Shown: positions 1 through 63,018 of the stretch, in pieces
How positions within the stretch are numbered: position 1 is the stretch's first letter
How the letters are laid out: the number at the start of each line of letters is the position of its first letter
From: a virus
UHGV virus genome: UHGV-0170870
DNA length: 63,018 nucleotides
Direction: 5' to 3' (one strand)
The notes under the pieces: generated by a model
Database searches by the model: none
What the model was told of the DNA's origin: nothing
The model's input: the letters and a program-made list of their open reading frames with translations, nothing else
Position numbers and translations under genes: made by a program

Positions 1-8812: not shown

Positions 8813-8886
8813 CGTCTATCGGCCGTCAGAGAACGGGGCGCTCTGACGGCTGCCATTCCCTCACGCCACCAAAAGGACGGACTACT

Positions 8887-9222
8887 ATGCTCGAAGCCAA
8901 TACCATTCTCGGAAACAACGCCATCATTCTGACCGCGCTGAAGAAGACGCTGTTGGCGGCTGGCGAGCCCCTCTGTGCCGCGCTCGTCGCAGTCGGGGCG
9001 CGGAGCGATACCGAGGTCAAACAGCTCAGTGACGCCAATGTCGAGAGCGACATCGTGAAAGCGATGCTCTTCGACCAGGCATTCATCATCGCCGCCCTGG
9101 CTATGTTCGCCGACAACGAGACCGACAGCACGTTGCTCAGGCTCATCGGGCAGTCGACCAAGGGCATCGCGAACGAGATCGGCAAGTCTGCCAAGACCAC
9201 CGACACCGCCGAAGCCGCGTAA
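8887..9222 (+). CDS. hypothetical protein
   Basis: 111-aa ORF; the overlapping 250-aa minus-strand ORF looks like antisense. Confidence 0.4.
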   Translation: MLEANTILGNNAIILTALKKTLLAAGEPLCAALVAVGARSDTEVKQLSDANVESDIVKAMLFDQAFIIAALAMFADNETDSTLLRLIGQSTKGIANEIGKSAKTTDTAEAA

Positions 9223-9223
9223 C

Positions 9224-9367
9224 ATGGGGATCATCGACTTCCTCGACGCCCACTTCATCGGCCTCAGCGTGGTCTTCTTGACCGCGTGGACGATCACCTG
9301 GGTCGGCCGAACTGTGGTGGCGAGCACCACGACCACGACGATCTCTCGCGTAATCAGCACCAACTGA
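9224..9367 (+). CDS. small hydrophobic protein (47 aa)
   Basis: ATG 2 nt after upstream stop; predicted peptide MGIIDFLDAHFIGLSVVFLTAWTITWVGRTVV...; below ORF-track size cutoff. Confidence 0.25.
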   Translation: MGIIDFLDAHFIGLSVVFLTAWTITWVGRTVVASTTTTTISRVISTN

Positions 9368-9455
9368 TTCAACAACTACCGCACGGGTGATCCCATCTCC
9401 CGTCACCCGTGCGCCCGCGCTGTAACCTCCGTCACCTTACAAGGATCGCATCACC

Positions 9456-9932
9456 ATGAAGAAGCAGAACGCCAAGAAGCAGAAGGTCGACCACGTCGGC
9501 AAGATGCTCAAGGACAAGGCCGACCAGAAGGCGCAGATCGCAGCGCGCGTCGCGCCCGAAGCGCCGAAGAAGAACGAGGTCAAGAAGGTCTATGCGCTCG
9601 GGTCTCCCGGCCATAACCGCAAGGTGCTCGGTGTGACGCTGACCGAAGTCAAGCGCCGCATCAATGAAGAGACGGCCATCGTCAAGGTCGCACTCGACGC
9701 GAACGGTGACCCGACCGGCGAAAGCTCGACCTTCAACTATCGCGACACCGCCGCCTGCACCAAGCGCCGCCGCGAATACACGCGCCGCAACCTGATCGGC
9801 CGCAGCTCGAAGACGGCGAAGCAGCGTCGCAAGAACAACCACGTCTCGGCGGTCGGCACCAGGGGCACCAAGCCGTCGAAGAAGAACAGCGCGAAGGGTG
9901 CCCCCTCCACGTCGGCGAAGAAGGCGGCCTGA
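9456..9932 (+). CDS. hypothetical highly basic Lys-rich protein (possible nucleic-acid binding)
   Basis: 158-aa ORF, K/R-rich N- and C-termini. Confidence 0.45.
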   Translation: MKKQNAKKQKVDHVGKMLKDKADQKAQIAARVAPEAPKKNEVKKVYALGSPGHNRKVLGVTLTEVKRRINEETAIVKVALDANGDPTGESSTFNYRDTAACTKRRREYTRRNLIGRSSKTAKQRRKNNHVSAVGTRGTKPSKKNSAKGAPSTSAKKAA

Positions 9933-9935
9933 TCC

Positions 9936-10202
9936 ATGCGCCAGTACACACGCGAAGTGAGCACCGATCTCGGTGCCAAGATCACCATCCGCATCGAAGC
10001 GGACAACAACCAGGCCGTCGTCCTGAAGGACGATGATCTCGGGTACTCGACCACGCTCGACCCGAAAGCCGCCAACCAGCTCGGGCAACACCTGATCCAA
10101 GCTGCGCGGATCGCCGCCATCAACGTCCTCGATCCTCCGGCACAGCGCACCGTCCGCGACGGCGCTGGCATGTTGGACGTGCGCCTGGGGACCGATCAAT
10201 GA
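9936..10202 (+). CDS. hypothetical protein
   Basis: 88-aa ORF, operon context. Confidence 0.4.
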   Translation: MRQYTREVSTDLGAKITIRIEADNNQAVVLKDDDLGYSTTLDPKAANQLGQHLIQAARIAAINVLDPPAQRTVRDGAGMLDVRLGTDQ

Positions 10203-10618
10203 TGATGATCGACCGCAAGACCTTCGACGCACTCGCGGCGCTGACGGCCCACCCCAAGGCGTTCTTCAGCCTCCAACAGTTGCTCGACCACCTGGCCGCG
10301 CATCCCGACGAGAACCCGCTGGTCTACGCGAACGCGGTCAAGCTGCAACTCGACGTTCAGGCCGCGCTCGAAACGTACCTCGAAGGGCGCAAGCAGCTCG
10401 GCCTGCGCAACGTCATGGAAGGTCTCGTCGTCGGAGCCGGTGCGCTCGCTATGGCGGTCGGCCGGACCACCCAGGACGTGCCCATGCCGGACCAAGACGT
10501 TGCCGCGTCGCTGGCCCACCACTGCGTCACCTGCTTCGGGCAGAACCTTCACGTTTCGTGGAAGGCCCCGCAGTGGTCGACGAGACCCACCCACGAACCT
10601 CCGCACTCCACCAACTGA
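10199..10618 (+). CDS. hypothetical protein
   Basis: 139-aa ORF overlapping upstream stop. Confidence 0.4.
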   Translation: MMMIDRKTFDALAALTAHPKAFFSLQQLLDHLAAHPDENPLVYANAVKLQLDVQAALETYLEGRKQLGLRNVMEGLVVGAGALAMAVGRTTQDVPMPDQDVAASLAHHCVTCFGQNLHVSWKAPQWSTRPTHEPPHSTN

Positions 10619-10627
10619 AAGCATCCC

Positions 10628-11254
10628 ATGTCTCTCCACCCTTCCGATCAATACACCCAAGACCTGAAGACGCGCCGCATGTTCGCCTCGATCACCGAGA
10701 ACATGCAGAACATGGAGAAGCAGGTCGGCGATCTGCTCGCTCTCGCGTCCGGCATGCGCAACACTCTCGGCACCGCCGCGCTGTTGCTCGCGCAGATCGA
10801 AGCGAACTACGTGAACGGTTGCGCCGAACGTCGCAGGGTCGACGCGTTGGCGATGGAGTTGCAGACGCGGCTCGCCGATCTCACCGGCAAGACGGCCGCC
10901 GCGCTCGTTACGGGTTACGCCGAACACAAGTCGTTCAGCGATAGGCTCTCAGGCGTTCAGACACAGGCGGACAGGATCGCGAACGACCGCTTCGTCAAAG
11001 ACGACGAGAAGGGCGGCCCGTTGCCCGGCGTCGAATATGTGGGCCTCGAATGGTTCATGACCAAGCTGTCGATGTCGCGCAAGGTCGTCGAGAACCGGAT
11101 CACCAACGGCGCGCTGCCGGAGCACGATGCGGTCGACGACACCGGCCAGGGCAGGCCGAAGTTCCTGTGGGCGAAGCACAACGCGCTCGCAGCGGTGGCA
11201 AGATATAGAGAGAAGCCGACCAACGAGAGGGGACGGGCGGCGGCTCACGTCTAA
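10628..11254 (+). CDS. hypothetical protein with C-terminal HTH-like segment
   Basis: 208-aa ORF; C-terminal EYVGLEWFMTKLSMSRKVVENRITNGALPE resembles an AlpA/excisionase-type HTH. Confidence 0.45.
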   Translation: MSLHPSDQYTQDLKTRRMFASITENMQNMEKQVGDLLALASGMRNTLGTAALLLAQIEANYVNGCAERRRVDALAMELQTRLADLTGKTAAALVTGYAEHKSFSDRLSGVQTQADRIANDRFVKDDEKGGPLPGVEYVGLEWFMTKLSMSRKVVENRITNGALPEHDAVDDTGQGRPKFLWAKHNALAAVARYREKPTNERGRAAAHV

Positions 11255-11261
11255 GCGGGGC

Positions 11262-11312
11262 TATTTAATTGACAGGCTTGTAAGGCGCGTGAGATGACAT
11301 GCACCTTACGAC
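11262..11312 (+). promoter_or_regulatory. promoter-like element, class 1, with flanking inverted half-sites
   Basis: ATTTAATTGACA-N17-AGATGA; half-sites CTTGTAAGG and CCTTACGA flank the -10 region. Confidence 0.5.
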
Positions 11313-11442
11313 CCCCAATCTAACTGATCGGCCGTATCTAGGAACCAACCCAGATACGGCCGATCTGCCGAAAGGGACCGCTGCCAACGCCAATCAGCAA
11401 TGCGGTCGGCGACTCAATAACATCCGCGTCACGGGAAGGCTA

Positions 11443-13758
11443 ATGGTAAATCAGGACGATGCGCGCCGCGTACAGAACAAGCACAACGCGATGTTGCTCG
11501 CGCGCAACGGCATCCCCGTGTTCCCGTCCAGTGGAAAGGTGCCGCTGGTCAAGCTCTACAATCGCAGAGACACCGAGATAAAACCCGAGGATCGCGAAGC
11601 CGCTATCGAGCAGGCACGCGAGGAAGGGAACAAGCAGCTCACAGTCTTCGTCGGCGCGACGACCGATCCCGACATCGTCAAGCGCATGTGGCGTCACCCG
11701 AACCAAGATGCGGTTCCGTCCGTAGCGTGCGGGCCTGCGCGCCTGGTCGTGATCGACGCCGACACCAAGTTCAACGGTCCCGAGCTGATCGGCAAGCTCT
11801 TCGACGAGCACGGCGGCGTGCCCGAAGGCACGCAGATCATCACGACACAATCGGGTGGCCGCCACTACATCTTCAGCGATCCCGACAACGCCTTCACGAA
11901 TAGCGCTGGCGCGCTCAAGAAGCAGTACGGCTGCGACGTGCGAGGGCGCGGCGGTCAGTTCGTTGCGCCTGGCTCGCTCCGTGAGGACGGCAAGCGCTAC
12001 GGAGACCAGGCCGCGCTCAAGGCGTTCATCGAAGCCTACACCAACGGCACGATCCCGCCGCTCCCTGATTACATCGTCGAGCTGATCGGCACGTCCTCGG
12101 CGGAAGTGGGGGAAGATATCCCCATCTCCAAAGAGCGCGAGATCATCAAGCAGATCGACGAGGCGGACATTCCCGAATGGGAAGAGCTGTGCGCGCCGCT
12201 CGGCGAGTATGACTTCGACAAGCTGCAAGCCGAGAACAGCGAGTTCAAGTCGCTCTACAACGAGCCCGGCGACGACTGCTCCGACAACCGCTTCAAGGCT
12301 GCGCGCCACGTCATGCGCGAGTGGCCGCAGATGCCGCCCGAACACCTGGCGTCGTTCTTCCTGGCCTTCGAGGGTGCTGGCGAGTTCGTCGACAGCAAGC
12401 CGCGCTCCGGCGAATACGACAACCGGCAGACCGCTCGCGAGTGGCTGAAGAACCAGGGTCTCAGCAAGGCGTCGACCGGCGAGGCGTTCGGCGCTGTCGT
12501 CGACGATGACGAAGACTCCGAGTACGAGCGCGAGGTCGCCGCAGAGAAGGAAGCCGAGAAGGCCGCCAAGCCGAAGGGCACGCTGCGCCGCATGTCTGGT
12601 GTCGCGATCTACGCCGATCCGAACTGGATGGTCGAGAATATCTGCACGCGCGGTATGGTCGGCATGCTTCATGCTCCGTCGAATGCCGGTAAGACGTTCA
12701 GTGCATTCCACATGGGCGGCAAGCTCTCCGAAGGGTGGGAGTGGTTCGGCCGCAACGTCGAACAGTGCGGCGTTCTCTACTGCGTCGGCGAAGGCCACGG
12801 CGGCATCAATCGCCGCGCGCTCGCCTGGTCGAACCGCTACAAGCCCAAGCACGATGCGCTCATCTTCCGCGACGGCGTTCCGAACTTCGCGCTCGATCCG
12901 AAGGGCGCGCGTAGGGCGTTGCGCAAGGCCGTCAAGGAAGCGAACGCGATGCTTGAAGGCGAGGGGCTTTCAGTCGGTCTGTTGTTCCTCGACACGTTCG
13001 CGAAGGCCGTAGCGGGTGCCGAGGAAAGCTCGGCGCGCGAGATGCAGCCGATCCTCGATATGCTCCGCGAGCTGGCCGTCGAGTTAGACATCTGCATCAT
13101 CATCGTTCACCACTCCGGCAAGGACACGTCGCTCGGTGCGCGCGGCAGCTCGGCGATCTTCGCCGATGTCGACTTCAACCTTGAGATCGTCAACGCCGAC
13201 CAGGCCAAGAAGAAGCACGGGCTCTCGCTCAAGCATAAGAGCCACTCGGCGATCATCATGCCGAAGATGCGCGACTCGGGGAAGTCAGGCCGCTTCGAGT
13301 TCAAGCTTGAAGAGGTCGAGCTAGGCAAGAACAAGTGGGGCAACCCCGTTACATCAATGGTCGTGGTCGAGGTCGAGGACAAGCCGTCCGAGGGCTCCGC
13401 GTTCGGCGTCGTCGACGAAGAGGCCCCCACAACCAAGGACGAGTTGACGCCCGAAGTGAATCGCTCCGACGACAACAGCCGCTTGAAGCTCTGCGCGAAG
13501 ATCATCAAGGCCGTGCAGAAGATCGGCAAGCTCGTCGGCAAAGAGGTCCACGCCGACGCCGAGATGGTGCGCCTCGAAGTGAAGGCGATGCAGGACATCT
13601 ACGACGAGGCCGGGCCGGACAACTACGCCAGGGCGTTCAAGCGCCGTGTGTTCGGCGGCGACGAGGTCAAGCGCTTCGTGCCCGAGGCGAACGGATCGCT
13701 GCATTACGTGACGCAACGAGGCAAGCCGAGCATGCTTGTGTTCAAACCCCGATCATAG
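11443..13758 (+). CDS. bifunctional primase-polymerase / P-loop replicative helicase (primase-helicase)
   Basis: N-terminal prim-pol features (GIPVFPSSGKVP, VVIDADTK); Walker A HAPSNAGKTFSA and VHHSGK in C-terminal half; start set at ATG 11443 with GGAAGG RBS because the ORF-track start 11299 lies inside the upstream promoter-like element. Confidence 0.8.
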   Translation: MVNQDDARRVQNKHNAMLLARNGIPVFPSSGKVPLVKLYNRRDTEIKPEDREAAIEQAREEGNKQLTVFVGATTDPDIVKRMWRHPNQDAVPSVACGPARLVVIDADTKFNGPELIGKLFDEHGGVPEGTQIITTQSGGRHYIFSDPDNAFTNSAGALKKQYGCDVRGRGGQFVAPGSLREDGKRYGDQAALKAFIEAYTNGTIPPLPDYIVELIGTSSAEVGEDIPISKEREIIKQIDEADIPEWEELCAPLGEYDFDKLQAENSEFKSLYNEPGDDCSDNRFKAARHVMREWPQMPPEHLASFFLAFEGAGEFVDSKPRSGEYDNRQTAREWLKNQGLSKASTGEAFGAVVDDDEDSEYEREVAAEKEAEKAAKPKGTLRRMSGVAIYADPNWMVENICTRGMVGMLHAPSNAGKTFSAFHMGGKLSEGWEWFGRNVEQCGVLYCVGEGHGGINRRALAWSNRYKPKHDALIFRDGVPNFALDPKGARRALRKAVKEANAMLEGEGLSVGLLFLDTFAKAVAGAEESSAREMQPILDMLRELAVELDICIIIVHHSGKDTSLGARGSSAIFADVDFNLEIVNADQAKKKHGLSLKHKSHSAIIMPKMRDSGKSGRFEFKLEEVELGKNKWGNPVTSMVVVEVEDKPSEGSAFGVVDEEAPTTKDELTPEVNRSDDNSRLKLCAKIIKAVQKIGKLVGKEVHADAEMVRLEVKAMQDIYDEAGPDNYARAFKRRVFGGDEVKRFVPEANGSLHYVTQRGKPSMLVFKPRS

Positions 13759-13767
13759 GAGACCACC

Positions 13768-14037
13768 GTGAACGAATATCAACGTCGACTGAAGCAGGAT
13801 ATCGTCAGCCTGCCGCGCAACTCGCTCAACGCCGCGCTCAACGATCCGGTCCTCCGGGTGTTCTGGATATTCTACGCGGTGATCGCGGTCATCGTTCTGA
13901 CTGCGGAGCCCTTGATAGCGTTCTGCACCAAGGACGACAAACGGCCGCCGCCTGAAGTGGTTTGTCCGCCGTATTGGAAGTGCAACGGGCCGCCTGGCAC
14001 TCGCGCGGCGAACTGTGAGTGTTGGGACAAATACTAA
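13768..14037 (+). CDS. hypothetical protein with hydrophobic segment and Cys-rich tail
   Basis: 89-aa ORF followed by intrinsic terminator. Confidence 0.4.
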   Translation: MNEYQRRLKQDIVSLPRNSLNAALNDPVLRVFWIFYAVIAVIVLTAEPLIAFCTKDDKRPPPEVVCPPYWKCNGPPGTRAANCECWDKY

Positions 14038-14043
14038 AACGAT

Positions 14044-14075
14044 AGCCGCCCTTCGGGGCGGCTTTTTCGTATGCG
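14044..14075 (+). terminator. intrinsic terminator
   Basis: AGCCGCCC-TTCG-GGGCGGCT hairpin followed by TTTTTCG. Confidence 0.6.
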
Positions 14076-14127
14076 TCTCGCGATGGTGATATTGAACCCG
14101 TGAGTTGCCCGACGTGTCAAGAGGCGT

Positions 14128-14170
14128 AACCCCTTGACGGGTGTGAGGCGGTAAGGTATGTCATCTGACA
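14128..14170 (+). promoter_or_regulatory. promoter-like element, class 2 (TTGACGG-TGTGAGG...TATGTC)
   Basis: TTGACG-N17-TATGTC; spacer begins GGTGTGAGG as in the 15848 copy. Confidence 0.45.
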
Positions 14171-14196
14171 TTGCCAACCCGAAAGGACAAACGCCA

Positions 14197-14457
14197 ATGA
14201 CGACATGCCGCTTCTGCGAAAAGTGGAAAGGCCCGATGGTTAAATACGGGACGCGCCACTACGCTCACCCCCGCTGCTATTTGGAGAACGGAAAGCGCCT
14301 CGCCGATCTTCACGCGTGGCAGATCGAAGAGTTTCCCGTAAAGGTGCTCTCCGACTTCGGTCATCTCGACATCAAAACCCTGAAGTTCACCGATCCGGAC
14401 ATTCAGGCCAAGATGGACGGCGTCGAAAGCCGCCCCTCCATGATAATCTTCGATTAA
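14197..14457 (+). CDS. hypothetical zinc-ribbon-like protein
   Basis: CRFC...HPRC motifs; start at internal ATG 14197 preceded by GAAAGGACAAACGCCA; ORF track extends to 14158. Confidence 0.4.
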   Translation: MTTCRFCEKWKGPMVKYGTRHYAHPRCYLENGKRLADLHAWQIEEFPVKVLSDFGHLDIKTLKFTDPDIQAKMDGVESRPSMIIFD

Positions 14458-14468
14458 GGGAGACACCA

Positions 14469-14981
14469 ATGAACGCCACCGTCACCGCGCTCCCGAAGCC
14501 CGCCAGACGGCCGAAGGCCGACAAGCCTGCGCCTTCCACCCCTCCCGTCCGCAGCGCCGCCTGGAAGCGCAAGCTCACCCGCCAGCGCTACACGTCCTAT
14601 GGCACCGCAGGCGTCGCCCTGGTGCTGATGGGACTCTCGCTCTCCCATCTTGCGGCCGGGATCGGCGCGCTCACCCACAGCGATCCTGCGCACGCCTGGG
14701 CTATGGCCGTCGGCATCGACCTCGGCTTCATCGCGCTCGAACTCGGCCAGCTCTGCACGACGACCGAATCGCTCCGCAAGGCGATCATGACGTGGGCAGG
14801 CCCCACTATCATCGGCACCCTCATCGTGTCCGCCTGCATGAACGCCTACGCGTTCGCCAGCGTCGCGACCGGCTGGCCGGTGATCGCCTCGGCCTGCATC
14901 TTGGGGCTCTCGATCCCCATGCTCATCTACGTGCTCACGCGGGTCTCCGTGGCCCTGTGGGTCGACGCCACGCGCTCTTGA
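14469..14981 (+). CDS. hypothetical integral membrane protein
   Basis: Start at ATG 14469 with AAGGGAG RBS; several hydrophobic helices; ORF track extends to 14316. Confidence 0.45.
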   Translation: MNATVTALPKPARRPKADKPAPSTPPVRSAAWKRKLTRQRYTSYGTAGVALVLMGLSLSHLAAGIGALTHSDPAHAWAMAVGIDLGFIALELGQLCTTTESLRKAIMTWAGPTIIGTLIVSACMNAYAFASVATGWPVIASACILGLSIPMLIYVLTRVSVALWVDATRS

Positions 14982-14992
14982 GGGAGGACAAC

Positions 14993-15199
14993 ATGGAGAC
15001 CACTGTCTACCTGCGCCGGGAGCCTGGCAGCGAAGGCAACAACGTCGTCGCGTACCGCGATGAGGCCTGCACAGACCGGATCGGTCATTGGATGTGGTGG
15101 CAGGTCCACAAGCCCACCGCCCGAACCACCCACGTCACGCTGAGCGGCAAGCGCCACAAGGTGGCTTGGGCCGAGCGCCTGACCGCCGACAAGGCCTGA
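14993..15199 (+). CDS. hypothetical protein
   Basis: ATG 14993 preceded by AGGGAGGA; 68 aa. Confidence 0.4.
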   Translation: METTVYLRREPGSEGNNVVAYRDEACTDRIGHWMWWQVHKPTARTTHVTLSGKRHKVAWAERLTADKA

Positions 15200-15289
15200 C
15201 CGATGGCGCTCCTGGCTCTCTTCGCCCTCGGCCTCGCCATCCCTGGCGCGCTCGCGATCTGGTGCTTCATCCAGCTCGCCAAGGCCTGA

Positions 15290-15640
15290 ACGACCTTCCG
15301 ATGACCTTCCATTAGACCCTCCAATCCGGAAGGTTTAGTGGAAGGTCGGAAGGTCGTCATTTCGTTTAACGTATTGATAAACAACAAAAAAAGCACTTTG
15401 ACCTTCCGGCCTTCCGGTGGAAGGTTTGGAAGGTTACCGATATCGGAAGGTCAAAATCGGCGCGAGCGGAAGGTTTACAATCGCGGCAACGTATTGATCT
15501 GAAAGCATAATCGGTCGATGACCTTCCGACTTTAAACCTTCCGTACCTTCCGATCTGAAACCTTCAAACCTTCCGACCTTCCGGCCCTTCCCCCTTTAGG
15601 GGGAGGGCGGAGGGTAGGTTTGATGGAGGGTCTGACCGTC
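15290..15640. repeat. Dense array of GGAAGG / CCTTCC hexamer repeats in alternating-orientation blocks; candidate replication origin (iterons) or partition centromere
   Basis: More than 20 copies of GGAAGG(T) or its complement (plus GGAGGG variants) in about 350 bp, separated by AT-rich spacers carrying two copies of AACGTATTGAT. Confidence 0.6.
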
Positions 15641-15840
15641 TGAGCGGCGGAGGGTCTCCCCGATCTGATCGTGCTCTCCGTTGCTGTGGGGCCGTGGAGC
15701 CCTGATGCCGAGGCCAGGCGTTGAGCCGGGGCGGCTGGTGGTCCTGGGAGGCCGGTCAGGCGGTCAGGCTCTCAGCGGGTGGCTGTGAGGCGGTCAGGCG
15801 TTCGGCCTCTCAGTCGGTCAGTCGTTCAGCCAGGGAGGGA

Positions 15841-15885
15841 GATTTAATTGACGGTGTGAGGAATGGGAGGTTACAGACCTACCGT
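15841..15885 (+). promoter_or_regulatory. promoter-like element, class 2, with ATTTAATTGAC upstream motif
   Basis: GATTTAATTGACGGTGTGAGGAATGGGAGGTTACAG. Confidence 0.4.
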
Positions 15886-15909
15886 ACCCCCAACATCGAG
15901 GCAATCCGT

Positions 15910-16245
15910 TTGTCCATCCAATTCACCACACCGAAAGGGAACCCGGTCGTGATCCGGCGACCCGAGCTGATCGTGTCTATGGTCGGCTACGAGCGGTCAG
16001 ATCGCGAGACCGGCGAGATGCGGCAGAACACCGCCATCACCTTCGAGAACCGTGAGGTCGTCTTCGTGAGCGGCAGCGCGGACGTGATCGAAGCGGCGCT
16101 CGAAGAGCACGCACGCGTTGCGCGCCTCAACTCGGAATACTGCGACCGCTGCCCCGCCCTGGCGAACGCGTCCGAAGAGCTGAAGCAGTACGAGGCGGTC
16201 GTGGACGCCGCCGAGCCCCCGGCAGACACGGACAATCGCCTCTGA
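15910..16245 (+). CDS. hypothetical protein (start uncertain, TTG proposed)
   Basis: ORF-track start 15721 lies upstream of the predicted promoter; first plausible start is TTG 15910 after GAGG. Confidence 0.3.
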   Translation: MSIQFTTPKGNPVVIRRPELIVSMVGYERSDRETGEMRQNTAITFENREVVFVSGSADVIEAALEEHARVARLNSEYCDRCPALANASEELKQYEAVVDAAEPPADTDNRL

Positions 16246-16889
16246 TGACCGATCCGATGCGCGCCGTGCTCGACGGCACCGATCCCGACTCCGTGCTGGT
16301 CCGCGTCCGCACCGCCGAGGGCGTCGCCCTGGCGACCCGCAAGGACTACGGCCGTCCCATCGACTATCTGCGCTATCGCGTGAAGGACAAGATCAGCGAC
16401 GCGCAGTTCATGGCGGCCGAATACTACGCTGGCGACTACTTCGCGATCTCGCCGGTCGGCTCGAACACGATGGCGACGATCAATCACCTGATGATGGCCG
16501 TGCCTCTCTCGCCGGAGGATCGCCGCATGCTCGACCAAGAGGGCATCAACGGCGGACGCATGCACTCGAAGGGCGATTGCGGCGGAGCGCCGAAGGACCC
16601 GAGCGACCGCATGCTGAACGCGGCGTTCGCGCTGAAGCGTGTCGACGATCAACTCGACCGCGTCCAACGCGAGCTGCTCCGCGATCTGCTCATCCGCGAA
16701 CACACGGTCGGCACCATTGCGCAGCGATGGCGATGGTCGCCCGAGCAGGCTGGCATCATGGTCCGCTACGCGCTGCATCGCCTGGTCGACGTGTACGAGA
16801 ACATCAACCCCGACTTCGCGCTGTATCTGCGGCAAGAGCGCGAACGCAAGAACGAAGGCCGCGCCAACCGCAAGGGACGCCGACGCTGA
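16245..16889 (+). CDS. hypothetical protein with C-terminal HTH-like region
   Basis: 214-aa ORF; TVGTIAQRWRWSPEQAGIMVRYALHRL resembles a sigma-region-4-like HTH. Confidence 0.45.
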   Translation: MTDPMRAVLDGTDPDSVLVRVRTAEGVALATRKDYGRPIDYLRYRVKDKISDAQFMAAEYYAGDYFAISPVGSNTMATINHLMMAVPLSPEDRRMLDQEGINGGRMHSKGDCGGAPKDPSDRMLNAAFALKRVDDQLDRVQRELLRDLLIREHTVGTIAQRWRWSPEQAGIMVRYALHRLVDVYENINPDFALYLRQERERKNEGRANRKGRRR

Positions 16890-17020
16890 TGCGCTGGTCT
16901 GGATACGCCCGCGATCTCGACGACATGGTCGCCACGCAGCGCTTTGTCAAAACGGTCGCGTTCGCCGCAGGACTGATCGTTCTTCAAGTCCTGCTCTTCG
17001 CCCTCTGCTTCATCCACTAA
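16889..17020 (+). CDS. small hydrophobic protein (43 aa)
   Basis: ATG overlaps upstream stop (TGATG); C-terminal hydrophobic stretch. Confidence 0.3.
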   Translation: MRWSGYARDLDDMVATQRFVKTVAFAAGLIVLQVLLFALCFIH

Positions 17021-17181
17021 CCCGGAGACCACCATTGAAGACACTCGACGAGCTGTTCTGCACGATCATGTCGATCCCCTTTGTCGACACGAACATCAAG
17101 ACTCGAGCAGGCTATCTGCGGACCCAGGTCTGCAAGCAGGGTCGCGGATACGACCTCTACCGCATGTTCGGATTCTGATCC

Positions 17182-17730
17182 ATGCTTTTCCCGTACCGCA
17201 TGATGGTGGTCGGTCATGGCCGACACGGCAAAGACACTGCCGCTGAAATTCTGCGCGATCACTATGGCGCGACGTTCGTCTCGTCGAGCTGGTTCATGGC
17301 AGAGCGTGTCGTGTTTCCGTACTTCTGCGAGAAGTACCCCGGCAAGTATGCCTCGGCGCAAGAGTGCTACGATGACCGCGCGAACGAGCGCTCGACGTGG
17401 TTCAATCTGATCGCCGAGAGCAATGCGGCCGATCTCACGAAGTTGGGTCGCGCGATCTTCGCGAAGTACGATCTCTACGTCGGCAACAGGAACGCCCGCG
17501 AGTTTCACGCCCTGCGGAACGCCAGCGTGTTCGACATCTCGATTTGGATCGACGCGTGCGAGCGCCTCGAATACCGCGAGCCCCGCACGTCCCTCACAAT
17601 CGAGCCCTGGATGTGCGATTACGTGGTCGACAACAACGGCACCCAGGCCGATCTCAAGCGGAACCTGGCCTCGCTGATGCACGGATTGCGGACCAAGTCC
17701 TTGATCCAAAAGGGATTGTCAGCAGCGTGA
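17182..17730 (+). CDS. P-loop kinase-like protein (possible deoxynucleoside monophosphate kinase)
   Basis: N-terminal VVGHGRHGKDTAAE resembles phage dNMP kinase N-termini. Confidence 0.4.
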   Translation: MLFPYRMMVVGHGRHGKDTAAEILRDHYGATFVSSSWFMAERVVFPYFCEKYPGKYASAQECYDDRANERSTWFNLIAESNAADLTKLGRAIFAKYDLYVGNRNAREFHALRNASVFDISIWIDACERLEYREPRTSLTIEPWMCDYVVDNNGTQADLKRNLASLMHGLRTKSLIQKGLSAA

Positions 17731-17760
17731 CCTGACAAGCCGGCCGAGGGAAGTTTGTGA

Positions 17761-17803
17761 GGGGAAAAAGTTGACGTTGGGATGTCAACTGCCTATTTTC
17801 CCC
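17761..17803. promoter_or_regulatory. 43-bp nested palindrome (candidate operator or centromere-like site)
   Basis: GGGGAAAA-AGTTGAC-GTTGGGAT-GTCAACT-GCCTA-TTTTCCCC. Confidence 0.4.
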
Positions 17804-17940
17804 ATACGGACAAATGGGCGAGGGGCCGGAACGAGAGTTACCCGGCATCGCCTAGTCTGAACCGACCCCGGCCTTGGCCGACATTCCGAACCCCGGCGCT
17901 TCAGTGCGTCGGGGTTTCGCGTTTCCACTAGGAGCCCGTC

Positions 17941-18126
17941 ATGGGATGCAACTGCGGAAAGCGCCGCGATCTCACGGCGCAGGCGATCAAGAACGTTCGC
18001 ACCGGCAACTTCGACGCCGCTCGTCAGAACGCGCAACGCTTCGTGAAGACGTTGCAGCTCGACGCGCGCAACATCGCGCGCAGCGTGGGGCGCTCGACGC
18101 TGATGAAGCGCCCGCCTTCAAGGTGA
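17941..18126 (+). CDS. hypothetical small protein
   Basis: 61-aa ORF preceded by GGAG. Confidence 0.3.
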   Translation: MGCNCGKRRDLTAQAIKNVRTGNFDAARQNAQRFVKTLQLDARNIARSVGRSTLMKRPPSR

Positions 18127-18127
18127 G

Positions 18128-18805
18128 ATGATGGCCGGTACGCAAACGAACTACACCGGCCCCACGAAGATATACCGCGCGTCACAGGGGCCGATGCCCG
18201 CGTCGGCATACACGCAGTCACATGGCGGCGTGATCTATGTCGACTTGACCGACGCGATGAAGCGCCTCACCGTGGCGTTCAACGTGTACGGCGACGAGGT
18301 CAAACACCGCGCGCTCTACAACGCGATCAACAAGCTCGGCGACAAGCTGCTCACGGCTGTTCGTCGCGACCTCGTCCAAACGACGGGTGCGAAGTACGGA
18401 CGCGTGATGAAAGCGGTTCACGCAGATCGCGCGCATCCCAATCGCCTGTTCTATCGCATCGTTGCGAGCGACAAGGCGATGAAGGTGAGCGACTTCGCGC
18501 GGTCGCTGACGCCAGGCAAGAAGAACCCGAGCGCCAAGCCTTGGAATCGCTCGCAGCGCTTCAAGGGTGCGTTCGTTATCCGCTTCAAGAACGGTGCCAC
18601 CGAGATCGTCAAGCGTATCGGGAAGCACAACAAGAGCGGCAAGATCAGAACATTGTGGGGTCCGATCATCCCGAAGGAAATGATCCGGCCCGGCAACCCG
18701 AGCACGTACCACATTGCTTCGGCGATCCCGACGCAGTTGGGGCCGGTGCTCATGCACGAACTCGAACAAGCCGTGATCCGCGCGAAAGCGGCGAGCGGCA
18801 CATAA
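18128..18805 (+). CDS. hypothetical protein
   Basis: 225-aa ORF upstream of ParA-like gene. Confidence 0.45.
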   Translation: MMAGTQTNYTGPTKIYRASQGPMPASAYTQSHGGVIYVDLTDAMKRLTVAFNVYGDEVKHRALYNAINKLGDKLLTAVRRDLVQTTGAKYGRVMKAVHADRAHPNRLFYRIVASDKAMKVSDFARSLTPGKKNPSAKPWNRSQRFKGAFVIRFKNGATEIVKRIGKHNKSGKIRTLWGPIIPKEMIRPGNPSTYHIASAIPTQLGPVLMHELEQAVIRAKAASGT

Positions 18806-18817
18806 CCGGAGACCCCC

Positions 18818-19465
18818 ATGAACATCCCGCATCTGGTATTCGTCGGCGCTGACAAAGGTGGCGTCGGCAAGACCATGCTGAGCCGCGCACTGCTCGGCTA
18901 CTACGGTGCCAACGGCATCGACTTCCGCGCGTTCGACACGCAATCCCCGAGCGGCGGCCTGCAACGTTTCTTTCCTGGCCGCGCGCAGATCGTGGACATC
19001 ACCAAGTCGACCGATCAGGTCAAGGTGTTCGACGACCTGGCATCGACCCAGGTGACCGTCGTCGACGTGTGCGCCGGTCTGTTGTCGCCCACGCTGAAGA
19101 CGCTCGACGTTGTCGGCTTCTTCGACGCGGCGAAGCAGAACAAGCTGCGCATCACTGTGCTGCATGTCGTCGGTCCTGCGACGCAATCGCTCGACGAGAT
19201 CAAGCCCGTGATGGCAGCGCTCGCAGGATCGAAGCACGTTGTGCTCGCGAACCATATCGACGACACCGCGTACGATGTACCGGCTGGCGCGCTCAACATT
19301 CCCCGGCTGGATGGGGAAGCGGCGAAGGCCGTCGACGCGGTCGCGCAACCGTTCCACGACTTCATCGGAAGCCAGGCGTCCTTCGTGCTGCGCGGCTACA
19401 CGCGAAGCTGGTTGAAGGACGTGTTCGCGCAGTTCGACGCTGCGCAGCTCAACAACCTGGCCTGA
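18818..19465 (+). CDS. ParA/MinD-family partition ATPase (small ParA)
   Basis: Deviant Walker A VGADKGGVGKT near N-terminus; 215 aa. Confidence 0.6.
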   Translation: MNIPHLVFVGADKGGVGKTMLSRALLGYYGANGIDFRAFDTQSPSGGLQRFFPGRAQIVDITKSTDQVKVFDDLASTQVTVVDVCAGLLSPTLKTLDVVGFFDAAKQNKLRITVLHVVGPATQSLDEIKPVMAALAGSKHVVLANHIDDTAYDVPAGALNIPRLDGEAAKAVDAVAQPFHDFIGSQASFVLRGYTRSWLKDVFAQFDAAQLNNLA

Positions 19466-20344
19466 TACACAGACAAGAGCCCCTCATGCCTCTGACCATA
19501 AAGGCGTTGCCGTAGACCACGGCCGCGTGCGTCACGTGTGTTCAGGGCCATCCACTATGCGCTAGGTCAGCGCCGTGTCGCGGATGGGCGCTATTCGGGG
19601 AATAGCAGGCAAGGTGAGGGCACCCGCCATATGAAGGTCGGTGCGGCCTCGCCATCCCCGTGCAATTCGATACCCCCTCTGAACGACTTTTCTCAGAACG
19701 AGAAAACGAAAATTCGCAGAACGAAAAACCAAAAATTCACGTTCTGCGAAACGAGCTGAGTGGCATGGATCAAGGGCGAGAGAACTGCGCTCACAGGGAT
19801 CATCAGCTCATACCCCAAACGAGCTGTGCATCACCGTTATGAACGATGCGCTTCACGATCCATGCCGCTCACCCAAACAGCACGCGTTGAGGCGCGTGGA
19901 GCCAAGCGATTGGCTCGCCAGGATACGAGCAGACGGGGGTCATGCTCTCCTGGCTCTGTGCGACCCGCGACGATGAGTAGATACGGCGCTGGCGGGAGCG
20001 ACGTGTCGAATACCCCGTCGCGGGTCGCAACCCGTCCGCTCGCGCGAGCACGCGCACGCACGCGCGGAAAAATTTTTTTTCGAGAGCATGTTGGTTTTGG
20101 AGATCGCCAAAATCGCAGTTGGGCGGATTGATGACAGTGCGATCTCGTCAGTGCTCAAAAGCCACAATCGCCGAGGTATGCGCGGCCACTCGGCCGAAAA
20201 CGCGGTGTGGCATTTCGATAAAAGTGCAACATGCCTCTAGGATCGCATTAGGCGCGCGCCCATGCGCTCAATCCGTCGCCCGGTATTTCGTACCATTGGG
20301 GCGGGTTGAGCGAATGAGCGGCGCGGAATTGGACGAAAAAAAAA

Positions 20345-20408
20345 CGCCGCTAAGGATCAACTCCCTAGCGGCGTTTTCGGCTTAAACCCTAGCGTCGCAA
20401 CGCTAGGG
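20345..20408. terminator. bidirectional terminator region (two hairpins)
   Basis: A9 then CGCCGCTA...TAGCGGCG stem then TTTT; second hairpin CCCTAGCG-TCGCAA-CGCTAGGG; sits between convergent transcription units. Confidence 0.55.
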
Positions 20409-20513
20409 CAAAGCTATGGCGGTTCGTCGCACGAATCGCCCGCGCCGTTATCGGCGCATGGCAAGCAAGCGAGGGCAAAGCACGTCATAGCAAAATCGCG
20501 GTTTGTCATCTCG

Positions 20514-20696
20514 TTAGGCCTTCTTCGCTTCTACCGCGCCAGTAATGCGCTTGTCAGAGTGATATCGCGACTCGCCATGCGTCATAACGTCAACCGGCTG
20601 TAGCGCGAGCGTTGAAACACGATTGGCAATCTCGCGCAAACCGATTGCGCCGATATGGTCGGCCAATCGGCCATCAATGTAAACAGTGGGATTCAT
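20514..20696 (-). CDS. hypothetical small protein
   Basis: 60-aa ORF directly downstream of hammerhead motif copy 1 and an AAAGG RBS. Confidence 0.35.
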   Translation of the reverse strand: MNPTVYIDGRLADHIGAIGLREIANRVSTLALQPVDVMTHGESRYHSDKRITGAVEAKKA

Positions 20697-20717
20697 GGCG
20701 TTAGTACCTTTCGACTT

Positions 20718-20775
20718 GGACTCATCAGTGGCCGCGTAACGGCCAGACCGCGCTACCTGGCGCGCGGTTTCGTCC
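20718..20775 (-). ncRNA. type II hammerhead ribozyme motif, copy 1
   Basis: RNA 5' GGAC-GAAA-[CCGCGC GCCAGGUA GCGCGG]-UC/UGGCCG UUACG CGGCCA-CUGAUGA-GUCC: all core nucleotides, GUC cleavage triplet, stems I and III as hairpins, stem II closed by the ends. Confidence 0.8.
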
Positions 20776-21047
20776 TAGTAGTAGCAATGGCGGAAAACGT
20801 AATTCCCGTTGTCGTCGCCCGTGAGATAGCCTCTAACGCGACAACCCGCGACGCTACAGACAGCCGGAATGGAAAAATACGTGTCGGGCTCCCCCGTGAC
20901 GTAAACAGTGCGGCGCATGTCGCCCGCCATGTTATCGAGTCGGCAGTTCTCGACCTTCGCCAATGTGGGGCCACCCATCCACACCGCAAACCACGCGGTT
21001 GATCCATCGGGCATATGTTCCGATTTGTCGGCGCGATACTTTTGCAT
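20775..21047 (-). CDS. hypothetical protein
   Basis: 90-aa ORF in small-gene cassette. Confidence 0.4.
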   Translation of the reverse strand: MQKYRADKSEHMPDGSTAWFAVWMGGPTLAKVENCRLDNMAGDMRRTVYVTGEPDTYFSIPAVCSVAGCRVRGYLTGDDNGNYVFRHCYY

Positions 21048-21050
21048 TGG

Positions 21051-21293
21051 TCAATCCCTCTCGATTAGCGCGGTATAGGTTCGGCAATCGCTCGCGAGAA
21101 CGCCGAACTGCGCCGCGTCATGCCAGCGCATGAATCCCGCGTCGTCGCAGCTAACGATTGAACCGCCTAACCACGCGGCGAACTTGTCCGCTTGTGCAAT
21201 TTCGGAATCTTCCATTCCGGAAGCGTCGCCATTGATGAAATACGACGCCCAATAGCTAGGCGCGGTCCCCGTGACAGTGTCGAAGGTTGCCAT
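21051..21293 (-). CDS. hypothetical protein
   Basis: Start at internal ATG 21293 preceded by GAAGGG; ORF track extends to 21326. Confidence 0.4.
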   Translation of the reverse strand: MATFDTVTGTAPSYWASYFINGDASGMEDSEIAQADKFAAWLGGSIVSCDDAGFMRWHDAAQFGVLASDCRTYTALIERD

Positions 21294-21297
21294 TGGC

Positions 21298-21690
21298 TCA
21301 ACCCTTCGCTTTCTTGACGCGCGCATAGTCGCCCGCGCTCTTAAAGTATGTGCCGTGATAGGTTGCGCCGTTGATCGCGCGAACGGTTACCGGGACACGC
21401 TTTCCGCCAAAGTTGTCGCGGTACTCTCGACCAAACGACGCGGAGCCAAGCCTTTCCCCGTTCCACGTTGTGGCGGTATTGGTCTTTGCGTTGATATAGA
21501 GGAAATACCGTTCCGGTATGTCCCGCATAAACTCGAATAGCTCGACCTGGCCGCGCTCGTCATTGGTCGGCGGGTTGATATGGGGCGGCAGTTCGGAGGG
21601 ATGATAGCTATTCGTTTTGCGTGCTTTCATCCACGCGTGCAAAGCCTCATCCCTGGCGCGGATGTCGGCGGCTTGTTCTGGCGTTAGCAT
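21298..21690 (-). CDS. hypothetical protein
   Basis: 130-aa ORF directly downstream of hammerhead motif copy 2. Confidence 0.45.
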   Translation of the reverse strand: MLTPEQAADIRARDEALHAWMKARKTNSYHPSELPPHINPPTNDERGQVELFEFMRDIPERYFLYINAKTNTATTWNGERLGSASFGREYRDNFGGKRVPVTVRAINGATYHGTYFKSAGDYARVKKAKG

Positions 21691-21710
21691 TGGCGTTAGT
21701 ACCTTTCGTT

Positions 21711-21763
21711 GGACTCATCAGTGGCCGCGTAACGGCCAGACCGCGCTAGGCGCGGTTTCGTCC
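21711..21763 (-). ncRNA. type II hammerhead ribozyme motif, copy 2
   Basis: Same core as copy 1; stem III loop is CUA instead of GCCAGGUA, a loop-size change that preserves pairing. Confidence 0.8.
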
Positions 21764-22023
21764 TAGCGTTGCGATTCCAAGAATTTCGCTATGGTGTACG
21801 GTTCAACCGTCACTTTGACGTGGAGGCTGTAATCGTCATCAGCCCAAACCGTTGCGCAGTATCCGTAGATTGAGAGATAGCCCGGAGCAGTCATGTTACT
21901 TTCAACGTGACGCTTGATTACCTCCACGCCTCTATCAACAGTGAAAGCGAAGCTAGGATTGAGACGAGTCAAGAGGTCTGCGACCTCGCGCACATTGCTG
22001 TGATTCCAATTGAGTGCAGGCAT
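21763..22023 (-). CDS. hypothetical protein
   Basis: 86-aa ORF preceded by GAAAGGAAAAC. Confidence 0.4.
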   Translation of the reverse strand: MPALNWNHSNVREVADLLTRLNPSFAFTVDRGVEVIKRHVESNMTAPGYLSIYGYCATVWADDDYSLHVKVTVEPYTIAKFLESQR

Positions 22024-22045
22024 TGGCGTGTTTTCCTTTCTAGGG

Positions 22046-22483
22046 TTAGCGGTGGTAAATCCAACCGCGATAGACTTCGCAGTAAGCTTCGCTGAACGTC
22101 TTAGCGGCCTTGTGGAGCGCGTCGCCCGCGTCGCCTAAACCACGGTCCCAATAGCCAACGCCGTGGCCTTGACGCGAAAACCAAAAGTCATGGCCCGCCT
22201 GCTCTTCGGAGTAGCCATGCGACTCGGCCAAGCGGTCGAGCCATTGCCGGACGAAACAGCCATCCGGCATGATGAAACCGAGAAACGAGTCGCAATCGCT
22301 CGCAATGTCGCGGATTGCTTCGCGCGTGAGTCTCTCGACTCCCAAATCATTCAACCGCGACTCGTTGTCGTCGCCCGTGTCGCCATTGGTGAAAAACACG
22401 GCTTCTACGTATGCCTTCGCGAACGTTGAAAGCTTGTCGTAAGCACGCGGCGCGGGGGTATCGTTCAAGACAAATTCAGGCAT
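22046..22483 (-). CDS. hypothetical protein
   Basis: Start at internal ATG 22483 (MPEFVLND) preceded by GGAAGG; ORF track extends to 22582. Confidence 0.45.
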   Translation of the reverse strand: MPEFVLNDTPAPRAYDKLSTFAKAYVEAVFFTNGDTGDDNESRLNDLGVERLTREAIRDIASDCDSFLGFIMPDGCFVRQWLDRLAESHGYSEEQAGHDFWFSRQGHGVGYWDRGLGDAGDALHKAAKTFSEAYCEVYRGWIYHR

Positions 22484-22487
22484 TGGC

Positions 22488-22898
22488 TCAACCTTCCAAC
22501 TTGGCGCGAAGGTCGGCCATTTCGTTTGCGTGGTTACGTTCTGCGCGCTCGATTGCCGCGCGAGTGATCGCCTTAGCATCAAGCGTGTTCAAGCAATCCC
22601 ACATATCTTTAGTGGCTTGCTCTGATGTGCGGCGCGCGTGTTCTAGATCGCAACGCGAAACCACAGTTCCGAACACGTCAAATATGACGTAGCGAAAGCC
22701 TCGCTTGCGATTCTCAAAGTCGAGTGCATCGCTTGTGACGATTGCGAAAAGCAAACCGTTGTCGACGACTCGCGCGGAGATGACGCGCGACTTGTGGAAT
22801 CGCAAATTATCGTCATCCACGTAATGTGTGCGACCGCAAAGGTTGCGTTGCGCGTTGGTCTTTGGATCATGCGATTCAGTGCGGAAAAGCGTAGTCAT
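22488..22898 (-). CDS. hypothetical protein
   Basis: Start at internal ATG 22898 (MTTLFRTE) directly downstream of hammerhead motif copy 3; ORF track extends to 22991 through the ribozyme. Confidence 0.45.
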   Translation of the reverse strand: MTTLFRTESHDPKTNAQRNLCGRTHYVDDDNLRFHKSRVISARVVDNGLLFAIVTSDALDFENRKRGFRYVIFDVFGTVVSRCDLEHARRTSEQATKDMWDCLNTLDAKAITRAAIERAERNHANEMADLRAKLEG

Positions 22899-22919
22899 GG
22901 CGTTGTTTCCTTTCGACTT

Positions 22920-22972
22920 GGACTCATCAGTGGCCGCGTGACGGCCAGACCGCGCTAGGCGCGGTTTCGTCC
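22920..22972 (-). ncRNA. type II hammerhead ribozyme motif, copy 3
   Basis: Same core; stem I loop UCACG instead of UUACG; followed by RBS and ATG 22898. Confidence 0.8.
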
Positions 22973-23251
22973 TATTTGTCAGGTGACACATACGACACGC
23001 TAGGCGTGCGAAAGCCTTTCACGTTGTGCGAAGTGTAGGAGTCGCGTCGGTTCATTTCACAACCGATAGCGGCAAAGGCGATAACGATACCGATTGAAAC
23101 TGCGACGCAAACCGCGTCGCGCAGTGCTGCAAGGTATGCGCGGACCATTAGCGTGCCCTCGCGATGCAGAACGAAAAGCAAAACCGGCCAATGCGGATAA
23201 ACCGCAAGCCGCCGACTCGTTTTGTGCTGAAATTGATTGCGTTCATGGTGT

Positions 23252-23509
23252 TCACGCTACCGGACGGGATTGGTCGGCGGAAACATTGCACGAAACGACG
23301 CGGTAGAAGTCTCGGCTGTAGCGCGGGCGATCATTTCCGCGCACCGAAGAAAAGGCGAGGCGACGATACATTGCGTCGAAAGCTTCGCTAGGGTCGCGTA
23401 GCCAAAGGCGGGCGATCCAATCGCACCCATTGAGCGTGCAACGAAAGCGAATGTCATAGGCCTTGCGACGCGGTGGCGTTGGCATTGGGCGAAAATTCAA
23501 TTCGGTCAT
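23252..23509 (-). CDS. hypothetical protein
   Basis: Start at internal ATG 23509 preceded by GAAAGGACAAACGCCA; first gene of leftward small-gene cassette. Confidence 0.4.
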   Translation of the reverse strand: MTELNFRPMPTPPRRKAYDIRFRCTLNGCDWIARLWLRDPSEAFDAMYRRLAFSSVRGNDRPRYSRDFYRVVSCNVSADQSRPVA

Positions 23510-24018
23510 TGGCGTTTGTCCTTTCGAGCGTGTCGCCCCCGCGTGTGCGGTGGCAGGTGTGTAAGGTAGCACACCTAACGCATACAGCAAGCGTCTAGTT
23601 CGCCCCTAATGCCTGTATTCGTTGGCTTTCTTGCGTGTTGCGCGCTCGCTTAGCGCGCTCCGACATGCCACGCGCGCCAGCGTCGCGCCTTACGAGGCAT
23701 GCAATGCGCGCATGCAAAGCAAGCCGCGTGCCACGCTCCGCGCTATCGCGCTGTAATAGAGCGTGATGAGCAAGAAACACCGCGATATCAGAGACTTGCT
23801 CGCGTTTGTAACAAACCGTGATCTCGGCCGCGCCGACCCACCCCCTGGGGTGTGGGTCCCTGTCGCCACACCCCCTCCCACCGGGGGCAGTCGCCGCCCC
23901 CGAAAGTCGGCAACGTTTTAGCGAATTTGCTCACTCTTGATCGCACGGGTCGCCCCCGCGAGCTATGCGCCTCACGCGTGAGAAACGTCACCTAACACCC
24001 CCTTTGGAGCCCCCGAAC

Positions 24019-24402
24019 ATGGCAAACACGTCGCATTCGCCTCGTCGCCGGGGCGGTGTTGACGCTTGCGTCAACGAACTACCGAAGACCATCAAGATCG
24101 GTGCCTACGATTGGACGATCTGCATCCGAGATGGAGCGGACGACAAGTACGGTCAAGCCGATTTCGAGTACAGCCAGATCAACATCTGGCCGAGAAACCT
24201 AACGAGCCCCGGTCACGGCGTCGGAATAGTGCTGCATGAATGCCTGCACGTCATATTCGACAACCACGGGCTCGGCAGACTGAAGCGGGATAAAGAGGAT
24301 CGTGAAGAGCAGATCGTTCTCGGCTTCGAGGCGGGCCTGGTCTCGCTGTTCCGCGACAATCCGAAGCTGCTCGTCTGGATGAGGCGGTGGCTTCATGGCT
24401 GA
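24019..24402 (+). CDS. hypothetical protein with HExxH zinc-metallopeptidase-like motif
   Basis: VLHECLHVIF motif; ATG 24019 with GGAG RBS; immediately upstream of terminase small subunit; ORF track starts at 23965. Confidence 0.45.
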   Translation: MANTSHSPRRRGGVDACVNELPKTIKIGAYDWTICIRDGADDKYGQADFEYSQINIWPRNLTSPGHGVGIVLHECLHVIFDNHGLGRLKRDKEDREEQIVLGFEAGLVSLFRDNPKLLVWMRRWLHG

Positions 24403-25036
24403 ACAGTACCCGCGAAAGCTCCCCGCAAAGCAGCTCGCGATACTGTTTGGTGTGAGTGAACAACGAATCTCGCAGCTCAAGCGCAAAGGGAAGCTAAACC
24501 CCGACAGCGCGAACCTCTACGACGTGCAAGAGGCCAAGCAGTTGCGCGGTTTCCAGATGAGCGAGCACGGCGTACGCGTCGTCGCACAAACATACGGCAA
24601 CGGCACCGGCAAGATCGCGCCGCCGAAGGTGACGCCGATGAATGCCGACGTGGTTCTCTCCCCCGAGGATCGCGAGGCACTCGGTATCGAGCCCAATGAG
24701 CAGATCGCGCCGTCGCCAAACAGTCACTTCGTGGCGGCAAGCCGCATCACGGAGCTGCGCGAGCAGAAGATCAAGGCCGAGATCGAGCGTATCGAGACGC
24801 GGGCCAAGAGAGAACGGGGCGAGCTGGTCGAAAGAGCGAAGGTGCAATCGTCGTTCATTGAGGCCGGAGCGCGGATCGCGGCGATCCTTCAGAACTTGCC
24901 TGCCGAGATCGCTTCGATCTTTGCGGACCCCGACAAGAAAGCCGAGGTCCGGCTGAAGGTGCAAACGCGCGTCGATCAGGCGCAGCACACGCTCTACACG
25001 TCAATGCGCGACTACGGAGAAGATGATGCTGGCTGA
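24395..25036 (+). CDS. terminase small subunit (DNA-binding)
   Basis: N-terminal HTH LAILFGVSEQRISQLKRKG; position directly upstream of terminase large subunit. Confidence 0.55.
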   Translation: MAEQYPRKLPAKQLAILFGVSEQRISQLKRKGKLNPDSANLYDVQEAKQLRGFQMSEHGVRVVAQTYGNGTGKIAPPKVTPMNADVVLSPEDREALGIEPNEQIAPSPNSHFVAASRITELREQKIKAEIERIETRAKRERGELVERAKVQSSFIEAGARIAAILQNLPAEIASIFADPDKKAEVRLKVQTRVDQAQHTLYTSMRDYGEDDAG

Positions 25037-26885
25037 CCCATTATTCGCAGGGCTGGCCGAAGGATTGAAGCCGAAGCCTCGGCTGAAGCTGTCTGAGTGG
25101 GCGGAAGCGAACCTAGTGCTGCCGCCTGAACGATCCGCGAGCCCCGGCCCATATCGCATCGGCGACGCGGTCTTCCAACGCGGCATGATGGACGCGATCA
25201 CCGATCCCGACAATGAGGACATCGTCTTCATCACGTCGTCCCAGGTCGGCAAGACGACCATCCTTGTCGCGGCGCAAGGCTACTACTGCGAGGCGGAGCC
25301 GTGCGCGCAGCTCTCGGCGTGGCCTACGCAAGACCTGGCCGACAAGTACCAAGAAGAGTCGTTCGATACCACGGTGAGAGATTCGCCGAAGTGGAGAGCG
25401 GCGATGACTGGCAGCACCGAATATAAGGGCGGCCAGATCAATTTCGTCGGCGCGAACACGCCGAACAAGCTCGCGATGCGGCCCATCCGTGTCGTTACGG
25501 GCGACGAGATCGACCGATGGCCCCTCAGCTCGTCGAAGGAAGGTTCGCCGGTCGAACTCGCCAAGAAGCGACGCACGACATACCACAACCGCAAAGGCCT
25601 GTGGGTGTCGACGCCGGTTCACGAAGACACCAGCGTCATCGTCCAGCTCTTCAAAGAGACGCGGCAACACTACTTCCTCGTTACCTGCCCCGATTGCTCC
25701 GCCAAGCAAGTGCTGAAGTGGGACAACATCGTCTACAAGAAGGGGCAGGAGGAAGACGCGCTCTATCACTGCGACGACTGCGGTGCGCTGTGGACCGAGA
25801 TGACAAAGCGCCGTCTCGTTCGCGAGGGCGAATGGCATCAAGTCGGCACCGTGATCGGCACGCAGAAGGATGGCACGCCGATCCGACTGGCGACCCCGTT
25901 CAAATGCTTCAAGGTAGACGCTGGCGTGACGCCTGCGCGCGAGAAGATCGGTTTCTGGATCAACGAGCTGTATTCGCCGTGGGTCTCGATGCGAGAGATC
26001 GCGAAGGCCTGGTCAGACTCGGAGGGCAACCCCGAGAAAGAACAGACCTTCTACAACACGCGTCTCGGTCTTCCGTATCGCGGCGACATTTCGAGCTTCG
26101 CGGACCCTGAGAACTTGAAGTCGAGGCGTGAGAAGTATGATCCTGAGATCGTGCCGAAGCGCGCGGCGCTGCTCACAGCGGCCGTCGACGTGCAGGACGA
26201 CCGCCTCGAAGTGCTGGTCGTGGCCTGGGGCAAGGGCGATGAGTGCTGGCTTCTGAAGCATCACGTCATCCAGCTCGGCCCGAACACGGACGAAGCGTGG
26301 GACGAACTCGCGAAGTTCCTCGAAAGCGGCTTCAAGCACGAAGGCGCGGCAGGGGAGACGCTCGGCATCTTCTCCGCCACTATCGACTCGGGCTCGGGCG
26401 CGCACACGCAGAAGGTCTACGACTTCAGCAACAAATGGCTGTTGGTCGGACGACGCTGGTACGCGCACAAGGGCGTGCCCGGCGACAAGAAGCCAGTCTG
26501 GATTAAGTCGGAGCAGCGCTTCAAGGACAAGACGAAGCTGTTTCTCGTCGGCACCTACGACGCGAAGGCGACCATCTACACGCGATACGCAAACGCGAAG
26601 GTGGGGCCTGGCTACGTGCATATCCATGAGGGCATCTCGGACGACAAGATCGACCAGATGACCGCTGAGCGCGCGGAGACGGACTACAAAGATGGTTTCC
26701 CCGTTCGAACGTGGACGAAGCCTCGGCATCGTCGAAACGAGATGCTCGATCTCATGGTCTACAACTACGCGGTTCGGTGTTCGGTGAACATCGACATGGA
26801 TCATTGGATCAAGCGGCTCAACACCCCCAAAGAACAACAGCCGAAGCAGCTCAACGCTGCCGACATCGGCAAGCTGTTCAAATAG
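25023..26885 (+). CDS. terminase large subunit (lambda GpA-like)
   Basis: 620 aa; P-loop FITSSQVGKTT; position and size match GpA-type terminases. Confidence 0.8.
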   Translation: MMLADPLFAGLAEGLKPKPRLKLSEWAEANLVLPPERSASPGPYRIGDAVFQRGMMDAITDPDNEDIVFITSSQVGKTTILVAAQGYYCEAEPCAQLSAWPTQDLADKYQEESFDTTVRDSPKWRAAMTGSTEYKGGQINFVGANTPNKLAMRPIRVVTGDEIDRWPLSSSKEGSPVELAKKRRTTYHNRKGLWVSTPVHEDTSVIVQLFKETRQHYFLVTCPDCSAKQVLKWDNIVYKKGQEEDALYHCDDCGALWTEMTKRRLVREGEWHQVGTVIGTQKDGTPIRLATPFKCFKVDAGVTPAREKIGFWINELYSPWVSMREIAKAWSDSEGNPEKEQTFYNTRLGLPYRGDISSFADPENLKSRREKYDPEIVPKRAALLTAAVDVQDDRLEVLVVAWGKGDECWLLKHHVIQLGPNTDEAWDELAKFLESGFKHEGAAGETLGIFSATIDSGSGAHTQKVYDFSNKWLLVGRRWYAHKGVPGDKKPVWIKSEQRFKDKTKLFLVGTYDAKATIYTRYANAKVGPGYVHIHEGISDDKIDQMTAERAETDYKDGFPVRTWTKPRHRRNEMLDLMVYNYAVRCSVNIDMDHWIKRLNTPKEQQPKQLNAADIGKLFK

Positions 26886-26903
26886 CTCCCTCGGAGGGCA
26901 GAC

Positions 26904-36667: not shown

Positions 36668-38965
36668 ATGCAGACTTTCCAGACCGCCGCCGTGGTCGGC
36701 CTGATCGACAATATGTCGGGGCCTCTGAAGCAGTTATCCAACCAGGCGAAGCAGGCCGCGAAGCAAATAGAGCTGATGAAGCTCGACGCTTCCGGCCTGA
36801 ACCAGTACAATCGCGGACTAGTCGACGCGAACTCCCAGGCGAGGCAGCACCTTTCGCATCTCCACTCCATCAAGGCGGCGTGGCGTGAGGTCGGCGGCAT
36901 CGTTGCGGGGGTCGCGTCGAGCTACGCGCTGCACAAGGCGGCGGACGCCGTCAAGAATTACATCCCGCTCGAACGCGAGAATCGCTACATGCGAGCGGTC
37001 GGCGTCCAGCGCGACGAGAACGGGAAGATCAGCGGCTACGGGTATAGCCAGTCTGAGATGGCTGGCCTGCTCGCGCAACAGCGGCGCGGCGCGTTCGATT
37101 ACGGCGAAAGCCCGATTGACGTAGCTCACGCGCAGATGGCGTTCGCGCAGCGGCAAATCTCGGCGCGTACCTCGCAGATCATGACCGACCAAGCGCTCAT
37201 CCTGTCGAAGGCGCTCGGCACGTCGGTCAAAGACGCGGCGGTGATCCTCGAAGGCTCGATCTTCGCGAAGGGTCACTCGCACGAATTAGAGGGCGATCCG
37301 TCGAAGGCCAAAGCCATCGCCAAGCGGTATGCCGACATCGCCGCCGTCATGTCTAAGTCCGGCGCGATGACTGCCGAGGACATCACGCAGTTCGGCAAGT
37401 ATGCCTACTCGGGCGCGAGCGCGGCAGGCATCTCGGACACCACGGTCGCCGCCATCGGTATGGCGTTGAAACGCGCGAACATGCCGGGCCAAGAGTCCGG
37501 TACGATGGTTCGGCAGTTGGCGTCGCGTGTTCTGTCGCCGACGCGAGAAGGCCGCCAGTCGGCTATCGCGAACGGTATCGACATCGACTCGTTCAGCACG
37601 CACGGCCATCTCGACGCCGAGGGCCTGAGCGGCCTGGTGCGCGAACGGTTCGGCAAGACCATCAAGGGTGCGACGCAGAAGGCGATCAACGATGAGCTGA
37701 CCAACGAGGACAGCGACATCGCGGGCAACAAGGGCAAGTTCGTCGAGTTCATCACGAACAAGCTCGAAAAAGAGATGGACATCACGAAGCCTCGCGACCG
37801 CGAACGTCTGGCGAAGGCTGCCGGTGACTACTGGCAGTACAAGCGCGAGGGCGTCAACGGCGACGCGTTGGTCGATGCGCTCATCAAGAAGAGTGGCTTG
37901 CTCGGTCTTCTGCAATATCTTGGCGTGAAGCAGGGCGCTCGCGGCATGGTGCTGACGGGCGACATCAACACGTACGAAGAGAACAAGAAGGCCGTCGAGC
38001 ACGGCGTCGAAGTCGGCCGCGCCGAAGAAGTCGCCAAACAGCGTATGGAAGGCCTGGCCTTCGCCGTCGACAAGCTGAAAGCATCGTTCGAGCAGACCTC
38101 CAACAGTTTCGTCAAGGCGAACGAAGGATGGCTGGCAGCCGCAGCAAACGGCGGCTCGAAGATACTTCAGTTCCTCGATAGCCTTGAAGAGGGCAAGAAG
38201 CAGCGCCTCACGCTGGAAGCGGGCTTCATCACGCTCGTCGGCGCGACCGCTGGCGTCGTGAGGGCGTTCCAGTTGGCGCAATCGACGCTCAACGCCATAG
38301 CGGCCAAGAACGGCGTGCAGGGCTTGCCCGGCGCACCGGGAGCACCGGGCGCACCGGGCGACAAGGCGTCGAAGGCGTTCAAGTTCCTGACCTACGCGCC
38401 CATCGTCGGCGAGGCGGCCTACAGCTATCTCCAATGGTTGACCGAGAACAACCAGAAGAACGTCGACGCGCAGACCAAGAACCCGTCGCCGAACATCGTG
38501 AATATGGGTCGGATCGGAAGTCGCCTCGGCGACCGAGGCCCGATCTCGATCACCGATGGATTCGGGGCCAGCGCGTACGGCGGCAACGAATACCTCGACG
38601 ACCTGGCGCTCTGGCGTCGCAAGGACGGCACAGAGGACTTCCTGCGCAGCGGCGGCAACCAGCCGAACCAGTACGGCGGCCGAGGTCGCGGTGATGGGGC
38701 CGGGTGGACGGATTCGATCCACGCCGTGCCGAAGTCTGATGGCTTCAAGGATGTCAACGTCCAGGGCACCGTGACCGGCGCGGCCGAGCTGCACAACATG
38801 ATGCAGATCGAAGTAAGGCCGTCGCAATACTTCGAGGGCCTCATCAAGCGAGCCGAGAGCGTAGCGACGATGTCGCTCAACGGATCGCTCGGTACCAGCA
38901 TGCAAGGCCCCGGCGACAACGGCACCAAACCCGCAGCGGCAAACGCTCTTACCGGGACGAAGTAA
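36668..38965 (+). CDS. tail tape measure protein
   Basis: 765 aa, alpha-helical repeats, GLPGAPGAPGAPGD collagen-like stretch. Confidence 0.7.
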   Translation: MQTFQTAAVVGLIDNMSGPLKQLSNQAKQAAKQIELMKLDASGLNQYNRGLVDANSQARQHLSHLHSIKAAWREVGGIVAGVASSYALHKAADAVKNYIPLERENRYMRAVGVQRDENGKISGYGYSQSEMAGLLAQQRRGAFDYGESPIDVAHAQMAFAQRQISARTSQIMTDQALILSKALGTSVKDAAVILEGSIFAKGHSHELEGDPSKAKAIAKRYADIAAVMSKSGAMTAEDITQFGKYAYSGASAAGISDTTVAAIGMALKRANMPGQESGTMVRQLASRVLSPTREGRQSAIANGIDIDSFSTHGHLDAEGLSGLVRERFGKTIKGATQKAINDELTNEDSDIAGNKGKFVEFITNKLEKEMDITKPRDRERLAKAAGDYWQYKREGVNGDALVDALIKKSGLLGLLQYLGVKQGARGMVLTGDINTYEENKKAVEHGVEVGRAEEVAKQRMEGLAFAVDKLKASFEQTSNSFVKANEGWLAAAANGGSKILQFLDSLEEGKKQRLTLEAGFITLVGATAGVVRAFQLAQSTLNAIAAKNGVQGLPGAPGAPGAPGDKASKAFKFLTYAPIVGEAAYSYLQWLTENNQKNVDAQTKNPSPNIVNMGRIGSRLGDRGPISITDGFGASAYGGNEYLDDLALWRRKDGTEDFLRSGGNQPNQYGGRGRGDGAGWTDSIHAVPKSDGFKDVNVQGTVTGAAELHNMMQIEVRPSQYFEGLIKRAESVATMSLNGSLGTSMQGPGDNGTKPAAANALTGTK

Positions 38966-40324
38966 ATGACCTGTCTCTGCATTGACGACCTGCGCCCCGC
39001 CTCGTTTCGGGGCGTAGGTTTCTTCGTGGCGTCCGACCAGGGCGAATACGGGCGGCGCGGCCCGGTCCATGAGTACCCGAACCGCGACAACCCGTACTTC
39101 GAAGACCTCGGGGAGAAGGCGCGCAAGTTCACCGTCAACGGCTACCTGTTCGGCGACGATTGGGTGTCGAAGAAGGACGCAATCGTTGCCGCCTGCACTG
39201 CGCGCGGCCCGGCGATCCTACAGCTCCCGACCGAGGGAGCCACGATGGTTGCGTGCCAAAACCTGTCGGTCTCGCGCACGAAAGACGAGTGCGGCTACTA
39301 CGCTCTGAAGTTCCAGTTCGTCGTCGCGAGCTTCTCCGCGCCTGGCGCTATAGCAGCCGAGTTCGAGAGCCTGATCGGCAGCATCTTCAGCGCTGCGATC
39401 CCGACGTTCACGACGTTCTTCGACAACACGTACGTTCCGCGCAACACGCTGAACTTCGTGTCCGAGAACATGACGGATCGCATCTCGCAGTACAGCTCCG
39501 ACGTGGTCTCGGCTATCGAGGGCATGCCGACGAACAACCCGACGCTGGCTACCGACGTGGTCCAGGCGGGTGTCAGCATCTTCCAGAACGCCGCGACCTA
39601 TGCGCAGCCCGGCACTGATAGTGGTGCTGTGCTCGCTCAACAGACGATACCTGCGCAGACCATCGCGGCCATAGCGAACGATACGGGCGTTACGAAGATC
39701 GGCGACAGCGGCGTCACGATCCAGACCGGCGCGGCTGCCATCGTTCCAATGATCGCCTACACGATCAACGGCATCGGGAACGCACTGACGAGCGACGTGG
39801 TCATTCCGACCTTGACGAGCTTCGCGACGTGGAGCGTCAACGAGGTCAGCCTGGCAGACTTGCAGGCGCAGGTCGACGCGTTAGATACGCCGACCGCCGC
39901 GCCGATCAGCGCGTCTGACACGGCCGACGCCGTCAATAGCACCGTGTTCTGTGGTGTGGTCCGGTCGTTCGCCTTGATGAAGCTCGCGCAGGCGATCTGC
40001 GCCAAGACGTTCTTGACGCGGAAGGAAGCCATCCAGGCACGCGCCACCGTCGTCGAGCTGTTCAACGCGCAGATCGAGCAGTTCGCGGAAGACGAGATCG
40101 TCAACATCATGCTCACCGCTCGCGACTACGCCGTGCGGTCGATTACGCAGAAGATGGCGACCATCGTGCCGGTCATCACGATCACGGCCCCGCAGTCCCG
40201 GCCGTCGCTCTATTGGGCGGCGCGTCTCTACGAAGATGTCTACCGAGCCGAAGAGCTGGCCGACCGTAACGAGGTCGCGTCACCAGCCTTCATGCCTGGC
40301 ACATTCGAGGCGCTCGCGCGGTAA
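38966..40324 (+). CDS. DNA circulation protein (Mu gp43-like)
   Basis: 452 aa immediately after tape measure as in Mu-like tail modules. Confidence 0.55.
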   Translation: MTCLCIDDLRPASFRGVGFFVASDQGEYGRRGPVHEYPNRDNPYFEDLGEKARKFTVNGYLFGDDWVSKKDAIVAACTARGPAILQLPTEGATMVACQNLSVSRTKDECGYYALKFQFVVASFSAPGAIAAEFESLIGSIFSAAIPTFTTFFDNTYVPRNTLNFVSENMTDRISQYSSDVVSAIEGMPTNNPTLATDVVQAGVSIFQNAATYAQPGTDSGAVLAQQTIPAQTIAAIANDTGVTKIGDSGVTIQTGAAAIVPMIAYTINGIGNALTSDVVIPTLTSFATWSVNEVSLADLQAQVDALDTPTAAPISASDTADAVNSTVFCGVVRSFALMKLAQAICAKTFLTRKEAIQARATVVELFNAQIEQFAEDEIVNIMLTARDYAVRSITQKMATIVPVITITAPQSRPSLYWAARLYEDVYRAEELADRNEVASPAFMPGTFEALAR

Positions 40325-40360
40325 CCGTGCGGGCGTCCTCGCCAGAGGATCAGCCCGTAC

Positions 40361-41443
40361 ATGTCCGACGAAAAAACGACAGTCACGCTCATTGCGGGCG
40401 GGGCGCGCTACTCCGCGTTCACGCGGGCAGCCGTGTCCTACTCCGCCAACCAGGCCGTGCGCGCCTTCGCCTTCACGGTGACCGACGCCACGGACGCGAT
40501 GGACGAGCAGTGGAATTTCATGCCGGGCACGCCCGTAACCGTGCTCGCCAACGGTCAGCTCCTAGTGACTGGCTACATCAACCGGATGGTGCCGAGCTTC
40601 GACGCGAACAACCACACCGTCGAGATTTCGGGCACGTCCAAGGGCCGCGACAGCGTCAAGAGCGCGGCCGAGCACGATAAAGGCGAGTGGCGCAACAAGA
40701 CGCCGCTTCAGATCGCGCAAGAGCTGGATAAGCAGGGAGTGGGGTTCACTTCCGATATCCAACAGAAGCCCTTCGAGTATGCGCGCTTGCACCCGAACGA
40801 AACGGTCTTCGAGGCCGTAGAGCGCATGACGCGCCGCCAGCCGATGCTTCTTCAAGGCATGCCGGACGGCTCGATCAAGATGACGAAGGGCGGCTCGGCC
40901 GGATCGAACTCTCCGCTGATGGAGGGCATCAACATCCTGGCTGGCAGCGCCGCATTCGACGATGGCGACCAGCACAGCGAATACAAGGTCAAGGGGCAGC
41001 GCGTCTACGGGACCGACAAGAAGTCGCTTCAGATCGTTGCCACGGAGAAGGACCCGTCTGTCAAGCGCCATCTCCCCAAGCACATTCACCAAGAGTCTGA
41101 CATCGACGAGCAGACCGCGAAGGATCGCGCCCGCCATCACAAGAACCGCCAGCAAGGCGAGAGCGTCACGGCGCAGATCAAGTCGCAGTCGTGGTTCGAT
41201 CTCGGCGGTCAACTCTGGAAGGCAAACGGCCTTGTCTACGTTCAGTCACGCGTCCTGAAGCTCAGCCAACAGATGCTCATCAAGAGCGTCTCGCTCACGC
41301 AAGATGAGAGCGGATCGTTCGCGACCCTCTCGCTCGTTCTGCCGCAGGCGTTCGACGGCGAGGGCACCGGCATGGGCGGAGGCGGCGCAGGCTCCGGCGC
41401 GCAATCCCCGTGGAAAGACTTCGCGCAACCTACGGACCTCTGA
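40361..41443 (+). CDS. tail/baseplate hub protein (Mu gp44 / P-like)
   Basis: 360 aa, position in Mu-like order. Confidence 0.55.
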   Translation: MSDEKTTVTLIAGGARYSAFTRAAVSYSANQAVRAFAFTVTDATDAMDEQWNFMPGTPVTVLANGQLLVTGYINRMVPSFDANNHTVEISGTSKGRDSVKSAAEHDKGEWRNKTPLQIAQELDKQGVGFTSDIQQKPFEYARLHPNETVFEAVERMTRRQPMLLQGMPDGSIKMTKGGSAGSNSPLMEGINILAGSAAFDDGDQHSEYKVKGQRVYGTDKKSLQIVATEKDPSVKRHLPKHIHQESDIDEQTAKDRARHHKNRQQGESVTAQIKSQSWFDLGGQLWKANGLVYVQSRVLKLSQQMLIKSVSLTQDESGSFATLSLVLPQAFDGEGTGMGGGGAGSGAQSPWKDFAQPTDL

Positions 41444-41444
41444 C

Positions 41445-41945
41445 ATGGAAGACTACTACACTCACCGCAACTCCGGTCATCGGTATCTGATCCGGAAGGT
41501 CGACGACGAGGGCGACATTCAGCTCATCGACGCGGATGGCCTGGCCGACGAACAGCACACCAAGATCATGCGGGTGTATCCACATGGCTTCAGCTCGAAC
41601 TCGCCTGAAGAATCTCACATGCTCGCTCTTGGCCTTGGTGGTCGGCGCGATCTTCTTGTTGCGTTGGGCGGCGAGCACCCGAAGTACCGGCCGCGCAAAC
41701 TGCCGACAGGCAACGCGGTCCTCTACGACGACAAGGGCAACGTAGTCTGGTCGAAGGGCAAGGACGGTCTGTCCGTCAATGCGAAGACCGGCACGGTGGA
41801 GATTCGCTCCCAGGACAACAAGATCACGGTCAAGCCTGGTGACGGCCAGAAGGTCTTCCTCGGCGGCGACGGCTCGGATGGCTCGTACGCAAAGGTCATG
41901 ACCGAGAGCGGCCCGTCGATCAACGTGTACGCCAAGATCGGATAG
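41445..41945 (+). CDS. baseplate assembly protein V-like (spike)
   Basis: Start at ATG 41445 overlapping upstream stop; ORF track starts at 41304. Confidence 0.55.
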   Translation: MEDYYTHRNSGHRYLIRKVDDEGDIQLIDADGLADEQHTKIMRVYPHGFSSNSPEESHMLALGLGGRRDLLVALGGEHPKYRPRKLPTGNAVLYDDKGNVVWSKGKDGLSVNAKTGTVEIRSQDNKITVKPGDGQKVFLGGDGSDGSYAKVMTESGPSINVYAKIG

Positions 41946-41952
41946 GCCACAC

Positions 41953-42492
41953 ATGGACATCCGCATGAGAGAAACAGAGGGCTACGGCGATCAGCCGTTC
42001 CTTCTGTGGGACACCTATTGGAACTCAGACGATCTCAGTACGTGGTACGCGGACTGGAAGCTGGCAGGGCCGAACGCCCCGCTCAATGCCTACGGGCTGG
42101 CTGCCGATCATGCGCTCAACACGGCGATCCTGATTTCCCTTTTCACCTGGCGTCGAGCCGAAGTCTACGACCAGCTCCCCTCGGGCACCGATCCGAAGGG
42201 CTGGTGGGGCGACAACATTGATCTCGACGAGAACGAAACGAAGCTCGGTTCGCGCCTCTGGTTGCTGTACCGCTCGCCGCTCAACACCGAAACGGCCAGG
42301 AAGGCAGAGGACTACGCTTACGAAGCGTTGCAACCGCTGATCGACCAAGGGGCTGTTGCGAAGTTCGTCTGTAGCGCGACTGTCGATGTCGTGCCCGGCC
42401 ATCTCGTCTTGGACGTGAAAGCCTACAGCCAAAGCGGCCAGCTCATCTACGACCAGAAGTTCGACCGCATCTGGCGGCAGGAGTTTCCGTAA
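41953..42492 (+). CDS. baseplate protein (Mu gp46-like)
   Basis: 179 aa, Mu-like order. Confidence 0.5.
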   Translation: MDIRMRETEGYGDQPFLLWDTYWNSDDLSTWYADWKLAGPNAPLNAYGLAADHALNTAILISLFTWRRAEVYDQLPSGTDPKGWWGDNIDLDENETKLGSRLWLLYRSPLNTETARKAEDYAYEALQPLIDQGAVAKFVCSATVDVVPGHLVLDVKAYSQSGQLIYDQKFDRIWRQEFP

Positions 42493-43586
42493 TGGCATTC
42501 TACATGCCCGACATCAAGGCGATGGTGGTGCGCGCTCGCAACGCGTTCAGGGCGGAGACGCCCGGCACTGACGCCTTCATCTGGCCGAACAACATCTACG
42601 TCAGCGCCAAGGTAATCGGCGGCGCGGTGTGGGAAGTGTTCGGCCGCCTCAAATGGATGGACCGGCAACGGTTCGCCATGACCGCCACGGGCGACGAGCT
42701 GGAACGTCATGGTGCCGATTATGGCATCTCACGCAAGCCCGCATCGTACTCGCAGGGCAATGTGGTCGTGGTGGCTGACACCTGGCCGCTGACAGTCGCA
42801 CAGGGGACAGTCTTCACGCGCAGCGATGGCGTTCAGTTCACGTCGACGCTCGCGAAAGACATCGGAAAATATTCGCTGAGCGCGACCATTCCAGTCGTGT
42901 GCAACGTGGCAGGTAAGTCAGGCAACACAACTTACGGCGCACCGCTCTCGACGAACATCGCGCATCTCACGGCCGTCAACGTTGACGATGTCGGTCTCGG
43001 CCAGGGCGCGGATCAGGAGACGGACGATCAGCTCCGCGAGCGCATCCTGGCGCGCAAGCGATACCCTCCGCATGGTGGGGCCGACTTCGATTACATCGCG
43101 TGGGCGAAGGAACTGCCAGGCGTTACGCGGGCGTTCGTGAAGGCCAATGCCTTCGGCCGTGGCACGGTCGGCATTTGGTTCTTGATGGACGACACGTACG
43201 TTGCTGGCATTCCGCAGGCGGCGGACGTTGCGGCCGTGCAGGCGCATATCGACGGGCTGAAGCCGACCACGGCGATCCCTATCGTTCAAGCGCCGGTCGC
43301 GGACTGCATCGACATCGTCATCCAAGACCTGAAGCCCGACACGCAGGCCGTTCGCGAAGCGGTGGCCGCCGAACTACAAACGATGTTCCGGCGCGAGACG
43401 GTGCCGAGCATCCCTGGCGATCTCTTCACGCTCTCGCGGTCGTGGATCGAACAGGCGGTCAGCAATGCGACCGGCGAGCGTAGCAACACGGTGTTCGCCC
43501 CGTCGACTGACATCACGTTCGGCCCCGGCATCATGCCGTGCCTGCGGAGCGTGACCTTCACCAAGAGCAGCAACACTAGCAGCTAG
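42492..43586 (+). CDS. baseplate J-like protein (Mu gp47-like)
   Basis: 364 aa, Mu-like order. Confidence 0.6.
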   Translation: MAFYMPDIKAMVVRARNAFRAETPGTDAFIWPNNIYVSAKVIGGAVWEVFGRLKWMDRQRFAMTATGDELERHGADYGISRKPASYSQGNVVVVADTWPLTVAQGTVFTRSDGVQFTSTLAKDIGKYSLSATIPVVCNVAGKSGNTTYGAPLSTNIAHLTAVNVDDVGLGQGADQETDDQLRERILARKRYPPHGGADFDYIAWAKELPGVTRAFVKANAFGRGTVGIWFLMDDTYVAGIPQAADVAAVQAHIDGLKPTTAIPIVQAPVADCIDIVIQDLKPDTQAVREAVAAELQTMFRRETVPSIPGDLFTLSRSWIEQAVSNATGERSNTVFAPSTDITFGPGIMPCLRSVTFTKSSNTSS

Positions 43587-43594
43587 GATACACC

Positions 43595-44695
43595 ATGCCT
43601 GTGCTTTCATGCCCGCAGGGGCCACAGGACCCGCATTGGTGTCCGCAGAACACCGACGACGCCTTGCCCGCCGTGCTTGGTCTCATGCCGCCTGGTCCGG
43701 CCTGGGATGGCGCGGCGGTTGAGGGTACGGTCCAGAACTCCTATTGGAGAGCATACGCTAACGTGCTCTCCTACACCTACCAACGGCTCTGCAAGTACGT
43801 CGACGAGTTCTTCTGCAAGACGGTCAACGAGTCGCTCGATCAGTGGATCGCAGAGTACGGGTTAGACGACGAGTGCGATCCGTACGGCCATAACCTGTGC
43901 ATCAAGGTCGCGGCGCAAGGCGGCGCTACGTGCGATTATTTCGTGCAGATGGCGCAGCTCTCGGGCTGGTCGATCACCTGCGAAGACACGACGGATATCC
44001 CCGAGCCCATCGCCGGATGCTTCGAGGTCGGATGCACGCCTCTCGGTCCCACGCCGACGTATGCCGGTTATGGCAGCATGATCGGATACGGTCAGCGGCA
44101 GCCCTGCGATTACGGCGAAGTCGTCCACCATCCCGATCCGGATAAGTGGGAGAACGGCTACACCAACGGGGCGTCGTGCCTGGTGCCTGGTAGCAATCTC
44201 GGCCAGGGGCCGGACACTGACGAGTCGTGTTGCTTCATCTGCGGCTACTACGATTTCAACCCGCCCGACAACGTCGCACCGTCCAGCACGTACTGCCAGG
44301 ACGAGGCGCTGCGCTTCGACTTCGAGTGCCCGCGCACCGACGTTCCGTCCGATGGCGTCATCACACCCAAGCTGCACACCGCTGGCGCGTATGACGACAA
44401 CGGAAACTACAGTGAGTGGGGGCACGCGTTCGTGTGGACGGTGACTGTCGACCTGGCGGCCTCGCAAGCGGCGCAAGCCGCGCAAGCAGCCGCAGCGCCG
44501 AACACCGATCCGGGCAGTCAGGCCGGTTGTCTGATGGCGGGCAACATCACCTTCCCGAATGCCGATGGTGAGATCGGCGGAACACCCATCTGCAACGATA
44601 ACACGGTCGGCGACACGCCGACGTTCGTGCTGTGCTTTCTCAACCGCATCAAGCCCGCACACACCGTGTTGAACGTGGAAATTCTTCAGCCATGA
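43595..44695 (+). CDS. tail protein (Mu gp48-like), unusually Cys-rich
   Basis: 366 aa with many Cys residues; precedes tail fiber. Confidence 0.45.
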   Translation: MPVLSCPQGPQDPHWCPQNTDDALPAVLGLMPPGPAWDGAAVEGTVQNSYWRAYANVLSYTYQRLCKYVDEFFCKTVNESLDQWIAEYGLDDECDPYGHNLCIKVAAQGGATCDYFVQMAQLSGWSITCEDTTDIPEPIAGCFEVGCTPLGPTPTYAGYGSMIGYGQRQPCDYGEVVHHPDPDKWENGYTNGASCLVPGSNLGQGPDTDESCCFICGYYDFNPPDNVAPSSTYCQDEALRFDFECPRTDVPSDGVITPKLHTAGAYDDNGNYSEWGHAFVWTVTVDLAASQAAQAAQAAAAPNTDPGSQAGCLMAGNITFPNADGEIGGTPICNDNTVGDTPTFVLCFLNRIKPAHTVLNVEILQP

Positions 44696-46170
44696 GTCTT
44701 TTCGGACCTCAGAACGCCAACGCTGCGACTGCATTGCCTGATGGCACGCAGCGCCAGCGCTACGGCGCGCAACAGACGTATGTGAAGGACGCGTCAGCGC
44801 CCGGTATGTCAGACGGTACGGTGCTCGATGCGGCTTTCTACAACCGCATCATCTCCAATCTTGAGTACGTCGTATCCCAGGGTGGCGCAGCGGGCTTGCC
44901 TCCTGGCAGCGTGAACGCCCTGCACCAAGGCATTCTCGGCGTAATCGGGGAGGGTGCGCCAGGAAACCTTCAGACGGTCGCGCAGCTCGCGGCTGCCATC
45001 AACGACGATCCCCAGGTGTGGACGACGCTTACCGGCCAGATCAATGCTTGCGTCCGGTTCGACAAGAATCAGACGTTGTCTCCCTCGCAGGTTTTGCAGT
45101 TCCAGCAGAACGTAAAGCTGATGAACGTGGCGTTCACTGGCAACTATGCCGACCTGAACGGCAAGCCAGCGTTGGGTTCGGCCGCGTTCCTGAATGTCGG
45201 TACTGGTGCCAACCAGATCGTGCAGCTTGGCTCGGATAGCAAACTCCCTGCTATCGACGGGTCTAAGCTGACTGGCATCGCATCGACGCAAGTCTCGGGG
45301 CTCGGAACGGCTGCGACGAAGAACGTAGGCGTGGCGGCTGGCAACGTCGTTCAGCTCGACGCCACGACTGGTAAGCTGCCCGCTGTCGACGGTTCGCAGC
45401 TCACCAACATCAGCGTGGCGGGAGTCGTGCAGCCGGTGCTCGGGCAGTGCCGTCTCTCGCTCAACGGCGGCAATCTCTCGCTCAACCGTTTTCGAGGCAA
45501 GTATCTGACGGTAGCGGGCACACCCTGCATCATTCCGTCAGCGGGTGTCACGCTCGCGGCGACCGGGCTGACCGCTGGAACGCTTTACTACATCTACGCC
45601 ACGCAAAGCGGCGGCACAGTCAACGCTCTCGTAGCGTCGACGAACGGACACTCTACCGACACCACAGCCGGTAACGAGGGCGTTGAGATCATGACCGGCG
45701 ACAACACGAAGACCCTTGTCGGCATGGCCCGCCCCATCGCTGGTCCTGCGTGGACGGACACTAGCTCCCAACGTTTTGTTCGGTCGTGGTTCAATCGACC
45801 GCCGCTGCGGATGACGGGGGCGCAGACAGGCAGCAGTGTGGGGCTCAACGCTACGCCGCAAGAGCTGGCTGGGCCGTCGCGCTGTGAGTTTTTGGCGTGG
45901 GCAGATGAGGGCGGAGATTTCAGCGTATCGGGGGGCTACTACTCGTCGACCGCTGGTTTGATCGCTTCGCTGCTTGTGTTTCTCGACAACTCGCAGACCG
46001 GCTACGCGTCAACGGCTAACACAGACGGCAGCGGCCGTGTGCTGCCTCTTTCGACGCGCGTAGCGCTGAGTCCGTTCACGGAAGGATACCACTACGTCAC
46101 GCCAGCGGGTTCGGTCAGCTCGGGCTCGGCGTTCGCCTACAACGTTTGGGTAGCGGGCTCGGTTCATTAA
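44692..46170 (+). CDS. tail fiber protein
   Basis: Start at ATG 44692 (ATGA overlap); Gly/Ala/Thr/Ser-rich repetitive sequence; N-terminal FGPQ motif; ORF track starts at 44632. Confidence 0.55.
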   Translation: MSLFGPQNANAATALPDGTQRQRYGAQQTYVKDASAPGMSDGTVLDAAFYNRIISNLEYVVSQGGAAGLPPGSVNALHQGILGVIGEGAPGNLQTVAQLAAAINDDPQVWTTLTGQINACVRFDKNQTLSPSQVLQFQQNVKLMNVAFTGNYADLNGKPALGSAAFLNVGTGANQIVQLGSDSKLPAIDGSKLTGIASTQVSGLGTAATKNVGVAAGNVVQLDATTGKLPAVDGSQLTNISVAGVVQPVLGQCRLSLNGGNLSLNRFRGKYLTVAGTPCIIPSAGVTLAATGLTAGTLYYIYATQSGGTVNALVASTNGHSTDTTAGNEGVEIMTGDNTKTLVGMARPIAGPAWTDTSSQRFVRSWFNRPPLRMTGAQTGSSVGLNATPQELAGPSRCEFLAWADEGGDFSVSGGYYSSTAGLIASLLVFLDNSQTGYASTANTDGSGRVLPLSTRVALSPFTEGYHYVTPAGSVSSGSAFAYNVWVAGSVH

Positions 46171-46212
46171 GACCGCGCCTCCCCAAAACAATTCCCCAGG
46201 AGACACCATCAC

Positions 46213-47289
46213 ATGACTGGTACAGCGTTTGGGCCGCAAGGCCCGAACTATTCGACCGCGCGCCCGCCTGCCGACCCGAAGGCCAGTGCGGGCACTGATA
46301 CGTGGTTCAAGAACTGTTCGGCCGCTGGCGCGAAGGACGGCACGTTCGCGACGGCCGACTTCTTCAACGTCTTCATCGGCAACCTCCGCTACCTTGTGCG
46401 CCAAGCAGGCGTCACGCTCGACGACGCCACGGACACGATGGTCTATCAGGCCGTGCTGTCCATGATCCAAGCGAACATGGGCGGCGGTGGAGGCGGCACG
46501 CCGACTGTTGGCACGGTGCCGTATGGCAACCCGACGCTTTACGTTCGGACGGACGGCAACGACGCAACGGCTGACGGCTCCGCGAATACGTCCGCCAAGG
46601 CGTTCGCTACGATCCAGGCCGCGCTCAATTACGCGCAGAACATCTGGTCGCTCGGCGGCAAAATCCTGAATATTCAGCTCGGCAACCCCGGAACGTATGT
46701 CGGGTTTGTCACCGTCGTCGCCCCGATGACCGGCGTCAACATCGTTGGTGATCCGGCGAACCAGTCGGCCTACGTCATCCAGGCCCCGCCGACGCTCACC
46801 GGCTACTCCGCGCTCGTTTACGCGGGTGGTGCTGCTCTGAACTTGCGTGGTCTCACCGTCTATACCACGCGCACCGACATGCAGTTGATCCAGGCTGCGT
46901 ACACCGGCACGATCTCGATGAGCAACGTGACGGCGCAGTTCGGTGCTACCTCGCCGAACTATCATATCAACGGCGTCAGCGGCGGCTCGGTCAATATCAA
47001 AGGCAACGTCAACATTCAGGGCAACAGTGCCTCGGCGCTCTCGGCGCAGGTTGGCGGAAGCGTTTCGGTGCAGACAAGTTGCACGGTGACGTTGGTCGGC
47101 ACCCCGGCGTTCTCGGTCGGCACCATATACGCCGGAGCGGTTGGCTCGGTCTATCTGGTCGGCGGCTTCAGCGGAACGGCGACCGGCCCTGCCTACTACG
47201 GTTATCAGAGCGGTGCGTTCCTCACGGGCGGCAAGACAATCCCCGGCAGCACCGCTGGCGTTCTCGCTTCAGGAGCTACCTTCTCATGA
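46213..47289 (+). CDS. second tail fiber / receptor-binding protein (beta-helix-like)
   Basis: N-terminal FGPQGPNYS motif shared with first fiber; Gly/Thr/Ser/Val-rich repeats. Confidence 0.45.
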   Translation: MTGTAFGPQGPNYSTARPPADPKASAGTDTWFKNCSAAGAKDGTFATADFFNVFIGNLRYLVRQAGVTLDDATDTMVYQAVLSMIQANMGGGGGGTPTVGTVPYGNPTLYVRTDGNDATADGSANTSAKAFATIQAALNYAQNIWSLGGKILNIQLGNPGTYVGFVTVVAPMTGVNIVGDPANQSAYVIQAPPTLTGYSALVYAGGAALNLRGLTVYTTRTDMQLIQAAYTGTISMSNVTAQFGATSPNYHINGVSGGSVNIKGNVNIQGNSASALSAQVGGSVSVQTSCTVTLVGTPAFSVGTIYAGAVGSVYLVGGFSGTATGPAYYGYQSGAFLTGGKTIPGSTAGVLASGATFS

Positions 47290-47795
47290 CCTTGTTTTCT
47301 ACCCCTTTCAACCCGATGAACTGGTACTTCCTGTCGGAAGACGGTCGCATCTACAGCACCGCTACGATGTCACTCGTCGCGGCGAGCGACGCCGCCTTCC
47401 AGGCGTGGCAGTCGATGGGGCTGGTGCCGTCGCCCTGGCCGGGTAACGGCGCGGCCAACCAGACGGAGGACACGATCCGCGCGCAGCTCGTCCCGTACGG
47501 CTGGCCCTGCGGCGACATCTCGCTCCGTCAGTTCTTCCAACAGCTCGCCATCGCGGGGATCATCACGCAGGACGAAGCGCTCGCGGTCTATGACAACCGG
47601 CGCACGCTGCCCGCGAAGATCGAGACGGTGGTTGCGGCGATGTCGGCGAACGACGCGTTCGATGCCCGCATGCACCTGCTCGGCGGACAGACCGTGGAGC
47701 GCAATCATCCGATGGTGAAGATTTTCTGCACGTCACAGAACATGACGCCGCTGGATATCGACGCGTTCTTCCGGGCCGCAGGGGCGCTGCACTAA
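47286..47795 (+). CDS. putative tail fiber assembly protein
   Basis: Start at ATG 47286 overlapping fiber stop; position-based; ORF track starts at 47079. Confidence 0.35.
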   Translation: MTLFSTPFNPMNWYFLSEDGRIYSTATMSLVAASDAAFQAWQSMGLVPSPWPGNGAANQTEDTIRAQLVPYGWPCGDISLRQFFQQLAIAGIITQDEALAVYDNRRTLPAKIETVVAAMSANDAFDARMHLLGGQTVERNHPMVKIFCTSQNMTPLDIDAFFRAAGALH

Positions 47796-47826
47796 CAGCC
47801 TCTCAGCTCTATCAGTCGCAGAAACG

Positions 47827-47861
47827 GCCGTCCCTCGGGGCGGCCGTTCTGCATTCAAGGA
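47827..47861 (+). other. GC-rich hairpin after tail-fiber assembly gene (no U-tract)
   Basis: GCAGAAACGGCCG-TCCCTCGGGG-CGGCCGTTCTGC; same loop as the 30632 and 35791 hairpins. Confidence 0.4.
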
Positions 47862-47867
47862 TCACCC

Positions 47868-48092
47868 ATGTTCAAGCAAATAGAAGCTCGGCTCGTCGCC
47901 GACTGGCGATGGGTGGTGAAGCGCTCTTGGTCTGTGCGCTTCCTCGGCCTGTCGTGTCTGTTCGAAGGCGCGAACGCAGTGCTGCCGAGATACGAGACCT
48001 TCTTCAACTACAACCTTTTCTCGGTGCTCACGCTCGTCTGCACGGTGGGCGCACTCGCATCGAGATTCATCGCCCAAGAAAAGGAAGACTGA
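47868..48092 (+). CDS. putative holin
   Basis: 74-aa protein with hydrophobic helices directly upstream of lysozyme. Confidence 0.4.
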   Translation: MFKQIEARLVADWRWVVKRSWSVRFLGLSCLFEGANAVLPRYETFFNYNLFSVLTLVCTVGALASRFIAQEKED

Positions 48093-48093
48093 C

Positions 48094-48618
48094 ATGGCAC
48101 CCACAAAGCGCCAACTCGTCGGGGGCATGTCGGTCGCCGCACTGATCGCCGCCGCTATCCCCATCGCCATCCCGAGCGTGCAGAAGCACGAAGGCGTCTG
48201 GTACACCGCGAAGATCGACCAGATCGGAACGGGCAAGCCGGTCACCTGGTGCTACGGCGAGACTGAAGGCCCCGTGAAAGTGGGGCAGCGTTTCACTCCG
48301 CGAGAGTGTACGCAGATGCTCTCGAAGAAGCTCGTCCGCTATGCCAATAGCGCCGTGTCGTGCATCTACGTGCCGATCTCGGCCAAGATGCTCGCCTCGT
48401 TCATCGACTTCAACTACAACGTCGGCGAATATCGGTTCTGCCATTCGAGCACCGTCGAGCTTCTGAACAAGCGCGAGTACGAGGCTGCCTGCGAAGGCAT
48501 GCGTAAGTACACCCTCTCTGGGGGCCGCTTCCGTCAAGGCCTGCTCAACCGGCGCATCGACGAGATCGCGCTGTGCAGTGACGGCATTCCCGCAGCGAAG
48601 GCCGGGAGGATCGAATGA
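48094..48618 (+). CDS. lysozyme-like endolysin with N-terminal signal-anchor (SAR-type)
   Basis: Hydrophobic N-terminus VAALIAAAIPIAIP followed by E-x8-D catalytic-type spacing (HEGVWYTAKID). Confidence 0.55.
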   Translation: MAPTKRQLVGGMSVAALIAAAIPIAIPSVQKHEGVWYTAKIDQIGTGKPVTWCYGETEGPVKVGQRFTPRECTQMLSKKLVRYANSAVSCIYVPISAKMLASFIDFNYNVGEYRFCHSSTVELLNKREYEAACEGMRKYTLSGGRFRQGLLNRRIDEIALCSDGIPAAKAGRIE

Positions 48619-49121
48619 TCCCGGCCTGGCTGACCTGGCAAGCCATCAGCCTGATCGGCGGTAAGCTCTGGAAGGGCTTCTGCGACTTCATCTCCACGCC
48701 AGTAGGCGCGGCGCTCGTCGCCGGGTTCTGCCTGTTCTGGATCGGCGTCTGGCATGAACACGGCAATCTCGTCGAGGCCGTGAAGGCGAAGGACGCCGCG
48801 TGGCAAAGGAAGTGGGACGACGCCGAGAAGCAAGCTGAGCTGGATCGCCAGAAGCGCGACGCGCTCATCCAAGCTGACATGCAGGCGAAAGCCGACAAGA
48901 GCTTGTCCGAGGTCAGCTCCCGCAAAGATCAACTCGAACAGATGGTCAAGGACTATGAGGACCAACAGCTTCTACAGGCCGCGACGGGCAAGCCTGCCTG
49001 TCCTCCTGAGTACACTGACGACTCTGACGCTCGGTGGCTGCGTGACATCGAGCGACACAAGGACGCTAAGTCCAAAGCAGGCAGTCGACCTGCCCTCCGA
49101 ATGCGAACGATTGATCGTTGA
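48615..49121 (+). CDS. i-spanin (Rz-like)
   Basis: N-terminal TM helix then charged coiled-coil-like periplasmic domain. Confidence 0.45.
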   Translation: MIPAWLTWQAISLIGGKLWKGFCDFISTPVGAALVAGFCLFWIGVWHEHGNLVEAVKAKDAAWQRKWDDAEKQAELDRQKRDALIQADMQAKADKSLSEVSSRKDQLEQMVKDYEDQQLLQAATGKPACPPEYTDDSDARWLRDIERHKDAKSKAGSRPALRMRTIDR

Positions 49122-49278
49122 CGTTCCGATCCCTGGTGTCGTCGACGCACACGGCAAGCCGATCATGAGGCGCGTCGTTCTGAGGCGAACTCAAGCCGCG
49201 ATGGTCGAGCAGCACGAATACAACGCTGCGGCCCGTGAGTGCTTCGCCGATCAGCGTAACGCCTATCAGTCGAAGTGA
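48955..49278 (+). CDS. o-spanin (Rz1-like lipoprotein) in +1 frame overlapping i-spanin
   Basis: Signal peptide with lipobox LTLGGC; embedded in the 3' end of the Rz-like gene in another frame. Confidence 0.45.
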   Translation: MRTNSFYRPRRASLPVLLSTLTTLTLGGCVTSSDTRTLSPKQAVDLPSECERLIVDVPIPGVVDAHGKPIMRRVVLRRTQAAMVEQHEYNAAARECFADQRNAYQSK

Positions 49279-49316
49279 TCCGGCGCAGACGGGATACCTG
49301 CCGGAGACCCCGAGGC

Positions 49317-49350
49317 GGCCCGCAGTCCTGACCGGCTGCGGGCCTCTTTT
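49317..49350 (+). terminator. intrinsic terminator after spanin genes
   Basis: GGCCCGCAG...CTGCGGGCC stem followed by TCTTTT. Confidence 0.5.
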
Positions 49351-49361
49351 CGTGTGGACTG

Positions 49362-49412
49362 CCATTTAATTGACGGAACCGATAGGTCTGTGAGATAGCA
49401 GACCTTACAGTC
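49362..49412 (+). promoter_or_regulatory. promoter-like element, class 1
   Basis: ATTTAATTGACG-N17-AGATAG followed by GCAGACCTTACAG; upstream of phosphoesterase gene. Confidence 0.5.
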
Positions 49413-49436
49413 CCGAACCCATGAGGACCACCCCCT

Positions 49437-50762
49437 TTGACCGTTAACCTGAAACGGCGGAACGAGATTTTCGCCAAGTACGTCGAGCTGAAGGACTTGC
49501 AGGCAACAGCCGACGCGATGGGTCTGACGCGCGATCACGTCCGCAAGATGCTCAAGGCCGCAGGCGTCGTCACCAAGGCCGTGTCAGCCGCCGAGGCTGT
49601 CCCTGTCGACTCCTTGCTGCCGCTCACGCCCCCGCCTGCGCCCGAGCCCGTCCGGCTCGACCTGGCGGAGAAGCACCGTTTCGAGCAGAACGAGAAGGCC
49701 CTGAAGCGCCAGCTCAAAGACCTGACTGCCCGTCTGGTCGCCGCTGAGGATCACCGCGCCTCGATCCTCGGCTTATCGTTCGAGCCGGTCGAGCCGATAT
49801 GCAAGCCCTGGGTCTTCCAGCAAGGCGAGCGTGGCCGACAGGCTGCCATCCTGCATCTGTCCGACACCCATGACGGCGAGGTCGTGAACCTCGAAGAGAT
49901 GATGGGCGTCAACATGTTCGACCGTGACATCGCGCGGAAGCGCTTCGGCCGGTTGTTCGAGACGGCCTCGATCCTGACGACCTCATCCTGGCCGCGCTCA
50001 GACGGAGCGCCTTTCAGAATCTATCTGTTGCTCGGCGGCGATCTCATCAGCGGCCACGGTCTGCATCCCGAGCTGGCGGAGACCGACTACGGCACCGCGT
50101 ACGAACAGTGCAAAGCGGCCTCGCAGAACATCGCGAGCGGCGCGCTCCGTTGGTCGCTCGAACTGAAAGAGCATTGGGGCCACGATGTCGAGATCATCGT
50201 CATCGGCGTGCCCGGCAATCACGGCCGCTCGACGCCTGGCAAGCCGCGCGCAAAGCTCGCAGCCCTTCAGTCGTATGACACGCTCGTCTTCGACTTCGTC
50301 GAGATGTCGCTGAAGAACTATCCGAACTTCAAGTTCTATTCGACCAGGGCGTTCGACGCGTACTTCGACATCGTCGGGTGGCCGACGCTGCTCACGCACG
50401 GCGACCGCATGAGCGCAGGCGGGGGCACCGGCTTCATCGGCCCCGCAGCGAACATCGTGAAGGGCCACAAGAAGGTGATGCTGACCGAGGCGCAACAGCG
50501 CAGGCCGGTCAAGTTCATCTTCAGCGGACACTTCCACACGCGGCTCGTTACGCCGTGGGGCTTTGCGAACGGATCGCTGATCGGCTTCAGCGAGTTCGCC
50601 AAGAGCATTCGCGCCGACGCGGAGCCCGCGTCTCAGAACTTCGTCGTTCTGCATGAGCGCCTCGGGCTGCTCCGTGAACAGCCCATCATCGTGGGTCGGC
50701 CCGAAGAGGGCTCGATCTACTCACCCACAGGCGGCCTGATCCTTCCGTCGCCTGATCTCTGA
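49437..50762 (+). CDS. calcineurin-like metallophosphoesterase with N-terminal HTH-like/coiled-coil region
   Basis: MPP motifs LHLSDTHDGE, GGDLISG, GNHGRS, SGHFH; TTG start with GAGGA RBS. Confidence 0.65.
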   Translation: MTVNLKRRNEIFAKYVELKDLQATADAMGLTRDHVRKMLKAAGVVTKAVSAAEAVPVDSLLPLTPPPAPEPVRLDLAEKHRFEQNEKALKRQLKDLTARLVAAEDHRASILGLSFEPVEPICKPWVFQQGERGRQAAILHLSDTHDGEVVNLEEMMGVNMFDRDIARKRFGRLFETASILTTSSWPRSDGAPFRIYLLLGGDLISGHGLHPELAETDYGTAYEQCKAASQNIASGALRWSLELKEHWGHDVEIIVIGVPGNHGRSTPGKPRAKLAALQSYDTLVFDFVEMSLKNYPNFKFYSTRAFDAYFDIVGWPTLLTHGDRMSAGGGTGFIGPAANIVKGHKKVMLTEAQQRRPVKFIFSGHFHTRLVTPWGFANGSLIGFSEFAKSIRADAEPASQNFVVLHERLGLLREQPIIVGRPEEGSIYSPTGGLILPSPDL

Positions 50763-50775
50763 CCCAGGAGACGTT

Positions 50776-51291
50776 ATGCGCAAGCTGATCGGCGCGGCGC
50801 TTGCCGCGCTGTGCCTCTTCGCGACTTCCGCCGAAGCGCGACCCCATCACAGGAGCCATCATGCTCGACATCATACCGTTGCTCGCCACGACGTACGTGT
50901 CGCCCGTTCAACCGATTCCATTTTCAGTCTATTTGGTCACGGCGGCAGTTCGCTCGTTGCTGAAGCTCGCAGCCAGGTAGGCAACGGCGCGATCTACGGC
51001 CGGGCCAATCTCTGGTGCGCTCGCTTCGTCAACTACGTGCTGAGGGCCACCGGCCACACCGGCACGAACTCCGACCTGGCGTTCTCGTTCGCACGCTACG
51101 GCCGCCGCGTATCTGGGCCGCAACCCGGCGCAATCGCCGTGATGGCCCGTAGGGGTGGCGGCCACGTTGGGATCGTCTCGGGCGTAGACCAGGCAGGCAA
51201 CCCGATCCTCGTCTCTGGGAACAACCAGGGCAGGGTCCGCGAGACGGTCTACCCGGCAAGACGCATCGCAATGTACGTGGTTCCAGACTGA
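50776..51291 (+). CDS. secreted CHAP/NlpC-P60-like peptidoglycan hydrolase
   Basis: Signal peptide, His-rich stretch, Cys (LWCARFV) and His (GGHVGIVSG) in CHAP-like arrangement. Confidence 0.5.
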   Translation: MRKLIGAALAALCLFATSAEARPHHRSHHARHHTVARHDVRVARSTDSIFSLFGHGGSSLVAEARSQVGNGAIYGRANLWCARFVNYVLRATGHTGTNSDLAFSFARYGRRVSGPQPGAIAVMARRGGGHVGIVSGVDQAGNPILVSGNNQGRVRETVYPARRIAMYVVPD

Positions 51292-51333
51292 CAGCCTCAA
51301 CGGCTCCCAGGCGGTAACCCAAAAGTCTATTAG

Positions 51334-51366
51334 GCCCTCCCGAGCAGTCGGGAGGGCCTTTTTCCG
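51334..51366 (+). terminator. intrinsic terminator after CHAP gene
   Basis: GGCCCTCCCGA-GCAG-TCGGGAGGGCC followed by TTTTTCC. Confidence 0.6.
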
Positions 51367-51532
51367 TATTTGTTCTACTCCCGCCTAGCTCGGAAACCGT
51401 GTTAGGTTTCGGTCGTGTTTGACACCTAACAGGCCTCCGTAGTATTACGGCCCCTGTGAGAACTTGCATTTCGAGAATAAACAAAGCGCCGCATTTAGGC
51501 GAAGAGACAGGAGACGTATTGTGCGTAGAGGT

Positions 51533-51946
51533 ATGACGGCCGCAGACAAAGAGCGGATAGCGCAGTTCGGCAAGAAGGTCGAACGGCTGATGTTGGGCAA
51601 GGGGTGGAGCGGCGCTGACCTGGCGCGCGAGATGGAGCGGCATGCCCCGAAGGGCGTGACCATCGGCAGGCATATTCCCACGGCCTATATCCGTGGTGAG
51701 AACGAGCCGACCCAACGCAACCTGATGCTGATCGCCAAGGCGCTCGGCGTGAAGCCTGAAGAGCTGATCGCCCCTGCGCCTGGTGAGGGCGGATCGGTCC
51801 CGCAGTTCGCGCAGGCTACCAGCACGCTCGACGGGAAGACGCGCATCGTTGTCGACGCCGAGGTCGACGCCGAGACGGGGTTGCAAATCCTTCAGCTCGT
51901 ACGCAAAGCGCAACAACAGTCGTCGACGAAGCGCTCTGCGTCGTGA
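51533..51946 (+). CDS. XRE-family HTH transcriptional regulator
   Basis: HTH GWSGADLAREMERH...QRNLMLIAKALGV; start at ATG 51533; ORF track starts at 51464. Confidence 0.55.
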   Translation: MTAADKERIAQFGKKVERLMLGKGWSGADLAREMERHAPKGVTIGRHIPTAYIRGENEPTQRNLMLIAKALGVKPEELIAPAPGEGGSVPQFAQATSTLDGKTRIVVDAEVDAETGLQILQLVRKAQQQSSTKRSAS

Positions 51947-52079
51947 AGGGTATTCTAATATTGATGGGGGTTGTGCTGCTCACGGCGTTCGTGGGGATGA
52001 ACGTTGTTGCGGCTGCGGGATGGCTTAGCGGGTGGTTGTTTGGATCGTAGCGCCCATTGATTGATGCACGACGGCAACA

Positions 52080-52110
52080 CGCGGCGGCTTTGAGCCGCCG
52101 TTTCTTTTTC
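52080..52110 (+). terminator. intrinsic terminator after XRE regulator gene
   Basis: CGGCGGC-TTTGA-GCCGCCG followed by TTTCTTTTTCC. Confidence 0.6.
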
Positions 52111-52228
52111 CTGTTAACTACCCGTAATTGTTCTGTGTTGCGAAACATCCGACAAGCTGATTTACATTTCGTCACTTTAGGAGGCGCGCAAATGCACCGA
52201 CCGGAGTTCCAAAAACAAGAATCCTAGT

Positions 52229-52627
52229 GTGGAAAACAGAGTGATGGCCGAAGTAGTTCTTTTCCCTCTCAACGCCAATGATCCCAACGTCGATCCTTCG
52301 CTGATCGACCCACCCTCTTTGCTCGCGGAATCTTCCAAAGCACGCGAGATCATCCTTGAATTAGAACATGAACTGAACGACGCGAAGTGCGTAATTGCGG
52401 ATCAGGCCATCGCACTCACCAAGAACAGCTCCCGACGAAGAGGCGCGAAGCTTCTTCTGGCAGCCATCGCCGCGTTCTTGATCGGGTGGGTTATCGACCC
52501 GCCCGCGCCGATCCACAGGCTGATATATGGCGACAAAGCCATAGCGACGGAACTAAGCTATCGGTTCCCGCACGCCTGCACCTTTACCTGCTCCATCCCT
52601 CCCAAGACCGACGCCCGAGACATCTAA
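52229..52627 (+). CDS. hypothetical membrane-anchored protein
   Basis: GTG start 1 nt after an 11-codon upstream ORF with strong RBS; lower-GC region. Confidence 0.35.
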   Translation: MENRVMAEVVLFPLNANDPNVDPSLIDPPSLLAESSKAREIILELEHELNDAKCVIADQAIALTKNSSRRRGAKLLLAAIAAFLIGWVIDPPAPIHRLIYGDKAIATELSYRFPHACTFTCSIPPKTDARDI

Positions 52628-52821
52628 AAGAACGCGCTGTCGTCGTAGCTGTGGGTAACCACGGCTTGATGCTCATCGCCTTCAGCGAATACGACCGTGT
52701 CGCCCGGCATGACCTCCGCGACGGCACGGTGATCCCAGAACCGATGGACGAAGTCCGGTCGGCCGAACGTCTTAACGGCGTTCAGATATCGGTCGTCCTT
52801 GAAGCGCACGAAGTGCAGCAT
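52624..52821 (-). CDS. hypothetical protein
   Basis: 65-aa ORF, last gene of a short leftward operon. Confidence 0.3.
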   Translation of the reverse strand: MLHFVRFKDDRYLNAVKTFGRPDFVHRFWDHRAVAEVMPGDTVVFAEGDEHQAVVTHSYDDSAFF

Positions 52822-53141
52822 CGGCTTCTTCCCTGCAAGATGACCCGCGTGCGTGCCCCAGGCTGATCCAGCCGCCGCAGTGCTGGCATCTGTCCCTAGA
52901 GCTGCCAGGGCAAGGCCAGCGAGGCTCGCTCGAAGGCGACAGGATGGCCTGCGTGATGTTCTCGACCATTTTCATCGTCCACCCCCGTAGCGCTCCAACC
53001 ATTCCTCGTAGGACATCTCGCGTATGTCCATGATCTGCCGCAGCGCCAGCTCGGCGAACGCCTCGTAGATGCGCTGCTTGGCTTCACGCCCGGCGCGCTC
53101 GTAGGCTTCCAGCTCTTCGAGCTTCCGGATCACGGGGTTGG

Positions 53142-53618
53142 TCACTTCCACTCCGGCCCCTCCGGCCTCGGCATATCCTCGATCTCGTATAGGGCCGCCA
53201 GCTCGCGCTCAGTGAAGCGGTGCTTGGCGCTCGGCCGCGCAACGTACGTCACGCTCTCTTCGACCCCTACGTGGTTCAGGTACTTCCACAGGAGCGTCTT
53301 GTAGTCGACGGCACCCAGGGCCGCCTCGATCTTCCCGGCGAGCGACAGGCAGGCGTTGGCCGACAGGTAGGGCATACCGCGCTCTTGCTTCCAACGCTCG
53401 ACGATCTCGACCGCAACGGCGCGCAGCGCGGGGTCTGAGCTACGTTCCGCCTCAGTCTTGCCGTCGCCGGGCCAACGGTATGCGGCGGCGTGCAGGACAC
53501 GCTTGCGCAAGGTCTCATCGGTCTCGCCGGGCCTGCGCGGCATCGTGCCGACGTGCAAGGCCCACTGGTCGAGGTCCAGCCCGGTAGCAATATTCGCATC
53601 TACTTTCGGTCGTTCCAT
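53142..53618 (-). CDS. hypothetical protein
   Basis: 158-aa ORF; first gene of short leftward operon next to att-like sequence. Confidence 0.45.
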   Translation of the reverse strand: MERPKVDANIATGLDLDQWALHVGTMPRRPGETDETLRKRVLHAAAYRWPGDGKTEAERSSDPALRAVAVEIVERWKQERGMPYLSANACLSLAGKIEAALGAVDYKTLLWKYLNHVGVEESVTYVARPSAKHRFTERELAALYEIEDMPRPEGPEWK

Positions 53619-53798
53619 CTGTCATTCCCCTCGACTCAGCTATATGCCGCTCAGCGGCCGGTAGACGCTCGTCACCTATCATACCTTACAGGCCGAGCAA
53701 AGCGTTTTCTTTGATTTCCGATCCTAAGCCATTGGTGGAATTGTGGTGGGGTCCTCGGGGTCTTTGAGACCAACCCCATTGAAAACATTGAATAAGCT

Positions 53799-53848
53799 TC
53801 GGACTCTTAATCAGCGGGTCCCAGGTTCGAGCCCTGGTGCGCCCACCA
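53799..53848 (+). other. tRNA 3'-portion-like sequence (anticodon-loop-like, T-arm, acceptor 3' strand, CCA); candidate phage attachment core
   Basis: Perfect T-arm CCAGG-TTCGAGC-CCTGG followed by TGCGCCC-A-CCA; no matching 5' acceptor strand or D-arm upstream, so not an intact tRNA gene; lies 40 bp from integrase stop. Confidence 0.45.
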
Positions 53849-53887
53849 ATCAAATCAATAGGTTGGCAGCCCTTCGCGAGATCAAAA

Positions 53888-55018
53888 CTAGAACCTGTCA
53901 GCGGGTCTTTGAACAGTCTTTGACGTAAACGAGCCCGGTTCGTTCCCCTCGACCTTACAAGCTCCTGACGCAAACATGCCAGCGAGCTTCGCCATCGCGC
54001 TCTCCGCCAGGCGCAGATCGCGCCCGAGGTAGTGCCGGTCCAGAATGTGCTCCACGTCCTTCAGGCTGTGGCCGGTGAACGTGGCGATCTCCGGCACTGT
54101 GCATTCGGCGAGCGCCAGGCGCACCACCGCTGAGCCGCGCAGATCGTGGAACGTCAAGTCCTCGTTGATCCCCACGTCGATCAGGGCGTCGCCCCAGGAC
54201 GACCGGAAGCCGTCCTCTGTCCACGGCTTGGCCCGAGAGTTGGTCAGCACCAGCGGCCCGACCCGCTTCATGGAGTCGAGGTAGGTCTTGAGCACGGGGC
54301 TGACAGGGATGGTGACCCGCTTGGCCTTGGCGACCTTGCCGTGGCGTATGGTCTTGCGCTGCGTGAGCCTGATGTAGGTTCCGTCGTAATCCGACCAGCG
54401 CAGGCGGATCAGATCGCCCTCCCGCTGGCCGGTCCAGATCGCGAGCATGAGCGCGTCGACGATCCGCTCCGGGGCTTTCTCGATCATGAGCCCGAGCTGC
54501 GCTTCGGACCATATCTTGTCGAGGCGATCCCCGCCCTCGTAGAGACGGCCGCCGCGCTCGCAGGGATTGACGCTGATGCGTCCGCGATCCTTGGCGACGG
54601 AGAAGATGCGGGCGAGCACGGTCCACGCATAGTCGGCCTTGCGAGGCTTGTCTGCGAACCCATCGCGCCAGGTCTTGAAGACGCCACGCGCGCCCTTCTG
54701 TTCGACGGCCGCAATCGGCATCGTGCCGAACTCTTGCTCGATGAGGGCGATGTAACGGAGGTAGTCTTTCTTCGTCTTGTCGCTGAGCACTCGGTACTCG
54801 GACGACGCTTTGAACTCGACGATGAGCGCGAAGACCGTGGCGTCTGACACGGTCTTCTTGCTCGCTATGTGCTCGTTGAACTCGGTGATGAATGCGGGCG
54901 TGCCGTACTTCGCCTTGATGCGGGGGCCGCCCTTCCACGCGTAGTAGTACCGACGCTTCTTGCCGCCGCCGATCTTGGCGTCGGACCAGAACAGGCCGAA
55001 CAGGTCTACGCGCATCAC
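53888..55018 (-). CDS. int: tyrosine-type site-specific integrase
   Basis: 376 aa; C-terminal catalytic region with HDLRGS and HYLGRD (Tyr); adjacent to tRNA-like att sequence. Confidence 0.85.
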   Translation of the reverse strand: MMRVDLFGLFWSDAKIGGGKKRRYYYAWKGGPRIKAKYGTPAFITEFNEHIASKKTVSDATVFALIVEFKASSEYRVLSDKTKKDYLRYIALIEQEFGTMPIAAVEQKGARGVFKTWRDGFADKPRKADYAWTVLARIFSVAKDRGRISVNPCERGGRLYEGGDRLDKIWSEAQLGLMIEKAPERIVDALMLAIWTGQREGDLIRLRWSDYDGTYIRLTQRKTIRHGKVAKAKRVTIPVSPVLKTYLDSMKRVGPLVLTNSRAKPWTEDGFRSSWGDALIDVGINEDLTFHDLRGSAVVRLALAECTVPEIATFTGHSLKDVEHILDRHYLGRDLRLAESAMAKLAGMFASGACKVEGNEPGSFTSKTVQRPADRF

Positions 55019-55024
55019 GCTCTC

Positions 55025-55285
55025 CTAGCTGACAGCCCTCCGCCTGGAAGCCTGCCAGTCTGCGAGGGGATCGCCCGAGACGGTCTTTTCGGTAGGCAGA
55101 CCGGAAGCCCGGTCCAGATACCAATCAATCGCCTTGCGGTCCCACCGCTGCGTGCCGGGGATCGCCCCCGGCACAATACCCCTCTTGACCCAGGTGTCGA
55201 AGGCGTCGGTGCTGCACCCGCAATAGGCTGCCGCGTGTTCCTTCGTCAGGCCGCGAGGGGCGATCTGGTCGGCGGGTAATATCAC
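55025..55285 (-). CDS. excisionase / AlpA-like HTH DNA-binding protein
   Basis: LTKEHAAAYCGCSTDAFDTWVKRGIVPGAIP...W HTH pattern; likely GTG start at 55285; ORF track extends to 55363. Confidence 0.5.
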   Translation of the reverse strand: MILPADQIAPRGLTKEHAAAYCGCSTDAFDTWVKRGIVPGAIPGTQRWDRKAIDWYLDRASGLPTEKTVSGDPLADWQASRRRAVS

Positions 55286-55290
55286 AGACC

Positions 55291-55596
55291 TTACAGTCTG
55301 TCCACAGGGATCGACGCCACGAACGACTTGGCCCGGCCGTAGAAGTATGCCCGTTGCTTGCACCGTTCGATATGCGAGTCCCGAGAGGGCGACGGCGGTT
55401 CGTTCAGCATATTGTCGACCGCCCTGCCTGCGATGTCCTCGGCGCTCGCCAGCGCGTCGTAGGCGTCGTCGAGAGCCTTCCGGCGCACCGCCACCAGGCG
55501 CAGGCGGCGCTTGGCGTGAAGGTCCCAGGCCACGATGCAGAGCAGGGCGGCCACGCTACCGTAGGTCAGGATGAGAGCCTGATCGTAGAAGTTCAT
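55291..55596 (-). CDS. hypothetical membrane protein
   Basis: Start at ATG 55596 with GGAAAGG RBS; TM helix ALILTYGSVAALLCIVAW; ORF track extends to 55866. Confidence 0.4.
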   Translation of the reverse strand: MNFYDQALILTYGSVAALLCIVAWDLHAKRRLRLVAVRRKALDDAYDALASAEDIAGRAVDNMLNEPPSPSRDSHIERCKQRAYFYGRAKSFVASIPVDRL

Positions 55597-55853
55597 GCCG
55601 CCAGCCTTTCCTGCTCGACCGTACCGGCCCCGCTGCGCGGATTGTTGTCGGGGGTGGGGTAGGCCTTCGCCAGGACGTTGACGCCTCGCACCCATGCGGC
55701 GTTGAGCTGCTTCATGGTCTCGGTGCTCGGGCACTTCACCAGCTCGACGATCAGGCCGCCGATCTCGTCGGCGATGTCCTTCAACATCTTGCGGATCAGG
55801 ATGTCGGGACAGGCCTTCGAGGCTTCCCGCAGTTCGAAGAGAAACGACTTCAT
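55593..55853 (-). CDS. hypothetical protein
   Basis: 86-aa ORF, ATGA overlaps with both neighbours. Confidence 0.4.
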   Translation of the reverse strand: MKSFLFELREASKACPDILIRKMLKDIADEIGGLIVELVKCPSTETMKQLNAAWVRGVNVLAKAYPTPDNNPRSGAGTVEQERLAA

Positions 55854-55993
55854 TGACCAAACCCAATAAGGTTAGCGACGACGATGAGAATCTTGACCGC
55901 GATCATCAGGCCGCATCCGAGGGAGACACCGCCTACGATGCCAATGGCGGTCCCCTTCAGGATCGCCACGGCGCATTGCTTGAAGCTCCGCAT
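55850..55993 (-). CDS. small hydrophobic membrane protein (47 aa)
   Basis: ATG 55993 overlaps upstream stop (TGATG); MRSFKQCAVAILKGTAIGIVGGVSLGCGLMIAVKILIVVANLIGFGQ. Confidence 0.3.
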   Translation of the reverse strand: MRSFKQCAVAILKGTAIGIVGGVSLGCGLMIAVKILIVVANLIGFGQ

Positions 55994-57837
55994 CAGTCTG
56001 TCTCCACGCGTTTGAAGTAGACGCGGTAGACCGAGAAGCGGGTCTTGACGATCACGTCGCCGTGTTGGTCGAAGAACATCTCTTCGATGCGGCTTGTGGT
56101 GATCGGCTCGCCGTCGATGAAGCGACCCTTGGTGTCGCCGTAGACAGGGCCTTTGACGCAAGGCGCATGCGTCGGATCGCTGGCCGTATCGTTGTAGAAG
56201 ACCGCTTCCTTGATAGTGCCGTGGACCTGCATAGGTTCCTTTCCGAGAGGCTTGCGATTCTCCGCCCACACGAACTTGTTCTCCGTGGGGCTGAGCGACT
56301 TCGAGTTCTGATCGCCAAGCGTCTCGGCGACGAGAGCCCACATGGGGTGATGGTGGGAGCCCGCGCCGAGCCTCCACTGCGTCGTGTTCTGATTGACGAA
56401 CTCGCGGAAGAGGCGCAGCGCGGTTGTCGGGTCGATGGCGGCCATCAGAACTTCTTCCCGTTGGCAGCCAGGCGCGCTTCCGGCTTGTGGTCCGCGCGAT
56501 GCTTGTTGTACTCGCGCTTCCGGCTTGTGGTCCGCGCGATGCTTGTTGTACTCGCGCTTCTCGGCGACAGCGGTCCACAGGTCGTAGCCGTGCTGCTTCG
56601 CGTACCCTTCGATCAACGCGATGGCGTGGATCAGCCGCAACGCGCGATCGCGATTCGACATTGCCCGGTTGACGTTCGTCACCATGCGGCTGATGCGGAG
56701 CAACGCCTGACCCTTGTTGGCCGGGAGATCGTCGACAGGGGTCTTGAAGTTGAACGACGACGAGAGCGGAATGCTACCGAGGATGTCCCCGATGCGAATG
56801 ACAGCGTCGGCCAACTCGACTTCCGCCATCTTCCGCTTCGGCAGATGGTCGTCCATCAAGTTCTTGCGCTCACCTTCCATACACTCCGCCAGCTCGGACA
56901 CGACGAGCATGAGCATCTCGCCCATGTTGCGGTTGAGCTTTTCGCCGGTCGCCGGATCGTGCCACCAGTGCGCGTTGGCCGCATGGACTTCCTGCGCCCA
57001 TGCGTTCAGGCTTGCAGGACGGCCCTGCTCGAAGCGACGAAAGTCCCATCCCCCGCTCTCGCCCTTGTTGTAGTCGTCGTTTTCGAGAACAGCGTATCCG
57101 TTGTGGAAGCCGACGATGTTGTACGTCTTGCCGACCGTTAGACGACGGTTACCCTCGATGCAGCGAGCGGGGCCAAGCTTCAGCGCGCCCTTCTTCCGAT
57201 TCCACACGTCAAGCGCCTTCTCGGCCTGTGCGCGCGTCACGAACATCGACGCCGAGGGCGGAACGTCGCCAGCCGTGAACAGGTCATCGTCCTCGTTGAC
57301 ACGCGGGTCGATGTACGGCGTGCCGATCCACGGACGCTGCTCCTGCATGCGGGGCAGGGCGCGCGACGACGGACGCATCTGTTCGCCGTACAGTTCGCGC
57401 GGCGCGAGCGGCTTGGCGTCTGCGGGCAGAACGTCCTCGTTGAAGGACGCCTCGCGGTCGCGCAGCGCGTTCGCGACCTCGGACGGTTCGAGGCGTTGCG
57501 GCAACTCGGCCAGTTTCTTGCGGGCGAACTCCGCGACGGCCGGGAGGTCTTCCGGCTTCACGTCGGTCAGCCGGTTGGCCTTTCCGTGGACCCTGACGGC
57601 CGTGACAACGTGGAGCCTGTCGGGGTACGCGTCGCGCAGCTTCACCAAGAGCGCCTTGACCTCAGAGTGCGTCAAGGTGGGAGGCGCAGGCGGAGCGCCG
57701 GTCTTCGCAAAGGCGATCAGATCGGCACGGAGCTGCGCCGCCATCGCAGTTTCGATAGCCTCGCGCGTCGCACGATAGCTGCCGCCGAAGTCCTTCGGGA
57801 TGAGAAACAGAACAGTGGGGGTCATGGTAGGTGACAA
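55993..57837 (-). CDS. fusion ORF: unknown N-terminal domain + MazG-like NTP pyrophosphohydrolase-like domain, fused in frame to a downstream 150-aa ORF by a 40-bp tandem duplication
   Basis: MazG-like segment EMLMLVVSELAECMEGER...AEVELADAVIRIGDILG; removing one 40-bp repeat unit restores a stop (…HKPEARLAANGKKF*) overlapping ATG of the MAAIDPTT ORF. Confidence 0.5.
   Translation of the reverse strand: MSPTMTPTVLFLIPKDFGGSYRATREAIETAMAAQLRADLIAFAKTGAPPAPPTLTHSEVKALLVKLRDAYPDRLHVVTAVRVHGKANRLTDVKPEDLPAVAEFARKKLAELPQRLEPSEVANALRDREASFNEDVLPADAKPLAPRELYGEQMRPSSRALPRMQEQRPWIGTPYIDPRVNEDDDLFTAGDVPPSASMFVTRAQAEKALDVWNRKKGALKLGPARCIEGNRRLTVGKTYNIVGFHNGYAVLENDDYNKGESGGWDFRRFEQGRPASLNAWAQEVHAANAHWWHDPATGEKLNRNMGEMLMLVVSELAECMEGERKNLMDDHLPKRKMAEVELADAVIRIGDILGSIPLSSSFNFKTPVDDLPANKGQALLRISRMVTNVNRAMSNRDRALRLIHAIALIEGYAKQHGYDLWTAVAEKREYNKHRADHKPEARVQQASRGPQAGSAPGCQREEVLMAAIDPTTALRLFREFVNQNTTQWRLGAGSHHHPMWALVAETLGDQNSKSLSPTENKFVWAENRKPLGKEPMQVHGTIKEAVFYNDTASDPTHAPCVKGPVYGDTKGRFIDGEPITTSRIEEMFFDQHGDVIVKTRFSVYRVYFKRVETD
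56481..56560. repeat. Perfect 40-bp tandem duplication (2 units) inside coding sequence
   Basis: Units 56481-56520 and 56521-56560 are identical: CGGCTTGTGGTCCGCGCGATGCTTGTTGTACTCGCGCTTC; 40 is not a multiple of 3. Confidence 0.9.
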
Positions 57838-57840
57838 TCC

Positions 57841-58026
57841 TTACAGGCCAGACGCAGAAAGATAGGACCGGAGGGCGATGGTCCCGTGTGATGACGTTCC
57901 GAGGTAGGCGTCGAAGAACCAACCGCGCTCGCGCGCTATCGACACCCACGCCTCTCGAAAGATGTAGTTGAAGCGCATGCGAGCGATTTGCATGGCCCGC
58001 CCTTTGGCCTTGTCTTCAGGTGACAT
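57841..58026 (-). CDS. hypothetical small protein
   Basis: 61-aa ORF with GGAG RBS. Confidence 0.3.
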   Translation of the reverse strand: MSPEDKAKGRAMQIARMRFNYIFREAWVSIARERGWFFDAYLGTSSHGTIALRSYLSASGL

Positions 58027-58207
58027 CGTAGGCTCCCTTGTACGGATAGAGGATCGCGAGTTCGGAGACGGTGAGCTTCCCGATCTTCTCGGTCAGCTCA
58101 TGTTCTTGCAGCGGCACAGGCGGCCTGCCTGCGGCGCTGAACGGCTTTTCGTGCCAGACCTGGGGCTCCGGTCCTTTCAGGCCTTGCACATAGACGAACG
58201 TAGACAT
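58016..58207 (-). CDS. hypothetical small protein downstream of sigma factor
   Basis: AGGAGG RBS 5 nt upstream of ATG 58207. Confidence 0.35.
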   Translation of the reverse strand: MSTFVYVQGLKGPEPQVWHEKPFSAAGRPPVPLQEHELTEKIGKLTVSELAILYPYKGAYDVT

Positions 58208-58228
58208 GGGGGTCCTCCTGTTTGAAGT

Positions 58229-58726
58229 TCACAACGCTCCGGCGAGCGCTTCACGGGCGCGATGGACGCGAGACTTGACCGTCCCCATCGCGACGCCGGT
58301 TATCTCCTGCATCTCCTGATACGTGCAGCCGATCCCTGCGAGCACAACGGCATCCGCCTGCGCGTCGGGGAGATCGAGCAAAGCATCCCACGCCTCGGCC
58401 AGGATCATCGCGCGCTCCGGGTTCTCCGGCGCAACGATATGGTCCGCGTAATCCAGCTCGCCCGTATAGGTCAGCCGTTGCAGGCGCGGGCCACCGCCCT
58501 TCTGCTTGCGGTAGCCCTTGTTGAACCGATCACGGATCAGGTTCTTCAGGATCGTCATCAACCAGCCTTCCAGATTGCGGCCGTCGAAGCGCTTCCGGTT
58601 GGCGAGCGCGTTGACCATCGTCTGCGAGACCAGATCGTCCGCGTCGTCGGCATGGCCGATGTTTTTGAGCGCGTAGTTCTTGAGCAAGCGCCGCGATGCC
58701 CACACGCCCTGTTCGAATTGATCCAT
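58229..58726 (-). CDS. ECF-type sigma-70 family RNA polymerase sigma factor
   Basis: Region 2-like (VSQTMVNALANRKRFDG...WLMTILKNLIRDRF) and region 4 HTH (YQEMQEITGVAMGTVKSRVHRAREAL); start at internal ATG 58726; ORF track extends to 58879. Confidence 0.7.
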   Translation of the reverse strand: MDQFEQGVWASRRLLKNYALKNIGHADDADDLVSQTMVNALANRKRFDGRNLEGWLMTILKNLIRDRFNKGYRKQKGGGPRLQRLTYTGELDYADHIVAPENPERAMILAEAWDALLDLPDAQADAVVLAGIGCTYQEMQEITGVAMGTVKSRVHRAREALAGAL

Positions 58727-58730
58727 GCCG

Positions 58731-61019
58731 TCATTCCTTCTTGTAGCGATCATCGGACCAACCGCTGGCCGCGATGGGGAGCCCGAGCCGGTTGCCTTTC
58801 GGCAGAGCCCACACAGGCGGGGTGGTGAAGATTTCGTGGAACTCGTCCTCGCTGCCGAAGTCCTCGTCGGTCTCGGCAACGCCTTCGTCGTGGACGCTCA
58901 GCACGTTCTCGTAGCCTGCGGCTTCGGTGTTCATGATCGCGTTCGCCATCACGTCGCGAGCTGCGGCCTGCGTGACGTTCTCCGCGCCGAGCCCGCCGTA
59001 GTAGTGCTGGTCGGACCACTTGCGGGTGAAGCTGTCGTTCGCCTTGAAGATCAGCGTGCGCTTCGACTTGCCCCACGGGGTCGGCTTCCACTCGACACGC
59101 GGATACGGATAGAAGATCGAACGGCCACTCGGCAGCTTGCAGCGGAGGAACGAGCCGGTCATGTTGAACGTGATGAACTCGCCCGCCTTGAACTTCTGGC
59201 CGGGGTTCTCCACCGCGTTGATCGCCGCCTCTTCGAGGTCGTACCAGAACTGCACGATCTCCGGATTGTTCTCGCGCCAGGTGAGCTTGACCATCTCGGC
59301 CGCGAGCCAGGCCTTCTTCTTGATGCCCGACTTCCGGCCGCGATCCTTCCAGCCTTCGAGCGCGCGATCCCGGTTGTCCGGCGACGTGACGGCCCACACC
59401 GTGTCGAAGATGAGCGCCAGGTCGACGCGGTAGACCTTCGCCATGTTGGCGAACGCCGACGCGCCACCGCCGAAGCCGAGCGCGAGCACGGCGACCTTGC
59501 CGACCTGGCGCTGATCCTTGCTGACCTCTGCGACCGGGATGTTGTAAATCTGCGAGGCCGCGACCTTGTAGTTGTCGGGGCCGTTACCCTTATCGAACTC
59601 GAAGAACGCCGCGATAGCTTCGTGCGCGCCAGCCAGCCAGGGCAGGGTGCGGGCCTCGATGCCGGTCAAGTCACGCGAGCGCAGCACCCGGCCCTCGGGG
59701 GCCATGAGCATGCCGCGCAGACAGTCGGCGACCACCGAGATCGGCGGCCCGAAGATCGCAGCAATGTCCTGCCGGGACCAACCGGCCTTGATGCACTTGA
59801 TGGCGAACGGAACGTCGGTCTTCAGCGCGGGGTCGGGACGCGGCAAGTTCTGCAACTGCACGCCACGCGCGGCCCATCGGCCGGTCTGTGTCGCGCCGTG
59901 GTATTGCAGCGAGCCCTTGATCTTGCCGTCCTTGCAGACGCGCTCCGTGAAGGCCTTCAGCTTGGCGATGGACGCCTTACCGGCTTCTAGCCTGATCTCG
60001 ACCGCACGGCGCGCATCGTCCGGCAGGTCGTCCCGGCCGAGCAGCTTTTCGAGCGTTTCCTTCGAGCAGTTCTCAATCTGATGGTCTGACAGCTCATCGG
60101 CCAGACGGGCGTTGACGAACTCTTTGAGCTGCTTGACCGCGCCGAGCGTCGAGACGCGCAGTTCGGTGACCTGGCGCAGCTCGAACTCAAGGGCTTCCTT
60201 TTCCTCGTTGCAGATTTTCTCGGCCTTGGCGACCAAGTCCATGTCGACCATGATGCCACGGTCGTTGATGATCTGATCGAGGAACCAAAGCTCCTGCTCG
60301 CGCGAGATGAGCTTGGTGACGCGATGCCCGATGCCCTGCTCGACGCGAACGTCTTGCAGACAGTAGTCGTAGATGATCTTGAACTTGTCCGGCGCGTTCT
60401 CCGGGGTGAAGCGCGTTTCCGGGTTCTTCTTCGACGGCTTACGCGGCTTGCAGAGCTGCTTGATGACGCGCGAGCCGACATCGTCCTTGCGGATCGGCAG
60501 GCCGAAAGCCGGAGCGGCGTGCTCCAACTTCGCGGGCATGTTCATCGCCATCGCGCGGACCATGATGCAACGGTACTGGCGCAGGTCAGGGACCGGCCAG
60601 CCGTACTTCGGGCCTGCGACGTACAGCCAGATCAGCCGTTCGAAGTTGGCGTTCCAGGCGTGGACTTCGCCGCCAGCCTTGACGTGGTCGACGATGTCCT
60701 GGGGGCAGGGCTCGTCAGGAAACCAGAGCTGCGGTTCATCGTCGCCGAACGCATAGGCGGCGCAAAGAATCTCCGTGCTCTTGTGCTCGGCGTACTTGTG
60801 CGCGCCGACATCGGGCAGGTCGATCTCGCTGTACGTTTCCCAATCGAGATGCAGTTCGGCAGGCTTGTGGATCGCCGTGCGACGAGTGACGGGGCCATAG
60901 CCGAAGCGCTCGCGCAGAGAGGGGGGAACGTCGATCCCCATCTCGCGCATCATATCGGCGGCGCTGTCGTAGCCGAGCACTTCCCAATCGGCGAATTTGT
61001 CTAGGGCTTCATGCCGCAT
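58731..61019 (-). CDS. family A DNA polymerase with N-terminal 3'-5' exonuclease domain
   Basis: Exo motif DWETYSEID; polymerase motifs RQVGKVAVLALGFGGG and SVHDEGVAE; start proposed at ATG 61019 overlapping upstream stop; ORF track extends to 61067. Confidence 0.85.
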   Translation of the reverse strand: MRHEALDKFADWEVLGYDSAADMMREMGIDVPPSLRERFGYGPVTRRTAIHKPAELHLDWETYSEIDLPDVGAHKYAEHKSTEILCAAYAFGDDEPQLWFPDEPCPQDIVDHVKAGGEVHAWNANFERLIWLYVAGPKYGWPVPDLRQYRCIMVRAMAMNMPAKLEHAAPAFGLPIRKDDVGSRVIKQLCKPRKPSKKNPETRFTPENAPDKFKIIYDYCLQDVRVEQGIGHRVTKLISREQELWFLDQIINDRGIMVDMDLVAKAEKICNEEKEALEFELRQVTELRVSTLGAVKQLKEFVNARLADELSDHQIENCSKETLEKLLGRDDLPDDARRAVEIRLEAGKASIAKLKAFTERVCKDGKIKGSLQYHGATQTGRWAARGVQLQNLPRPDPALKTDVPFAIKCIKAGWSRQDIAAIFGPPISVVADCLRGMLMAPEGRVLRSRDLTGIEARTLPWLAGAHEAIAAFFEFDKGNGPDNYKVAASQIYNIPVAEVSKDQRQVGKVAVLALGFGGGASAFANMAKVYRVDLALIFDTVWAVTSPDNRDRALEGWKDRGRKSGIKKKAWLAAEMVKLTWRENNPEIVQFWYDLEEAAINAVENPGQKFKAGEFITFNMTGSFLRCKLPSGRSIFYPYPRVEWKPTPWGKSKRTLIFKANDSFTRKWSDQHYYGGLGAENVTQAAARDVMANAIMNTEAAGYENVLSVHDEGVAETDEDFGSEDEFHEIFTTPPVWALPKGNRLGLPIAASGWSDDRYKKE

Positions 61020-61596
61020 CGTAGCGCCCCGGATGTTTCTCGGTGCTGGTGAGCGGTTGGAAGCCACGGATCGGCGGCAGAAGCGTCGTCCAGATGTACC
61101 AGCTACAGTTCATGGTCGGACGGCCTTCGCCGGTCACGTCGAGCCGCCAGGTGAGCGGCAGGATCAACGAGGGCTTGTGCATCGCGAACAGCTCGACGCG
61201 GTTCTTGGCGTGGTACAGGCCGCTCGGCAGGAGCATCGCAATGTGGTCGATCCCCAGGATGGTCTGCGCGTGAACGAGGAACTCGTCCGACAGCGAGAAG
61301 GGAGGGTTGGTGATGATCGACGGAGCGAGCGGGCGATCCTGCGACAGGAAGTTCACGCCGATCCGGCCGTAGCCACGATCCGTCAGGTTAGACGAGAAGA
61401 CGTTGAAGCCCGCAGCCAAGAGCTGCTTCGAGATATGACCGGCTCCGCAGGCGTTCTCCCACACGTCGTTCGGCCAGCCGATCTCGCGCAGGGTGGGGAT
61501 CAAGGCGCGCGTCGTCCCCTCCGCAGTCGGAAAGAACTCATCGCCCTTCTCGCGCTTGCCGTTGCCGCCGTTCATAGCTGCGCCGATATTCTTCAC
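61009..61596 (-). CDS. DNA methyltransferase (amino-MTase, NPPF motif; probably N6-adenine)
   Basis: ENACGAGHIS (motif I-like) and IITNPPF (motif IV); 195 aa, no adjacent restriction enzyme seen. Confidence 0.55.
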   Translation of the reverse strand: MKNIGAAMNGGNGKREKGDEFFPTAEGTTRALIPTLREIGWPNDVWENACGAGHISKQLLAAGFNVFSSNLTDRGYGRIGVNFLSQDRPLAPSIITNPPFSLSDEFLVHAQTILGIDHIAMLLPSGLYHAKNRVELFAMHKPSLILPLTWRLDVTGEGRPTMNCSWYIWTTLLPPIRGFQPLTSTEKHPGRYDAA

Positions 61597-61715
61597 TGTG
61601 TCTCCATTGTCGGTGATGCGAAAACGGGCGTGGTACTATCCCCCGCCCGCTGCGCTTCTTAGGCGCTTCGCATGCGACCCTCCTGCGTTGGTGGAACATC
61701 GCTGTCCATTAGTGC

Positions 61716-61760
61716 AGTGGTCGAAATGTAAGCTGACGCACCTTACACGTCAACTAAATT
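61716..61760 (-). promoter_or_regulatory. promoter-like element (TTGACG-N17-TACATT)
   Basis: Minus strand TTTAGTTGACGTGTAAGGTGCGTCAGCTTACATT upstream of methyltransferase-polymerase operon. Confidence 0.4.
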
Positions 61761-61762
61761 CC

Positions 61763-62047
61763 CTAGCCGAGGGGGTCGTCCTCAGCCAGCTCCGAAGTCG
61801 CGGTGTTGAAGCCAAACAGTTGCTCATAGAGCGACATGTTGGTGTCGTGCGCCGCCTGCTCGTCGAGAGCTGCCGCTTCGTTCATGCGGATTTTCACCAG
61901 GGCGGCGACCTGCTTGAAGTCGACGCCGGTCTCGTCCGAACGACCCTTGATCTCGGTCTTCAGGTCGGCCTTCGAGTCGGTGTATTCCGCCTTCACGTCA
62001 GCGAAGCCCTGCTCGATGTTGAAGAGCCGCTCGACGTAGCTCTTCAT
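61763..62047 (-). CDS. DUF2312-like (UPF0335) small protein
   Basis: TGVDFKQVAALVKIRMNEAAALDEQAAHDTNMSLYEQLFG pattern; start at internal ATG 62047; ORF track extends to 62206. Confidence 0.4.
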   Translation of the reverse strand: MKSYVERLFNIEQGFADVKAEYTDSKADLKTEIKGRSDETGVDFKQVAALVKIRMNEAAALDEQAAHDTNMSLYEQLFGFNTATSELAEDDPLG

Positions 62048-62084
62048 GACATCGGTGTCGACGTTGTCGGCGTTGTTGGGTTCG

Positions 62085-62315
62085 TCACTCACGGTGTGTA
62101 GCCTCGCGCATGATGGCGATTGCGAAGTCGACCGCCTCGTCCCGATCCATGCCGATAACGTCCCCGTCGTTGACGCTGAACGTGAGCCAGTAGTGCTCAC
62201 GCGCATTCACTGCGGGGTCCACCGAAGCGATGAGGGTGTCGCCACCCCCATCCTTGAACTTCAGCGTGCGCAGATCGGGGATGCCCCGGTCGTTCTTGAA
62301 CTTGATCTTCGCCAT
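62085..62315 (-). CDS. hypothetical protein
   Basis: Start at ATG 62315 overlapping upstream stop (TGATG); ORF track extends to 62498. Confidence 0.35.
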   Translation of the reverse strand: MAKIKFKNDRGIPDLRTLKFKDGGGDTLIASVDPAVNAREHYWLTFSVNDGDVIGMDRDEAVDFAIAIMREATHRE

Positions 62316-62974
62316 CAGTCCAGCGCGTCCTCGTCTTCGTCCTCGTCGTCGACCGCGCTGAAGGCTTCGCCCTTCGAACCGCCGCCCTTCGAGATCGAGT
62401 CGTCGTTGCCGAGCAACTGAACGGCGTCGACGTAGAACTTGACGCCCTTGTTGTCGTCGCGGTTGTACGCCTTCGGCTGAAGCATCAGGCGACCCCAACG
62501 GCCGCTGTACGCCTCGGTCTGGATGTCGTCGAGATCGAGAACCTCACCGGCGCTGTTGCGCACGACCGGACGCTTCGAATAGGCGTTCGGGCGAATGAGC
62601 TTCCAGCCTTCCAGATCGACCGGCTCACCCTTCGACGTGATGTCGGCCAGGTTGATGTCGGCGTCGAGGAACGGGAAGTTCAGCTTGTGGTCGGACCACT
62701 TGGTGAAGTCGGACAGGACCGACGACTCGATGATCTTGCCCTTCTTGTTCTTGAACTTCTCGGCCACCGCCAGGTCGAGGATGACCTTCTCGATGGGCGC
62801 GTGGTTCACATGGGGCGCGAAGATCATCGACGCGGCGAACTGGCCTTCGTCATCCGGCTTGGCATCGCGGGCACGGAATTTCTTCGCGAGCGCCACGAAC
62901 ACCAGGCGTCCCTTCGGAGACATCCAGCGGTCTTCGCTCTCGATGTAGTGCCACTTCTTCAGGTCGGTAGTCAT
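62315..62974 (-). CDS. putative ssDNA-binding protein with acidic C-terminal tail
   Basis: 219 aa; C-terminal KGEAFSAVDDEDEDEDALD tail; first gene of the replication operon; family assignment tentative. Confidence 0.35.
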   Translation of the reverse strand: MTTDLKKWHYIESEDRWMSPKGRLVFVALAKKFRARDAKPDDEGQFAASMIFAPHVNHAPIEKVILDLAVAEKFKNKKGKIIESSVLSDFTKWSDHKLNFPFLDADINLADITSKGEPVDLEGWKLIRPNAYSKRPVVRNSAGEVLDLDDIQTEAYSGRWGRLMLQPKAYNRDDNKGVKFYVDAVQLLGNDDSISKGGGSKGEAFSAVDDEDEDEDALD

Positions 62975-63018
62975 AGAAAGGTTACCCTCCTAGGTCTCAG
63001 GTCGTCAGGTGACAGACC

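Follow-up and report, generated by a model that had tools for sequence, protein, structure and literature searches.

Gene content and order of the virion module

The window (the whole stretch of DNA that was analysed, 63,018 nucleotides) holds, between positions 24019 and 47795, a run of genes for building a virus particle. The preliminary description of this region posed a specific claim: that head genes in the order of phage lambda are joined to contractile-tail genes in the order of phage Mu. Genes were assigned with profile HMMs (Pfam at its curated cut-offs; PHROGs) and by direct local tblastn against lambda and Mu. All of the virion genes named in that description were found, on the plus strand and in the order given. 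They form one co-directional, tightly packed run in which stop and start codons overlap and GC3 is uniform (~0.75-0.86). A lambda-type packaging and head block spans 24.4-33.2 kb (Pfam, PHROGs, lambda comparison). It is followed by a Mu-type contractile-tail block at 34.1-44.7 kb, running from gp38/DUF2635 to a gp48-like gene, and then by two fibre genes. Eight genes of the head or connector and 11 of the tail exceeded curated cut-offs (Pfam, PHROGs).

Head and packaging genes

The head block comprises the following genes; percentages are identities, those to lambda from tblastn.

24019..24402, plus strand: 127-aa protein preceding the terminase genes (called as a gene in the identical copy on the chromosome; phrog_1233, annotated as of unknown function, E 1.7e-11)
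24395..25036, plus strand: small terminase subunit (phrog_57, E 1.5e-12; no Pfam match)
25026..26885, plus strand: large terminase, lambda GpA type (PF05876, 1.8e-60; PF20454, 5.4e-79; 28% to lambda A, residues 9-595)
26904..27215, plus strand: W-like head-tail adaptor, Ad1 (phrog_75, E 9e-6; same position as lambda W)
27209..28822, plus strand: portal, lambda family (PF05136, Phage_portal_2, 4.8e-64; 30% to lambda B)
28822..30165, plus strand: lambda C-like S49 head-maturation protease with an extended C-terminal part (PF01343, Peptidase_S49, 2.5e-32, residues 134-279 of 447; 34% to lambda C)
30194..30601, plus strand: head decoration protein, gpD type (PF02924, HDPD, 3.9e-16)
30657..31742, plus strand: major capsid protein, gpE type (PF03864, Phage_cap_E, 3e-65; 28% to lambda E)
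31824..32853, plus strand: three small genes (products of 94, 87 and 145 aa) after the capsid gene and before the stopper gene (weak matches: phrog_16445, phrog_6420; PF23148, Gp77 adaptor, E 0.0028, below its cut-off)
32831..33223, plus strand: FII-like head closure protein, or stopper (PF05354, Phage_attach, 6e-9, 36.8 bits vs. a cut-off of 26; phrog_82, Hc1, 9.8e-9)

The large terminase has both an ATPase domain (GpA_ATPase, 205 bits) and a nuclease domain (GpA_nuclease, 266 bits), each far over its cut-off. The portal, S49 protease, gpD and gpE genes follow one another in this order; all four exceed the Pfam cut-offs and are collinear with lambda B, C, D and E. Direct comparison by tblastn connected terL, portal, protease and gpE with lambda, and the head block gave no match to Mu in the same local search. 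The lambda order of the head genes is thus borne out by families, collinearity and sequence matches alike. The capsid protein is also 37-38% identical to those of Xanthomonas, Xylella and Burkholderia siphophages.

Some roles in this block are predicted from homology or position. The C-terminal part of the S49 protease probably acts as a scaffold. The three small genes at 31824-32853 probably serve head completion or the neck, as judged from their position; no match to the FI packaging chaperone was found for these ORFs in Pfam, PHROGs or the lambda tblastn. The terminase is of the Nu1/GpA type, which suggests cos-type packaging and, with it, cohesive ends. Serratia phage vB_SspM_BZS1 (MT843275), with the same terminase type, has 12-nt cohesive ends with 5' overhangs (PMC7556043).

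The head-tail junction

One gene lies between the stopper and the first Mu-type tail gene, and its product is the physical junction between head and tail.

33220..34065, plus strand: tail terminator with a gpU-like fold (~residues 1-175) and a C-terminal extension of ~100 aa (AlphaFold2 and Foldseek)

In sequence, this protein matched neither Mu gp37 nor BZS1 p11, and a profile search of the PDB with its family returned nothing; only the fold search gave matches. The AlphaFold2 model (mean pLDDT 74) was matched by Foldseek in the PDB to lambda gpU (3fz2/3fzb; E ~1e-5, probability 1.00, target-normalised TM 0.64-0.70). The model also matched the pyocin R2 collar, T4 gp15 and the terminators of two myoviruses, Milano and 7-7-1. 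In Mu, the terminator is gp37 (PMC11915804), a member of phrog_490; the present protein belongs to phrog_12983. No window protein matched the Mu gp36 adaptor or the gp37 terminator. Judging by the modelled fold, the function of gp37 is evidently supplied here by a gpU-fold protein. No break in composition was seen at the junction.

Tail tube, sheath and baseplate genes

The tail block reads as follows, with identities to Mu from tblastn.

34062..34250, plus strand: Mu gp38-like protein, DUF2635 (PF10948, 7.5e-10; directly before the sheath gene, as is Mup38)
34273..35751, plus strand: contractile tail sheath, Mu L/gp39 type (PF04984, Phage_sheath_1; PF17482, Phage_sheath_1C; 36% to Mu L, residues 3-480)
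35843..36220, plus strand: tail tube (PF10618, Tail_tube, 4.3e-7)
36231..36527, to 36661 with a probable -1 frameshift, plus strand: tail assembly chaperone (PF10109, Phage_TAC_7)
36668..38965, plus strand: tape measure (PF10145, PhageMin_Tail, 1.9e-13)
38966..40324, plus strand: Mu gp43-like tube initiator, or "DNA circulation" protein (PF07157, DNA_circ_N, 3.5e-24; role from PMC11915804)
40361..41443, plus strand: baseplate hub, Mu gp44/P (PF21683, PF22255 and PF21929, GpP-like domains; 28% to Mu gp44)
41445..41945, plus strand: central spike, Mu gp45 (PF06890, Phage_Mu_Gp45, 7.7e-16)
41953..42492, plus strand: baseplate wedge 1, Mu gp46 (PF07409, GP46, 3.2e-30; 42% to Mu gp46)
42492..43586, plus strand: baseplate wedge 2, Mu gp47, J-like (PF04865, Baseplate_J, 1.5e-56; 32% to Mu gp47)

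DUF2635, sheath, tube, chaperone and tape measure stand in Mu order, and the simple baseplate set (gp43, gp44, gp45, gp46 and gp47) follows; all of these exceed the Pfam cut-offs. In the cryo-EM study of Mu, gp43 is the tube initiator and gp46, gp47 and gp48 are the wedges of a "simple baseplate" (PMC11915804). Mu itself was matched by tblastn with the sheath, gp43, gp44, gp46 and gp47 counterparts, and the tail block gave no match to lambda in that local search. The tail families DUF2635, DNA_circ_N, GpP, Gp45 and GP46 are Mu-specific, and the tail is thus assigned to the contractile, Mu type; a P2-type tail is ruled out on the same ground. The proposed Mu order of the tail genes held up, as did the lambda order of the head genes. 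Profile annotation and comparison of gene order with reference phages sustained both halves of the preliminary description, and homology placed neither the head genes in a non-lambda lineage nor the tail in a non-contractile type. This phage is known here from its genes, and contractility of its tail is predicted from homology.

The chaperone gene probably undergoes a -1 frameshift that would extend its product to 36661. The candidate site, CTGGGGGAATAG, lies at about 36510-36520, and the -1 frame is open for ~45 codons. A relative (L007) retains both the G-run and the extension peptide (ELRYWYD..KRNE), and its +1 frame is closed. The candidate site, GGGGGAA, departs from the canonical XXXYYYZ heptamer.

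A gp48-like wedge protein with a Cys-rich insertion

The third wedge gene comes next after gp47.

43595..44695, plus strand: baseplate wedge 3, gp48-like, with a Cys-rich insertion of ~190 aa (residues ~132-320) (phrog_203, baseplate wedge, 8.5e-16)

The preliminary description had called this product gp48-like and unusually Cys-rich. The first point stands in part: phrog_203 and gene position favour it, but PF10076 scored 25 bits against a cut-off of 37.4, and only the ends of the protein resemble gp48. With hhalign, positions 27-133 of the family aligned with Mu gp48 residues 9-119 (E 7e-4), and a C-terminal CxL..KPAH motif aligned with Mu gp48 residues 147-170. Several homologues carry a precomputed PF10076 match. 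Taken with weak PDB matches, this evidence leads us to designate the protein gp48-like.

The second point is confirmed. The protein has 20 Cys in 366 residues (5.5%), compared to ~1% across the module. About 18 of these positions are kept across 29 homologues, and ~11 of the conserved Cys fall inside the insertion. Most of the conserved Cys occur as near-neighbour pairs, a pattern that points to disulfides more readily than to metal clusters. The insertion maps between Mu gp48 residues ~119 and ~147, and the fibre-docking loop of Mu comprises gp48 residues 133-155 (PMC11915804). By alignment, then, the ~190-residue insertion appears to occupy the position of a 23-residue loop in Mu. Among 1.84 billion proteins, the insertion searched on its own had only 24 representative relatives, of which nearly all were gp48-sized and carried it in the same position. 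The AlphaFold2 model of the whole protein had a mean pLDDT of 56, with values <50 for residues 139-272, and was left out of the fold search. The insertion model being unusable, a docking role for this segment is drawn from its position.

Fibre-like genes

Downstream of the wedge gene lie three further genes.

44692..46170, plus strand: fibre-like protein 1, 492 aa (N-terminal domain in common with fibre 2; start overlaps the gp48 stop, ATGA)
46213..47289, plus strand: fibre- or spike-like protein 2, 358 aa (N-terminal part in common with fibre 1; full-length orthologue at the same place in L007)
47286..47795, plus strand: 169-aa protein (phrog_6034, annotated as of unknown function, 1.4e-6; start overlaps the fibre 2 stop, ATGA)

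We designate the first two products fibre-like on the basis of their position, the conservation of the pair in a relative and partial matches of fibre 1. Residues 273-484 of fibre 1 match tail proteins of Rhizobium and Bradyrhizobium phages, and residues 162-241 match the tail fibre of Puniceispirillum phage HMO-2011. Neither fibre gene matched Mu. The preliminary description had two such genes sharing only an N-terminal FGPQ motif; there are indeed two, but what they have in common is an N-terminal domain of 82 residues (38% identity, E 2e-11; the N-terminal 85 aa in fibre 2). The 169-aa protein has a weak match (E 1.8e-5) to a DUF4376 protein at the same place in L007 and, from its position, is possibly a fibre assembly factor. 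Apart from its phrog_6034 hit listed above, no significant family (Pfam, PHROGs) or PDB sequence match was obtained for the three products. Pfam searches of the larger ORFs adjoining the fibre genes found no invertase or recombinase family.

The neighbouring insertion in the gp48-like wedge might form an enlarged, cross-linked platform that docks two different receptor-binding proteins through a common N-terminal anchor domain. We offer this idea tentatively and regard it as possible rather than probable. If true, the simple Mu-type baseplate would here carry two kinds of fibre in a manner not described before. The insertion itself is a rare Cys-rich expansion at what would be the fibre-docking site of a Mu-type baseplate.

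Genome, host and lifestyle

The window closes into a circle of 63,018 bp: stand-alone circular contigs of ~63 kb match it across the end junction at 99.9-100%. A Bradyrhizobium chromosome of 7.5 Mb contains 21 kb of identical sequence, and the identity is 100% over 21 kb in three assemblies. The capsid, sheath and gp48-like proteins are each recorded on 349-455 contigs. The host was assigned via the names of exact-protein clusters. In a scan of genome contigs, the matching assemblies were labelled Streptomyces, Phycicoccus and Eggerthellaceae MAG, all of them mislabelled. Identical sequence under the names of so many unrelated organisms means that public records are contaminated. The window is thus the complete circular genome of a 63-kb Bradyrhizobium phage that is widespread as a sequencing contaminant, a fact of relevance to contamination screening.

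The phage encodes a tyrosine integrase (PF00589), PolA, a Prim-Pol/AAA_25 helicase, SNF2, a DUF2800 nuclease and an ECF sigma factor. An attP-type junction adjoins the integrase gene, and an integrated copy with host flank (L017) ends ~90 nt past that gene. Among the scanned ORFs, none belonged to a transposase family; a transposable Mu-like phage (Muvirus and relatives) is ruled out by the integrase, this lack of a transposase and the lambda-type head. Rfam at gathering thresholds returned nothing for the whole window. Overall, we are confident that the region 24019-47795 is a late operon for building the virion of a temperate ~63-kb Bradyrhizobium phage, which carries an integrase and is predicted to be a myovirus.

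Could the module belong to a defective or cryptic prophage, its sequence intact and infectious particles no longer made? The fibre genes are unusual, and the putative assembly factor falls only in a PHROG annotated as of unknown function. We nevertheless consider this unlikely: all ORFs are full length with high GC3, and the stand-alone circle with its attP-type junction recurs in many unrelated samples. Recurrent circular contigs are expected if the phage excises and replicates, or is packaged, above the copy number of the host chromosome. The integrated copy with host flank exists besides.

Age of the lambda-Mu join

Does the pairing of a lambda-type head with a Mu-type tail represent a recent event? 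When the 23.8-kb region was compared by megablast with 50,697 phage records, nothing matched, and relatives were found through protein comparisons. The same virion gene order is seen in BZS1 and in Citrobacter phage phiNP (OR565852): Nu1-like and GpA terminases, W, lambda-type portal, S49 protease, gpD, gpE, an FII-like protein and Mup38/DUF2635, followed by the sheath-to-Mup48 series and fibres. In each, 12 or 13 virion proteins of the window have collinear counterparts, at 25-40% identity. Both are temperate myoviruses with contractile tails by electron microscopy (PMC7556043; PMC6456863). The pairing is real, and its presence in cultured phages makes it ordinary.

A recombination in this phage or its immediate ancestors could have joined the two modules, and the nearest cultured relatives of the parts do point in different directions. 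For the capsid protein they are the siphoviruses Seregon (Xanthomonas), Salvo and Sano (Xylella) and BcepNazgul (Burkholderia), at 37-38%; for the sheath it is Paraburkholderia IPK (40%), which has no detectable match to any head protein of the window. Moreover, a lambda-type head is joined to a P2-type tail in KLER1-1 and to a siphovirus tail in lambda and Nazgul. Such pairings with differing tails mean that module exchange clearly occurred at some point. A recent date is nonetheless very improbable. Three metagenomic relatives of the junction protein (53%, 42% and 35%) keep the order portal, S49, HDPD and Cap_E, then terminator, then Mu-type tail. Head and tail identities are similar within each relative: 64% for MCP, 60% for portal, 60% for sheath and 56% for tube in L021; 34% for MCP, 32% for terL and 34% for sheath in BZS1. 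The absence of a composition break at the junction also speaks against a young hybrid. Since the same collinear module is found in BZS1, phiNP and the metagenomic relatives, and head and tail have diverged in parallel, we take the join to be ancestral to the whole lineage, an old and stable architecture rather than a recent one. The "mosaic" of the preliminary description therefore holds as a pairing of two lineages, but only in a deep evolutionary sense.

We give almost no credence to the idea of two side-by-side elements (a siphophage remnant and a Mu-derived tailocin or contractile injection system) or of an assembly chimera: Pseudomonas syringae has turned Mu-type tails into R-type bacteriocins (PMC4542187), and the contamination noted above shows that records can mislead, but neither a further tail module nor siphovirus tail genes occur in the window, the stopper and terminator sit exactly between head and tail, independent assemblies, the many contigs per protein and the closed circle agree, and cultured phages with the same module make complete myovirus particles.

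The combination carries little weight as a discovery, as cross-lineage pairings of head and tail are known and this exact one already exists in cultured, imaged phages. A literature search found no paper using both "lambda-like head" and "Mu-like tail". Its use is modest: it shows an old design, stably inherited, that extends from enterobacteria to Bradyrhizobium, with the gpU-fold terminator as the probable compatibility piece.

Proposed assembly of the particle

By homology to lambda and Mu, the head would be assembled and packaged by lambda-type machinery: terminase, portal, S49 protease (with its probable C-terminal scaffold), gpE and gpD. The W-like adaptor and FII-like stopper would then close the filled head. 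The tail would be built apart from the head by Mu-type machinery. Hub (gp44), spike (gp45) and tape measure would nucleate the baseplate, to be finished by the gp43-like tube initiator and the gp46, gp47 and gp48-like wedges. Tube and sheath would polymerise until they reach the length that the tape measure dictates, aided by a chaperone probably present in two forms. A hexamer of the gpU-fold terminator (33220-34065) would cap both and offer a docking surface to the FII-like stopper, making a lambda-type head compatible with a Mu-type tail. The likely site of fibre attachment is the enlarged insertion of the gp48-like wedge.

Comparison with known systems

The tail shares with that of Mu (gp37-gp50) the order and families from gp38 (DUF2635) to gp47, followed by the gp48-like wedge, and the composition of the simple baseplate. 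Unlike Mu, the phage has no Mu head, gp36 adaptor, gp37 terminator sequence or, in the ORFs scanned, transposase, and carries a tyrosine integrase and attP instead. Its fibres are unrelated to S/U, with no invertible G segment and no invertase among the larger ORFs beside them, and its gp48-like protein is twice as long as gp48, with the Cys-rich insertion. The head block has the families and order of lambda (Nu1-A-W-B-C/Nu3-D-E-FI-FII), with A, B, C and E matched directly (28-34% identity) and D, W and FII by profile. In contrast to lambda, the block has three additional small genes between E and FII and yielded no FI homologue, and a contractile tail follows it in place of Z-U-V-G-T-H.

Burkholderia BcepNazgul and its relatives (Casjensviridae), with Xylella Sano and Salvo, are the closest cultured phages by MCP (37-38%), portal (33%) and protease (37%). 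The family-A DNA polymerase of these phages is also related (29% identity). These are siphoviruses with non-contractile tails, however, and no tail protein of the window matches them. Pararheinheimera phage vB_PsoM_KLER1-1 combines a lambda-type head with a P2-type tail and has only the head module in common. Conversely, Shigella SfI, SfIV and SfV and Bordetella PBb001 have a Mu-type tail and a head that is neither Mu nor lambda, so that only the tail module is common. In SfV the Mu-type tail goes with an HK97-type head.

BZS1 and phiNP resemble the present phage most in virion architecture; early, replication and lysogeny genes and nucleotide similarity are not common to them. Their genomes, of ~45 kb, carry early genes of lambdoid kind (antiterminator Q, Dam, lambda-type holin), whereas the present genome is 63 kb with a different replication module. 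Protease and scaffold are separate genes there and one long S49 protein here, and the protein in the terminator position belongs to phrog_6774 rather than phrog_12983. Finally, they have one fibre set and a short gp48 (201-224 aa, 4-6 Cys), in contrast to the two fibre-like genes and the 366-residue, 20-Cys wedge protein described here.

Head and tail gene families

The preliminary description of this genome posited a mosaic virion module, with lambda-like head genes joined to Mu-like contractile tail genes: do the protein families agree? The region of 24.0-47.8 kb (+ strand) is a single unbroken run of co-directional genes with uniformly high GC3 (0.71-0.86) and stop/start codon overlaps at several gene borders. 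Pfam calls for the head and tail blocks were taken above the curated cut-offs. The gp48-like protein was the exception; its PF10076 score fell under the Pfam cut-off, and it matched phrog_203 (baseplate wedge; 8.5e-16) in PHROGs.

Families of the head and tail blocks
Head block: small terminase (PHROGs, phrog_57)
Head block: W-type adaptor (PHROGs, phrog_75)
Lambda-family head block, +: GpA terminase, ATPase and nuclease domains (Pfam)
Lambda-family head block, +: Phage_portal_2 (Pfam)
Lambda-family head block, +: Peptidase_S49 (Pfam)
Lambda-family head block, +: HDPD, gpD (Pfam)
Lambda-family head block, +: Phage_cap_E, gpE (Pfam)
32831-33223, +: FII-like stopper of the lambda-family head block, Phage_attach (Pfam)
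Mu-family tail block, +: DUF2635, gp38 (Pfam)
Mu-family tail block, +: sheath and tube (Pfam)
Mu-family tail block, +: Phage_TAC_7 and PhageMin_Tail (Pfam)
Mu-family tail block, +: DNA_circ_N, gp43 (Pfam)
Mu-family tail block, +: three GpP domains, gp44 (Pfam)
Mu-family tail block, +: Phage_Mu_Gp45, GP46 and Baseplate_J, gp47 (Pfam)

Each candidate protein was also compared directly with lambda, with Mu and with the genomes of several further phages. In lambda, the genes A, B, C and E were hit by the large terminase, the portal, the protease and the capsid protein at 28-34% identity, and these four had no matches in Mu, whereas the sheath and the homologues of gp43, gp44, gp46 and gp47 matched Mu (28-42% identity) and had none in lambda. 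Because the head proteins match only the former of these two phages and the tail proteins only the latter, the preliminary description is correct on this point, in agreement with the Pfam and PHROGs families. Homology assigned neither the head to a non-lambda lineage nor the tail to a non-contractile type.

The head-tail junction

Between the FII-like stopper and DUF2635 sits a 281-residue protein (33220-34065, +) of phrog_12983, with no known family. We gathered 64 homologue clusters and then predicted its structure (mean pLDDT 74; mostly 76-91 in the N-terminal 175 residues). The top fold matches in the PDB were to the lambda terminator gpU (E ~1e-5, probability 1.00, target-normalised TM 0.64-0.70), followed by terminators and collars of siphoviruses and myoviruses (R4C, Chi, T5, Milano, 7-7-1, pyocin R2 and T4 gp15). 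With gpU as its best fold match, the modelled protein is identified as the tail terminator. In myoviruses, the extended C-terminus of the terminator binds the sheath, according to a structural study of Mu (PMC11915804); the ~100-residue C-terminal extension seen here would fit such a function.

The connector thus comprises the portal, the W-like adaptor, the FII-like stopper and the terminator. In this respect it differs from that of Mu, which is without a stopper and uses gp36 and gp37 (PMC11915804); counterparts of these two were not found among the window proteins by direct comparison with Mu or in PHROGs. Presumably, the lambda-type head and the Mu-type contractile tail would be assembled separately and then joined via the stopper and the gpU-fold terminator. 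This would be an ordinary mechanism, and the mosaic interpretation is supported.

The gp48-like protein and the fibers

43595-44695, +: gp48-like protein
44692-46170: fiber 1
46213-47289: fiber 2

The gp48-like protein had been singled out as unusually Cys-rich, and indeed 20 of its 366 residues are Cys, vs. ~1% for the whole module. About 18 Cys columns are kept in at least 24 of 29 homologues (41-73% identity), and family members carry 11-25 Cys each. Residues 27-133 align on Mu gp48 residues 9-119 (hhalign E 7e-4), and a C-terminal motif, C-x-L-x2-[IY]-K-P-A-H, aligns on Mu residues 147-170 (PDB 9ki1). Some 190 residues are inserted between these two ends, and the alignment would place them exactly at the fiber-docking loop of Mu gp48 (residues 133-155; PMC11915804). 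When the insertion alone was searched against 1.84 billion representatives, only 24 proteins were recovered, nearly all gp48-sized and with the insertion at the same position; its AlphaFold model was unusable. Most of the conserved Cys are near-neighbor pairs (6/16, 66/74, 94/102, 113/129, 142/147, 234/245 and 333/347) and the protein contains no CxxC motif, a pattern that would favor disulfides over metal clusters.

The two fiber genes that follow were said to share only an N-terminal FGPQ motif. The N-terminal location held, but the similarity extends over a common 82-residue domain (38% identity, E 2e-11). The pair is kept in the relative L007, where gene 1 retains the N-terminal 200 residues with a different C-terminus and gene 2 is conserved throughout. 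A middle segment of fiber 1 matches the annotated tail fiber of Puniceispirillum phage HMO-2011, and for its C-terminal half there are matches among the tail proteins of Rhizobium and Bradyrhizobium phages; searches with fiber 2 gave no informative match. The mild novelty of the region is confined to these dual putative receptor-binding proteins with one common anchor domain, beside an enlarged predicted docking domain, and the gp48-fiber interface poses a small structural question.

Chaperone and lysis genes

Programmed frameshifts are usual in tail chaperone genes. The chaperone gene here (36231-36527) ends in CTG GGG GAA TAG, and its -1 frame stays open for ~45 further codons (to 36661), to just before the tape-measure gene. 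In L007 the G-run is kept, as is the peptide encoded in the -1 frame (ELRYWYD..KRNE), and the +1 frame is closed. The sequence thus fits a putative programmed -1 frameshift.

Downstream of the fiber genes lie a holin, a lysozyme and an Rz-like protein. Past them, 49437-51291 (+) holds two genes. One encodes a 441-aa protein resembling a metallophosphoesterase or exonuclease (phrog_284, 1.6e-31) and the other a protein with a CHAP domain (PF05257, 2.6e-10). This CHAP peptidase might serve as a second lytic enzyme or as one associated with the virion.

The low-GC region upstream of the terminase genes

At 20000-24000, immediately ahead of the terminase genes, the GC content is 0.57 vs. ~0.62, and the stretch holds only small minus-strand ORFs, for which no family matches were found. 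A cos site, if present, should be near its right end. A direct repeat of ~85 nt occurs three times, ~1-1.2 kb apart, between the small minus-strand genes.

20333-20414, -: match to Rfam ctRNA_pGA1 (RF00236, antisense RNA)
20709-20775, -: direct repeat
21703-21763, -: direct repeat
22911-22972, -: direct repeat

All three repeats match the Rfam type II hammerhead ribozyme (RF02276) and have the conserved CGAAAC...GUC...CUGAUGA core, with scores (27.5-30.1 bits) under the gathering score of 37 and E of 0.003-0.014 in a 4.1-kb search. The RF00236 match, with two hairpins and a U-run, scored 41.4 bits, under its gathering score of 45 (E 5.5e-6).

Genome form and host

The entire window is phage, with host genes absent. 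Contigs of 63,071-63,073 bp from other samples (L015 and L016) are 99.9-100% identical straight over its end/start junction, their length equaling 63,018 bp plus a terminal overlap of ~53-55 bp. The window is therefore a circular permutation of the complete 63,018-bp genome. An integrated copy of the element lies in a 7.57-Mb chromosome (GCA_054653515.1), where similarity to the window stops at ~53,802 and the host genes LTXXQ and DctM are next. This stop puts the crossover site ~90 nt beyond the end of the integrase gene, and the window shows the excised (attP) form.

53619-53887: attP region
53888-55018, -: integrase
55993-57837, -: ORF of variable length
58229-58879, -: ECF-type sigma factor (Sigma70_r2/r4_2)
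58731-61067, -: adjoining family-A DNA polymerase

Burkholderia phage BcepNazgul has a related polymerase (29% identity). Together with the ECF sigma factor, the polymerase (PolA) and the integrase (of the tyrosine type) above, the phage genes encode a DUF2800 nuclease, an SNF2 helicase, Prim-Pol/AAA_25 and an Enc34-type SSB. Copies of the phage differ in the length of the variable ORF, whose product is 614 aa long in the window, 596 aa long in several other assemblies and 610 aa long in a further one; BLAST pieces overlap by ~50 nt at 56514-56524 within it, which suggests a variable tandem repeat in this protein without a family match.

Exact-sequence matches under the names B. viridifuturi, Bradyrhizobium sp. 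WCU1 and sp. 17-4 name Bradyrhizobium as the host. Over 21 kb, the phage is 100% identical in assemblies labeled Streptomyces iakyrus, Phycicoccus jejuensis and Bradyrhizobium sp. WCU1. Exact phage proteins are found on ~350-450 contigs labeled E. coli, Klebsiella, Moraxella, Acinetobacter, Aspergillus fumigatus and others, with Quercus suber, Lactobacillus, Streptococcus pneumoniae and Streptomyces among the further labels, and the SSB protein is present in 692 blocks of the sequence collection. The Bradyrhizobium lineage is a well-known contaminant. Host names of this genus together with identical proteins under unrelated labels indicate that the phage travels with that lineage, and it is a widespread sequencing contaminant accompanying Bradyrhizobium (B. 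viridifuturi group).

Relatives and age of the combination

The combination of lambda head and Mu tail is not new; it is already known from cultured phages. Serratia phage vB_SspM_BZS1 (MT843275) was recovered by both the capsid and the sheath searches of the phage collection. The annotations of BZS1 and Citrobacter phage phiNP (OR565852) follow the gene order of the window, from a Nu1-like terminase through Mup48, with collinear matches to 12 or 13 window proteins. Both are temperate, with contractile tails seen by electron microscopy (PMC7556043; PMC6456863). The cohesive ends of BZS1 are 12 nt (PMC7556043).

In all three metagenomic terminator relatives examined (53%, 42% and 35% identity), the block ahead of the terminator is of lambda type (portal/S49/HDPD/Cap_E) and the one after it is of Mu type (sheath to gp47/48). 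The head and tail proteins of each relative have diverged about equally from the window: identities are 64% (MCP), 60% (portal), 60% (sheath) and 56% (tube) in L021, and 34% (MCP), 32% (terL) and 34% (sheath) in BZS1. This pattern fits joint inheritance of the two modules from an ancestor in which both were already present; it is not one that a recent join would leave, and the architecture is ancestral to a broad lineage. At deeper levels, module shuffling is evident: lambda-type heads are paired with siphovirus tails in lambda and BcepNazgul and with a P2-type tail in KLER1-1, and the Mu-type tail accompanies other head types in SfI, SfIV and PBb001.

Follow-up and report, generated by a model that had tools for sequence, protein, structure and literature searches.

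The att-adjacent segment of a temperate Bradyrhizobium myophage: mostly conserved phage genes in a possible four-unit arrangement

Described counterparts and position of the segment

The b region of phage lambda is a stretch of non-essential DNA that extends from the tail-fibre genes to attP, with the leftward ea genes located downstream of int across att. Metallophosphoesterases (MPEs) of the PHROG 284 family, annotated as "exonuclease" or "DNA polymerase II small subunit", include gp26 of Bacteroides phage BU2-1 and gp28 of Synechococcus phage S-CBS1, and DP1 of the archaeal PolD is a proofreading exonuclease. Hydrolases of the TIGR02594/CHAP type (NlpC/P60 superfamily) are known from phages and as T6SS effectors. 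With regard to multi-site regulators, the c repressor of phiC31 is associated with conserved inverted repeats and gp71 of mycobacteriophage L5 with stoperators. Features reminiscent of each of these systems were detected in the segment described here.

The window (the whole stretch of DNA analysed, 63,018 nucleotides) corresponds to a temperate Bradyrhizobium myophage of ~63 kb in its circular form; the phage is of an ordinary kind and belongs to an uncharacterised lineage. Its integration target is tRNA-Lys(CUU) and, given the location of the att core (Table 1), positions 49437-53618 constitute the int-distal end of the prophage; in the integrated copy an intact tRNA-Lys(ctt) adjoins int. Integrated copies part from the window exactly after ...GGTGCGCCCACCA, which places the segment at the prophage end beside the att site and confirms the location between the lysis cassette and an att-like site proposed in the initial annotation. 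As the lambda b region, the segment follows the late genes and precedes attP and int, contains both rightward and leftward genes, the latter adjoining attP, and becomes the prophage end opposite int. Unlike the b region, its genes are mostly conserved in the lineage, one of its units encodes the sole detectable repressor candidate, and the leftward unit, with a dyad and a promoter of its own located phage-side of att, is therefore independent of read-through from int.

The features listed in the initial annotation were all present, start-site corrections aside, and the separation of several genes by their own terminators was likewise observed, as three strong intrinsic terminators delimit units (Table 1). 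In the best explanation available, to which an even chance is given as a whole, the segment would comprise four transcription units under two kinds of control, with two early-lytic units (unit 1, MPE and CHAP; unit 4, the leftward 158-, 59- and 65-aa genes) flanking two lysogeny-type units. Units 1 and 4, each preceded by a repeated promoter/dyad, would be switched on with the replication genes in lytic growth and be silent in the lysogen. Unit 2 (XRE and a 35-aa membrane peptide, with a terminator of its own and a different, sigma-70-like promoter) and unit 3 (an upstream ORF and a 127-aa bitopic membrane protein) would be expressed from the prophage. The "early" timing of the MPE and leftward units is suggested solely by promoter similarity, and there is no obvious reason why an exported wall hydrolase should be made early, which counts against it.

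Table 1. Coordinates of genes and sequence elements in and around the segment
Feature	Position	Strand	Details
Holin-like protein (lysis cassette)	47868-48092		
SAR-type lysozyme (lysis cassette)	48094-48618		
Rz (lysis cassette)	48615-49121		
Rz1 lipoprotein (lysis cassette)	48955-49278		
Intrinsic terminator ending the lysis cassette	49317-49344	+	11-pair stem, then T run
Early-class promoter with operator-like dyad	49365-49409	+	TTTAATTGACG-N4-CGATAGGTCTGTGAGATAGCA, then ACCTTACA
MPE, 441 aa	49437-50762	+	HTH, then coiled coil, then metallophosphoesterase
CHAP/TIGR02594 peptidoglycan hydrolase, exported, 171 aa	50776-51291	+	
Intrinsic terminator of the MPE-CHAP unit	51332-51359	+	12-pair stem, 9 G-C pairs, T run
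XRE promoter-like region	51400-51448	+	-35 TTGACA 51419-51424; -10 TATTAC 51443-51448; spacing 18
XRE-family HTH protein, 141 aa, candidate prophage repressor	51521-51946	+	Alternative starts 51464, 51533
Hydrophobic ORF, 35 aa	51943-52050	+	GTG start overlaps XRE stop (GTGA)
Intrinsic terminator of the XRE unit	52081-52101	+	Hairpin counterpart in L014
Upstream ORF, 11 codons	52192-52227	+	MHRPEFQKQES; AGGAGG 7 nt before ATG
Single-pass membrane protein, 127 aa	52244-52627	+	Alternative GTG 52229 gives 132 aa
65-aa protein	52624-52821	-	Widespread uncharacterised family of small proteins
59-aa helical protein	52972-53151	-	Start GTG 53151, overlaps end of 158-aa gene
158-aa protein, first gene of leftward unit	53142-53618	-	Almost without relatives
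Dyad with promoter-like element	53670-53690	-	TGTAAGGTATGATAGGTGACG; 50 nt upstream of 158-aa gene; phage side of att core
att core	53802-53848	+	47 bp identical to 3' part of tRNA-Lys(CUU); three-way alignment of attP and both prophage junctions

The metallophosphoesterase and the CHAP hydrolase

The MPE reading frame was called identically by the gene callers of public assemblies. The extra N-terminal domain anticipated for this protein could be recognized as an HTH and a coiled coil preceding the catalytic domain; in the AF2 model (pLDDT 78) these correspond to a three-helix HTH (residues 5-41) and a long helix (76-111). The score against Pfam Metallophos (20.9 bits) is slightly below the cut-off of 21.5, and the match to PHROG 284 "exonuclease" (1.6e-31) spans the coiled coil and the MPE core (residues 78-409). 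All the catalytic motifs of the phage family are present, and the five of them (DxH, GD, GNH, H, GHxH) are invariant among 28 homologues. By structure comparison the closest solved protein is PolD DP1 (E 1e-7), with matches to viral structures down to 1e-18; the fold also matches nucleotidases and phosphodiesterases and does not fix substrate specificity.

The usual place of this family is next to PolA in DUF2800-DUF2815-PolA modules, as with the homologues that adjoin PolA in the replication module of phage BU2-1, and the same replication set (DUF2800, DUF2815-like, PolA and Prim-Pol) is found in the Bradyrhizobium phage. However, the MPE described here shares just 26-31% identity with the phage members and 13-15% with DP1, it has the additional HTH, and an OB domain was not identified. 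Its gene is located 8 kb from PolA, after the lysis cassette and paired with the CHAP gene, and the PolA of this phage retains its own DEDDy exonuclease motifs. The protein can probably be classed as a DNA nuclease within the phage MPE family termed "PolD small-subunit-like", and it may act in DNA-end processing or repair. In L015, a 63% relative, an SprT-like protease gene follows the MPE gene in the slot of CHAP, which again points to DNA-related work for the MPE.

The CHAP gene starts 13 nt past the MPE stop codon with its own AGGAG, and the secreted CHAP-like hydrolase with a His-rich stretch predicted from the initial reading was corroborated by matches to PF05257 (2.6e-10) and TIGR02594 (107.6 bits, above the curated cut-off of 70.55). 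As other members of this group the protein is small and single-domain, with conserved Cys (LWCARF) and His (GGHVG). It differs from them in having a cleavable Sec-type signal peptide (MRKLIGAALAALCLFATSAEA, read off the sequence) followed by a His-rich linker (RPHHRSHHARHH) that is kept in relatives, in the location of its gene outside the holin/endolysin/spanin cassette and in that no immunity gene is evident. The protein would be exported by the Sec pathway and then cut peptidoglycan cross-links as an auxiliary wall hydrolase. Hairpins matching the terminator of this unit are present in L009 and L014, and a counterpart of the terminator that ends the lysis cassette precedes the MPE gene in four relatives.

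The repeated promoter, the 21-bp dyad and the XRE protein

The promoter of the MPE gene (TTTAATTGACG-N4-TGTAAGGTCTGTGAGAT...) matches those of the primase(-helicase) and DNA polymerase operons of the phage. It shows 27/32 matches to the promoters at 4115(-) and 11264(+), a similarity never obtained with random sequence, and a 36-nt promoter is common to these two positions and 49365(+); the element is kept upstream of the MPE gene in L007, L008, L009 and L014. It contains a 21-bp dyad (14/16 matches) for which 16 sites with at least 12/16 matches were found in the genome vs 0.35 expected, about 14 of the 16 being intergenic. The sequence TTAATTGAC occurs in four copies, each followed by the dyad, and in one variant. 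The dyad site upstream of the leftward operon (12/16 matches) preserves the N4 spacing to a weak -35 and is still present in integrated copies (L002).

The regulator encoded by unit 2 was assigned to the XRE family in the initial annotation, in agreement with its score against HTH_3 (27.4 bits; cut-off 23). It matches PHROG repressor families, its closest phage match is annotated as a cro-like repressor, and it is 60% identical in L009 and L014. No other repressor-type HTH was detected in the phage, in favour of this protein as the prophage repressor, whereas its lack of an S24 cleavage domain counts against it. Its start is more likely GTG 51521 (GGAG 7 nt upstream) than TTG 51464. The promoter-like and palindromic region proposed upstream of this gene was found as TTGACA-18-TATTAC with an 11-nt inverted repeat (TGTTAGGTTTC at 51400-51410, GACACCTAACA at 51421-51431), and L009 and L014 carry a CTTGAC -35 at the corresponding place. 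The half-sites of this repeat (TGTTAGGT/ACCTAACA) resemble the TGTAAGGT dyad. An XRE dimer may bind the TGTAAGGT-N5-ACCTTACA dyads at ~16 intergenic sites as well as its own promoter, a role in which it would resemble the repressors of phiC31 or L5. As in those phages, one short motif recurs throughout the genome, here at ~16 mostly intergenic sites, often overlapping promoters or gene starts; in contrast to them, the binding protein is here a candidate known from sequence alone, and five copies of the motif sit in a longer, near-identical promoter. In addition, the motif is a dyad whereas the L5 sites are asymmetric.

The phage encodes its own sigma factor (a Sigma70_r2/r4_2 gene), therefore the repeated TTTAATTGACG...TGTAAGGTCTGTGAGATTACA could be, instead of an operator, a promoter specific for this factor (or for host RNA polymerase with a phage activator), XRE being only a local regulator of its neighbours, e.g., the 35-aa peptide or the 127-aa protein as a toxin/immunity-like pair. 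This explanation, unlikely but the strongest of the alternatives, agrees with the identical -35-like TTGAC and AT-rich upstream stretch at five sites and with the XRE promoter repeat, which has N16 spacing vs N5 in the dyad and no conserved counterpart in L009 or L014. However, at least seven dyad sites without the -35 part keep the two-fold symmetry, a property that promoters can do without; sites are found both along and against the direction of transcription, and some overlap start codons, such as that of the xis-like gene (55275-55295).

Small genes and conservation among relatives

Downstream of XRE, the 35-aa hydrophobic ORF, overlooked in the first reading, has counterparts with an ATGA overlap at the matching position in L009 (73 aa) and L014 (~49 aa). 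The start of the 127-aa membrane protein is most likely ATG 52244, because its relatives (34-40% identical) start MAE/MAV there; the upstream ORF previously noted before this gene does exist but would therefore end 16 nt before the start and not 1 nt before a GTG. Short ORFs in L009 and L014 stop 16-21 nt ahead of the main ATG, with no conservation of sequence or frame. The membrane protein gene, of low GC (0.56), and the convergent 65-aa gene overlap at their stop codons, and homologues of the protein outside the lineage were not found. As in lambda cI-rexA-rexB, an HTH regulator and a membrane protein form one unit with its own promoter and terminator, and a second membrane protein is adjacent; the two membrane proteins may be exclusion-type passengers analogous to rexB or sieB. 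Unlike in lambda, the membrane partner has just 35 aa, the proteins do not resemble Rex or Sie in sequence and no divergent cro-like gene lies beside XRE.

The three leftward ORFs show coding-type GC3 (0.77-0.82). The ORF described as 57 aa at about 52972-53145 corresponds to 59 aa from GTG 53151. This gene (GC3 0.82) is called in public assemblies, and its product gave no family match in profile searches including Pfam and PHROG. For the 158-aa protein its own cluster alone was found among 5.8 billion proteins; its C-terminal part matches phrog_21984 (5.8e-7), and a 49-aa stretch is 41% identical to an L014 protein. The 127-, 158- and 59-aa proteins are lineage-specific or orphan.

Among the relatives compared, the phosphoesterase is 53-79% identical. 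The MPE-CHAP order is kept in L008, L009 and L014 (CHAP 60-64% identical), whose lysozyme is merely 44% identical; L009 and L014, the two relatives with DNA that far, also keep XRE, the small hydrophobic ORF and the 127-aa protein in order. The genes of conserved order show 34-79% identity. Rather than exchangeable defence cargo, most of the segment holds conserved genes of the phage itself, for a replication-type nuclease, a hydrolase of the cell wall and a probable repressor. The initial annotation regarded this as the classic place for cargo or defence genes. In such a reading, the genes would be morons that the prophage expresses for the protection or other benefit of its host. The att-adjacent position and the separate units, with their own promoter-like sites and terminators, hold and are compatible with that proposal, as are the cI-rexAB-like layout of repressor and membrane protein, the GC of the 127-aa/35-aa stretch (0.55-0.56 vs 0.62) and the absence from relatives of the 158- and 59-aa leftward genes, the only variable content apart from the insertions that relatives carry between Rz1 and the MPE gene. 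For most genes, however, a cargo or defence content is improbable: gene order is mostly kept among divergent relatives, the replication-gene promoter is also found ahead of units 1 and 4, the MPE family forms part of replication modules, no defence family was matched by the proteins of the segment, and PADLOC gave nothing meaningful (a single match, E 0.012, to an HTH segment).

That MPE and CHAP are late lysis accessories, read through the terminator after Rz1 as the tail of the late operon, with CHAP as a second endolysin and MPE degrading nucleic acid of the host or phosphodiesters of the envelope during lysis, is very doubtful. Their location directly 3' of the lysis cassette, on the same strand and kept in all relatives, and the common endolysin domain of CHAP speak for it. 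Against it, Rz1 and MPE are separated by a strong terminator and by a dedicated promoter that is conserved, up to 4.5 kb of other genes are inserted there in relatives (the slot is empty here), an SprT-like protease replaces CHAP in L015, and the MPE carries an HTH but lacks an export signal. In L015 the MPE gene still follows the lysis genes, and the P0069 phage keeps just this gene and this position.

Conservation of the segment beside the attachment site

The site that the initial annotation had called att-like is a real attP. The window and the integrated copies are identical up to GGTGCGCCCACCA, with host DNA beyond, the other prophage junction carries an intact tRNA-Lys(CUU) 40 nt from int, and a three-way alignment evidenced a 47-bp core identical in attP and in both junctions. 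In the attP of tRNA-targeting tyrosine integrases, a 3' tRNA portion that matches the host gene exactly adjoins int, and the host tRNA is restored at one junction; all of these features were found here, and the integrase matches PF00589. Thus, 49437-53618 becomes the int-distal prophage end.

Features of the int-distal prophage end and of the repeated regulatory element (window coordinates)
Feature	Position	Strand	Remark
Lysis cassette	47868-49278		followed by MPE
MPE	49437-50762	+	441-aa metallophosphoesterase
CHAP	50776-51291	+	171-aa exported hydrolase
XRE	51521-51946	+	HTH protein
TM35	51943-52050	+	35-aa hydrophobic ORF
uORF	52192-52227	+	11 codons
p127	52244-52627	+	127-aa membrane protein
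p65	52624-52821	-	
p59	52972-53151	-	
p158	53142-53618	-	
att core	53802-53848		in tRNA-Lys(CUU)
36-nt promoter	4115	-	
36-nt promoter	11264	+	before primase-helicase
36-nt promoter	15844	+	
36-nt promoter	49365	+	before MPE; conserved in four relatives
36-nt promoter	61757	-	before PolA operon
21-bp dyad	3540, 4115, 9421, 11279, 14150, 15418, 15855, 17717		
21-bp dyad	23560, 31738, 35754, 49389, 53670, 55275, 57825, 61727		

All the features previously listed for this segment were present on re-examination, with some boundaries revised. XRE probably starts at the GTG at 51521, which has a GGAG 7 nt upstream; the TTG at 51464 is less likely since the predicted transcript would begin only ~8 nt away. 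The membrane protein p127, formerly assigned a GTG start, probably begins at an ATG (52244), as do its relatives in L009 and L014 (MAE/MAV), which places it 16 nt after the uORF instead of 1 nt, and the leftward ORF reported as 57 aa encodes 59 aa from the GTG at 53151. TM35, absent from the earlier description, begins with a GTG overlapping the XRE stop codon, and hydrophobic ORFs occupy the same position, with ATGA overlaps, in L009 and L014. The uORF has positional analogues in two relatives, its sequence, frame and Shine-Dalgarno not being conserved; in L009 the ATG of the analogue adjoins the predicted -10. A minus-strand ORF called by some pipelines at 49066-49365 was taken as spurious, as it is antisense to Rz1 and the terminator. 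The lysis cassette itself, composed of a 74-aa DUF7940 protein, a lysozyme with a Gly/Ala-rich hydrophobic segment at its N-terminus, Rz and an overlapping Rz1 with the lipobox LGGC, looks like the pinholin/SAR type.

The segment had been proposed as a classic position for cargo or defence genes. Relatives were collected through the MPE protein (161 homologues, many on ~60-kb contigs), and in loci with a 53-79% identical MPE the gene keeps its place behind the lysis cassette and ahead of int. The MPE-CHAP pair is retained in L008, L009 and L014, and XRE (60%) and p127 (34-40%) are also retained in L009 and L014, the loci whose DNA reaches further and whose lysozyme is only 44% identical; in the P0069 phage, seen at annotation level only, the genes downstream of MPE carry no such annotation. 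p65 is 80% identical in L014, and p158 and p59 are missing from L009, where attP directly follows p127. The variable DNA of the relatives is the slot between Rz1 and MPE, which holds a GDSL-type protein in L008 (L008 6598-7881), four genes in L009, one of them encoding 860 aa (L009 5291-7873), and only a terminator in this phage.

A defence assignment was taken to need at least one component matching a PADLOC-DB v2 profile. Nothing was found in that collection for MPE, CHAP, p127, p65, p59, p158, TM35 or the genes inserted in the relatives, and the sole XRE match, over 27 residues, had E 0.012. Morons are recognized by a promoter and terminator of their own, by presence or absence that differs between close relatives, and by unusual composition. 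Here, separate terminators and promoter-like sites accompany the XRE and p127 units, and GC is lower in TM35 and p127; however, L009 and L014 retain both units, and variation is limited to p158 and p59. The cargo or defence reading is only partly supported: the position and the separate terminators are confirmed and p158/p59 vary, but most of the genes are conserved in order and lack a PADLOC match. The term regulated lysogeny-and-early-gene arm suits the segment better than defence island; as a phage region it is of an ordinary kind, in a lineage still uncharacterised. It provides a worked example that location beside att is not enough by itself to make genes cargo, the att-adjacent slot being here occupied by a regulated set of units, some putatively early-lytic and others putatively of lysogeny type.

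Elsewhere in the genome, nine small leftward genes (20514-23509, minus strand) lie between the early and late regions and have the lowest GC of the genome (0.55-0.57). Only one has a PHROG match, itself of unknown function, and PADLOC gave no match for the three genes of this cluster that were searched. Judged by composition, this cluster is more likely than the att-adjacent segment to be acquired accessory DNA.

A repeated dyad, its promoters and the candidate regulator

The dyad analysis started from ACCTTACA, which occurs 7 times on the plus strand. The repeated element is a 21-bp dyad, TGTAAGGT-N5-ACCTTACA, with 16 sites at ≥12/16 matches (0.35 expected) and nine at ≥13/16 (0.08 expected), about 14 of the 16 being intergenic. 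Five sites sit within a longer, near-identical 36-nt promoter, aTTTAATTGACG-N4-TGTAAGGTCTGTGAGATTACA, and a weaker version, its N4 spacing unchanged, is found 50 nt upstream of p158, on the phage side of att. By their shared promoters, MPE-CHAP and the leftward genes would fall into one regulatory class with the replication genes. The possibility that the leftward genes form a split operon, expressed only via read-through from int across attP, was downgraded in view of the dyad and promoter on the phage side. The copy at 11264-11299 extends precisely as far as the ATG annotated for the 819-aa Prim-Pol/AAA_25 gene, suggesting that the true start of this gene is probably further downstream. Together, the 21-bp dyad and the 36-nt promoter give a map of regulation that can be tested directly, in a lineage of Bradyrhizobium phages not studied before.

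The phage encodes its own sigma factor, through which the repeated element could be read instead; conversely, its two-fold symmetry, the sites without a -35 and those overlapping gene starts argue for a putative dimeric DNA-binding regulator. The dyad copy at 55275-55295 overlaps the GTG start of an 86-aa HTH gene that resembles excisionases (55025-55285) and lies immediately upstream of int; its position suggests that xis and int may be gated by the same regulator.

XRE is the best candidate for this dimeric regulator, as it is the sole repressor-type HTH detected in the phage. It belongs to the XRE (HTH_3) Cro/C1-type family (PF01381, 27.4 bits vs 23). A lambda CI/LexA-like cleavable repressor has a C-terminal S24 peptidase domain for RecA-stimulated self-cleavage; in XRE the HTH alone was matched, with no Peptidase_S24 match in Pfam, PHROG or NCBIfam. 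Matches to TALE proteins were an artefact of short similarity summed over repeats, no single stretch being significant. The promoter of XRE (TTGACA-18-TATTAC) differs from the repeated one and is flanked by related half-sites, TGTTAGGT-N16-ACCTAACA; this inverted repeat is not conserved in the relatives.

By analogy with cI-rexAB-type operons, TM35 and p127 are candidate prophage-expressed membrane functions. A more inclusive scheme, which we consider rather unlikely, would have XRE as a multi-site master repressor of ~16 dyad-bearing early promoters, including those of a displaced, HTH-fused replication nuclease and of the leftward operon at attP, with the translationally coupled TM35 and the uORF-controlled bitopic p127 as new prophage exclusion/defence factors and the leftward early genes, p65 included, as host-takeover/anti-defence proteins.

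The phosphoesterase, the hydrolase and the leftward small proteins

The calcineurin-like superfamily is defined by DxH, GD, GNH, H and GHxH motifs on a beta-alpha-beta-alpha-beta sandwich. In MPE, D143/H145, G201/D202, G260-N261-H262, H321 and H365/H367 are invariant among 28 homologues and the fold matches metallophosphoesterase structures, evidencing membership in this superfamily; by Pfam alone the assignment is borderline (20.9 vs 21.5 bits). The AF2 model (pLDDT 78) shows a three-helix HTH at the N-terminus followed by a long helix and the phosphoesterase core. Among predicted viral structures, the matches of MPE are to a large family of phage proteins 370-500 aa long (1e-18, PHROG 284-type), and it can be taken as a representative of this uncharacterised but widespread phage phosphoesterase family.

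The best solved folds for MPE are PolD DP1 exonucleases (E 1e-7), with low Foldseek TM (0.34-0.39) and identity (13-15%). DP1-type proteins combine the phosphoesterase domain with an OB fold and a DP2 catalytic partner; no DP2-like gene was found among the called genes and the phage polymerase is of family A with its own exonuclease motifs, hence this assignment was rejected. MPE also does not fit the Mre11/SbcD nucleases, which are encoded with a Rad50/SbcC ATPase partner: its neighbours are a terminator and the CHAP gene, and T4-type Mre11-like recombination endonucleases matched far more weakly (~1e-6, predicted viral structures) than the PHROG 284-type family. A role as a trans-acting proofreader was also rejected since PolA carries its own exonuclease motifs (DWET, NANFE, YCLQD) and does not need it. 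Sequence searches of the PDB with MPE, p65 and p158 profiles were empty.

The replication set of the phage comprises a DUF2800 nuclease, an Enc34-type ssDNA-binding protein, a family A polymerase, a Prim-Pol/AAA_25 primase-helicase and an SNF2 helicase. In Bacteroides phage BU2-1 the MPE homologue lies between the ssDNA-binding protein and PolA, and in S-CBS1 between recombination genes and a sigma factor; the present phage shares the replication set, but its MPE is displaced and HTH-fused. In L015 a SprT-like metalloprotease gene (L015 11116-11478), not CHAP, overlaps the MPE stop codon, a neighbourhood that points to a putative DNA-related function. CHAP exceeds the curated TIGR02594 cut-off (107.6 vs 70.55 bits; PF05257, 41.1 vs 26) and its predicted catalytic Cys (LWCARF) and His (GGHVG) are conserved in L009 and L014, confirming that it belongs to this family.

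On the leftward side, p65 belongs to a family of at least 290 clusters without a structural match, another component of the att-adjacent slot, with a homologue among the early small genes beside the recombinase of Citromicrobium phage RXM. p158 is nearly an orphan; homology searches with p158, p127 and p59 gave nothing outside the lineage, and p59 had no matches. The 150-nt gap between p59 and p65 (52822-52971) showed no structured RNA (fold z-score 0.42) and no convincing ORF, a 76-aa frame having flat codon-position GC. In L014 a Cys-rich ORF (CGGCPF...ACH...CCGH; 8578-8952, minus strand) lies between the p65 homologue and the next leftward gene, and the gap, its counterpart, may be a deletion scar. 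The convergent p127 and p65 have overlapping stop codons (52624-52627). Between 53618 and 47902, a pattern scan of the minus strand (47800-55500) detected no intrinsic terminator for leftward transcription, hence leftward early transcripts could run antisense through p127 and XRE.

Host and occurrence in public assemblies

The 63,018-base window corresponds to a temperate phage in its circular or excised form. Among its genes are those for a Mu-type baseplate, a GpA-type terminase and a lambda-type portal. Rfam and tRNA scans gave nothing. Megablast against GenBank phages found no DNA-level match, indicating a lineage without representation there, and a literature search on the phage or its contaminant status turned up nothing specific. 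The exact MPE protein was found in 563 blocks of public assemblies and the exact integrase in 616, many being free ~63-kb contigs and a few inside ~7.5-Mb chromosomes; from the source names, the likely hosts are Bradyrhizobium viridifuturi and Bradyrhizobium sp. 17-4.

At ~100% identity the phage is also present, as ~63-kb contigs or as fragments, in assemblies that bear the names of unrelated organisms (L012, L013, L025-L027), namely Streptomyces iakyrus, Phycicoccus jejuensis, E. coli, Acinetobacter baumannii, Klebsiella, Lacticaseibacillus, Aspergillus fumigatus and Hammondia hammondi (flagged UNVERIFIED_CONTAM), as well as in a seawater metagenome. This distribution looks like that of a contaminant of laboratories or reagents that came from a Bradyrhizobium lysogen. 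As a practical point, the base-for-base presence of the phage in hundreds of unrelated assemblies means that public databases list its proteins wrongly as proteins of E. coli, Acinetobacter, Aspergillus or Streptomyces.

Follow-up and report, generated by a model that had tools for sequence, protein, structure and literature searches.

A tRNA-Lys(CUU) gene segment beside a tyrosine integrase as the probable attP core of a Bradyrhizobium temperate phage

A 47-bp segment (positions 53802-53848) of the phage DNA analysed here, a stretch of 63,018 nt called the window in the following, is very probably the attP core of a temperate phage of Bradyrhizobium, recombined by the integrase encoded beside it with the tRNA-Lys(CUU) gene of the host, which serves as attB. 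The identity of the tRNA, the integrase, the circular attP form of the phage, both junctions of the integrated state (attL and attR) and an empty attB-like site are all documented in genome sequences. The features on which this reading is built are collected in Table 1.

Table 1. Features of the candidate attachment site and of its neighbourhood (positions in the window).
Feature	Position	Strand	Remarks
158-aa gene	53142-53618	-	Other side of attP from int
Whole attP (P arm, core, P' arm)	53700-53925		About 225 bp; inferred from the outermost candidate arm sites
Weaker 7/8 copy of the arm repeat, TTCTTTGA	53707-53714	+	P arm
Candidate arm-type Int site, GTCTTTGA	53760-53767	+	Repeat; P arm
attP common core	53802-53848	+	Exactly these 47 bp are the invariant stretch of the four-way attP/attL/attR/attB alignment
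Anticodon-loop-like heptamer CTCTTAA	53804-53810	+	CTT in the anticodon position
T-arm (stem CCAGG, loop TTCGAGC, stem CCTGG)	First stem strand at 53822-53826	+	Perfect T-arm; sequence reading
3' acceptor strand TGCGCCC, discriminator A, CCA	CCA at 53846-53848	+	Sequence reading
Candidate IHF site, AATCAATAGGTTG	53853-53865	+	Perfect match to the E. coli IHF consensus WATCAANNNNTTR, 5 nt after CCA; P' arm
Tandem GTCTTTGA-aca-GTCTTTGA	53905-53923	+	Candidate arm-type sites P'1/P'2; 11-nt spacing; overlaps the non-conserved int 3' end
Tyrosine integrase (int), 375 aa from ATG	53888-55015	-	PF00589, E=1.4e-12; phrog_1 integrase
86-aa HTH protein, candidate excisionase (recombination directionality factor)	55025-55285	-	Directly upstream of int

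The tRNA-like block, first delimited as 53799-53848, reads t-cGGA-CTCTTAA-TCAGC-GGGTC-CCAGG-TTCGAGC-CCTGG-TGCGCCC-A-CCA. Sequence reading confirmed the T-arm, the 3' acceptor strand, the discriminator, the CCA and the upstream heptamer as the initial annotation had described them, and placed the 3' strand of an anticodon stem and a variable loop of 5 nt between the heptamer and the T-arm. Upstream of the fragment, neither the complementary 5' acceptor strand GGGCGCA nor a D-arm could be read, which also agrees with what had been stated. The further claim that no intact tRNA lies here was borne out by gene prediction, since ARAGORN called 0 tRNA or tmRNA genes in the whole 63,018-nt window and Rfam gave nothing at the gathering score, a local search with E ≤ 10 returning noise only and no tRNA or tmRNA match. 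At the fragment itself, neither of the two recognised a complete cloverleaf or a tmRNA fold. The stretch from the anticodon loop to CCA, a 45-mer, occurs a single time in the window and had 0 matches in 100 shuffles.

The source of the block was established by an exact-match scan with this 45-mer, taking one genome per species. At least 120 stretches on contigs of bacterial genomes match it exactly, so the fragment cannot be put down to chance, and among the matches listed nearly all belong to Bradyrhizobium, Xanthobacteraceae or other Alphaproteobacteria. When 127 loci among these listed matches were tested, the complete 5' part of a tRNA was found directly upstream in 81 (GGGCGCATAGCTCAGTTGGTAGAGCAGCTGA followed by the 45-mer), the remaining 46 carrying the 45-mer fragment without the 5' half; ARAGORN, applied to a sample of the loci, called a 76-nt tRNA-Lys with anticodon ctt in most of them. 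On the plus strand, 53802-53848 is identical in 47 of 47 nt to positions 30-76 of this 76-nt tRNA-Lys(CUU) gene and runs from the last 2 nt of the 5' anticodon stem through the anticodon loop and the 3' stem, then the variable loop and the T-arm, to the 3' acceptor strand with the discriminator and CCA. Positions 53799 and 53801 deviate from the gene; the end of the block at 53848 therefore stands as first given, and its start has to be moved from 53799 to 53802, where exact identity begins. Alignment to the host tRNA genes thus turned the guess of Lys(CUU) into an exact match, and the host tRNA 3' end, whose absence had been named as an argument against an attachment site, is present in Bradyrhizobium and its relatives.

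As for the DNA around the block, the window is, judged from its genes and its ends, the complete 63,018-bp genome of a temperate myovirus-like phage in the unintegrated state. Phage genes only are found, on both sides of the fragment: the large terminase, portal, protease, major head (capsid), sheath, tape measure and baseplate genes at 25-46 kb, those for int, a pyrophosphatase and a family A DNA polymerase at 54-61 kb, those for exonuclease, helicase and primase at 0.3-14 kb, and a further one for an SSB-like protein. In three differently permuted public contigs of about 63 kb, the last base of the window (63018) is directly joined to base 1. Moreover, the ENA contig NODE_60, of 63,073 bp, has at its end 55 nt that repeat the start of the window (63,073 - 55 = 63,018), as is typical of a circular assembly with k=55. 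Since the window ends are contiguous elsewhere and overlap by 55 nt in this contig, the window covers a circular (or circularly permuted) genome exactly once and, with phage DNA on both sides, the fragment stands in the attP configuration. The rightward gene block has, towards its attP-proximal end, a CHAP-domain protein, possibly an endolysin (50776-51291, plus), and an HTH_3 repressor-like protein (51521-51946, plus).

In searches of GenBank phage records, the phage has no close relative: positions 52000-56000 were without a megablast match, and TerL gave only tblastn hits below 37% identity, so that no host could be inferred from phage relatives. The GC content of the window is 61.9%, a value typical for Bradyrhizobium and well under those of Streptomyces. 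No paper describing this phage was found, and a study of spontaneously produced Bradyrhizobium phages (PMC10127595) contains nothing on tRNA-Lys integration or on a 63-kb phage.

The integrated state was found through an exact-protein look-up of the 375-aa integrase, which is present in the 7.54-Mb chromosome CM130280.1. At the attL of this chromosome, an intact tRNA-Lys(ctt) (gene call at 5620562-5620637) is followed base for base by the window from 53849 onward (ATCAAATCAATAGGTTGG...) and by int, and the 158-aa gene from the other side of attP is also present, about 63 kb from attL. At attR, with its core at about 5683563-5683609, the left flank of the window, with the phage-type ...TTCGGA and the 45-mer, runs into non-phage DNA, beyond which lie host GGDEF/EAL and DUF2336 genes. 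The record coordinates give a core-to-core distance of 62,972 bp, about one phage length; both junctions predicted by the attachment-site reading thus exist for the same phage. A second lysogen contig is JAFCLJ010000011.1, so that attP-form contigs and integrated copies of the phage are both on record; the assemblies GCA_053474805.1 and GCA_018129505.1 come from lysogenic strains. With a unit 46 bp shorter than that of the window, the prophage in CM130280.1 represents a minor strain variant of the phage.

A four-way alignment was then set up from attP, attL, attR and, as attB, the unoccupied site of Bradyrhizobium tropiciagri L016. It follows the Campbell pattern, attL consisting of attB-left, core and attP-right, and attR of attP-left, core and other DNA. 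The flank 5' of the tRNA is the same in the lysogen CM130280.1 and in B. tropiciagri L016, and this shared flank points to Bradyrhizobium as the host of the phage. After CCA, the attR of the lysogen (L132, 2700-2770) continues with TTGGAAAATTGTTGTTTTCCAAGACCTTCG, unlike the native tRNA terminator of empty sites such as that of L016; the attB seen is therefore that of L016 and not the pre-integration site of the lysogenic strain itself. This post-CCA DNA could belong to the arm of another, earlier element, which would imply repeated use of the tRNA-Lys gene. TTGGAAAATTGTTGTTTTCCAAGACCTTCG resembles the sequence GGAAAAT..TTTCCAA..CTTCGC that follows tRNA-Lys in L006, L048, L072, L090, L106 and L115. 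About 490 nt downstream of attR in L132, a possible decayed remnant of an earlier tRNA-Lys copy was considered and dropped as not significant, since its score of 30 stayed below the 32 reached by the best shuffle. With regard to the target, tRNA-Lys(CUU) is a hotspot at which elements have often integrated in Bradyrhizobium and its relatives (loci L001-L127, the matches listed), many intact copies of the gene being followed by element-like DNA with the IHF consensus instead of the native terminator CCCTTAAGAGATTGGCCCGCAAGGGCTTTTTT.

The 46 loci that hold the 45-mer without an intact tRNA are probably tRNA 3' ends displaced by integration, and they raise the question of whether the fragment in the window could likewise be an attR-type or tandem-island junction in a bacterial chromosome, the window then being host DNA and the intact tRNA lying outside it. 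This is highly improbable, as the window holds phage genes only and its ends are contiguous in other assemblies. Furthermore, int follows the CCA end of the fragment, as it would in attP or attL but not in attR, and the true attR of the phage has different DNA after CCA.

An attP core calls for an integrase, and the neighbouring open reading frame, taken for a tyrosine integrase from the outset, is confirmed as such by its PF00589 and phrog_1 matches and by its best PDB matches, which are lambda Int (1p7d/1z1g/5j0n, E~1e-6). In the PDB alignment, TGQR, the beta-hairpin K and FHDLRG of the integrase align to lambda R212, K235 and H308-R311. The GH...HY motif is conserved in 5 integrase homologues and aligns to lambda H333 and Y342. 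Judged by these alignments, the catalytic R, K, HxxR, H and Y of tyrosine recombinases are conserved. Ahead of the part that aligns with the core-binding domain of lambda Int, the integrase has about 70 conserved residues at its N-terminus; the Pfam arm-binding domain had no match in the integrase. The gene is convergent with the tRNA fragment, its stop codon lying 40 nt after CCA, and an alternative GTG start is found one codon upstream, at 55018. Homologues of 49-57% identity occupy the same convergent position right after an intact tRNA-Lys(CUU) in several Bradyrhizobium/Xanthobacteraceae genomes, and one of them is located in an attP-like viral contig. At its 3' end (53888-53970), the int reading frame of the window extends about 27 codons beyond the end of its homologues, over the tandem GTCTTTGA repeats, with a C-terminal tail that is not conserved.

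The 86-aa HTH protein, whose gene is called in public annotations, matches phrog_25900 (E=7e-7) and phrog_66, 'excisionase and transcriptional regulator' (E=2.4e-5), with a weak match to HTH_17 as well; its role as an excisionase is proposed tentatively from these matches. On the other side, between the late region and attP, three small genes of 158, 59 and 65 aa lie on the minus strand at 52624-53618; the only match found for them is a weak one to an uncharacterised PHROG. After integration, these would be found at the attR end, separated from the int operon. Such a position is typical for 'moron' genes, which are expressed in lysogeny.

Most of attP falls in the 269-nt gap between the 158-aa gene and int, which is without a gene call in public records. 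Two reading frames crossing the att site (53686-53973, minus, and 53743-53928, plus) were rejected as genes, being uncalled in all public annotations examined. The IHF consensus WATCAANNNNTTR, in its E. coli version, has 2 matches in the 63-kb window on both strands taken together, the candidate site AATCAATAGGTTG among them; it is also found within 30 nt after CCA in 25 of the 127 loci tested among the matches listed, its background frequency being 6.5e-6 per nt. As regards the arm repeats, 3 of the 4 plus-strand copies of GTCTTTGA in the window cluster around the core in a stretch of 164 bp. Of 2000 dinucleotide shuffles of 53400-54100, 67 gave an 8-mer with at least 3 copies (3.4%), and the triple GTCTTTGA repeat is by itself only modestly unusual. 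A stronger argument that these repeats may act as arm-type Int sites is their co-variation across relatives: all 10 loci with related integrases have a tandem pair of their own, of 7-11 nt, placed at +45 to +49 after CCA with a spacing of 12 nt (+45 to +57 and 11-12 nt when the pair of the window is counted in), and the sequences of these pairs (GGTTTGA, GTTTACAG, CCGGTTTGTG and others) are alike within an element and different between elements. The order is also shared, a match or near-match to the IHF consensus coming first downstream of CCA and the tandem pair second. Two other repeats of the region, the 8-nt inverted repeat ATTGGTGG/CCACCAAT (53731-53738 / 53843-53850) and the 10-nt repeat TCAGCGGGTC (at 53811 and 53898), were discarded, as both are at about the level expected by chance in 700 nt.

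It might also be thought that the tRNA half, besides being attP, is expressed as a functional tRNA-Lys 3' fragment, for instance a decoy or a substrate for repair when anticodon nucleases attack tRNA-Lys. This is very unlikely, since a scan of 53400-54100 for promoters and terminators gave no promoter-like or terminator-like site, the left edge of the block is fully explained by its role in recombination, and the same architecture is present in many non-phage islands. Less probable still is a pseudo-tRNA, the remains of a tRNA gene of the phage itself that has lost its 5' part and plays no role in recombination: although phages often carry tRNA genes, of which ARAGORN finds none intact in the window, decay would not have kept 47 of 47 nt identical to the host gene, the recombinant junctions of the lysogen coincide exactly with the edges of the block, and related integrases adjoin the same tRNA gene in other genomes. 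The tmRNA gene (ssrA), which the initial annotation had left open as the target, also ends in a T-arm, an acceptor strand and CCA and is known to be used for integration (PMC4383910), but it was excluded, being the least probable of all, by the CTCTTAA anticodon loop and the exact 47-nt match to tRNA-Lys(ctt), with the attL of the lysogen called as tRNA-Lys and no tmRNA called in the window.

With 53802-53848 taken as the attP core, the course of integration can be proposed on the basis of what lambda-type integrases are known to do and of the tDNA sublocation classes of Williams. The lambda-Int-like integrase would recombine the core with its 47-bp counterpart, identical in sequence, in the host tRNA-Lys(CUU) gene, splitting this gene and rebuilding an intact tRNA-Lys at attL, beside int, because the phage carries the 3' part of the tRNA from the anticodon stem to CCA; the displaced 3' part of the host gene would stay at attR, joined to the left arm of the phage. 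As attP and attB are identical across the 47 bp, the junctions do not reveal the crossover point. Nevertheless, the left edge of the identity block falls within the 5' anticodon stem, at position 30 in the window and at positions 27-30 in the elements with related integrases, and for this reason strand exchange is placed in the 7-nt anticodon loop CTCTTAA, the presumed overlap region, with the anticodon-stem halves cGGA and TCAGC as putative core-type Int sites on its two sides. IHF would bend the DNA next to the core, at AATCAATAGGTTG, and the N-terminal domain of Int would bind the GTCTTTGA repeats and bridge the arm sites. Excision may be helped by the 86-aa HTH protein encoded upstream of int.

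The lambda system, with its heterobivalent Int, IHF and Xis and an attP of about 240 bp made up of a core and arm-type sites, is among the closest counterparts. The integrase has lambda Int as its best match among solved structures, with the catalytic residues aligned, and the attP of the phage, about 225 bp long, would resemble that of lambda in its central core, in the predicted IHF-consensus site beside the core in the P' arm, and in the candidate arm repeats on both arms, including the tandem P' pair; a small HTH gene upstream of int is a further likeness. Nevertheless, the phage integrase is only remotely similar to lambda Int (E~1e-6), and its core is a 47-bp segment of a tRNA gene, whereas that of lambda has 15 bp and lies in intergenic DNA between gal and bio.

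Another counterpart is the anticodon-loop sublocation class of Williams (2002, Nucleic Acids Res 30:866), in which attB spans the tRNA gene from the anticodon loop to CCA. The attP of the phage carries the tRNA from the anticodon stem to CCA (positions 30-76), and nothing substantive separates it from the class, the crossover position in the phage being a predicted one. In the same way, the regeneration of the tRNA on integration, with a displaced fragment at the other end of the phage, agrees with the Islander principle, by which integration regenerates the tRNA and the displaced fragment marks the other end of the element (PMC4383910). Among rhizobial phages, the most frequent target of the phiLM21-like prophages of Sinorhizobium meliloti is also tRNA-Lys(CUU), the gene being reconstructed on integration (PMC12429752). 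The phage described here is likewise a rhizobial temperate phage integrating into tRNA-Lys(CUU) with gene reconstruction; the host genus differs (Bradyrhizobium against Sinorhizobium), and the likeness is one of host group and target. The att arrangement is, in short, a textbook one, and represents an ordinary new example of a well-known mechanism in an uncharacterised phage and integrase lineage.

Integration biology gains little beyond a clean, documented set of attP, an attB-like site, attL and attR, together with an integrase lineage in which the attP architecture is conserved and the candidate arm repeats co-vary. In addition, the int-attP pair could become a site-specific integration tool for Bradyrhizobium and those relatives that share the tRNA-Lys(CUU) sequence. 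A practical use of the att site lies in assigning a host to a phage genome that has been deposited under many wrong organisms: the match of attP to tRNA-Lys and the attL and attR junctions reveal the true host of the misfiled genome, which provides a useful contamination flag for assemblies and viromes.

The extent of this misfiling can be seen in public data. The exact integrase was found in 616 collection blocks and 417 contigs, and is filed at NCBI as 'MULTISPECIES ... [Bacteria]' and as 'integrase [Lacticaseibacillus rhamnosus]'; fragments of the integrase cluster are present in E. coli, L. paracasei, Stenotrophomonas and Acinetobacter assemblies and in a eukaryote protein set. Whole attP-form contigs of about 63 kb are found in a 'Streptomyces iakyrus' assembly (L007) and in marine and other metagenomes, the same 63-kb genome with identical proteins being present in hundreds of unrelated public datasets (loci L007, L129-L131, L133 and L135-L139 among them). 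A literature search found no paper describing the phage as a contaminant; Bradyrhizobium itself is a well-known contaminant of sequencing data (PMC9198055). It is thus likely that the free, circular attP-form DNA of the phage is a pervasive sequencing contaminant across phyla, released from spontaneously induced Bradyrhizobium lysogens in water or reagents, an origin made probable by the fact that virions pass sterilising filters. The contig of the 'S. iakyrus' assembly is near-identical to the window, from which it differs by one mismatch and a 42-bp indel; the latter, at about 56475 of the window, falls in the large reading frame with a pyrophosphatase domain (55993-57837, minus) and marks another minor strain variant of the phage.

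What the first reader, a model, noticed from the sequence alone, without database searches (positions are those of the whole stretch)
56481..56560. Perfect 40-bp tandem duplication that fuses two translationally coupled genes
Two identical 40-bp units sit head to tail. Because 40 is not a multiple of 3, the duplication shifts the frame: with one unit removed, the upstream MazG-like ORF ends ...HKPEARLAANGKKF-stop, and the stop overlaps the ATG of a separate 150-aa ORF (TGATG). With two units, the upstream frame reads straight into that ORF, giving the 614-aa fusion seen in the ORF track. A perfect repeat is recent; it could be a reversible slipped-strand switch or an assembly artefact.
Basis: seen in the sequence. 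Interest (0 to 1): 0.7.

Follow-up and report, generated by a model that had tools for sequence, protein, structure and literature searches.

The report
Slippage duplication fusing two phage genes
A real, recent 40-bp copying slip at the end of a phage nucleotide-pyrophosphatase gene welds it to the next gene; public data also hold the unslipped form and a second, independent 2-bp slip that makes the same weld, so this is a textbook mutation type with an unusual convergent twist, not an artefact.

Summary
Window 56473-56560 is two perfect 40-bp units plus 8 bp, the only such repeat in the window. On the minus strand it shifts the frame, giving a 610-aa ORF from the ATG (614 from TTG).

It is not an assembly artefact. 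The identical fused gene sits on 13 contigs from at least six independent datasets.

The one-unit allele also exists. It encodes a 446-aa gene ending ...GKKF-stop, overlapping (TGATG) a 150-aa gene, and differs from the window by no SNP over 20 kb. In it, 8-bp repeats (GAAGCGCG) flank the unit, the signature of microhomology-mediated tandem duplication.

A third allele, a 2-bp deletion in the GCGCGC at the same spot, makes a 596-aa fusion. It is the commonest and occurs in an integrated prophage.

All 51 viral relatives checked end at ...GK[KR][FWY]-stop, so unfused is ancestral and both lesions destroy a conserved tail.

The element is a temperate Bradyrhizobium phage that integrates beside a tRNA-Lys gene and is a widespread sequencing contaminant. 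The enzyme is dimeric-dUTPase/MazG-like.

Haplotypes fit one origin per allele, so a reversible switch is unproven. Mechanism known; the convergence is mildly interesting.

The parts
56473..56512 (-). 40-bp unit, copy 1 in + strand order (+ strand CGCGCTTCCGGCTTGTGGTCCGCGCGATGCTTGTTGTACT)
   Evidence: Identical to copy 2; absent from the one-unit loci L006-L009.
56513..56552 (-). 40-bp unit, copy 2
56553..56560 (-). 8-bp microhomology (+ strand CGCGCTTC, read as GAAGCGCG on the coding strand). It also occurs at 56473-56480 and 56513-56520. In the one-unit allele the two copies lie 40 bp apart.
56472..56477 (-). GCGCGC tract overlapping the gene-distal 8-mer. This is the site of the independent 2-bp deletion (GCGCGC to GCGC) seen in other copies of the phage; it is intact in this window.
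   Evidence: Junction sequences of L011-L014 and L101-L104, L106.
55993..57825 (-). Fused 610-aa ORF from the ATG (614 aa if started at the TTG at 57837). It comprises a variable N-terminal region, the pyrophosphatase domain, a frameshift linker and the former 150-aa gene.
56503..57012 (-). All-alpha NTP pyrophosphohydrolase domain, dimeric-dUTPase/MazG-like
56446..56511 (-). 22-codon linker read out of the ancestral frame (VQQASRGPQAGSAPGCQREEVL). It replaces the ancestral tail LAANGKKF-stop.
   Evidence: The tail is conserved in 51 of 51 relatives.
56443..56447 (-). Former stop/start overlap TGATG, where the TGA of the upstream gene shares its A with the ATG of the downstream gene. In this window it is read through in frame.
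   Evidence: The same overlap is conserved in the related phage L018.
56239..56433 (-). N-module of the former 150-aa gene: three helices with the motif LRLFREFV..TQW.GAG.HHHPMW
56011..56232 (-). C-module of the former 150-aa gene: a small beta-barrel with the motifs GDTKGRF...TRFSVYRV

Best explanation
Shown: the repeat is a genuine, heritable, recently arisen microhomology-mediated tandem duplication. In the ancestral one-unit allele, two 8-bp repeats (GAAGCGCG) lie 40 bp apart in the last codons of an all-alpha NTP pyrophosphatase gene. The gene belongs to a temperate Bradyrhizobium phage that integrates beside a tRNA-Lys gene. A slip between the two repeats duplicated the 40 bp. Because 40 = 39 + 1, ribosomes leave the ancestral frame after ...HKPEAR and miss the TGA. 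They read 22 new codons and enter, in frame, the downstream 150-aa gene, which formerly overlapped the stop (TGATG). One 610-aa protein replaces a 446-aa and a 150-aa protein, and the family's invariant C-terminal tail (...LAANGKKF-COOH) is lost. A second, independent lesion at the same spot, a 2-bp loss in GCGCGC, causes the same net frame change and a 596-aa fusion.

Inferred: both lesions survive because a net +1 shift in the last codons is the one 'soft-landing' frameshift. It keeps the catalytic domain and the downstream protein, and the downstream gene's own ATG and purine-rich leader are unchanged. The other frameshift phase would add about 207 junk residues across the downstream gene. 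I read the duplication as a tolerated or mildly selected mutation that spread clonally with a laboratory-contaminant phage lineage, not as a regulated switch.
For: The repeat is perfect and unique in the window.

The exact 610-aa product is on 13 contigs: SPAdes, JGI and other assemblies from ERZ894294, ERZ894292, JGI 3300045988, JGI 3300051099, ERZ28640766 and ERZ28598933.

One-unit loci L006-L009 carry the predicted 446-aa and 150-aa genes and the two 8-mers 40 bp apart. L007 differs from the window by the 40 bp only, with 0 SNPs in 20.5 kb.

The 2-bp-deletion allele is in L011-L014 and L101-L104, L106, including the integrated prophage in a 7.54-Mb chromosome. Its 596-aa product is on 285 contigs, against 16 for the 446-aa product and 10-13 for the 610-aa product.

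Outgroups: the related 62-kb phage L018 has ...ARLAAGGKKF-stop with the same TGATG overlap onto a homologue of the N-module, but its second 8-mer reads GAAGCTCG and it has no GCGCGC. All 51 IMG/VR relatives and the stand-alone homologues L015 and L016 end ...GK[KRSA][FWY]-stop at the same position.

The downstream frame is open for 96 codons upstream of the ATG, and the other frameshift phase gives a 207-aa extension.

Every duplication copy shares the flanking haplotype T-A-G and every 2-bp-deletion copy shares C-C-G, which fits one origin each.

Mechanistic precedent: 55-92-bp duplications between 5-8-bp microhomologies in S. pombe (PMC8639346).
Against: No reads were available, so heterogeneity within any one sample is unknown.

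The site is not mutationally special. The one-unit window has 162 pairs of direct repeats of 8 bp or more spaced 8-60 bp apart, 54 of them with spacing not a multiple of 3. Mutability alone therefore does not explain why this pair is the one seen.

Two, or with the 266-bp deletion in L013 three, independent lesions hit one gene among genomes that differ by only 0-7 SNPs per 20 kb. That looks more like selection than neutrality.

One duplication copy (L003) carries flanking SNPs of another haplotype. This needs a crossover, an assembly chimera or a second origin.

No activity or expression data exist for any allele.
Confidence: 0.65

Rival explanations
1. Reversible contingency switch. The 40-bp unit is gained and lost by slipped-strand mispairing often enough that phage populations hold both states, toggling between two separate proteins and one fused, tail-less protein.
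For: One-unit and two-unit alleles exist on an identical haplotype, with 0 SNPs in 20 kb. Tandem duplications of this kind revert at about 1e-4 in S. pombe, roughly 100 times the forward rate (PMC8639346). One Logan contig (L010) ends exactly inside the unit, as expected from a branch in the assembly graph. L003 carries the duplication on a partly different haplotype.
Against: Every duplication copy shares the left-flank haplotype, and L003 needs only one crossover across the att side, so no homoplasy is required. The duplication is the consensus in at least six datasets. No allele with three or more units was seen. The forward step needs a rare slip between 8-mers. Relatives lack the perfect 8-mer pair, so the site is not a conserved device. 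No read-level data are available.
Confidence: 0.1
2. Positively selected convergent remodelling. Loss of the conserved C-terminal tail of the pyrophosphatase, or the tethering of the enzyme to the downstream protein, is advantageous in this lineage. Independent lesions (40-bp duplication, 2-bp deletion, perhaps the 266-bp 5' deletion) were therefore each driven to high frequency.
For: Two independent events have the same net frame and the same outcome at the same 10-bp spot. The 2-bp-deletion fusion is the majority allele, on 285 contigs. A third lesion hits the same gene in L013. The genomes are otherwise 0-7 SNPs apart per 20 kb. The site is only one of 162 comparable slippage sites. The pyrophosphatase gene sits next to N-module/C-module proteins in three diverged phages, which suggests a functional link.
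Against: The soft-landing argument explains the shared frame without selection. Both lesions touch the same GAAGCGCGC motif, so a local mutational hotspot is plausible. The contig counts reflect spread of contaminant clones, not fitness. None of 51 relatives has an extended or fused C-terminus, and none of 23 larger N-module proteins inspected carries the pyrophosphatase motifs. The fusion is therefore not a recurrent successful architecture.
Confidence: 0.22
3. Assembly or consensus artefact: a spurious duplication created by an assembler at a short repeat.
For: Perfect short tandem duplications can arise from mis-joined k-mer paths. No reads were available here.
Against: The identical 88-bp tract and 610-aa product appear in contigs from at least six datasets built with different pipelines. 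Other assemblies of the same phage resolve the one-unit or 2-bp-deletion form cleanly. The tract is shorter than a typical read.
Confidence: 0.02

Closest known systems
Microhomology-mediated tandem duplication (replication-slippage duplication; Streisinger-type misalignment between short direct repeats), e.g. the S. pombe ssp1 MTDs of Dan et al. 2021 (PMC8639346)
   Same: A head-to-tail perfect duplication of tens of bp. An exact 8-bp microhomology flanks the unit in the pre-duplication allele. The duplication shifts the frame, and the wild-type allele coexists with it.
   Different: Here the frameshift does not truncate the protein but reads in frame into the next gene. Reversion has not been observed. 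The host is a phage, not yeast.
Simple-sequence contingency loci (phase variation by repeat copy number; from established knowledge of Neisseria and Haemophilus)
   Same: A change in repeat copy number alters the reading frame. A second lesion in a (GC)3 dinucleotide run lies at the same place.
   Different: There are only 1 or 2 units and (GC)3 versus (GC)2, far below the tract lengths that give high switching rates. No homoplasy was demonstrated. Relatives lack the repeat.
Gene fusion by loss of a stop codon between overlapping, translationally coupled genes ('Rosetta-stone' type fusions)
   Same: Two adjacent genes with a TGATG overlap become one ORF through a small indel.
   Different: The fusion is polymorphic within one near-clonal phage lineage and is absent from all relatives examined. 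There is therefore no evidence that it is an established architecture.
All-alpha NTP pyrophosphohydrolase superfamily (dimeric dUTPases, MazG, HisE); phage 'pyrophosphatase' PHROG 5658
   Different: There is no hit to any Pfam, NCBIfam or PDB sequence model. The protein has a long variable N-terminal extension, and the family has its own invariant ...GK[KR][FWY]-COOH tail. Substrate is unknown.

Membership tests
Microhomology-mediated tandem duplication | Two identical head-to-tail copies of a short segment | tested here: met
   Two 40-bp units with 100% identity and no spacer.
Microhomology-mediated tandem duplication | A pair of exact short repeats bounds the segment in the unduplicated allele, spaced by the unit length | tested here: met
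   GAAGCGCG occurs twice, 40 bp apart, in one-unit loci L006-L009.
Microhomology-mediated tandem duplication | An otherwise identical single-copy allele exists | tested here: met
   L007 differs from the window by 0 SNPs over 20.5 kb, apart from the 40 bp.
Microhomology-mediated tandem duplication | Frequent precise reversion to the single-copy form | not testable with these tools
   Needs reads, amplicons or a fluctuation assay.
Phase-variable contingency locus | Repeat copy number varies among very close relatives and changes the reading frame | tested here: met
   One-unit and two-unit alleles, and (GC)3 versus (GC)2, occur among copies more than 99.96% identical.
Phase-variable contingency locus | Repeated independent gains and losses (homoplasy) across a genealogy | tested here: inconclusive
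   Five informative SNPs. Each allele fits one origin, and L003 needs one crossover or a second origin.
Phase-variable contingency locus | Mixed alleles within one clonal population | not testable with these tools
   No reads. JGI dataset 3300045988 holds a duplication contig and a 2-bp-deletion contig, but it may be pooled.
Programmed -1 ribosomal frameshift site (hard-wired by the mutation) | Slippery heptamer X_XXY_YYZ in the zero frame upstream of the overlap | tested here: not met
   None in the last 100 codons of the one-unit allele, and no homopolymer of 5 or more.
All-alpha NTP pyrophosphohydrolase superfamily (MazG / dimeric dUTPase) | Helical fold of the superfamily | tested here: met
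   [not shown]
All-alpha NTP pyrophosphohydrolase superfamily (MazG / dimeric dUTPase) | Match to a curated MazG or dUTPase sequence model | tested here: not met
   No Pfam, NCBIfam or PDB sequence hit. Only PHROG 5658/9236/3301 'pyrophosphatase'.
All-alpha NTP pyrophosphohydrolase superfamily (MazG / dimeric dUTPase) | Conserved acidic metal-binding residues on two helices | tested here: met
   Invariant E40, E43, E64, E66 and D69 in the 14-sequence alignment. A role in metal binding is inferred, not shown.
All-alpha NTP pyrophosphohydrolase superfamily (MazG / dimeric dUTPase) | Nucleotide pyrophosphohydrolase activity | not testable with these tools
   Needs an enzyme assay.
Established domain fusion (Rosetta-stone architecture) | The same fusion occurs in independent, diverged lineages | tested here: not met
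   None of 51 viral relatives extends beyond ...GKK[FWY]. None of 23 larger N-module proteins shows the pyrophosphatase motifs.

The most novel reading that the evidence does not exclude
The pyrophosphatase's invariant C-terminal tail is under selection to be removed or masked in this phage lineage. Two or three independent lesions in near-identical genomes would then be convergent escape or adaptation. One possibility is evasion of a host or satellite factor that recognises the enzyme, loosely as staphylococcal phage dUTPases are sensed by SaPI repressors. The fusion would tether the enzyme to a partner protein (the HHHPMW module) with which it normally cooperates.
Probability: 0.1. Interest if true: 0.65.

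Novelty: new member of a known kind. Interest (0 to 1): 0.35.

Why it matters
This is a clean natural example of a microhomology-mediated tandem duplication caught with its ancestor still present, in a phage found in hundreds of public datasets. It shows how one small slip at an overlapping stop/start turns two genes into one. A second, unrelated slip at the same spot did the same thing.

There are three practical consequences:
- The 596-aa and 610-aa 'hypothetical proteins' in databases, some labelled E. coli, Aspergillus or Streptomyces, are frameshift fusions from a contaminant Bradyrhizobium phage, not a natural domain architecture.
- The three alleles are handy markers for tracing contaminant lineages.
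- The invariant ...GKK[FWY]-COOH tail of this phage pyrophosphatase family is flagged as functionally important and worth testing.

If the convergence reflects selection, it would point to an unknown interaction involving phage dUTPase-like enzymes.

Tried and rejected
- **Assembly artefact:** rejected, because the same allele appears in at least six datasets.
- **Chance repeat:** rejected, with an expectation of about 1e-23.
- **Programmed -1 frameshifting hard-wired by the mutation:** rejected, because there is no slippery heptamer or homopolymer.
- **Natural fusion architecture:** searched among 51 IMG/VR relatives and 23 N-module proteins; none found.
- **Recurrent duplication from a four-gamete pattern:** my first impression weakened when more loci were added. 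One crossover across the att side explains L003.
- **Exact-pattern scans** of viral contigs and metagenome contigs for an allele census found nothing, although the phage is present in the other collections.
- **P0034 (the 446-aa product)** could not be looked up.
- **Curated protein models:** Pfam, NCBIfam, PADLOC and PDB sequence searches gave no hit for the fused protein. PDB sequence hits for the 150-aa ORF were all non-significant, E 0.37 or worse.
- **INPHARED phages:** no close relative. The structural region found nothing in near mode, and the junction region matched only 5-9% of the query in distant mode.
- **The word-indexed homologue search** with the 150-aa ORF found one protein only. 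The exhaustive HMMER search was needed.
- **Literature search for this specific phage:** nothing specific found.

Full report
**1. The observation**

On the + strand, positions i and i+40 are identical for i = 56473..56520. The tract 56473-56560 is therefore two perfect 40-bp units plus 8 bp of a third copy.

TRF gives this repeat the top score in the window. It is the only perfect tandem duplication with a unit of 15 bp or more, and chance expects about 1e-23 such sites.

The gene lies on the minus strand: ORF 55993-57837, 614 aa from a TTG. Gene callers use the ATG at 57825, which gives 610 aa.

Deleting one unit in silico makes the upstream ORF end ...HKPEARLAANGKKF-stop. Its TGA shares the A with the ATG of a 150-aa ORF, forming TGATG at window 56443-56447.

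**2. What the element is**

The window is a circularly permuted, complete temperate phage genome of about 63 kb. Its genes include an SNF2 helicase, a PD-(D/E)XK nuclease, an Enc34-type ssDNA-binding protein, DNA polymerase A, a sigma factor, an integrase, a lysozyme and a CHAP domain protein.

Integrated copies sit beside a tRNA-Lys(CTT) gene, next to host dctPQM genes (L008 and L102). One of these lies in a 7.54-Mb chromosome.

Sources name the protein as Bradyrhizobium viridifuturi. They also attach it, as 'partial' proteins, to E. coli, Klebsiella, Acinetobacter, Stenotrophomonas, S. pneumoniae and Aspergillus fumigatus assemblies. It occurs as whole contigs in NRRL Streptomyces and Phycicoccus assemblies. 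This is the pattern of a sequencing contaminant, and Bradyrhizobium is a documented one (PMC4023998). No close relative is in INPHARED.

**3. Three alleles of the junction exist**

- **Two units.** The window, L001-L005 and L105 carry the exact 610-aa product. It is on 13 contigs from at least six datasets built with different assemblers.
- **2-bp deletion.** GAAGCGCGCCTGG becomes GAAGCGCCTGG, giving ...HKPEA-PGCQREEVL-MAAID... and a 596-aa fusion. It is in L011-L014 and L101-L104, L106, including the integrated prophage L102.

By exact protein sequence, the 596-aa form is on 285 contigs, the 446-aa form on 16 and the 610-aa form on 10-13. The artefact explanation is therefore refuted, and one-unit and two-unit alleles do coexist in public data.

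**4. Mechanism of origin**

In the one-unit allele the coding strand reads ...GCCGA-GAAGCGCG-AGTAC...(32 bp)...GCCG-GAAGCGCG-CCTGG. Two exact 8-mers lie 40 bp apart. A slip between them gives exactly the observed structure.

This is the signature of microhomology-mediated tandem duplication. In S. pombe, 5-8-bp microhomologies gave 55-92-bp duplications, with reversion at about 1e-4 against a forward rate of about 8e-7 (PMC8639346).

The 2-bp deletion lies in the GCGCGC that overlaps the second 8-mer, so both lesions touch the same roughly 10 bp.

The related 62-kb phage L018 has the same synteny and the same TGATG overlap. Its second 8-mer reads GAAGCTCG, however, and it has no GCGCGC. The slippage-prone sequence is therefore specific to this lineage.

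**5. Direction and age**

The unfused form is ancestral:
- L018 ends ...ARLAAGGKKF-stop.
- Homologues P0003-P0005 end the same way.
- Stand-alone 116-119-aa homologues in Mesorhizobium and a Hyphomicrobiales MAG end ...ARLAANGKRW-stop.
- All 51 IMG/VR relatives examined end ...R.DH....R....GK[KRSA][FWY]-stop at the same position, often with a TGATG or TAATG overlap onto the next gene.

The duplication is recent. L007 (one unit) and the window differ by no SNP over 20.5 kb, and all copies differ by only 0-7 SNPs.

**6. Consequence**

Both derived alleles replace the invariant tail. The linker is 22 residues in the duplication allele and 9 in the deletion allele. Both then read in frame into the downstream protein.

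The downstream gene's frame is open for 96 codons upstream of its ATG. Any net +1 shift near the end of the upstream gene therefore fuses the two. The other frameshift phase would add 207 junk residues across the downstream gene.

I infer that this 'soft landing' is why the two surviving lesions share a phase. The downstream ATG and its purine-rich leader (ACGGGAAGAAGTTCTG) are unchanged, so free 150-aa protein may still be made. That is inference only.

**7. The proteins**

The upstream enzyme:
- Residues 276-445 match PHROG 5658 'pyrophosphatase' with E 1.6e-53. They match no Pfam, NCBIfam, PADLOC or PDB sequence model.
- 'MazG-like' is therefore right at superfamily level, and 'dimeric-dUTPase-like' is closer.

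The 150-aa protein has two separable modules:
- The N-module is helical (LRLFREFV..TQW.GAG.HHHPMW). It occurs alone or at the C-terminus of many unrelated proteins.
- The C-module is a small beta-barrel (GDTKGRF...TRFSVYRV).
- One relative (P0049, as in locus L021) has the two modules in reverse order.
- Its function is unknown.

The pyrophosphatase gene is followed by N-module or C-module proteins in three diverged phages: this one, L018 and L021. That hints at a functional link.

**8. Switch, selection or drift?**

Five informative SNPs flank the junction:
- All six 2-bp-deletion copies are C-C-G on the left flank, and G at the right-flank sites they cover.
- One-unit copies are T-A-G|T-T or T-C-A|G-G.
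- Duplication copies are T-A-G|T-T. L003 is the exception, at T-A-G|G-G.

Each derived allele fits one origin. L003 needs one crossover or an assembly chimera on the far side of attP. Reversible switching is therefore not demonstrated.

Against pure neutrality, three points stand out:
- The site is only one of 162 comparable repeat pairs in the genome.
- Two lesions, or three counting the 266-bp 5' deletion of the same gene in L013, hit one gene in nearly identical genomes.
- The deletion fusion is the majority allele.

These observations leave room for selection. Contig counts, however, mainly reflect the spread of contaminant clones.

**9. Verdict**

The finding is real and was correctly read. 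It is a member of a well-known mutation class, made more interesting by the surviving ancestor and the convergent second allele. It is not categorically new. The open question is whether the alleles interconvert or are selected, and that needs reads and experiments.

Noticed in passing
window 57734-57999 (seen as a deletion in L013): The copy of this phage in the Phycicoccus jejuensis NRRL B-24460 assembly lacks 266 bp. The deletion removes most of the upstream 61-aa ORF and the first ~31 codons of the pyrophosphatase gene, and it is not in frame. This is a third lesion in the same gene, seen in one assembly only.
   Followed up: partly
[not shown]
   Followed up: partly
whole window; L012-L014, cluster members: This phage turns up as contigs or 'partial' proteins in assemblies labelled Streptomyces, Phycicoccus, E. 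coli, Klebsiella, Acinetobacter, Stenotrophomonas, S. pneumoniae, Aerococcus and Aspergillus fumigatus, and in human gut metagenome re-assemblies. That is a contaminant signature. One neighbouring 61-aa protein is indexed in 920 blocks of the collection.
   Followed up: partly
window ~53800 (attP side) and integrase 53888-55018 (-); L008 12598-12673: The integrated form (L008, L102) places the integrase next to a tRNA-Lys(CTT) gene and host dctPQM genes. ARAGORN finds no complete tRNA in the window itself, so the window is the excised, circular form.
   Followed up: partly
window ~2933-2936: An intergenic poly-C run varies in length by 1-4 bases among otherwise near-identical copies.
   Followed up: no
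JGI dataset 3300045988 (L002 and L104): The same dataset holds two 63,073-bp contigs of this phage, one with the 40-bp duplication and one with the 2-bp deletion. Either the population is mixed or the data are pooled.
   Followed up: no
L010 position 1 (Logan SRR5275476): A 32.6-kb contig ends exactly inside the 40-bp unit, 57 nt upstream of the 150-aa ORF's ATG. This is expected if the k=31 assembly graph branches there, because of the duplication or mixed alleles.
   Followed up: no
window 15340-15830: TRF reports clusters of degenerate 8-bp repeats (GACCTTCC/CGGTCAGG types, about 8-10 copies each, plus a 24-bp period). They could be iteron-like or regulatory repeats.
   Followed up: no
window 3214-3320: Overlapping 12-, 15-, 24- and 27-bp imperfect repeats (GGCGGCTTCCTC...). 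They probably encode a low-complexity repeat within a protein.
   Followed up: no

Follow-up and report, generated by a model that had tools for sequence, protein, structure and literature searches.

An EcfG-related ECF sigma factor encoded by a temperate Bradyrhizobium myovirus within its replication operon

Directly downstream of the DNA polymerase gene of a temperate myovirus of Bradyrhizobium, the minus-strand gene at 58229-58726 encodes what, judging by its sequence, is an intact two-domain ECF sigma factor, and the profile and structure matches point to EcfG, the general-stress sigma factor of the alphaproteobacteria, as its closest kin. Genes of this class are already annotated in other rhizobial phages; new for this one are its genomic setting, in the replication operon of a temperate phage, and its relation to EcfG. 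The best overall explanation, which we hold tentatively and at somewhat less than an even chance, is that this EcfG-related phage sigma factor is made in the replication phase and starts transcription of the late operon. Here the window is the whole 63,018-nt stretch of DNA that was analysed, a circularly permuted 63-kb prophage genome, and all coordinates refer to it.

The sequence-only reading had proposed an ECF-like sigma factor inside the replication operon, and domain searches bear it out. The 165-aa protein, an ECF-type (group 4) member of the sigma-70 family, matches Pfam Sigma70_r2 (PF04542, regions 2.1-2.4; E 1.2e-12, 47.9 bits against a cut-off of 24), Sigma70_r4_2 (PF08281, the region 4.2 HTH; E 2.2e-9, 37.3 bits against 25.7) and Sigma70_ECF (E 3e-5, 24.4 bits against 21.1), as well as PHROG 1740, "RNA polymerase sigma factor" (E 4.6e-21), and the NCBIfam sigma70-ECF model TIGR02937 (54.3 bits against a cut-off of 42.9). 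A short linker connects its two domains, at residues 12-70 and 112-161; regions 1.1 and 3 are absent, as expected of an ECF factor (about 160-200 aa), and most of the 21 PDB sequences that match it are ECF sigma factors or ECF sigma domains. The mechanically called ORF extends to an upstream TTG (58229-58879); public gene calls start at the ATG at 58726, which is the start used here.

The gene lies in a long minus-strand early/replication operon that extends from near 6978, through the ends of the window, as far as the integrase gene (53888-55018). The remainder of the genome comprises a plus-strand operon (7106-19465), a low-GC accessory region (about 20480-23530, GC 0.57) that holds the clustered moron-like genes of the phage, and a 27-kb plus-strand late operon, beginning with the ATG of its first gene at 24019, that encodes the small and large terminase, portal, protease, major capsid protein, sheath, tape measure and lysis genes. 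Immediately upstream of the sigma gene is a family-A DNA polymerase gene (58731-61019, minus strand; Pfam DNA_pol_A, PHROG 17 and gene calls). Since the sigma ATG falls 4 nt past the polymerase stop codon, the sigma gene is placed inside the replication operon; the last polymerase codons (YKKE*) contain its AAGGA Shine-Dalgarno sequence. The two genes are translationally linked, and the junction is conserved in two related lineages described below, L008 and L031. The sigma gene has neither a promoter nor a terminator of its own. The nearest promoter upstream of its unit (methylase, polymerase, sigma, orf63, orf61, MazG-like gene and onwards) is a sigma70-type sequence, TTGACG-17-TACATT, at 61725-61753 on the minus strand, and no minus-strand terminator-like site was found between this promoter and the integrase. 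The GC3 of the sigma gene is 0.77 against 0.81-0.86 in its neighbours; because this composition is close to that of the flanking genes, unlike that of the accessory region, the gene does not appear to be a moron.

Two small genes follow. The first, orf63 (58016-58207, minus strand; 63 aa), is separated from the sigma gene by 21 nt that include the AGGAGG ribosome-binding site attributed to it from the sequence, which is indeed present as CCTCCT on the plus strand at 58213-58218, five bases before the orf63 ATG. Its product carries the pattern FVYVxGLRGPEPQxW...LQxHxL...YPY of a small phage protein family. The second, orf61 (57841-58026, minus strand; 61 aa), overlaps orf63 by 11 nt. Thus the sigma gene and both small ORFs that had been placed at 58016-58726 all exist and are conserved; they lie on the minus strand, however, and orf61 falls just outside that interval. 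The next gene of the operon (55993-57825, minus strand) encodes a protein of 610 aa that has a MazG-like pyrophosphatase domain at its centre (PHROG 5658, E 1.6e-53).

The relation to EcfG rests on three independent comparisons that agree. The best PDB match of the sigma factor is 5uxx_A (E 1.4e-12), the sigma chain of a sigma-NepR complex whose chain B is labelled "Anti-sigma factor NepR". Its top five NCBIfam models are PRK12540, 12516, 12547, 12511 and 12546, at 69-82 bits (next family 56), and the same five head the list for two NepR-linked sigma factors, which score 254-357 bits and pass or meet PRK12540, 12516, 12547 and 12511. A metagenome scan with an alignment of the phage alleles returned 80 loci with sigma factors of 28-42% identity, the nearest cellular relatives being 38-42% identical. 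ORF calls downstream of these cellular relatives were too noisy in high-GC contigs, and the informative neighbour is the upstream one; most top-scoring loci encode NepR directly upstream of the sigma gene, and four of five such ORFs tested match Pfam PF18557 (NepR) at E 1e-15 to 1e-18. Likewise, the nepR-sigma operons of the nearest relatives are preceded by GGAAC-N16/17-CGTT, the published EcfG motif (PMC3892343, PMC6599016). None of the 80 loci has a polymerase gene or orf61 as a neighbour, and the orf63 profile gave a single insignificant match among them (E 0.017). The window sigma factor nevertheless falls below every cut-off of the EcfG-type families (185-321 bits), and no nepR or phyR adjoins it, its flanks being the polymerase gene and orf63/orf61, with no NepR Pfam match at E<=1. 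Because of these low scores and the missing partner genes, we describe it as EcfG-related rather than as a demonstrable member of EcfG. Among the papers searched, none links EcfG or NepR by name to a phage-encoded sigma factor.

The order polymerase, sigma, orf63, orf61 is kept in five further lineages (L008, L029, L031, L040 and L041), hence in 6 of 6 with the window; L008 is a 17.6-kb viral contig whose polymerase is 82% identical to that of the window. The sigma stop and orf63 start overlap by 4 nt in L031 and L008, and a 300-bp insertion separates the two genes in L029. This shared order in related lineages indicates that orf63 and orf61 are real genes rather than chance ORFs; both also contain clear conserved motifs, and their dN/dS is 0.33-0.66 (14 of 15 pairs with a computable dS, one orf61 pair being saturated). 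More distant relatives of the polymerase (L010, L011 and L014-L028) have no sigma gene, orf63 or orf61 within 10 kb where the contig reaches that far.

Within this conserved arrangement, the sigma gene is the fastest-diverging gene of the module. Pairwise identity across the lineages is 76-88% for the polymerase C-terminus, 43-57% for orf63 (69% in the closest pair) and 41-59% for orf61 (67% in the closest pair), against 17-45% for the sigma factor (67% in the closest pair). Sigma dS, at 1.3-2.3 and near saturation, is higher than that of the flanks (0.7-0.9), and DNA identity falls steeply where the polymerase gene ends and is regained in part from the start of orf63. When 23 called genes of the module were compared with L008 by tblastn, 17 matched at 43-82% identity; the sigma gene was the only larger or annotated one left unmatched, the other five being short unannotated ORFs and the integrase. 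The sigma factor that L008 does encode at this site is 19% identical to that of the window, has a sigma2 domain and passes TIGR02937, and is not EcfG-like, so that the L008 allele looks like a replacement by another, non-EcfG ECF sigma factor. From this pattern we infer that the sigma gene behaves as a fast-diverging, exchangeable cassette between conserved flanks.

Two recurrent intergenic elements are present in the genome. One is a sigma70-like promoter, ATTTAATTGAC-N17-weak -10, that includes an AT-rich upstream element; the other is a partly palindromic 21-bp sequence, TGTAAGG-N3-GTNA-NN-TNACA, with 25 matches against 1.2 expected. Copies of the latter lie over the 61725-61753 promoter (61727-61747, minus strand) and at the point where orf61 stops and the MazG-like gene starts (57825-57845, minus strand); the latter copy is conserved in L008 at 11193. 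The suggestion that the late genes are free of both elements does not hold, as the late region contains a TTGAC promoter (49364) and, at 23977, 31738 and 35754, weak copies of the 21-mer. Each element was considered as a target of the phage sigma factor and rejected. L008 keeps the TTGAC promoter ahead of the SNF2 helicase gene even though its sigma factor is unrelated, and another TTGAC promoter (61753) heads the unit of the sigma gene itself; for these reasons the TTGAC sequences are read as promoters for host sigma70. The 21-bp motif is palindromic, lies at a variable offset of 6-19 nt from TTGAC and overlaps the start codon in four sites; placed in this way across the spacer and -10, it fits better with a putative operator of a dimeric regulator.

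Searches for a promoter of the ECF type gave no enrichment. Motif discovery upstream of 24019, 34273 and 47868 had been suggested as a check. No conserved ECF-type promoter was found upstream of any operon, an outcome close to the one that had been named as refuting the idea, and 34273 and 47868 are preceded by terminator hairpins rather than promoters. With at most one mismatch, GGAAC-N16-CGTT has 17 matches in the phage genome against 16.1 expected and GGAAC-N17-CGTT has 13 against 16.9. For the relaxed EcfG motif, 3 of 26 matches lie in non-coding DNA, which makes up 11.5% of the genome. Scans for GGAAC, GAAC, TGAAC or GTAAC-N15-18-CGT likewise stayed at chance level, with no correctly oriented site upstream of 24019. 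The sole well-placed EcfG-type site, CGAAC-N17-CGTT at 23577-23602 on the minus strand, is compatible with chance; it precedes the low-GC accessory operon, 66 nt before the ATG of that operon at 23511. In about 7.8 kb of non-coding sequence, dyad and k-mer discovery turned up terminator stems and the two elements already described, TTGAC and the TGTAAGG 21-mer, but no third class. It should be noted that all recovered relatives of the late region are 100% identical, and the diverged relatives are contigs of 1-18 kb that carry no late genes; phylogenetic footprinting of the late promoter was therefore precluded, and a single non-canonical promoter is not detectable from near-identical genome copies.

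The proposal that the sigma factor redirects RNA polymerase to the late genes thus stands in part: no ECF-type promoter accompanies it, but the late operon has no sigma70-consensus promoter upstream of 24019, and no other recognisable late activator was found among the 48 window ORFs scanned. Because of these two absences, a single sigma-dependent late promoter would be the most economical model, and we regard a late-gene mechanism as plausible. After induction or infection, the sigma factor would be produced during the early/middle (replication) phase, its unit being driven by the putative sigma70-type promoter at 61753 with its operator-like 21-mer. It would then bind the host core RNA polymerase and initiate at one or more phage promoters that host sigma70 does not use, most probably at just one, in front of the 27-kb late operon. 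The adjoining orf63 and orf61 are conserved, mutually overlapping and predicted to be co-transcribed, and neither is identified as an anti-sigma factor.

The kinship with EcfG invites a different reading, in which the phage exploits the general stress response of its host: instead of serving the late genes, the sigma factor would act on host EcfG-regulon promoters (GGAAC-N16/17-CGTT), or would soak up NepR and thereby free host EcfG, and might switch on the accessory operon through the site at 23577-23602. That the closest relatives are NepR-linked EcfG sigma factors, that the best PDB match comes from a sigma-NepR complex, and that 5 of 6 alleles retain GTVKSRVxRAR, the helix motif of region 4, are all consistent with it, as are the placement of the one well-placed EcfG-type site before the accessory operon and the occurrence of extra, non-canonical EcfG copies without adjacent nepR/phyR in alphaproteobacterial genomes (PMC3892343). 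Identity to EcfG is only about 40%, however, with scores far under the family cut-offs, and the gene belongs to the lytic replication operon rather than to a moron-like unit; the 23577 site could be a chance match, and the non-EcfG ECF sigma factor swapped in at the same site in L008 argues that EcfG mimicry is not essential. We consider this reading unlikely. A role in lysogenic conversion, with the sigma factor expressed from the prophage to reprogramme the host, would suit a widespread integrated prophage, and sigma factors can alter host physiology (PMC9429907). Against this, the gene brings no promoter or terminator with it and is embedded in the polymerase operon, whose promoter bears an operator-like site, and its composition resembles that of its neighbours, the moron-like genes being clustered elsewhere (20480-23530, GC 0.57), so that lysogenic conversion seems very improbable.

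The divergence of the sigma alleles also allows a bolder reading. The gene would then be an exchangeable specificity cassette, whose alleles are each paired with their own late promoter or have diverged to escape NepR while still exploiting the stress response, with orf61 as a modulator; in this full form we find the idea decidedly unlikely. If the exchangeable-cassette reading were true, such phages would fall into "transcription-specificity groups", analogous to immunity groups.

A small ORF downstream of the sigma gene had also been put forward as an anti-sigma factor, and it can be imagined that orf61, or less likely orf63, is a cognate anti-sigma factor or modulator that holds the sigma factor inactive until the right time. 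The order sigma, orf63, orf61 in all six lineages and the 4-nt overlap of sigma and orf63 in L031 and L008 would agree with this, although tight gene overlaps are the rule throughout the operon and the insertion in L029 parts the two genes. Comparison of orf63 and orf61 with NepR, ZAS and other anti-sigma or family signatures gave no match even at E<=1; neither has a PDB sequence relative, and PADLOC defence-system models gave no matches. The AF2 model of orf63 (pLDDT 81), built of three strands and one helix, has no match among solved folds. The orf63 family, whose members are small phage proteins some 60 aa long, spans about 80 representative clusters (E<=1e-3), and in 4 of 4 distant contexts, within 5-6 kb where the contig reaches, there is no sigma gene and no orf61 nearby, the neighbours being early or nucleotide-metabolism genes (dUTPase, DHFR, SNF2, VRR-NUC and ParB-like). 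An anti-sigma role of orf63 is accordingly disfavoured.

For orf61, the predicted structure (pLDDT 74) is a long helix of 30 residues with a beta-hairpin and has no specific fold match; short helical anti-sigma factors do exist, NepR chains being 62-81 residues long. It is present in 6 of 6 sigma-bearing lineages and was found nowhere else, a co-occurrence that is confounded by how closely the six phages are related and by a search less exhaustive than that for orf63; a first metagenome scan with orf61 found no homologue. Conservation of the two small proteins (41-69%) exceeds that of the sigma factor (17-45%, 67% in the closest pair), and both small proteins persist beside the unrelated sigma factor of L008, which is the opposite of what a co-evolving pair would show. 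An anti-sigma role of orf61 is unsupported by positive evidence, and the anti-sigma reading as a whole strikes us as quite improbable.

In Bradyrhizobium viridifuturi this element is widespread as an integrated prophage. The exact sigma protein is recorded in 766 blocks of public assemblies, mostly on contigs of some 63 kb, NCBI names orf63 and orf61 as hypothetical proteins of B. viridifuturi, and the phage was found integrated in a 7.5-Mb chromosome with host DctPQM genes just past the integrase. No close isolated phage was present in the phage collection, where the sigma factor at E<=1e-5 matched nothing except one faecal contig; word-index homologue searches returned 2-3 matches each. If the sigma factor does switch on the late genes, this prophage would provide a simple model of sigma-driven late transcription in a temperate alphaproteobacterial phage. 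The resemblance to EcfG further raises the question of whether rhizobial phages tap the NepR/PhyR/EcfG circuit of the host during induction, a circuit that matters for the survival of Bradyrhizobium in soil and in symbiosis. We would like to emphasize that the practical value is modest. Sigma genes of this class have been annotated in phages before, and the analysis identified no target.

Among known systems, the window sigma factor shares with EcfG (ECF15) the two-domain ECF architecture, the five top NCBIfam models and the best PDB match, and differs in being phage-encoded within a replication operon, in scoring far under the cut-offs, in having small downstream ORFs that are not NepR and no nepR/phyR nearby, and in a genome that is not enriched in GGAAC-N16/17-CGTT. 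A metagenomic phage contig, L048, offers a parallel in position: an EcfG-related sigma gene (137-147 bits with the same NCBIfam models) just downstream of a family-A DNA polymerase gene, in the order DNA pol A, small ORF, EcfG-like sigma, ThyX, nucleases. That phage is unrelated, however, with no orf63 or orf61, and its sigma factor is 38% identical over the match. The lytic podoviruses of enterobacteria phiEco32 and 7-11 (together with the Kuraviruses) also encode a sigma factor of the ECF family; PMC7881722, citing a 2008 study, reports that gp36 of phiEco32 binds E. coli RNA polymerase, and phage-specific middle/late promoters for the sigma factor of 7-11 have been predicted computationally (PMC4331800). 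The predicted motif is repeated upstream of many 7-11 genes, whereas the window phage has no such motif. The rhizobiophages ΦM9, P10VF and their relatives carry an RpoE-like sigma factor that resembles alphaproteobacterial stress sigma factors and is closer to alphaproteobacterial RpoE than to other phage sigma factors; a late role has been proposed for it (PMC4621102). ΦM9 RpoE is 32.6% identical to the window sigma factor, and ΦM9-type sigma factors are 30-36% identical to the alleles of this locus. Those phages are lytic T4-superfamily myoviruses of about 150 kb that infect Rhizobium, Sinorhizobium and Agrobacterium, with the sigma gene among structural genes by phoH and no orf63 or orf61 homologues near it, in contrast to a 63-kb temperate myovirus in which it follows the DNA polymerase gene. 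A late-gene function of the sigma factor described here would put that 2015 proposal for ΦM9-type phages to the test.

The window carries a partly palindromic motif of 21 bp, TGTAAGG-N3-GTNA-NN-TNACA, whose ideal form is TGTAAGG-N7-CCTTACA. At three or fewer mismatches it was matched 25 times against 1.23 matches expected, and none of 100 shuffles reached 25. Sites lie at 3540-3560, 4115-4135, 9421-9441, 11279-11299, 14150-14170, 15855-15875, 17717-17737, 23560-23580, 23977-23997, 31738-31767, 35754-35783, 49389-49409, 53670-53690, 55275-55295, 57825-57845 and 61727-61747, and the majority of the best-matching sites fall in intergenic DNA or at gene junctions. Several of them overlap the spacer or -10 element of the sigma70-like TTGAC promoters of this phage, which have an AT-rich upstream element and the form ATTTAATTGAC-N17-weak -10. 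These promoters are found at 11263 (+), 15842 (+), 49364 (+), 4151 (-) and 61759 (-), with weaker copies before 3515 (-), 8408 (+) and 14158 (+), and the one ahead of the SNF2 helicase gene is kept at 2240 in L008, a 17.6-kb contig of a related phage lineage. The 21-bp motif is probably an operator for a phage repressor or regulator.

Other repeats were observed as well. The divergent early control region (6979-7105) contains CTCCTACCAA twice as direct repeats, which may be operator sites; none of the window's listed ATTTAATTGAC promoter copies is located there. Downstream of the plus-strand operon, a non-coding AT-rich patch at 19690-19760 holds CAGAACGA three times, twice in direct and once in inverted orientation, giving GCAGAACG-N15-CGTTCTGC; the patch could be an origin, a set of iterons or an operator. 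In the low-GC accessory operon, an element of about 60 nt with a hammerhead core (GGACGAAAC...GUC...CUGAUGAG) is present in three copies on the minus strand (20709-20775, 21703-21763 and 22911-22972), each directly upstream of one small gene. All three match Rfam Hammerhead_II over the full model, with scores of 27.5-30.1 bits (E 0.002-0.011) that lie below the gathering score of 37.

Variation was also seen at and around the sigma locus. The tight coupling of the sigma gene (58229-58726, -) to orf63 (58016-58207, -) is interrupted in one related lineage (L029, 467-852) by an insertion of about 300 bp that contains a 63-aa cysteine-rich ORF (CxxC...CxxC). The MazG-like protein (55993-57825, -) measures 610, 596 or 446+150 aa among otherwise near-identical copies of the phage (the window and loci L002, L004 and L006), and since the string ARVQQASRGPQAGSA occurs twice in the window copy, repeat variation may explain these length differences.

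The same phage is present in assemblies of unrelated Actinobacteria (L012, L013 and L017) with a 100% identical polymerase; in that of Streptomyces iakyrus NRRL ISP-5482 it forms a 63,072-bp contig, and further assemblies containing it are those of Phycicoccus jejuensis NRRL B-24460 and S. xylophagus NRRL B-12029. In public records, orf63 and orf61 (57841-58026, -) occur on about 590 contigs and sigma in 766 index blocks. This has the look of contamination from the laboratory or from a reagent, with a Bradyrhizobium viridifuturi-like lysogen as its origin.

L048, a metagenomic contig of an unrelated phage, is a second example in which an EcfG-related sigma gene comes shortly behind the DNA polymerase gene of a phage; its positions 107-4293 encode, in order, a DNA polymerase A fragment, a small ORF, an EcfG-like sigma factor, ThyX and nucleases.

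Follow-up and report, generated by a model that had tools for sequence, protein, structure and literature searches.

Whether a stretch of viral DNA begins and ends where the genome itself does is a question which the outermost nucleotides of the present sequence raise. The stretch analysed here, called the window in the following, comprises 63,018 nucleotides; its end (62975-63018) reads ...GTCGTCAGGTGACAGACC, its start TTACTCGTCACG, and the end as quoted beside this start ...GGTCGTCAGGTGACAGACC. According to the original prediction, the two ends are continuous, their joining recreates an ACCTTAC motif and a promoter-like hexamer ahead of an SSB-like gene and unites the leftward replication genes of both ends, and the whole would fit a circular genome or a circularly permuted assembly. 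We consider it very probable, close to certain, that the 63,018 bp of the window make up the whole genome of a tailed, temperate Bradyrhizobium phage, which was assembled as a closed circle and opened at an arbitrary break point. Its GC content is 61.9%, neither a terminal direct nor a terminal inverted repeat is present in the window, and the AT-skew shows no interruption across the join.

Continuity was assessed on assembled contigs: an artificial junction consisting of the last 300 nt followed by the first 300 nt (600 nt in total) was compared with fetched public contigs. It occurs gap-free and over 600/600 nt in 13 of these, as well as at 599/600 in a fourteenth, so that the predicted continuity of the ends is borne out; all 14 loci bearing the junction run on into phage sequence, and one of them, a 63,073-bp JGI contig (L002), is 100% identical to the window across 20,660 nt, junction included. 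Unit-size contigs of 63,071, 63,072 and 63,073 bp, that is 63,018 plus 53-55 nt, begin and finish at one and the same window coordinate. A contig from ENA (L006, SPAdes NODE_60_length_63073) has its break point where the window has it, and its last 55 nt equal window 1-55, an overlap seen at one contig end only; as 63,073 minus 55 gives 63,018, the repeated stretch is what SPAdes leaves on a circular contig at k = 55, and the window probably derives from this contig. The break points of full-length contigs, obtained by extrapolating alignments to the contig ends, lie near 1, 2837, 20248, 27239 and 41645 (at least five different ones), and those of somewhat shorter contigs near 9.4, 41.5 and 59.7 kb. 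Because break points differ between independent assemblies, there is no fixed terminus at 63018/1, and trimming of the assembler's k-mer overlap (about 55 nt) accounts for a window without terminal repeat. A terminal k-mer overlap and an arbitrary start are the marks of circular contigs from de Bruijn graphs, and the public contigs of this phage share both; the window is no different, merely the trimmed form without the overlap. The end-to-end continuity is an ordinary result of linearising a circular assembly, and of a kind already known. One of the contig names also carries a coverage value (cov_11.7). The exact sequence of the SSB protein was found in 692 blocks of the public collection, and that of the exonuclease in a further set.

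Integrated copies lead to the same picture. The original prediction had advised looking for a chromosomal integration junction, and such a junction exists, at a 47-bp attP core away from the window ends, 40 bp downstream of a tyrosine integrase gene. In a 7.57-Mb Bradyrhizobium chromosome contig (L003/L008), the sequence runs from window position 7809 down to 1, continues from 63018 to 53802 and then enters host DNA; a further contig (L011) likewise passes from 1 to 63018 and on to 53802, followed by host DNA. The host genes beyond 53802 in both cases are tRNA-Lys, LTXXQ/Spy and DctM. On the other side, in L029 (within a 7,537,275-bp chromosome), L031 and L032, host DNA enters the window at 53848 and the phage sequence runs downward from there, the preceding host genes being GGDEF/EAL, DUF2336, HupR/HoxA and NiFe-hydrogenase. 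Accordingly, attL is found in L029, L031 and L032 and attR in L003 and L011, where a tRNA-Lys(CTT) spans the attR junction. A tRNA scan of the window itself found none, the attP core being only a partial tRNA; since this core matches the 3' part of tRNA-Lys base for base, integration regenerates the gene. Host sequence was found abutting neither end of the window, only positions 53802 and 53848; this check, which had been named as one that could refute continuity, speaks for it instead. Self-closing assemblies, at least five break points and an integrated copy unbroken at the junction together confirm what had been proposed as a circular genome or circularly permuted assembly.

The phage is a textbook Campbell-type temperate phage, and its junction with the chromosome is attP, not the window ends. 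The circular form would recombine via attP 53802-53848 with the host tRNA-Lys gene, and the prophage is a circular permutation of the window, in which the ends of the latter are interior and adjacent. Temperate phages that integrate into tRNA genes by means of a tyrosine integrase are well known, for example those with attP sites of the P4, P22 and HP1 type. As in these, the integrase gene adjoins attP, the core equals the 3' part of a tRNA, and the prophage order is permuted. What sets the phage described here apart is that it has no close relative among 50,697 deposited phage genomes, its TerL and exonuclease reaching at most 37% amino-acid identity.

Gene content argues in the same direction as the assemblies. 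A GC3-based gene map and public gene calls delimit two leftward blocks, from 6978 to 69 and from 62974 to 52624, and the order across the join is SNF2 helicase ... exonuclease, a small ORF (orf78), a 112-bp spacer, SSB, small ORFs, PolA, ECF sigma ... integrase (Table 1). The DUF2800, DUF2815 and PolA families are co-directional and become adjacent only once the window ends are joined. The order exonuclease, (small ORF), SSB and PolA is kept in relatives whose SSB proteins are 82, 76, 64, 63, 55 and 44% identical, and it is the same in Staphylococcus phage phiSa2wa-st1930 and Brevundimonas phage Poludnitsa. That the leftward replication genes at both ends form one contiguous region is therefore upheld by a canonical module restored and conserved in its order; the window is cut in the middle of this module. 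With the ends joined, one leftward early/replication block of about 17 kb, reaching from the SNF2 helicase to the integrase, is restored. The DUF2800-DUF2815(Enc34 SSB)-PolA module of Chi/Enc34-like and many other siphophages, which matches about 1,500 deposited phage records, has its Pfam families and co-directional order in common with the window. In contrast to that module, the present one continues beyond PolA with an ECF-type sigma gene, and a highly conserved, possibly structured spacer of about 110 nt, in which the 19-bp box lies, divides it.

Table 1 Features of the 63,018-bp window that bear on the joining of its ends, integration, packaging and the 19-bp box
Feature	Coordinates	Strand	Remarks
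Distal part of the 112-bp spacer	1-68	-	last 4 nt of box (1-4, TTAC), weak -35-like GTGACG (11-6), hairpin (19-56), TTGGGTT (57-63)
Stem-loop	19-56	-	UCGYCUGC..CCCC-loop-GGGG..GCGRCGA; no U-tract
Small ORF between exonuclease and SSB	69-305	-	78 aa in public gene calls; 84 aa if the start is 323
DUF2800 / PD-(D/E)XK exonuclease gene (431 aa)	298-1593	-	PF10926 and PF12705
Box copy	4116-4134	-	between -35 TTGACG and TGT-GAGATT (extended -10-like); 24 nt upstream of ATG
SNF2 helicase gene	4142-5428	-	member of the leftward block
Box copy, near-palindromic	9422-9440	-	between two + strand genes; strong half against local transcription
Box copy	14151-14169	+	27 nt upstream of ATG with RBS
Box copy	23561-23579	+	non-coding region upstream of the terminase genes
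Small terminase gene	24395-25036	+	just upstream of the large terminase
Lambda gpA-type large terminase gene	25023-26885	+	PF05876 1.8e-60, PF20454 5.4e-79 (ATPase and nuclease domains)
Box copy	31739-31757	+	overlaps the stop codon of the major capsid gene; a terminator-like hairpin follows closely
Box copy	49390-49408	-	overlaps a divergent imperfect copy preceded by TTGACG on the + strand
Box copy	53671-53689	-	113 bp away from attP; a 158-aa gene begins 52 nt downstream
attP core (47 bp)	53802-53848	+	same sequence as the 3' part of the tRNA-Lys(CTT) gene in the host; window ends about 9.2 kb away
Tyrosine integrase gene (375 aa)	53888-55015	-	PF00589
Box copy	55276-55294	-	between TGGACA and TGT-GATATT (extended -10-like); upstream of an 86-aa ORF and the integrase
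ECF-type sigma factor gene	58229-58726	-	Sigma70_r2 and r4_2; directly downstream of PolA
Family A DNA polymerase gene (PolA)	58731-61067	-	PF00476
Box copy	61728-61746	-	inside the consensus sigma-70 promoter TTGACG-17-TACATT
Enc34/gp2.5-type ssDNA-binding protein gene (SSB, 219 aa)	62315-62974	-	PF10991 Enc34_ssDNA-bd, E 5e-11; PHROG 112, gp2.5-like
SSB-proximal part of the orf78-SSB spacer	62975-63018	-	RBS GGAGGG 62985-62990, leader GACCTRAGACMTAGGAGGGTA, first 15 nt of the box (+ strand)
Box copy no. 10 (junction)	63004-63018	-	first 15 nt on + strand GTCAGGTGACAGACC, completed by window 1-4 (TTAC); in SSB direction GTAAGGTCTGTCACCTGAC

Two other accounts of the joined ends have to be weighed. 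A linear genome might have its physical termini at the window ends, marked by a cos site or a short terminal repeat, and the continuity of these ends might stem from end-joining of virion DNA. The large terminase is of the gpA type, which makes linear virion DNA with cohesive ends at some position probable, and reads joined at cos would also assemble into a circle. Nonetheless, we regard termini at this very position as scarcely credible: at least seven public contigs have break points elsewhere, which also differ from one another, and only one breaks here, the break cuts through a 19-bp box and a spacer, both conserved, inside a co-transcribed replication module, and the integrated prophage is unbroken at the window junction. 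In gpA-type phages such as lambda, cos sites adjoin the terminase genes, but the window ends lie about 24 kb along the circle from these genes. By analogy, the cohesive ends of the virion DNA are probably made near 24 kb rather than where the window ends, and one candidate cos region is the GC-rich, non-coding DNA at about 23.6-23.96 kb; a Pfam search on the ORFs at 19.7-24.4 kb gave essentially nothing. The mode of packaging leaves the conclusion on continuity untouched, because cos ends also give circular assemblies. The second account, a plasmid-like prophage maintained as a ParA-partitioned circular replicon, draws on a weak CbiA/ParA P-loop match of the ORF at 18818-19465 and on the appearance of the element as a separate contig of about 63 kb in many assemblies. 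The former is sub-threshold (E 7.5e-4, 19.9 bits versus a Pfam cutoff of 25.4), no ParB was found among the ORFs scanned, and excised or replicating phage DNA would give separate circular contigs as well; moreover, a tyrosine integrase and a tRNA-Lys attP are present, and both attL and attR were seen in Bradyrhizobium chromosomes. With a match of this quality and integration demonstrated, the ParA-like gene, which had been put forward as fitting circularity, loses this role, and the plasmid reading appears very unlikely. It is a Campbell-type temperate phage, with its integrase and tRNA-Lys attP, that accounts for the circularity, and not a plasmid lifestyle. As a separate observation, short-period repeats are located at 15520-15829.

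The motif that had drawn attention to the junction turned out to be real and conserved, and it is indeed recreated by the end join. ACCTTAC occurs nine times on the + strand and three times on the - strand, i.e. 12 times versus a mean of 1.7 in shuffled sequences, both strands counted together. Ten of these 12 copies extend to the 19-nt pattern GTNA-N8-ACCTTAC, for which 0.01 copies are expected and at most one was seen in 200 shuffles; the consensus over the ten copies is GTAAGGT-N5-AnnTNAC. The junction copy exists only with the ends joined. The first four bases of the window would complete TTAC by chance with a probability of about 0.2% (an estimate from the GC content), and this figure, together with the box counts, indicates that the junction observation is real and not due to chance. 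A gap-free alignment places the junction copy, GTGACGaGTAAGGTctgtcacCTGACGa, beside the copy at 61728, TTGACGtGTAAGGTgcgtcagCTTACAt. The weak half of the box keeps G1, T2 and A4, as well as T7 in 10/10 copies at a position that was not selected for, and the box is therefore an imperfect dyad. Nine of the ten copies are intergenic and one overlaps the stop codon of the major capsid gene; the strong half is oriented with local transcription in eight (nine, if the 99-aa minus-strand ORF 49066-49365 is real), and four copies are situated 24-29 nt upstream of a start codon. The placement of the box between promoter-like elements recurs at homologous sites in relatives (L020-L023 and L025), and the 4116 copy in particular is conserved in L022, L023 and L025. 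None of the host transcription-factor boxes considered (CtrA, LexA, FixK and NifA UAS) fits the motif.

In five members, the window phage and its relatives L020-L023, the spacer is near-identical between the stop codon that ends the upstream ORF and the ATG of SSB, whereas its flanks have diverged, and as a whole it is more conserved than the flanking coding DNA. It opens with the conserved TTGGGTT, the box (GTAAGGTCTGT...) is invariant among the five, and the leader with its RBS is conserved too; the break of the window falls between GTAA and GGTC of the box. When the conserved-spacer pattern was searched for, metagenome_contigs gave no match and IMG/VR one new relative (L024), a sixth sequence that keeps the first half of the spacer and has the 19-mer upstream of SSB inverted. 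The stem of the hairpin at 19-56 is 100% paired in the six sequences and invariant but for one compensated pair (U-A, C-G or U-G), while its loop varies (TTGAGT, GCCA, TTCAGT, AAGCATT). An intrinsic terminator was considered for this hairpin and rejected; the U-tract is absent in every relative, so it is not a canonical one. A second helix, flanking GTAAGGTCT, brackets the box and shows compensatory changes between relatives: both partners differ in three of its pairs, and 90% of the cells are paired in the six sequences. Over the whole structure, 94.6% of cells pair versus 29-53% with the partners slid, the structure having been derived from the same six sequences. The thermodynamic z-score of the whole spacer is -1.27, and Rfam returned 0 matches at E <= 1 (L002 9600-10100). 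Given six sequences that also served to derive the structure, such a z-score and no Rfam match, both helices should be regarded as tentative.

What might the box do? The reading we prefer, to which we would give slightly less than an even chance, is an operator for a dimeric phage regulator that would overlap internal promoters, and it follows from the conserved dyad in the spacer/-10 region of several promoters. The inversion of the box in L024 is to be expected of a protein site with dyad symmetry. The whole spacer would then be a regulatory region, composed of a hairpin, one of the ten boxes and a short conserved leader with the RBS, and the junction box may control the SSB-PolA genes through an internal promoter that is weak or depends on a factor. 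Against an operator speak the lack of a sigma-70 consensus at the junction, the copy at 31739, which lies between a stop codon and a terminator and not in a promoter position, and the covariation of the stem that flanks the junction box, which might point to a hairpin of RNA or ssDNA. An element acting in this manner, as a hairpin loop in the SSB leader (e.g. a translational or processing operator), would agree with the compensatory changes just described and with the conservation of the spacer beyond the flanking coding DNA, but the same limits that make the helices tentative apply to it, and the inverted repeats near other box copies are placed differently and are not conserved; we thus judge a role in RNA or ssDNA to be improbable.

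A host sigma-70 promoter at the junction, with TGACGA/GTGACG as -35 and SSB as its target, seems unlikely, though not quite so much. GTGACG precedes the junction box by 1 nt, a register that it shares with the -35 (TTGACG) at the 61728 copy, and the predicted start would leave, as read from the sequence, a leader of about 20 nt containing the RBS. The hexamer TGACGA that had been predicted is indeed present on the - strand (window 10-5), but it is weak as a -35 and not conserved in relatives, the corresponding position reading GTGACG, GTGGCC, GTGACA, CTTGCA or CTCGCA among the five members next to an invariant box. Likewise, a promoter driving the SSB gene at 62974 is geometrically possible given the RBS GGAGGG at 62985-62990, yet there is no sigma-70 consensus and the -10 is poor: at the -10 position stands GACGAC or TGACGA, without the -11 A and the -7 T, and a search with at least 9/12 hexamer matches, A2 and T6 in the -10 and a spacer of 16-18 nt returned 0 sites at the junction (L002 9300-10300). 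The box copy at 61728 does agree with this definition, being one of two consensus sites in the 17.9-kb block, where promoter-like sites are not above chance (2 versus 2.5). Some phage sigma factors are known to use single-element promoters, among them phiEco32 gp36 and T4 gp55, and the box might analogously be a promoter element for the phage's own ECF-type sigma factor. The gene of the latter next to PolA is conserved in the window and in L020-L023, the orientation of the box follows transcription in 8-9 of the 10 copies, and four copies hold the position upstream of start codons given above. On the other hand, the box is a dyad and stands inverted in L024, inspection revealed no partner element at a fixed spacing of 16-17 nt, several copies overlap good sigma-70 -35/-10 pairs, and L025 keeps the box at one site with no sigma gene called in its locus, so that recognition by this sigma factor is as improbable as a role in RNA. 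A division of the box into ECF-type -35 and -10 elements was also considered and rejected, a fixed-spacing partner being absent (CGACC 12-17 nt away).

Returning to the preferred operator, the distribution of the boxes recalls a known system. The stoperators of mycobacteriophage L5 are reportedly numerous asymmetric repressor sites, which are intergenic and oriented with transcription. The ten boxes of the present phage are similarly dispersed over both genome arms and mostly oriented with transcription, a likeness that amounts to resemblance only; unlike stoperators, the box has dyad character and often overlaps a -35/-10 pair rather than lying in transcribed spacers. From these patterns in the sequence, it is conceivable, albeit doubtful, that the box family and the spacer are the cis elements of an undescribed genome-wide control circuit, be it stoperator-like silencing or a regulon of the phage ECF sigma factor.

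In public data the phage is common, both as a prophage of Bradyrhizobium and in the form of stray contigs. Compared at the DNA level with the 50,697 deposited phages, both window ends gave short matches of 66-85% only, to polymerase or hypothetical genes, and no record bridging the junction. The host proteins are named by their sources as those of Bradyrhizobium viridifuturi, Bradyrhizobium sp. WCU1 and Bradyrhizobium sp. Among species-representative genomes, the junction is found only in Streptomyces iakyrus, S. xylophagus and Phycicoccus jejuensis, three genomes that a single culture-collection project had sequenced, and phage proteins have been deposited under E. coli, Klebsiella, Moraxella, Haemophilus, Lacticaseibacillus, Acinetobacter, 'Actinomycetes' and Quercus suber. 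Laurence et al. (2014, PMC4023998) described Bradyrhizobium sp. of the DFCI-1 type as contaminating reagents and ultrapure water. As with this contaminant, the host flanks of the integrated copies encode Bradyrhizobium proteins, ERF82xxx accessions included. A widespread sequencing contaminant fits the role ascribed to DFCI-1-type Bradyrhizobium in PMC4023998; that article deals with the bacterial contaminant, and all of its passages that a term search for 'phage' yielded concern read filtering, none of them this prophage. The phage and its Bradyrhizobium host being cross-study contaminants, 'host' labels given to the phage sequence deserve no trust, and this sequence could serve as a contamination marker.

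The continuity of the window ends as such mainly has bookkeeping value. Since the window is a complete circular genome, a gene or motif close to either end has to be interpreted with the two ends joined, and what the phage offers beyond this is a testable family of regulatory motifs together with a conserved spacer, in a lineage without cultured relative. If the control circuit considered above were true, it would belong to an uncultured Bradyrhizobium phage lineage which has no close deposited relative and ranks among the most widespread phage contaminants in public data.

The window phage is a contaminant shared across studies, and its real host is Bradyrhizobium, of the viridifuturi / WCU1 / DFCI-1 type. 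Sequence identical to the window is contained in NRRL assemblies (L016-L018) that bear the names of Streptomyces iakyrus, S. xylophagus and Phycicoccus jejuensis, and proteins of the phage are filed under E. coli, Klebsiella, Moraxella, Haemophilus, Lacticaseibacillus, Acinetobacter, Burkholderia and Quercus suber. Of the collection blocks, 692 contain the SSB protein and 846 the 158-aa protein.

In Bradyrhizobium chromosomes, attL as well as attR can be found, and in the phage genome the integrase gene is followed, 40 bp further downstream, by the attP core (for coordinates of this and other features, see the table). The assembly GCA_054653515.1 contains two copies of the phage. One (L003, contig 1) is part of a 7.57-Mb chromosome contig, whose start falls within the prophage, at window position 7809; the other (L033, contig 3) forms a separate contig of 62,972 bp, with edges exactly at the att core (53802...53849). 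This suggests either that an integrated and an excised (or tandem) copy were present together, or that the assembler split the sequence at the att repeats. ACCTTAC also flanks the attP core on both sides, as part of a 19-mer at 53671-53689 and as a bare 7-mer at 53952, and the spacing of these copies from the core resembles that of arm sites.

Features of the phage genome and their positions in the window
Feature	Position	Strand	Remarks
11-bp inverted repeat (CGCACGGGTGA...TCACCCGTGCG)	9378-9411		perfect; between two + strand genes
Degenerate short-period repeat arrays	15520-15583, 15753-15829		periods 8 nt and 24 nt
GC-rich non-coding segment	23.6-23.96 kb		upstream of terminase genes
attP core	53802-53848		47 bp; identical to 3' part of host tRNA-Lys(CTT)
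40-bp tandem repeat	56473-56565		within ORF 55993-57837; 2.3 copies, 98% matches
ECF-type sigma factor gene (Sigma70_r2 + r4_2)	58229-58726	-	directly downstream of PolA

At two places in the window (11280-11309 and 31739-31766), perfect half-sites GTAAGG/CCTTAC stand opposed with a spacing of 18 and 16 nt, respectively, which is longer than in the 19-bp box; this arrangement suggests a half-site of 6-7 bp as the recognised unit. The 11-bp inverted repeat, which adjoins the box copy at 9422, has the appearance of a strong hairpin or terminator.

The two degenerate arrays, situated in an apparently non-coding gap, probably are the 'repeat array' mentioned in the original prediction and possibly represent iterons or a partition site. 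The region 19500-24400 has a GC content of 55-59% vs about 62% and a weak GC3 signal, and its ORFs, mostly on the - strand, are without Pfam matches; cos could lie within the GC-rich segment. The copy number of the 40-bp repeat differs among public assemblies, BLAST alignments break within it (56514-56524), and the product of the ORF, for which PHROG matches are pyrophosphatase/MazG-like, has 596 aa in some assemblies and 610 aa in others.

Among the diverged relatives, the ECF-type sigma factor gene is kept in four (L020-L023), and none was called in L025 or L027. L027 contains no GTAAGGTCTGT boxes and encodes an HTH-S24 repressor of the CI/LexA-like type (3861-4571). L023 carries a large serine recombinase and a DNA ligase (16198-17844) instead of the tyrosine integrase. 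The lysogeny modules of these relatives have been exchanged.
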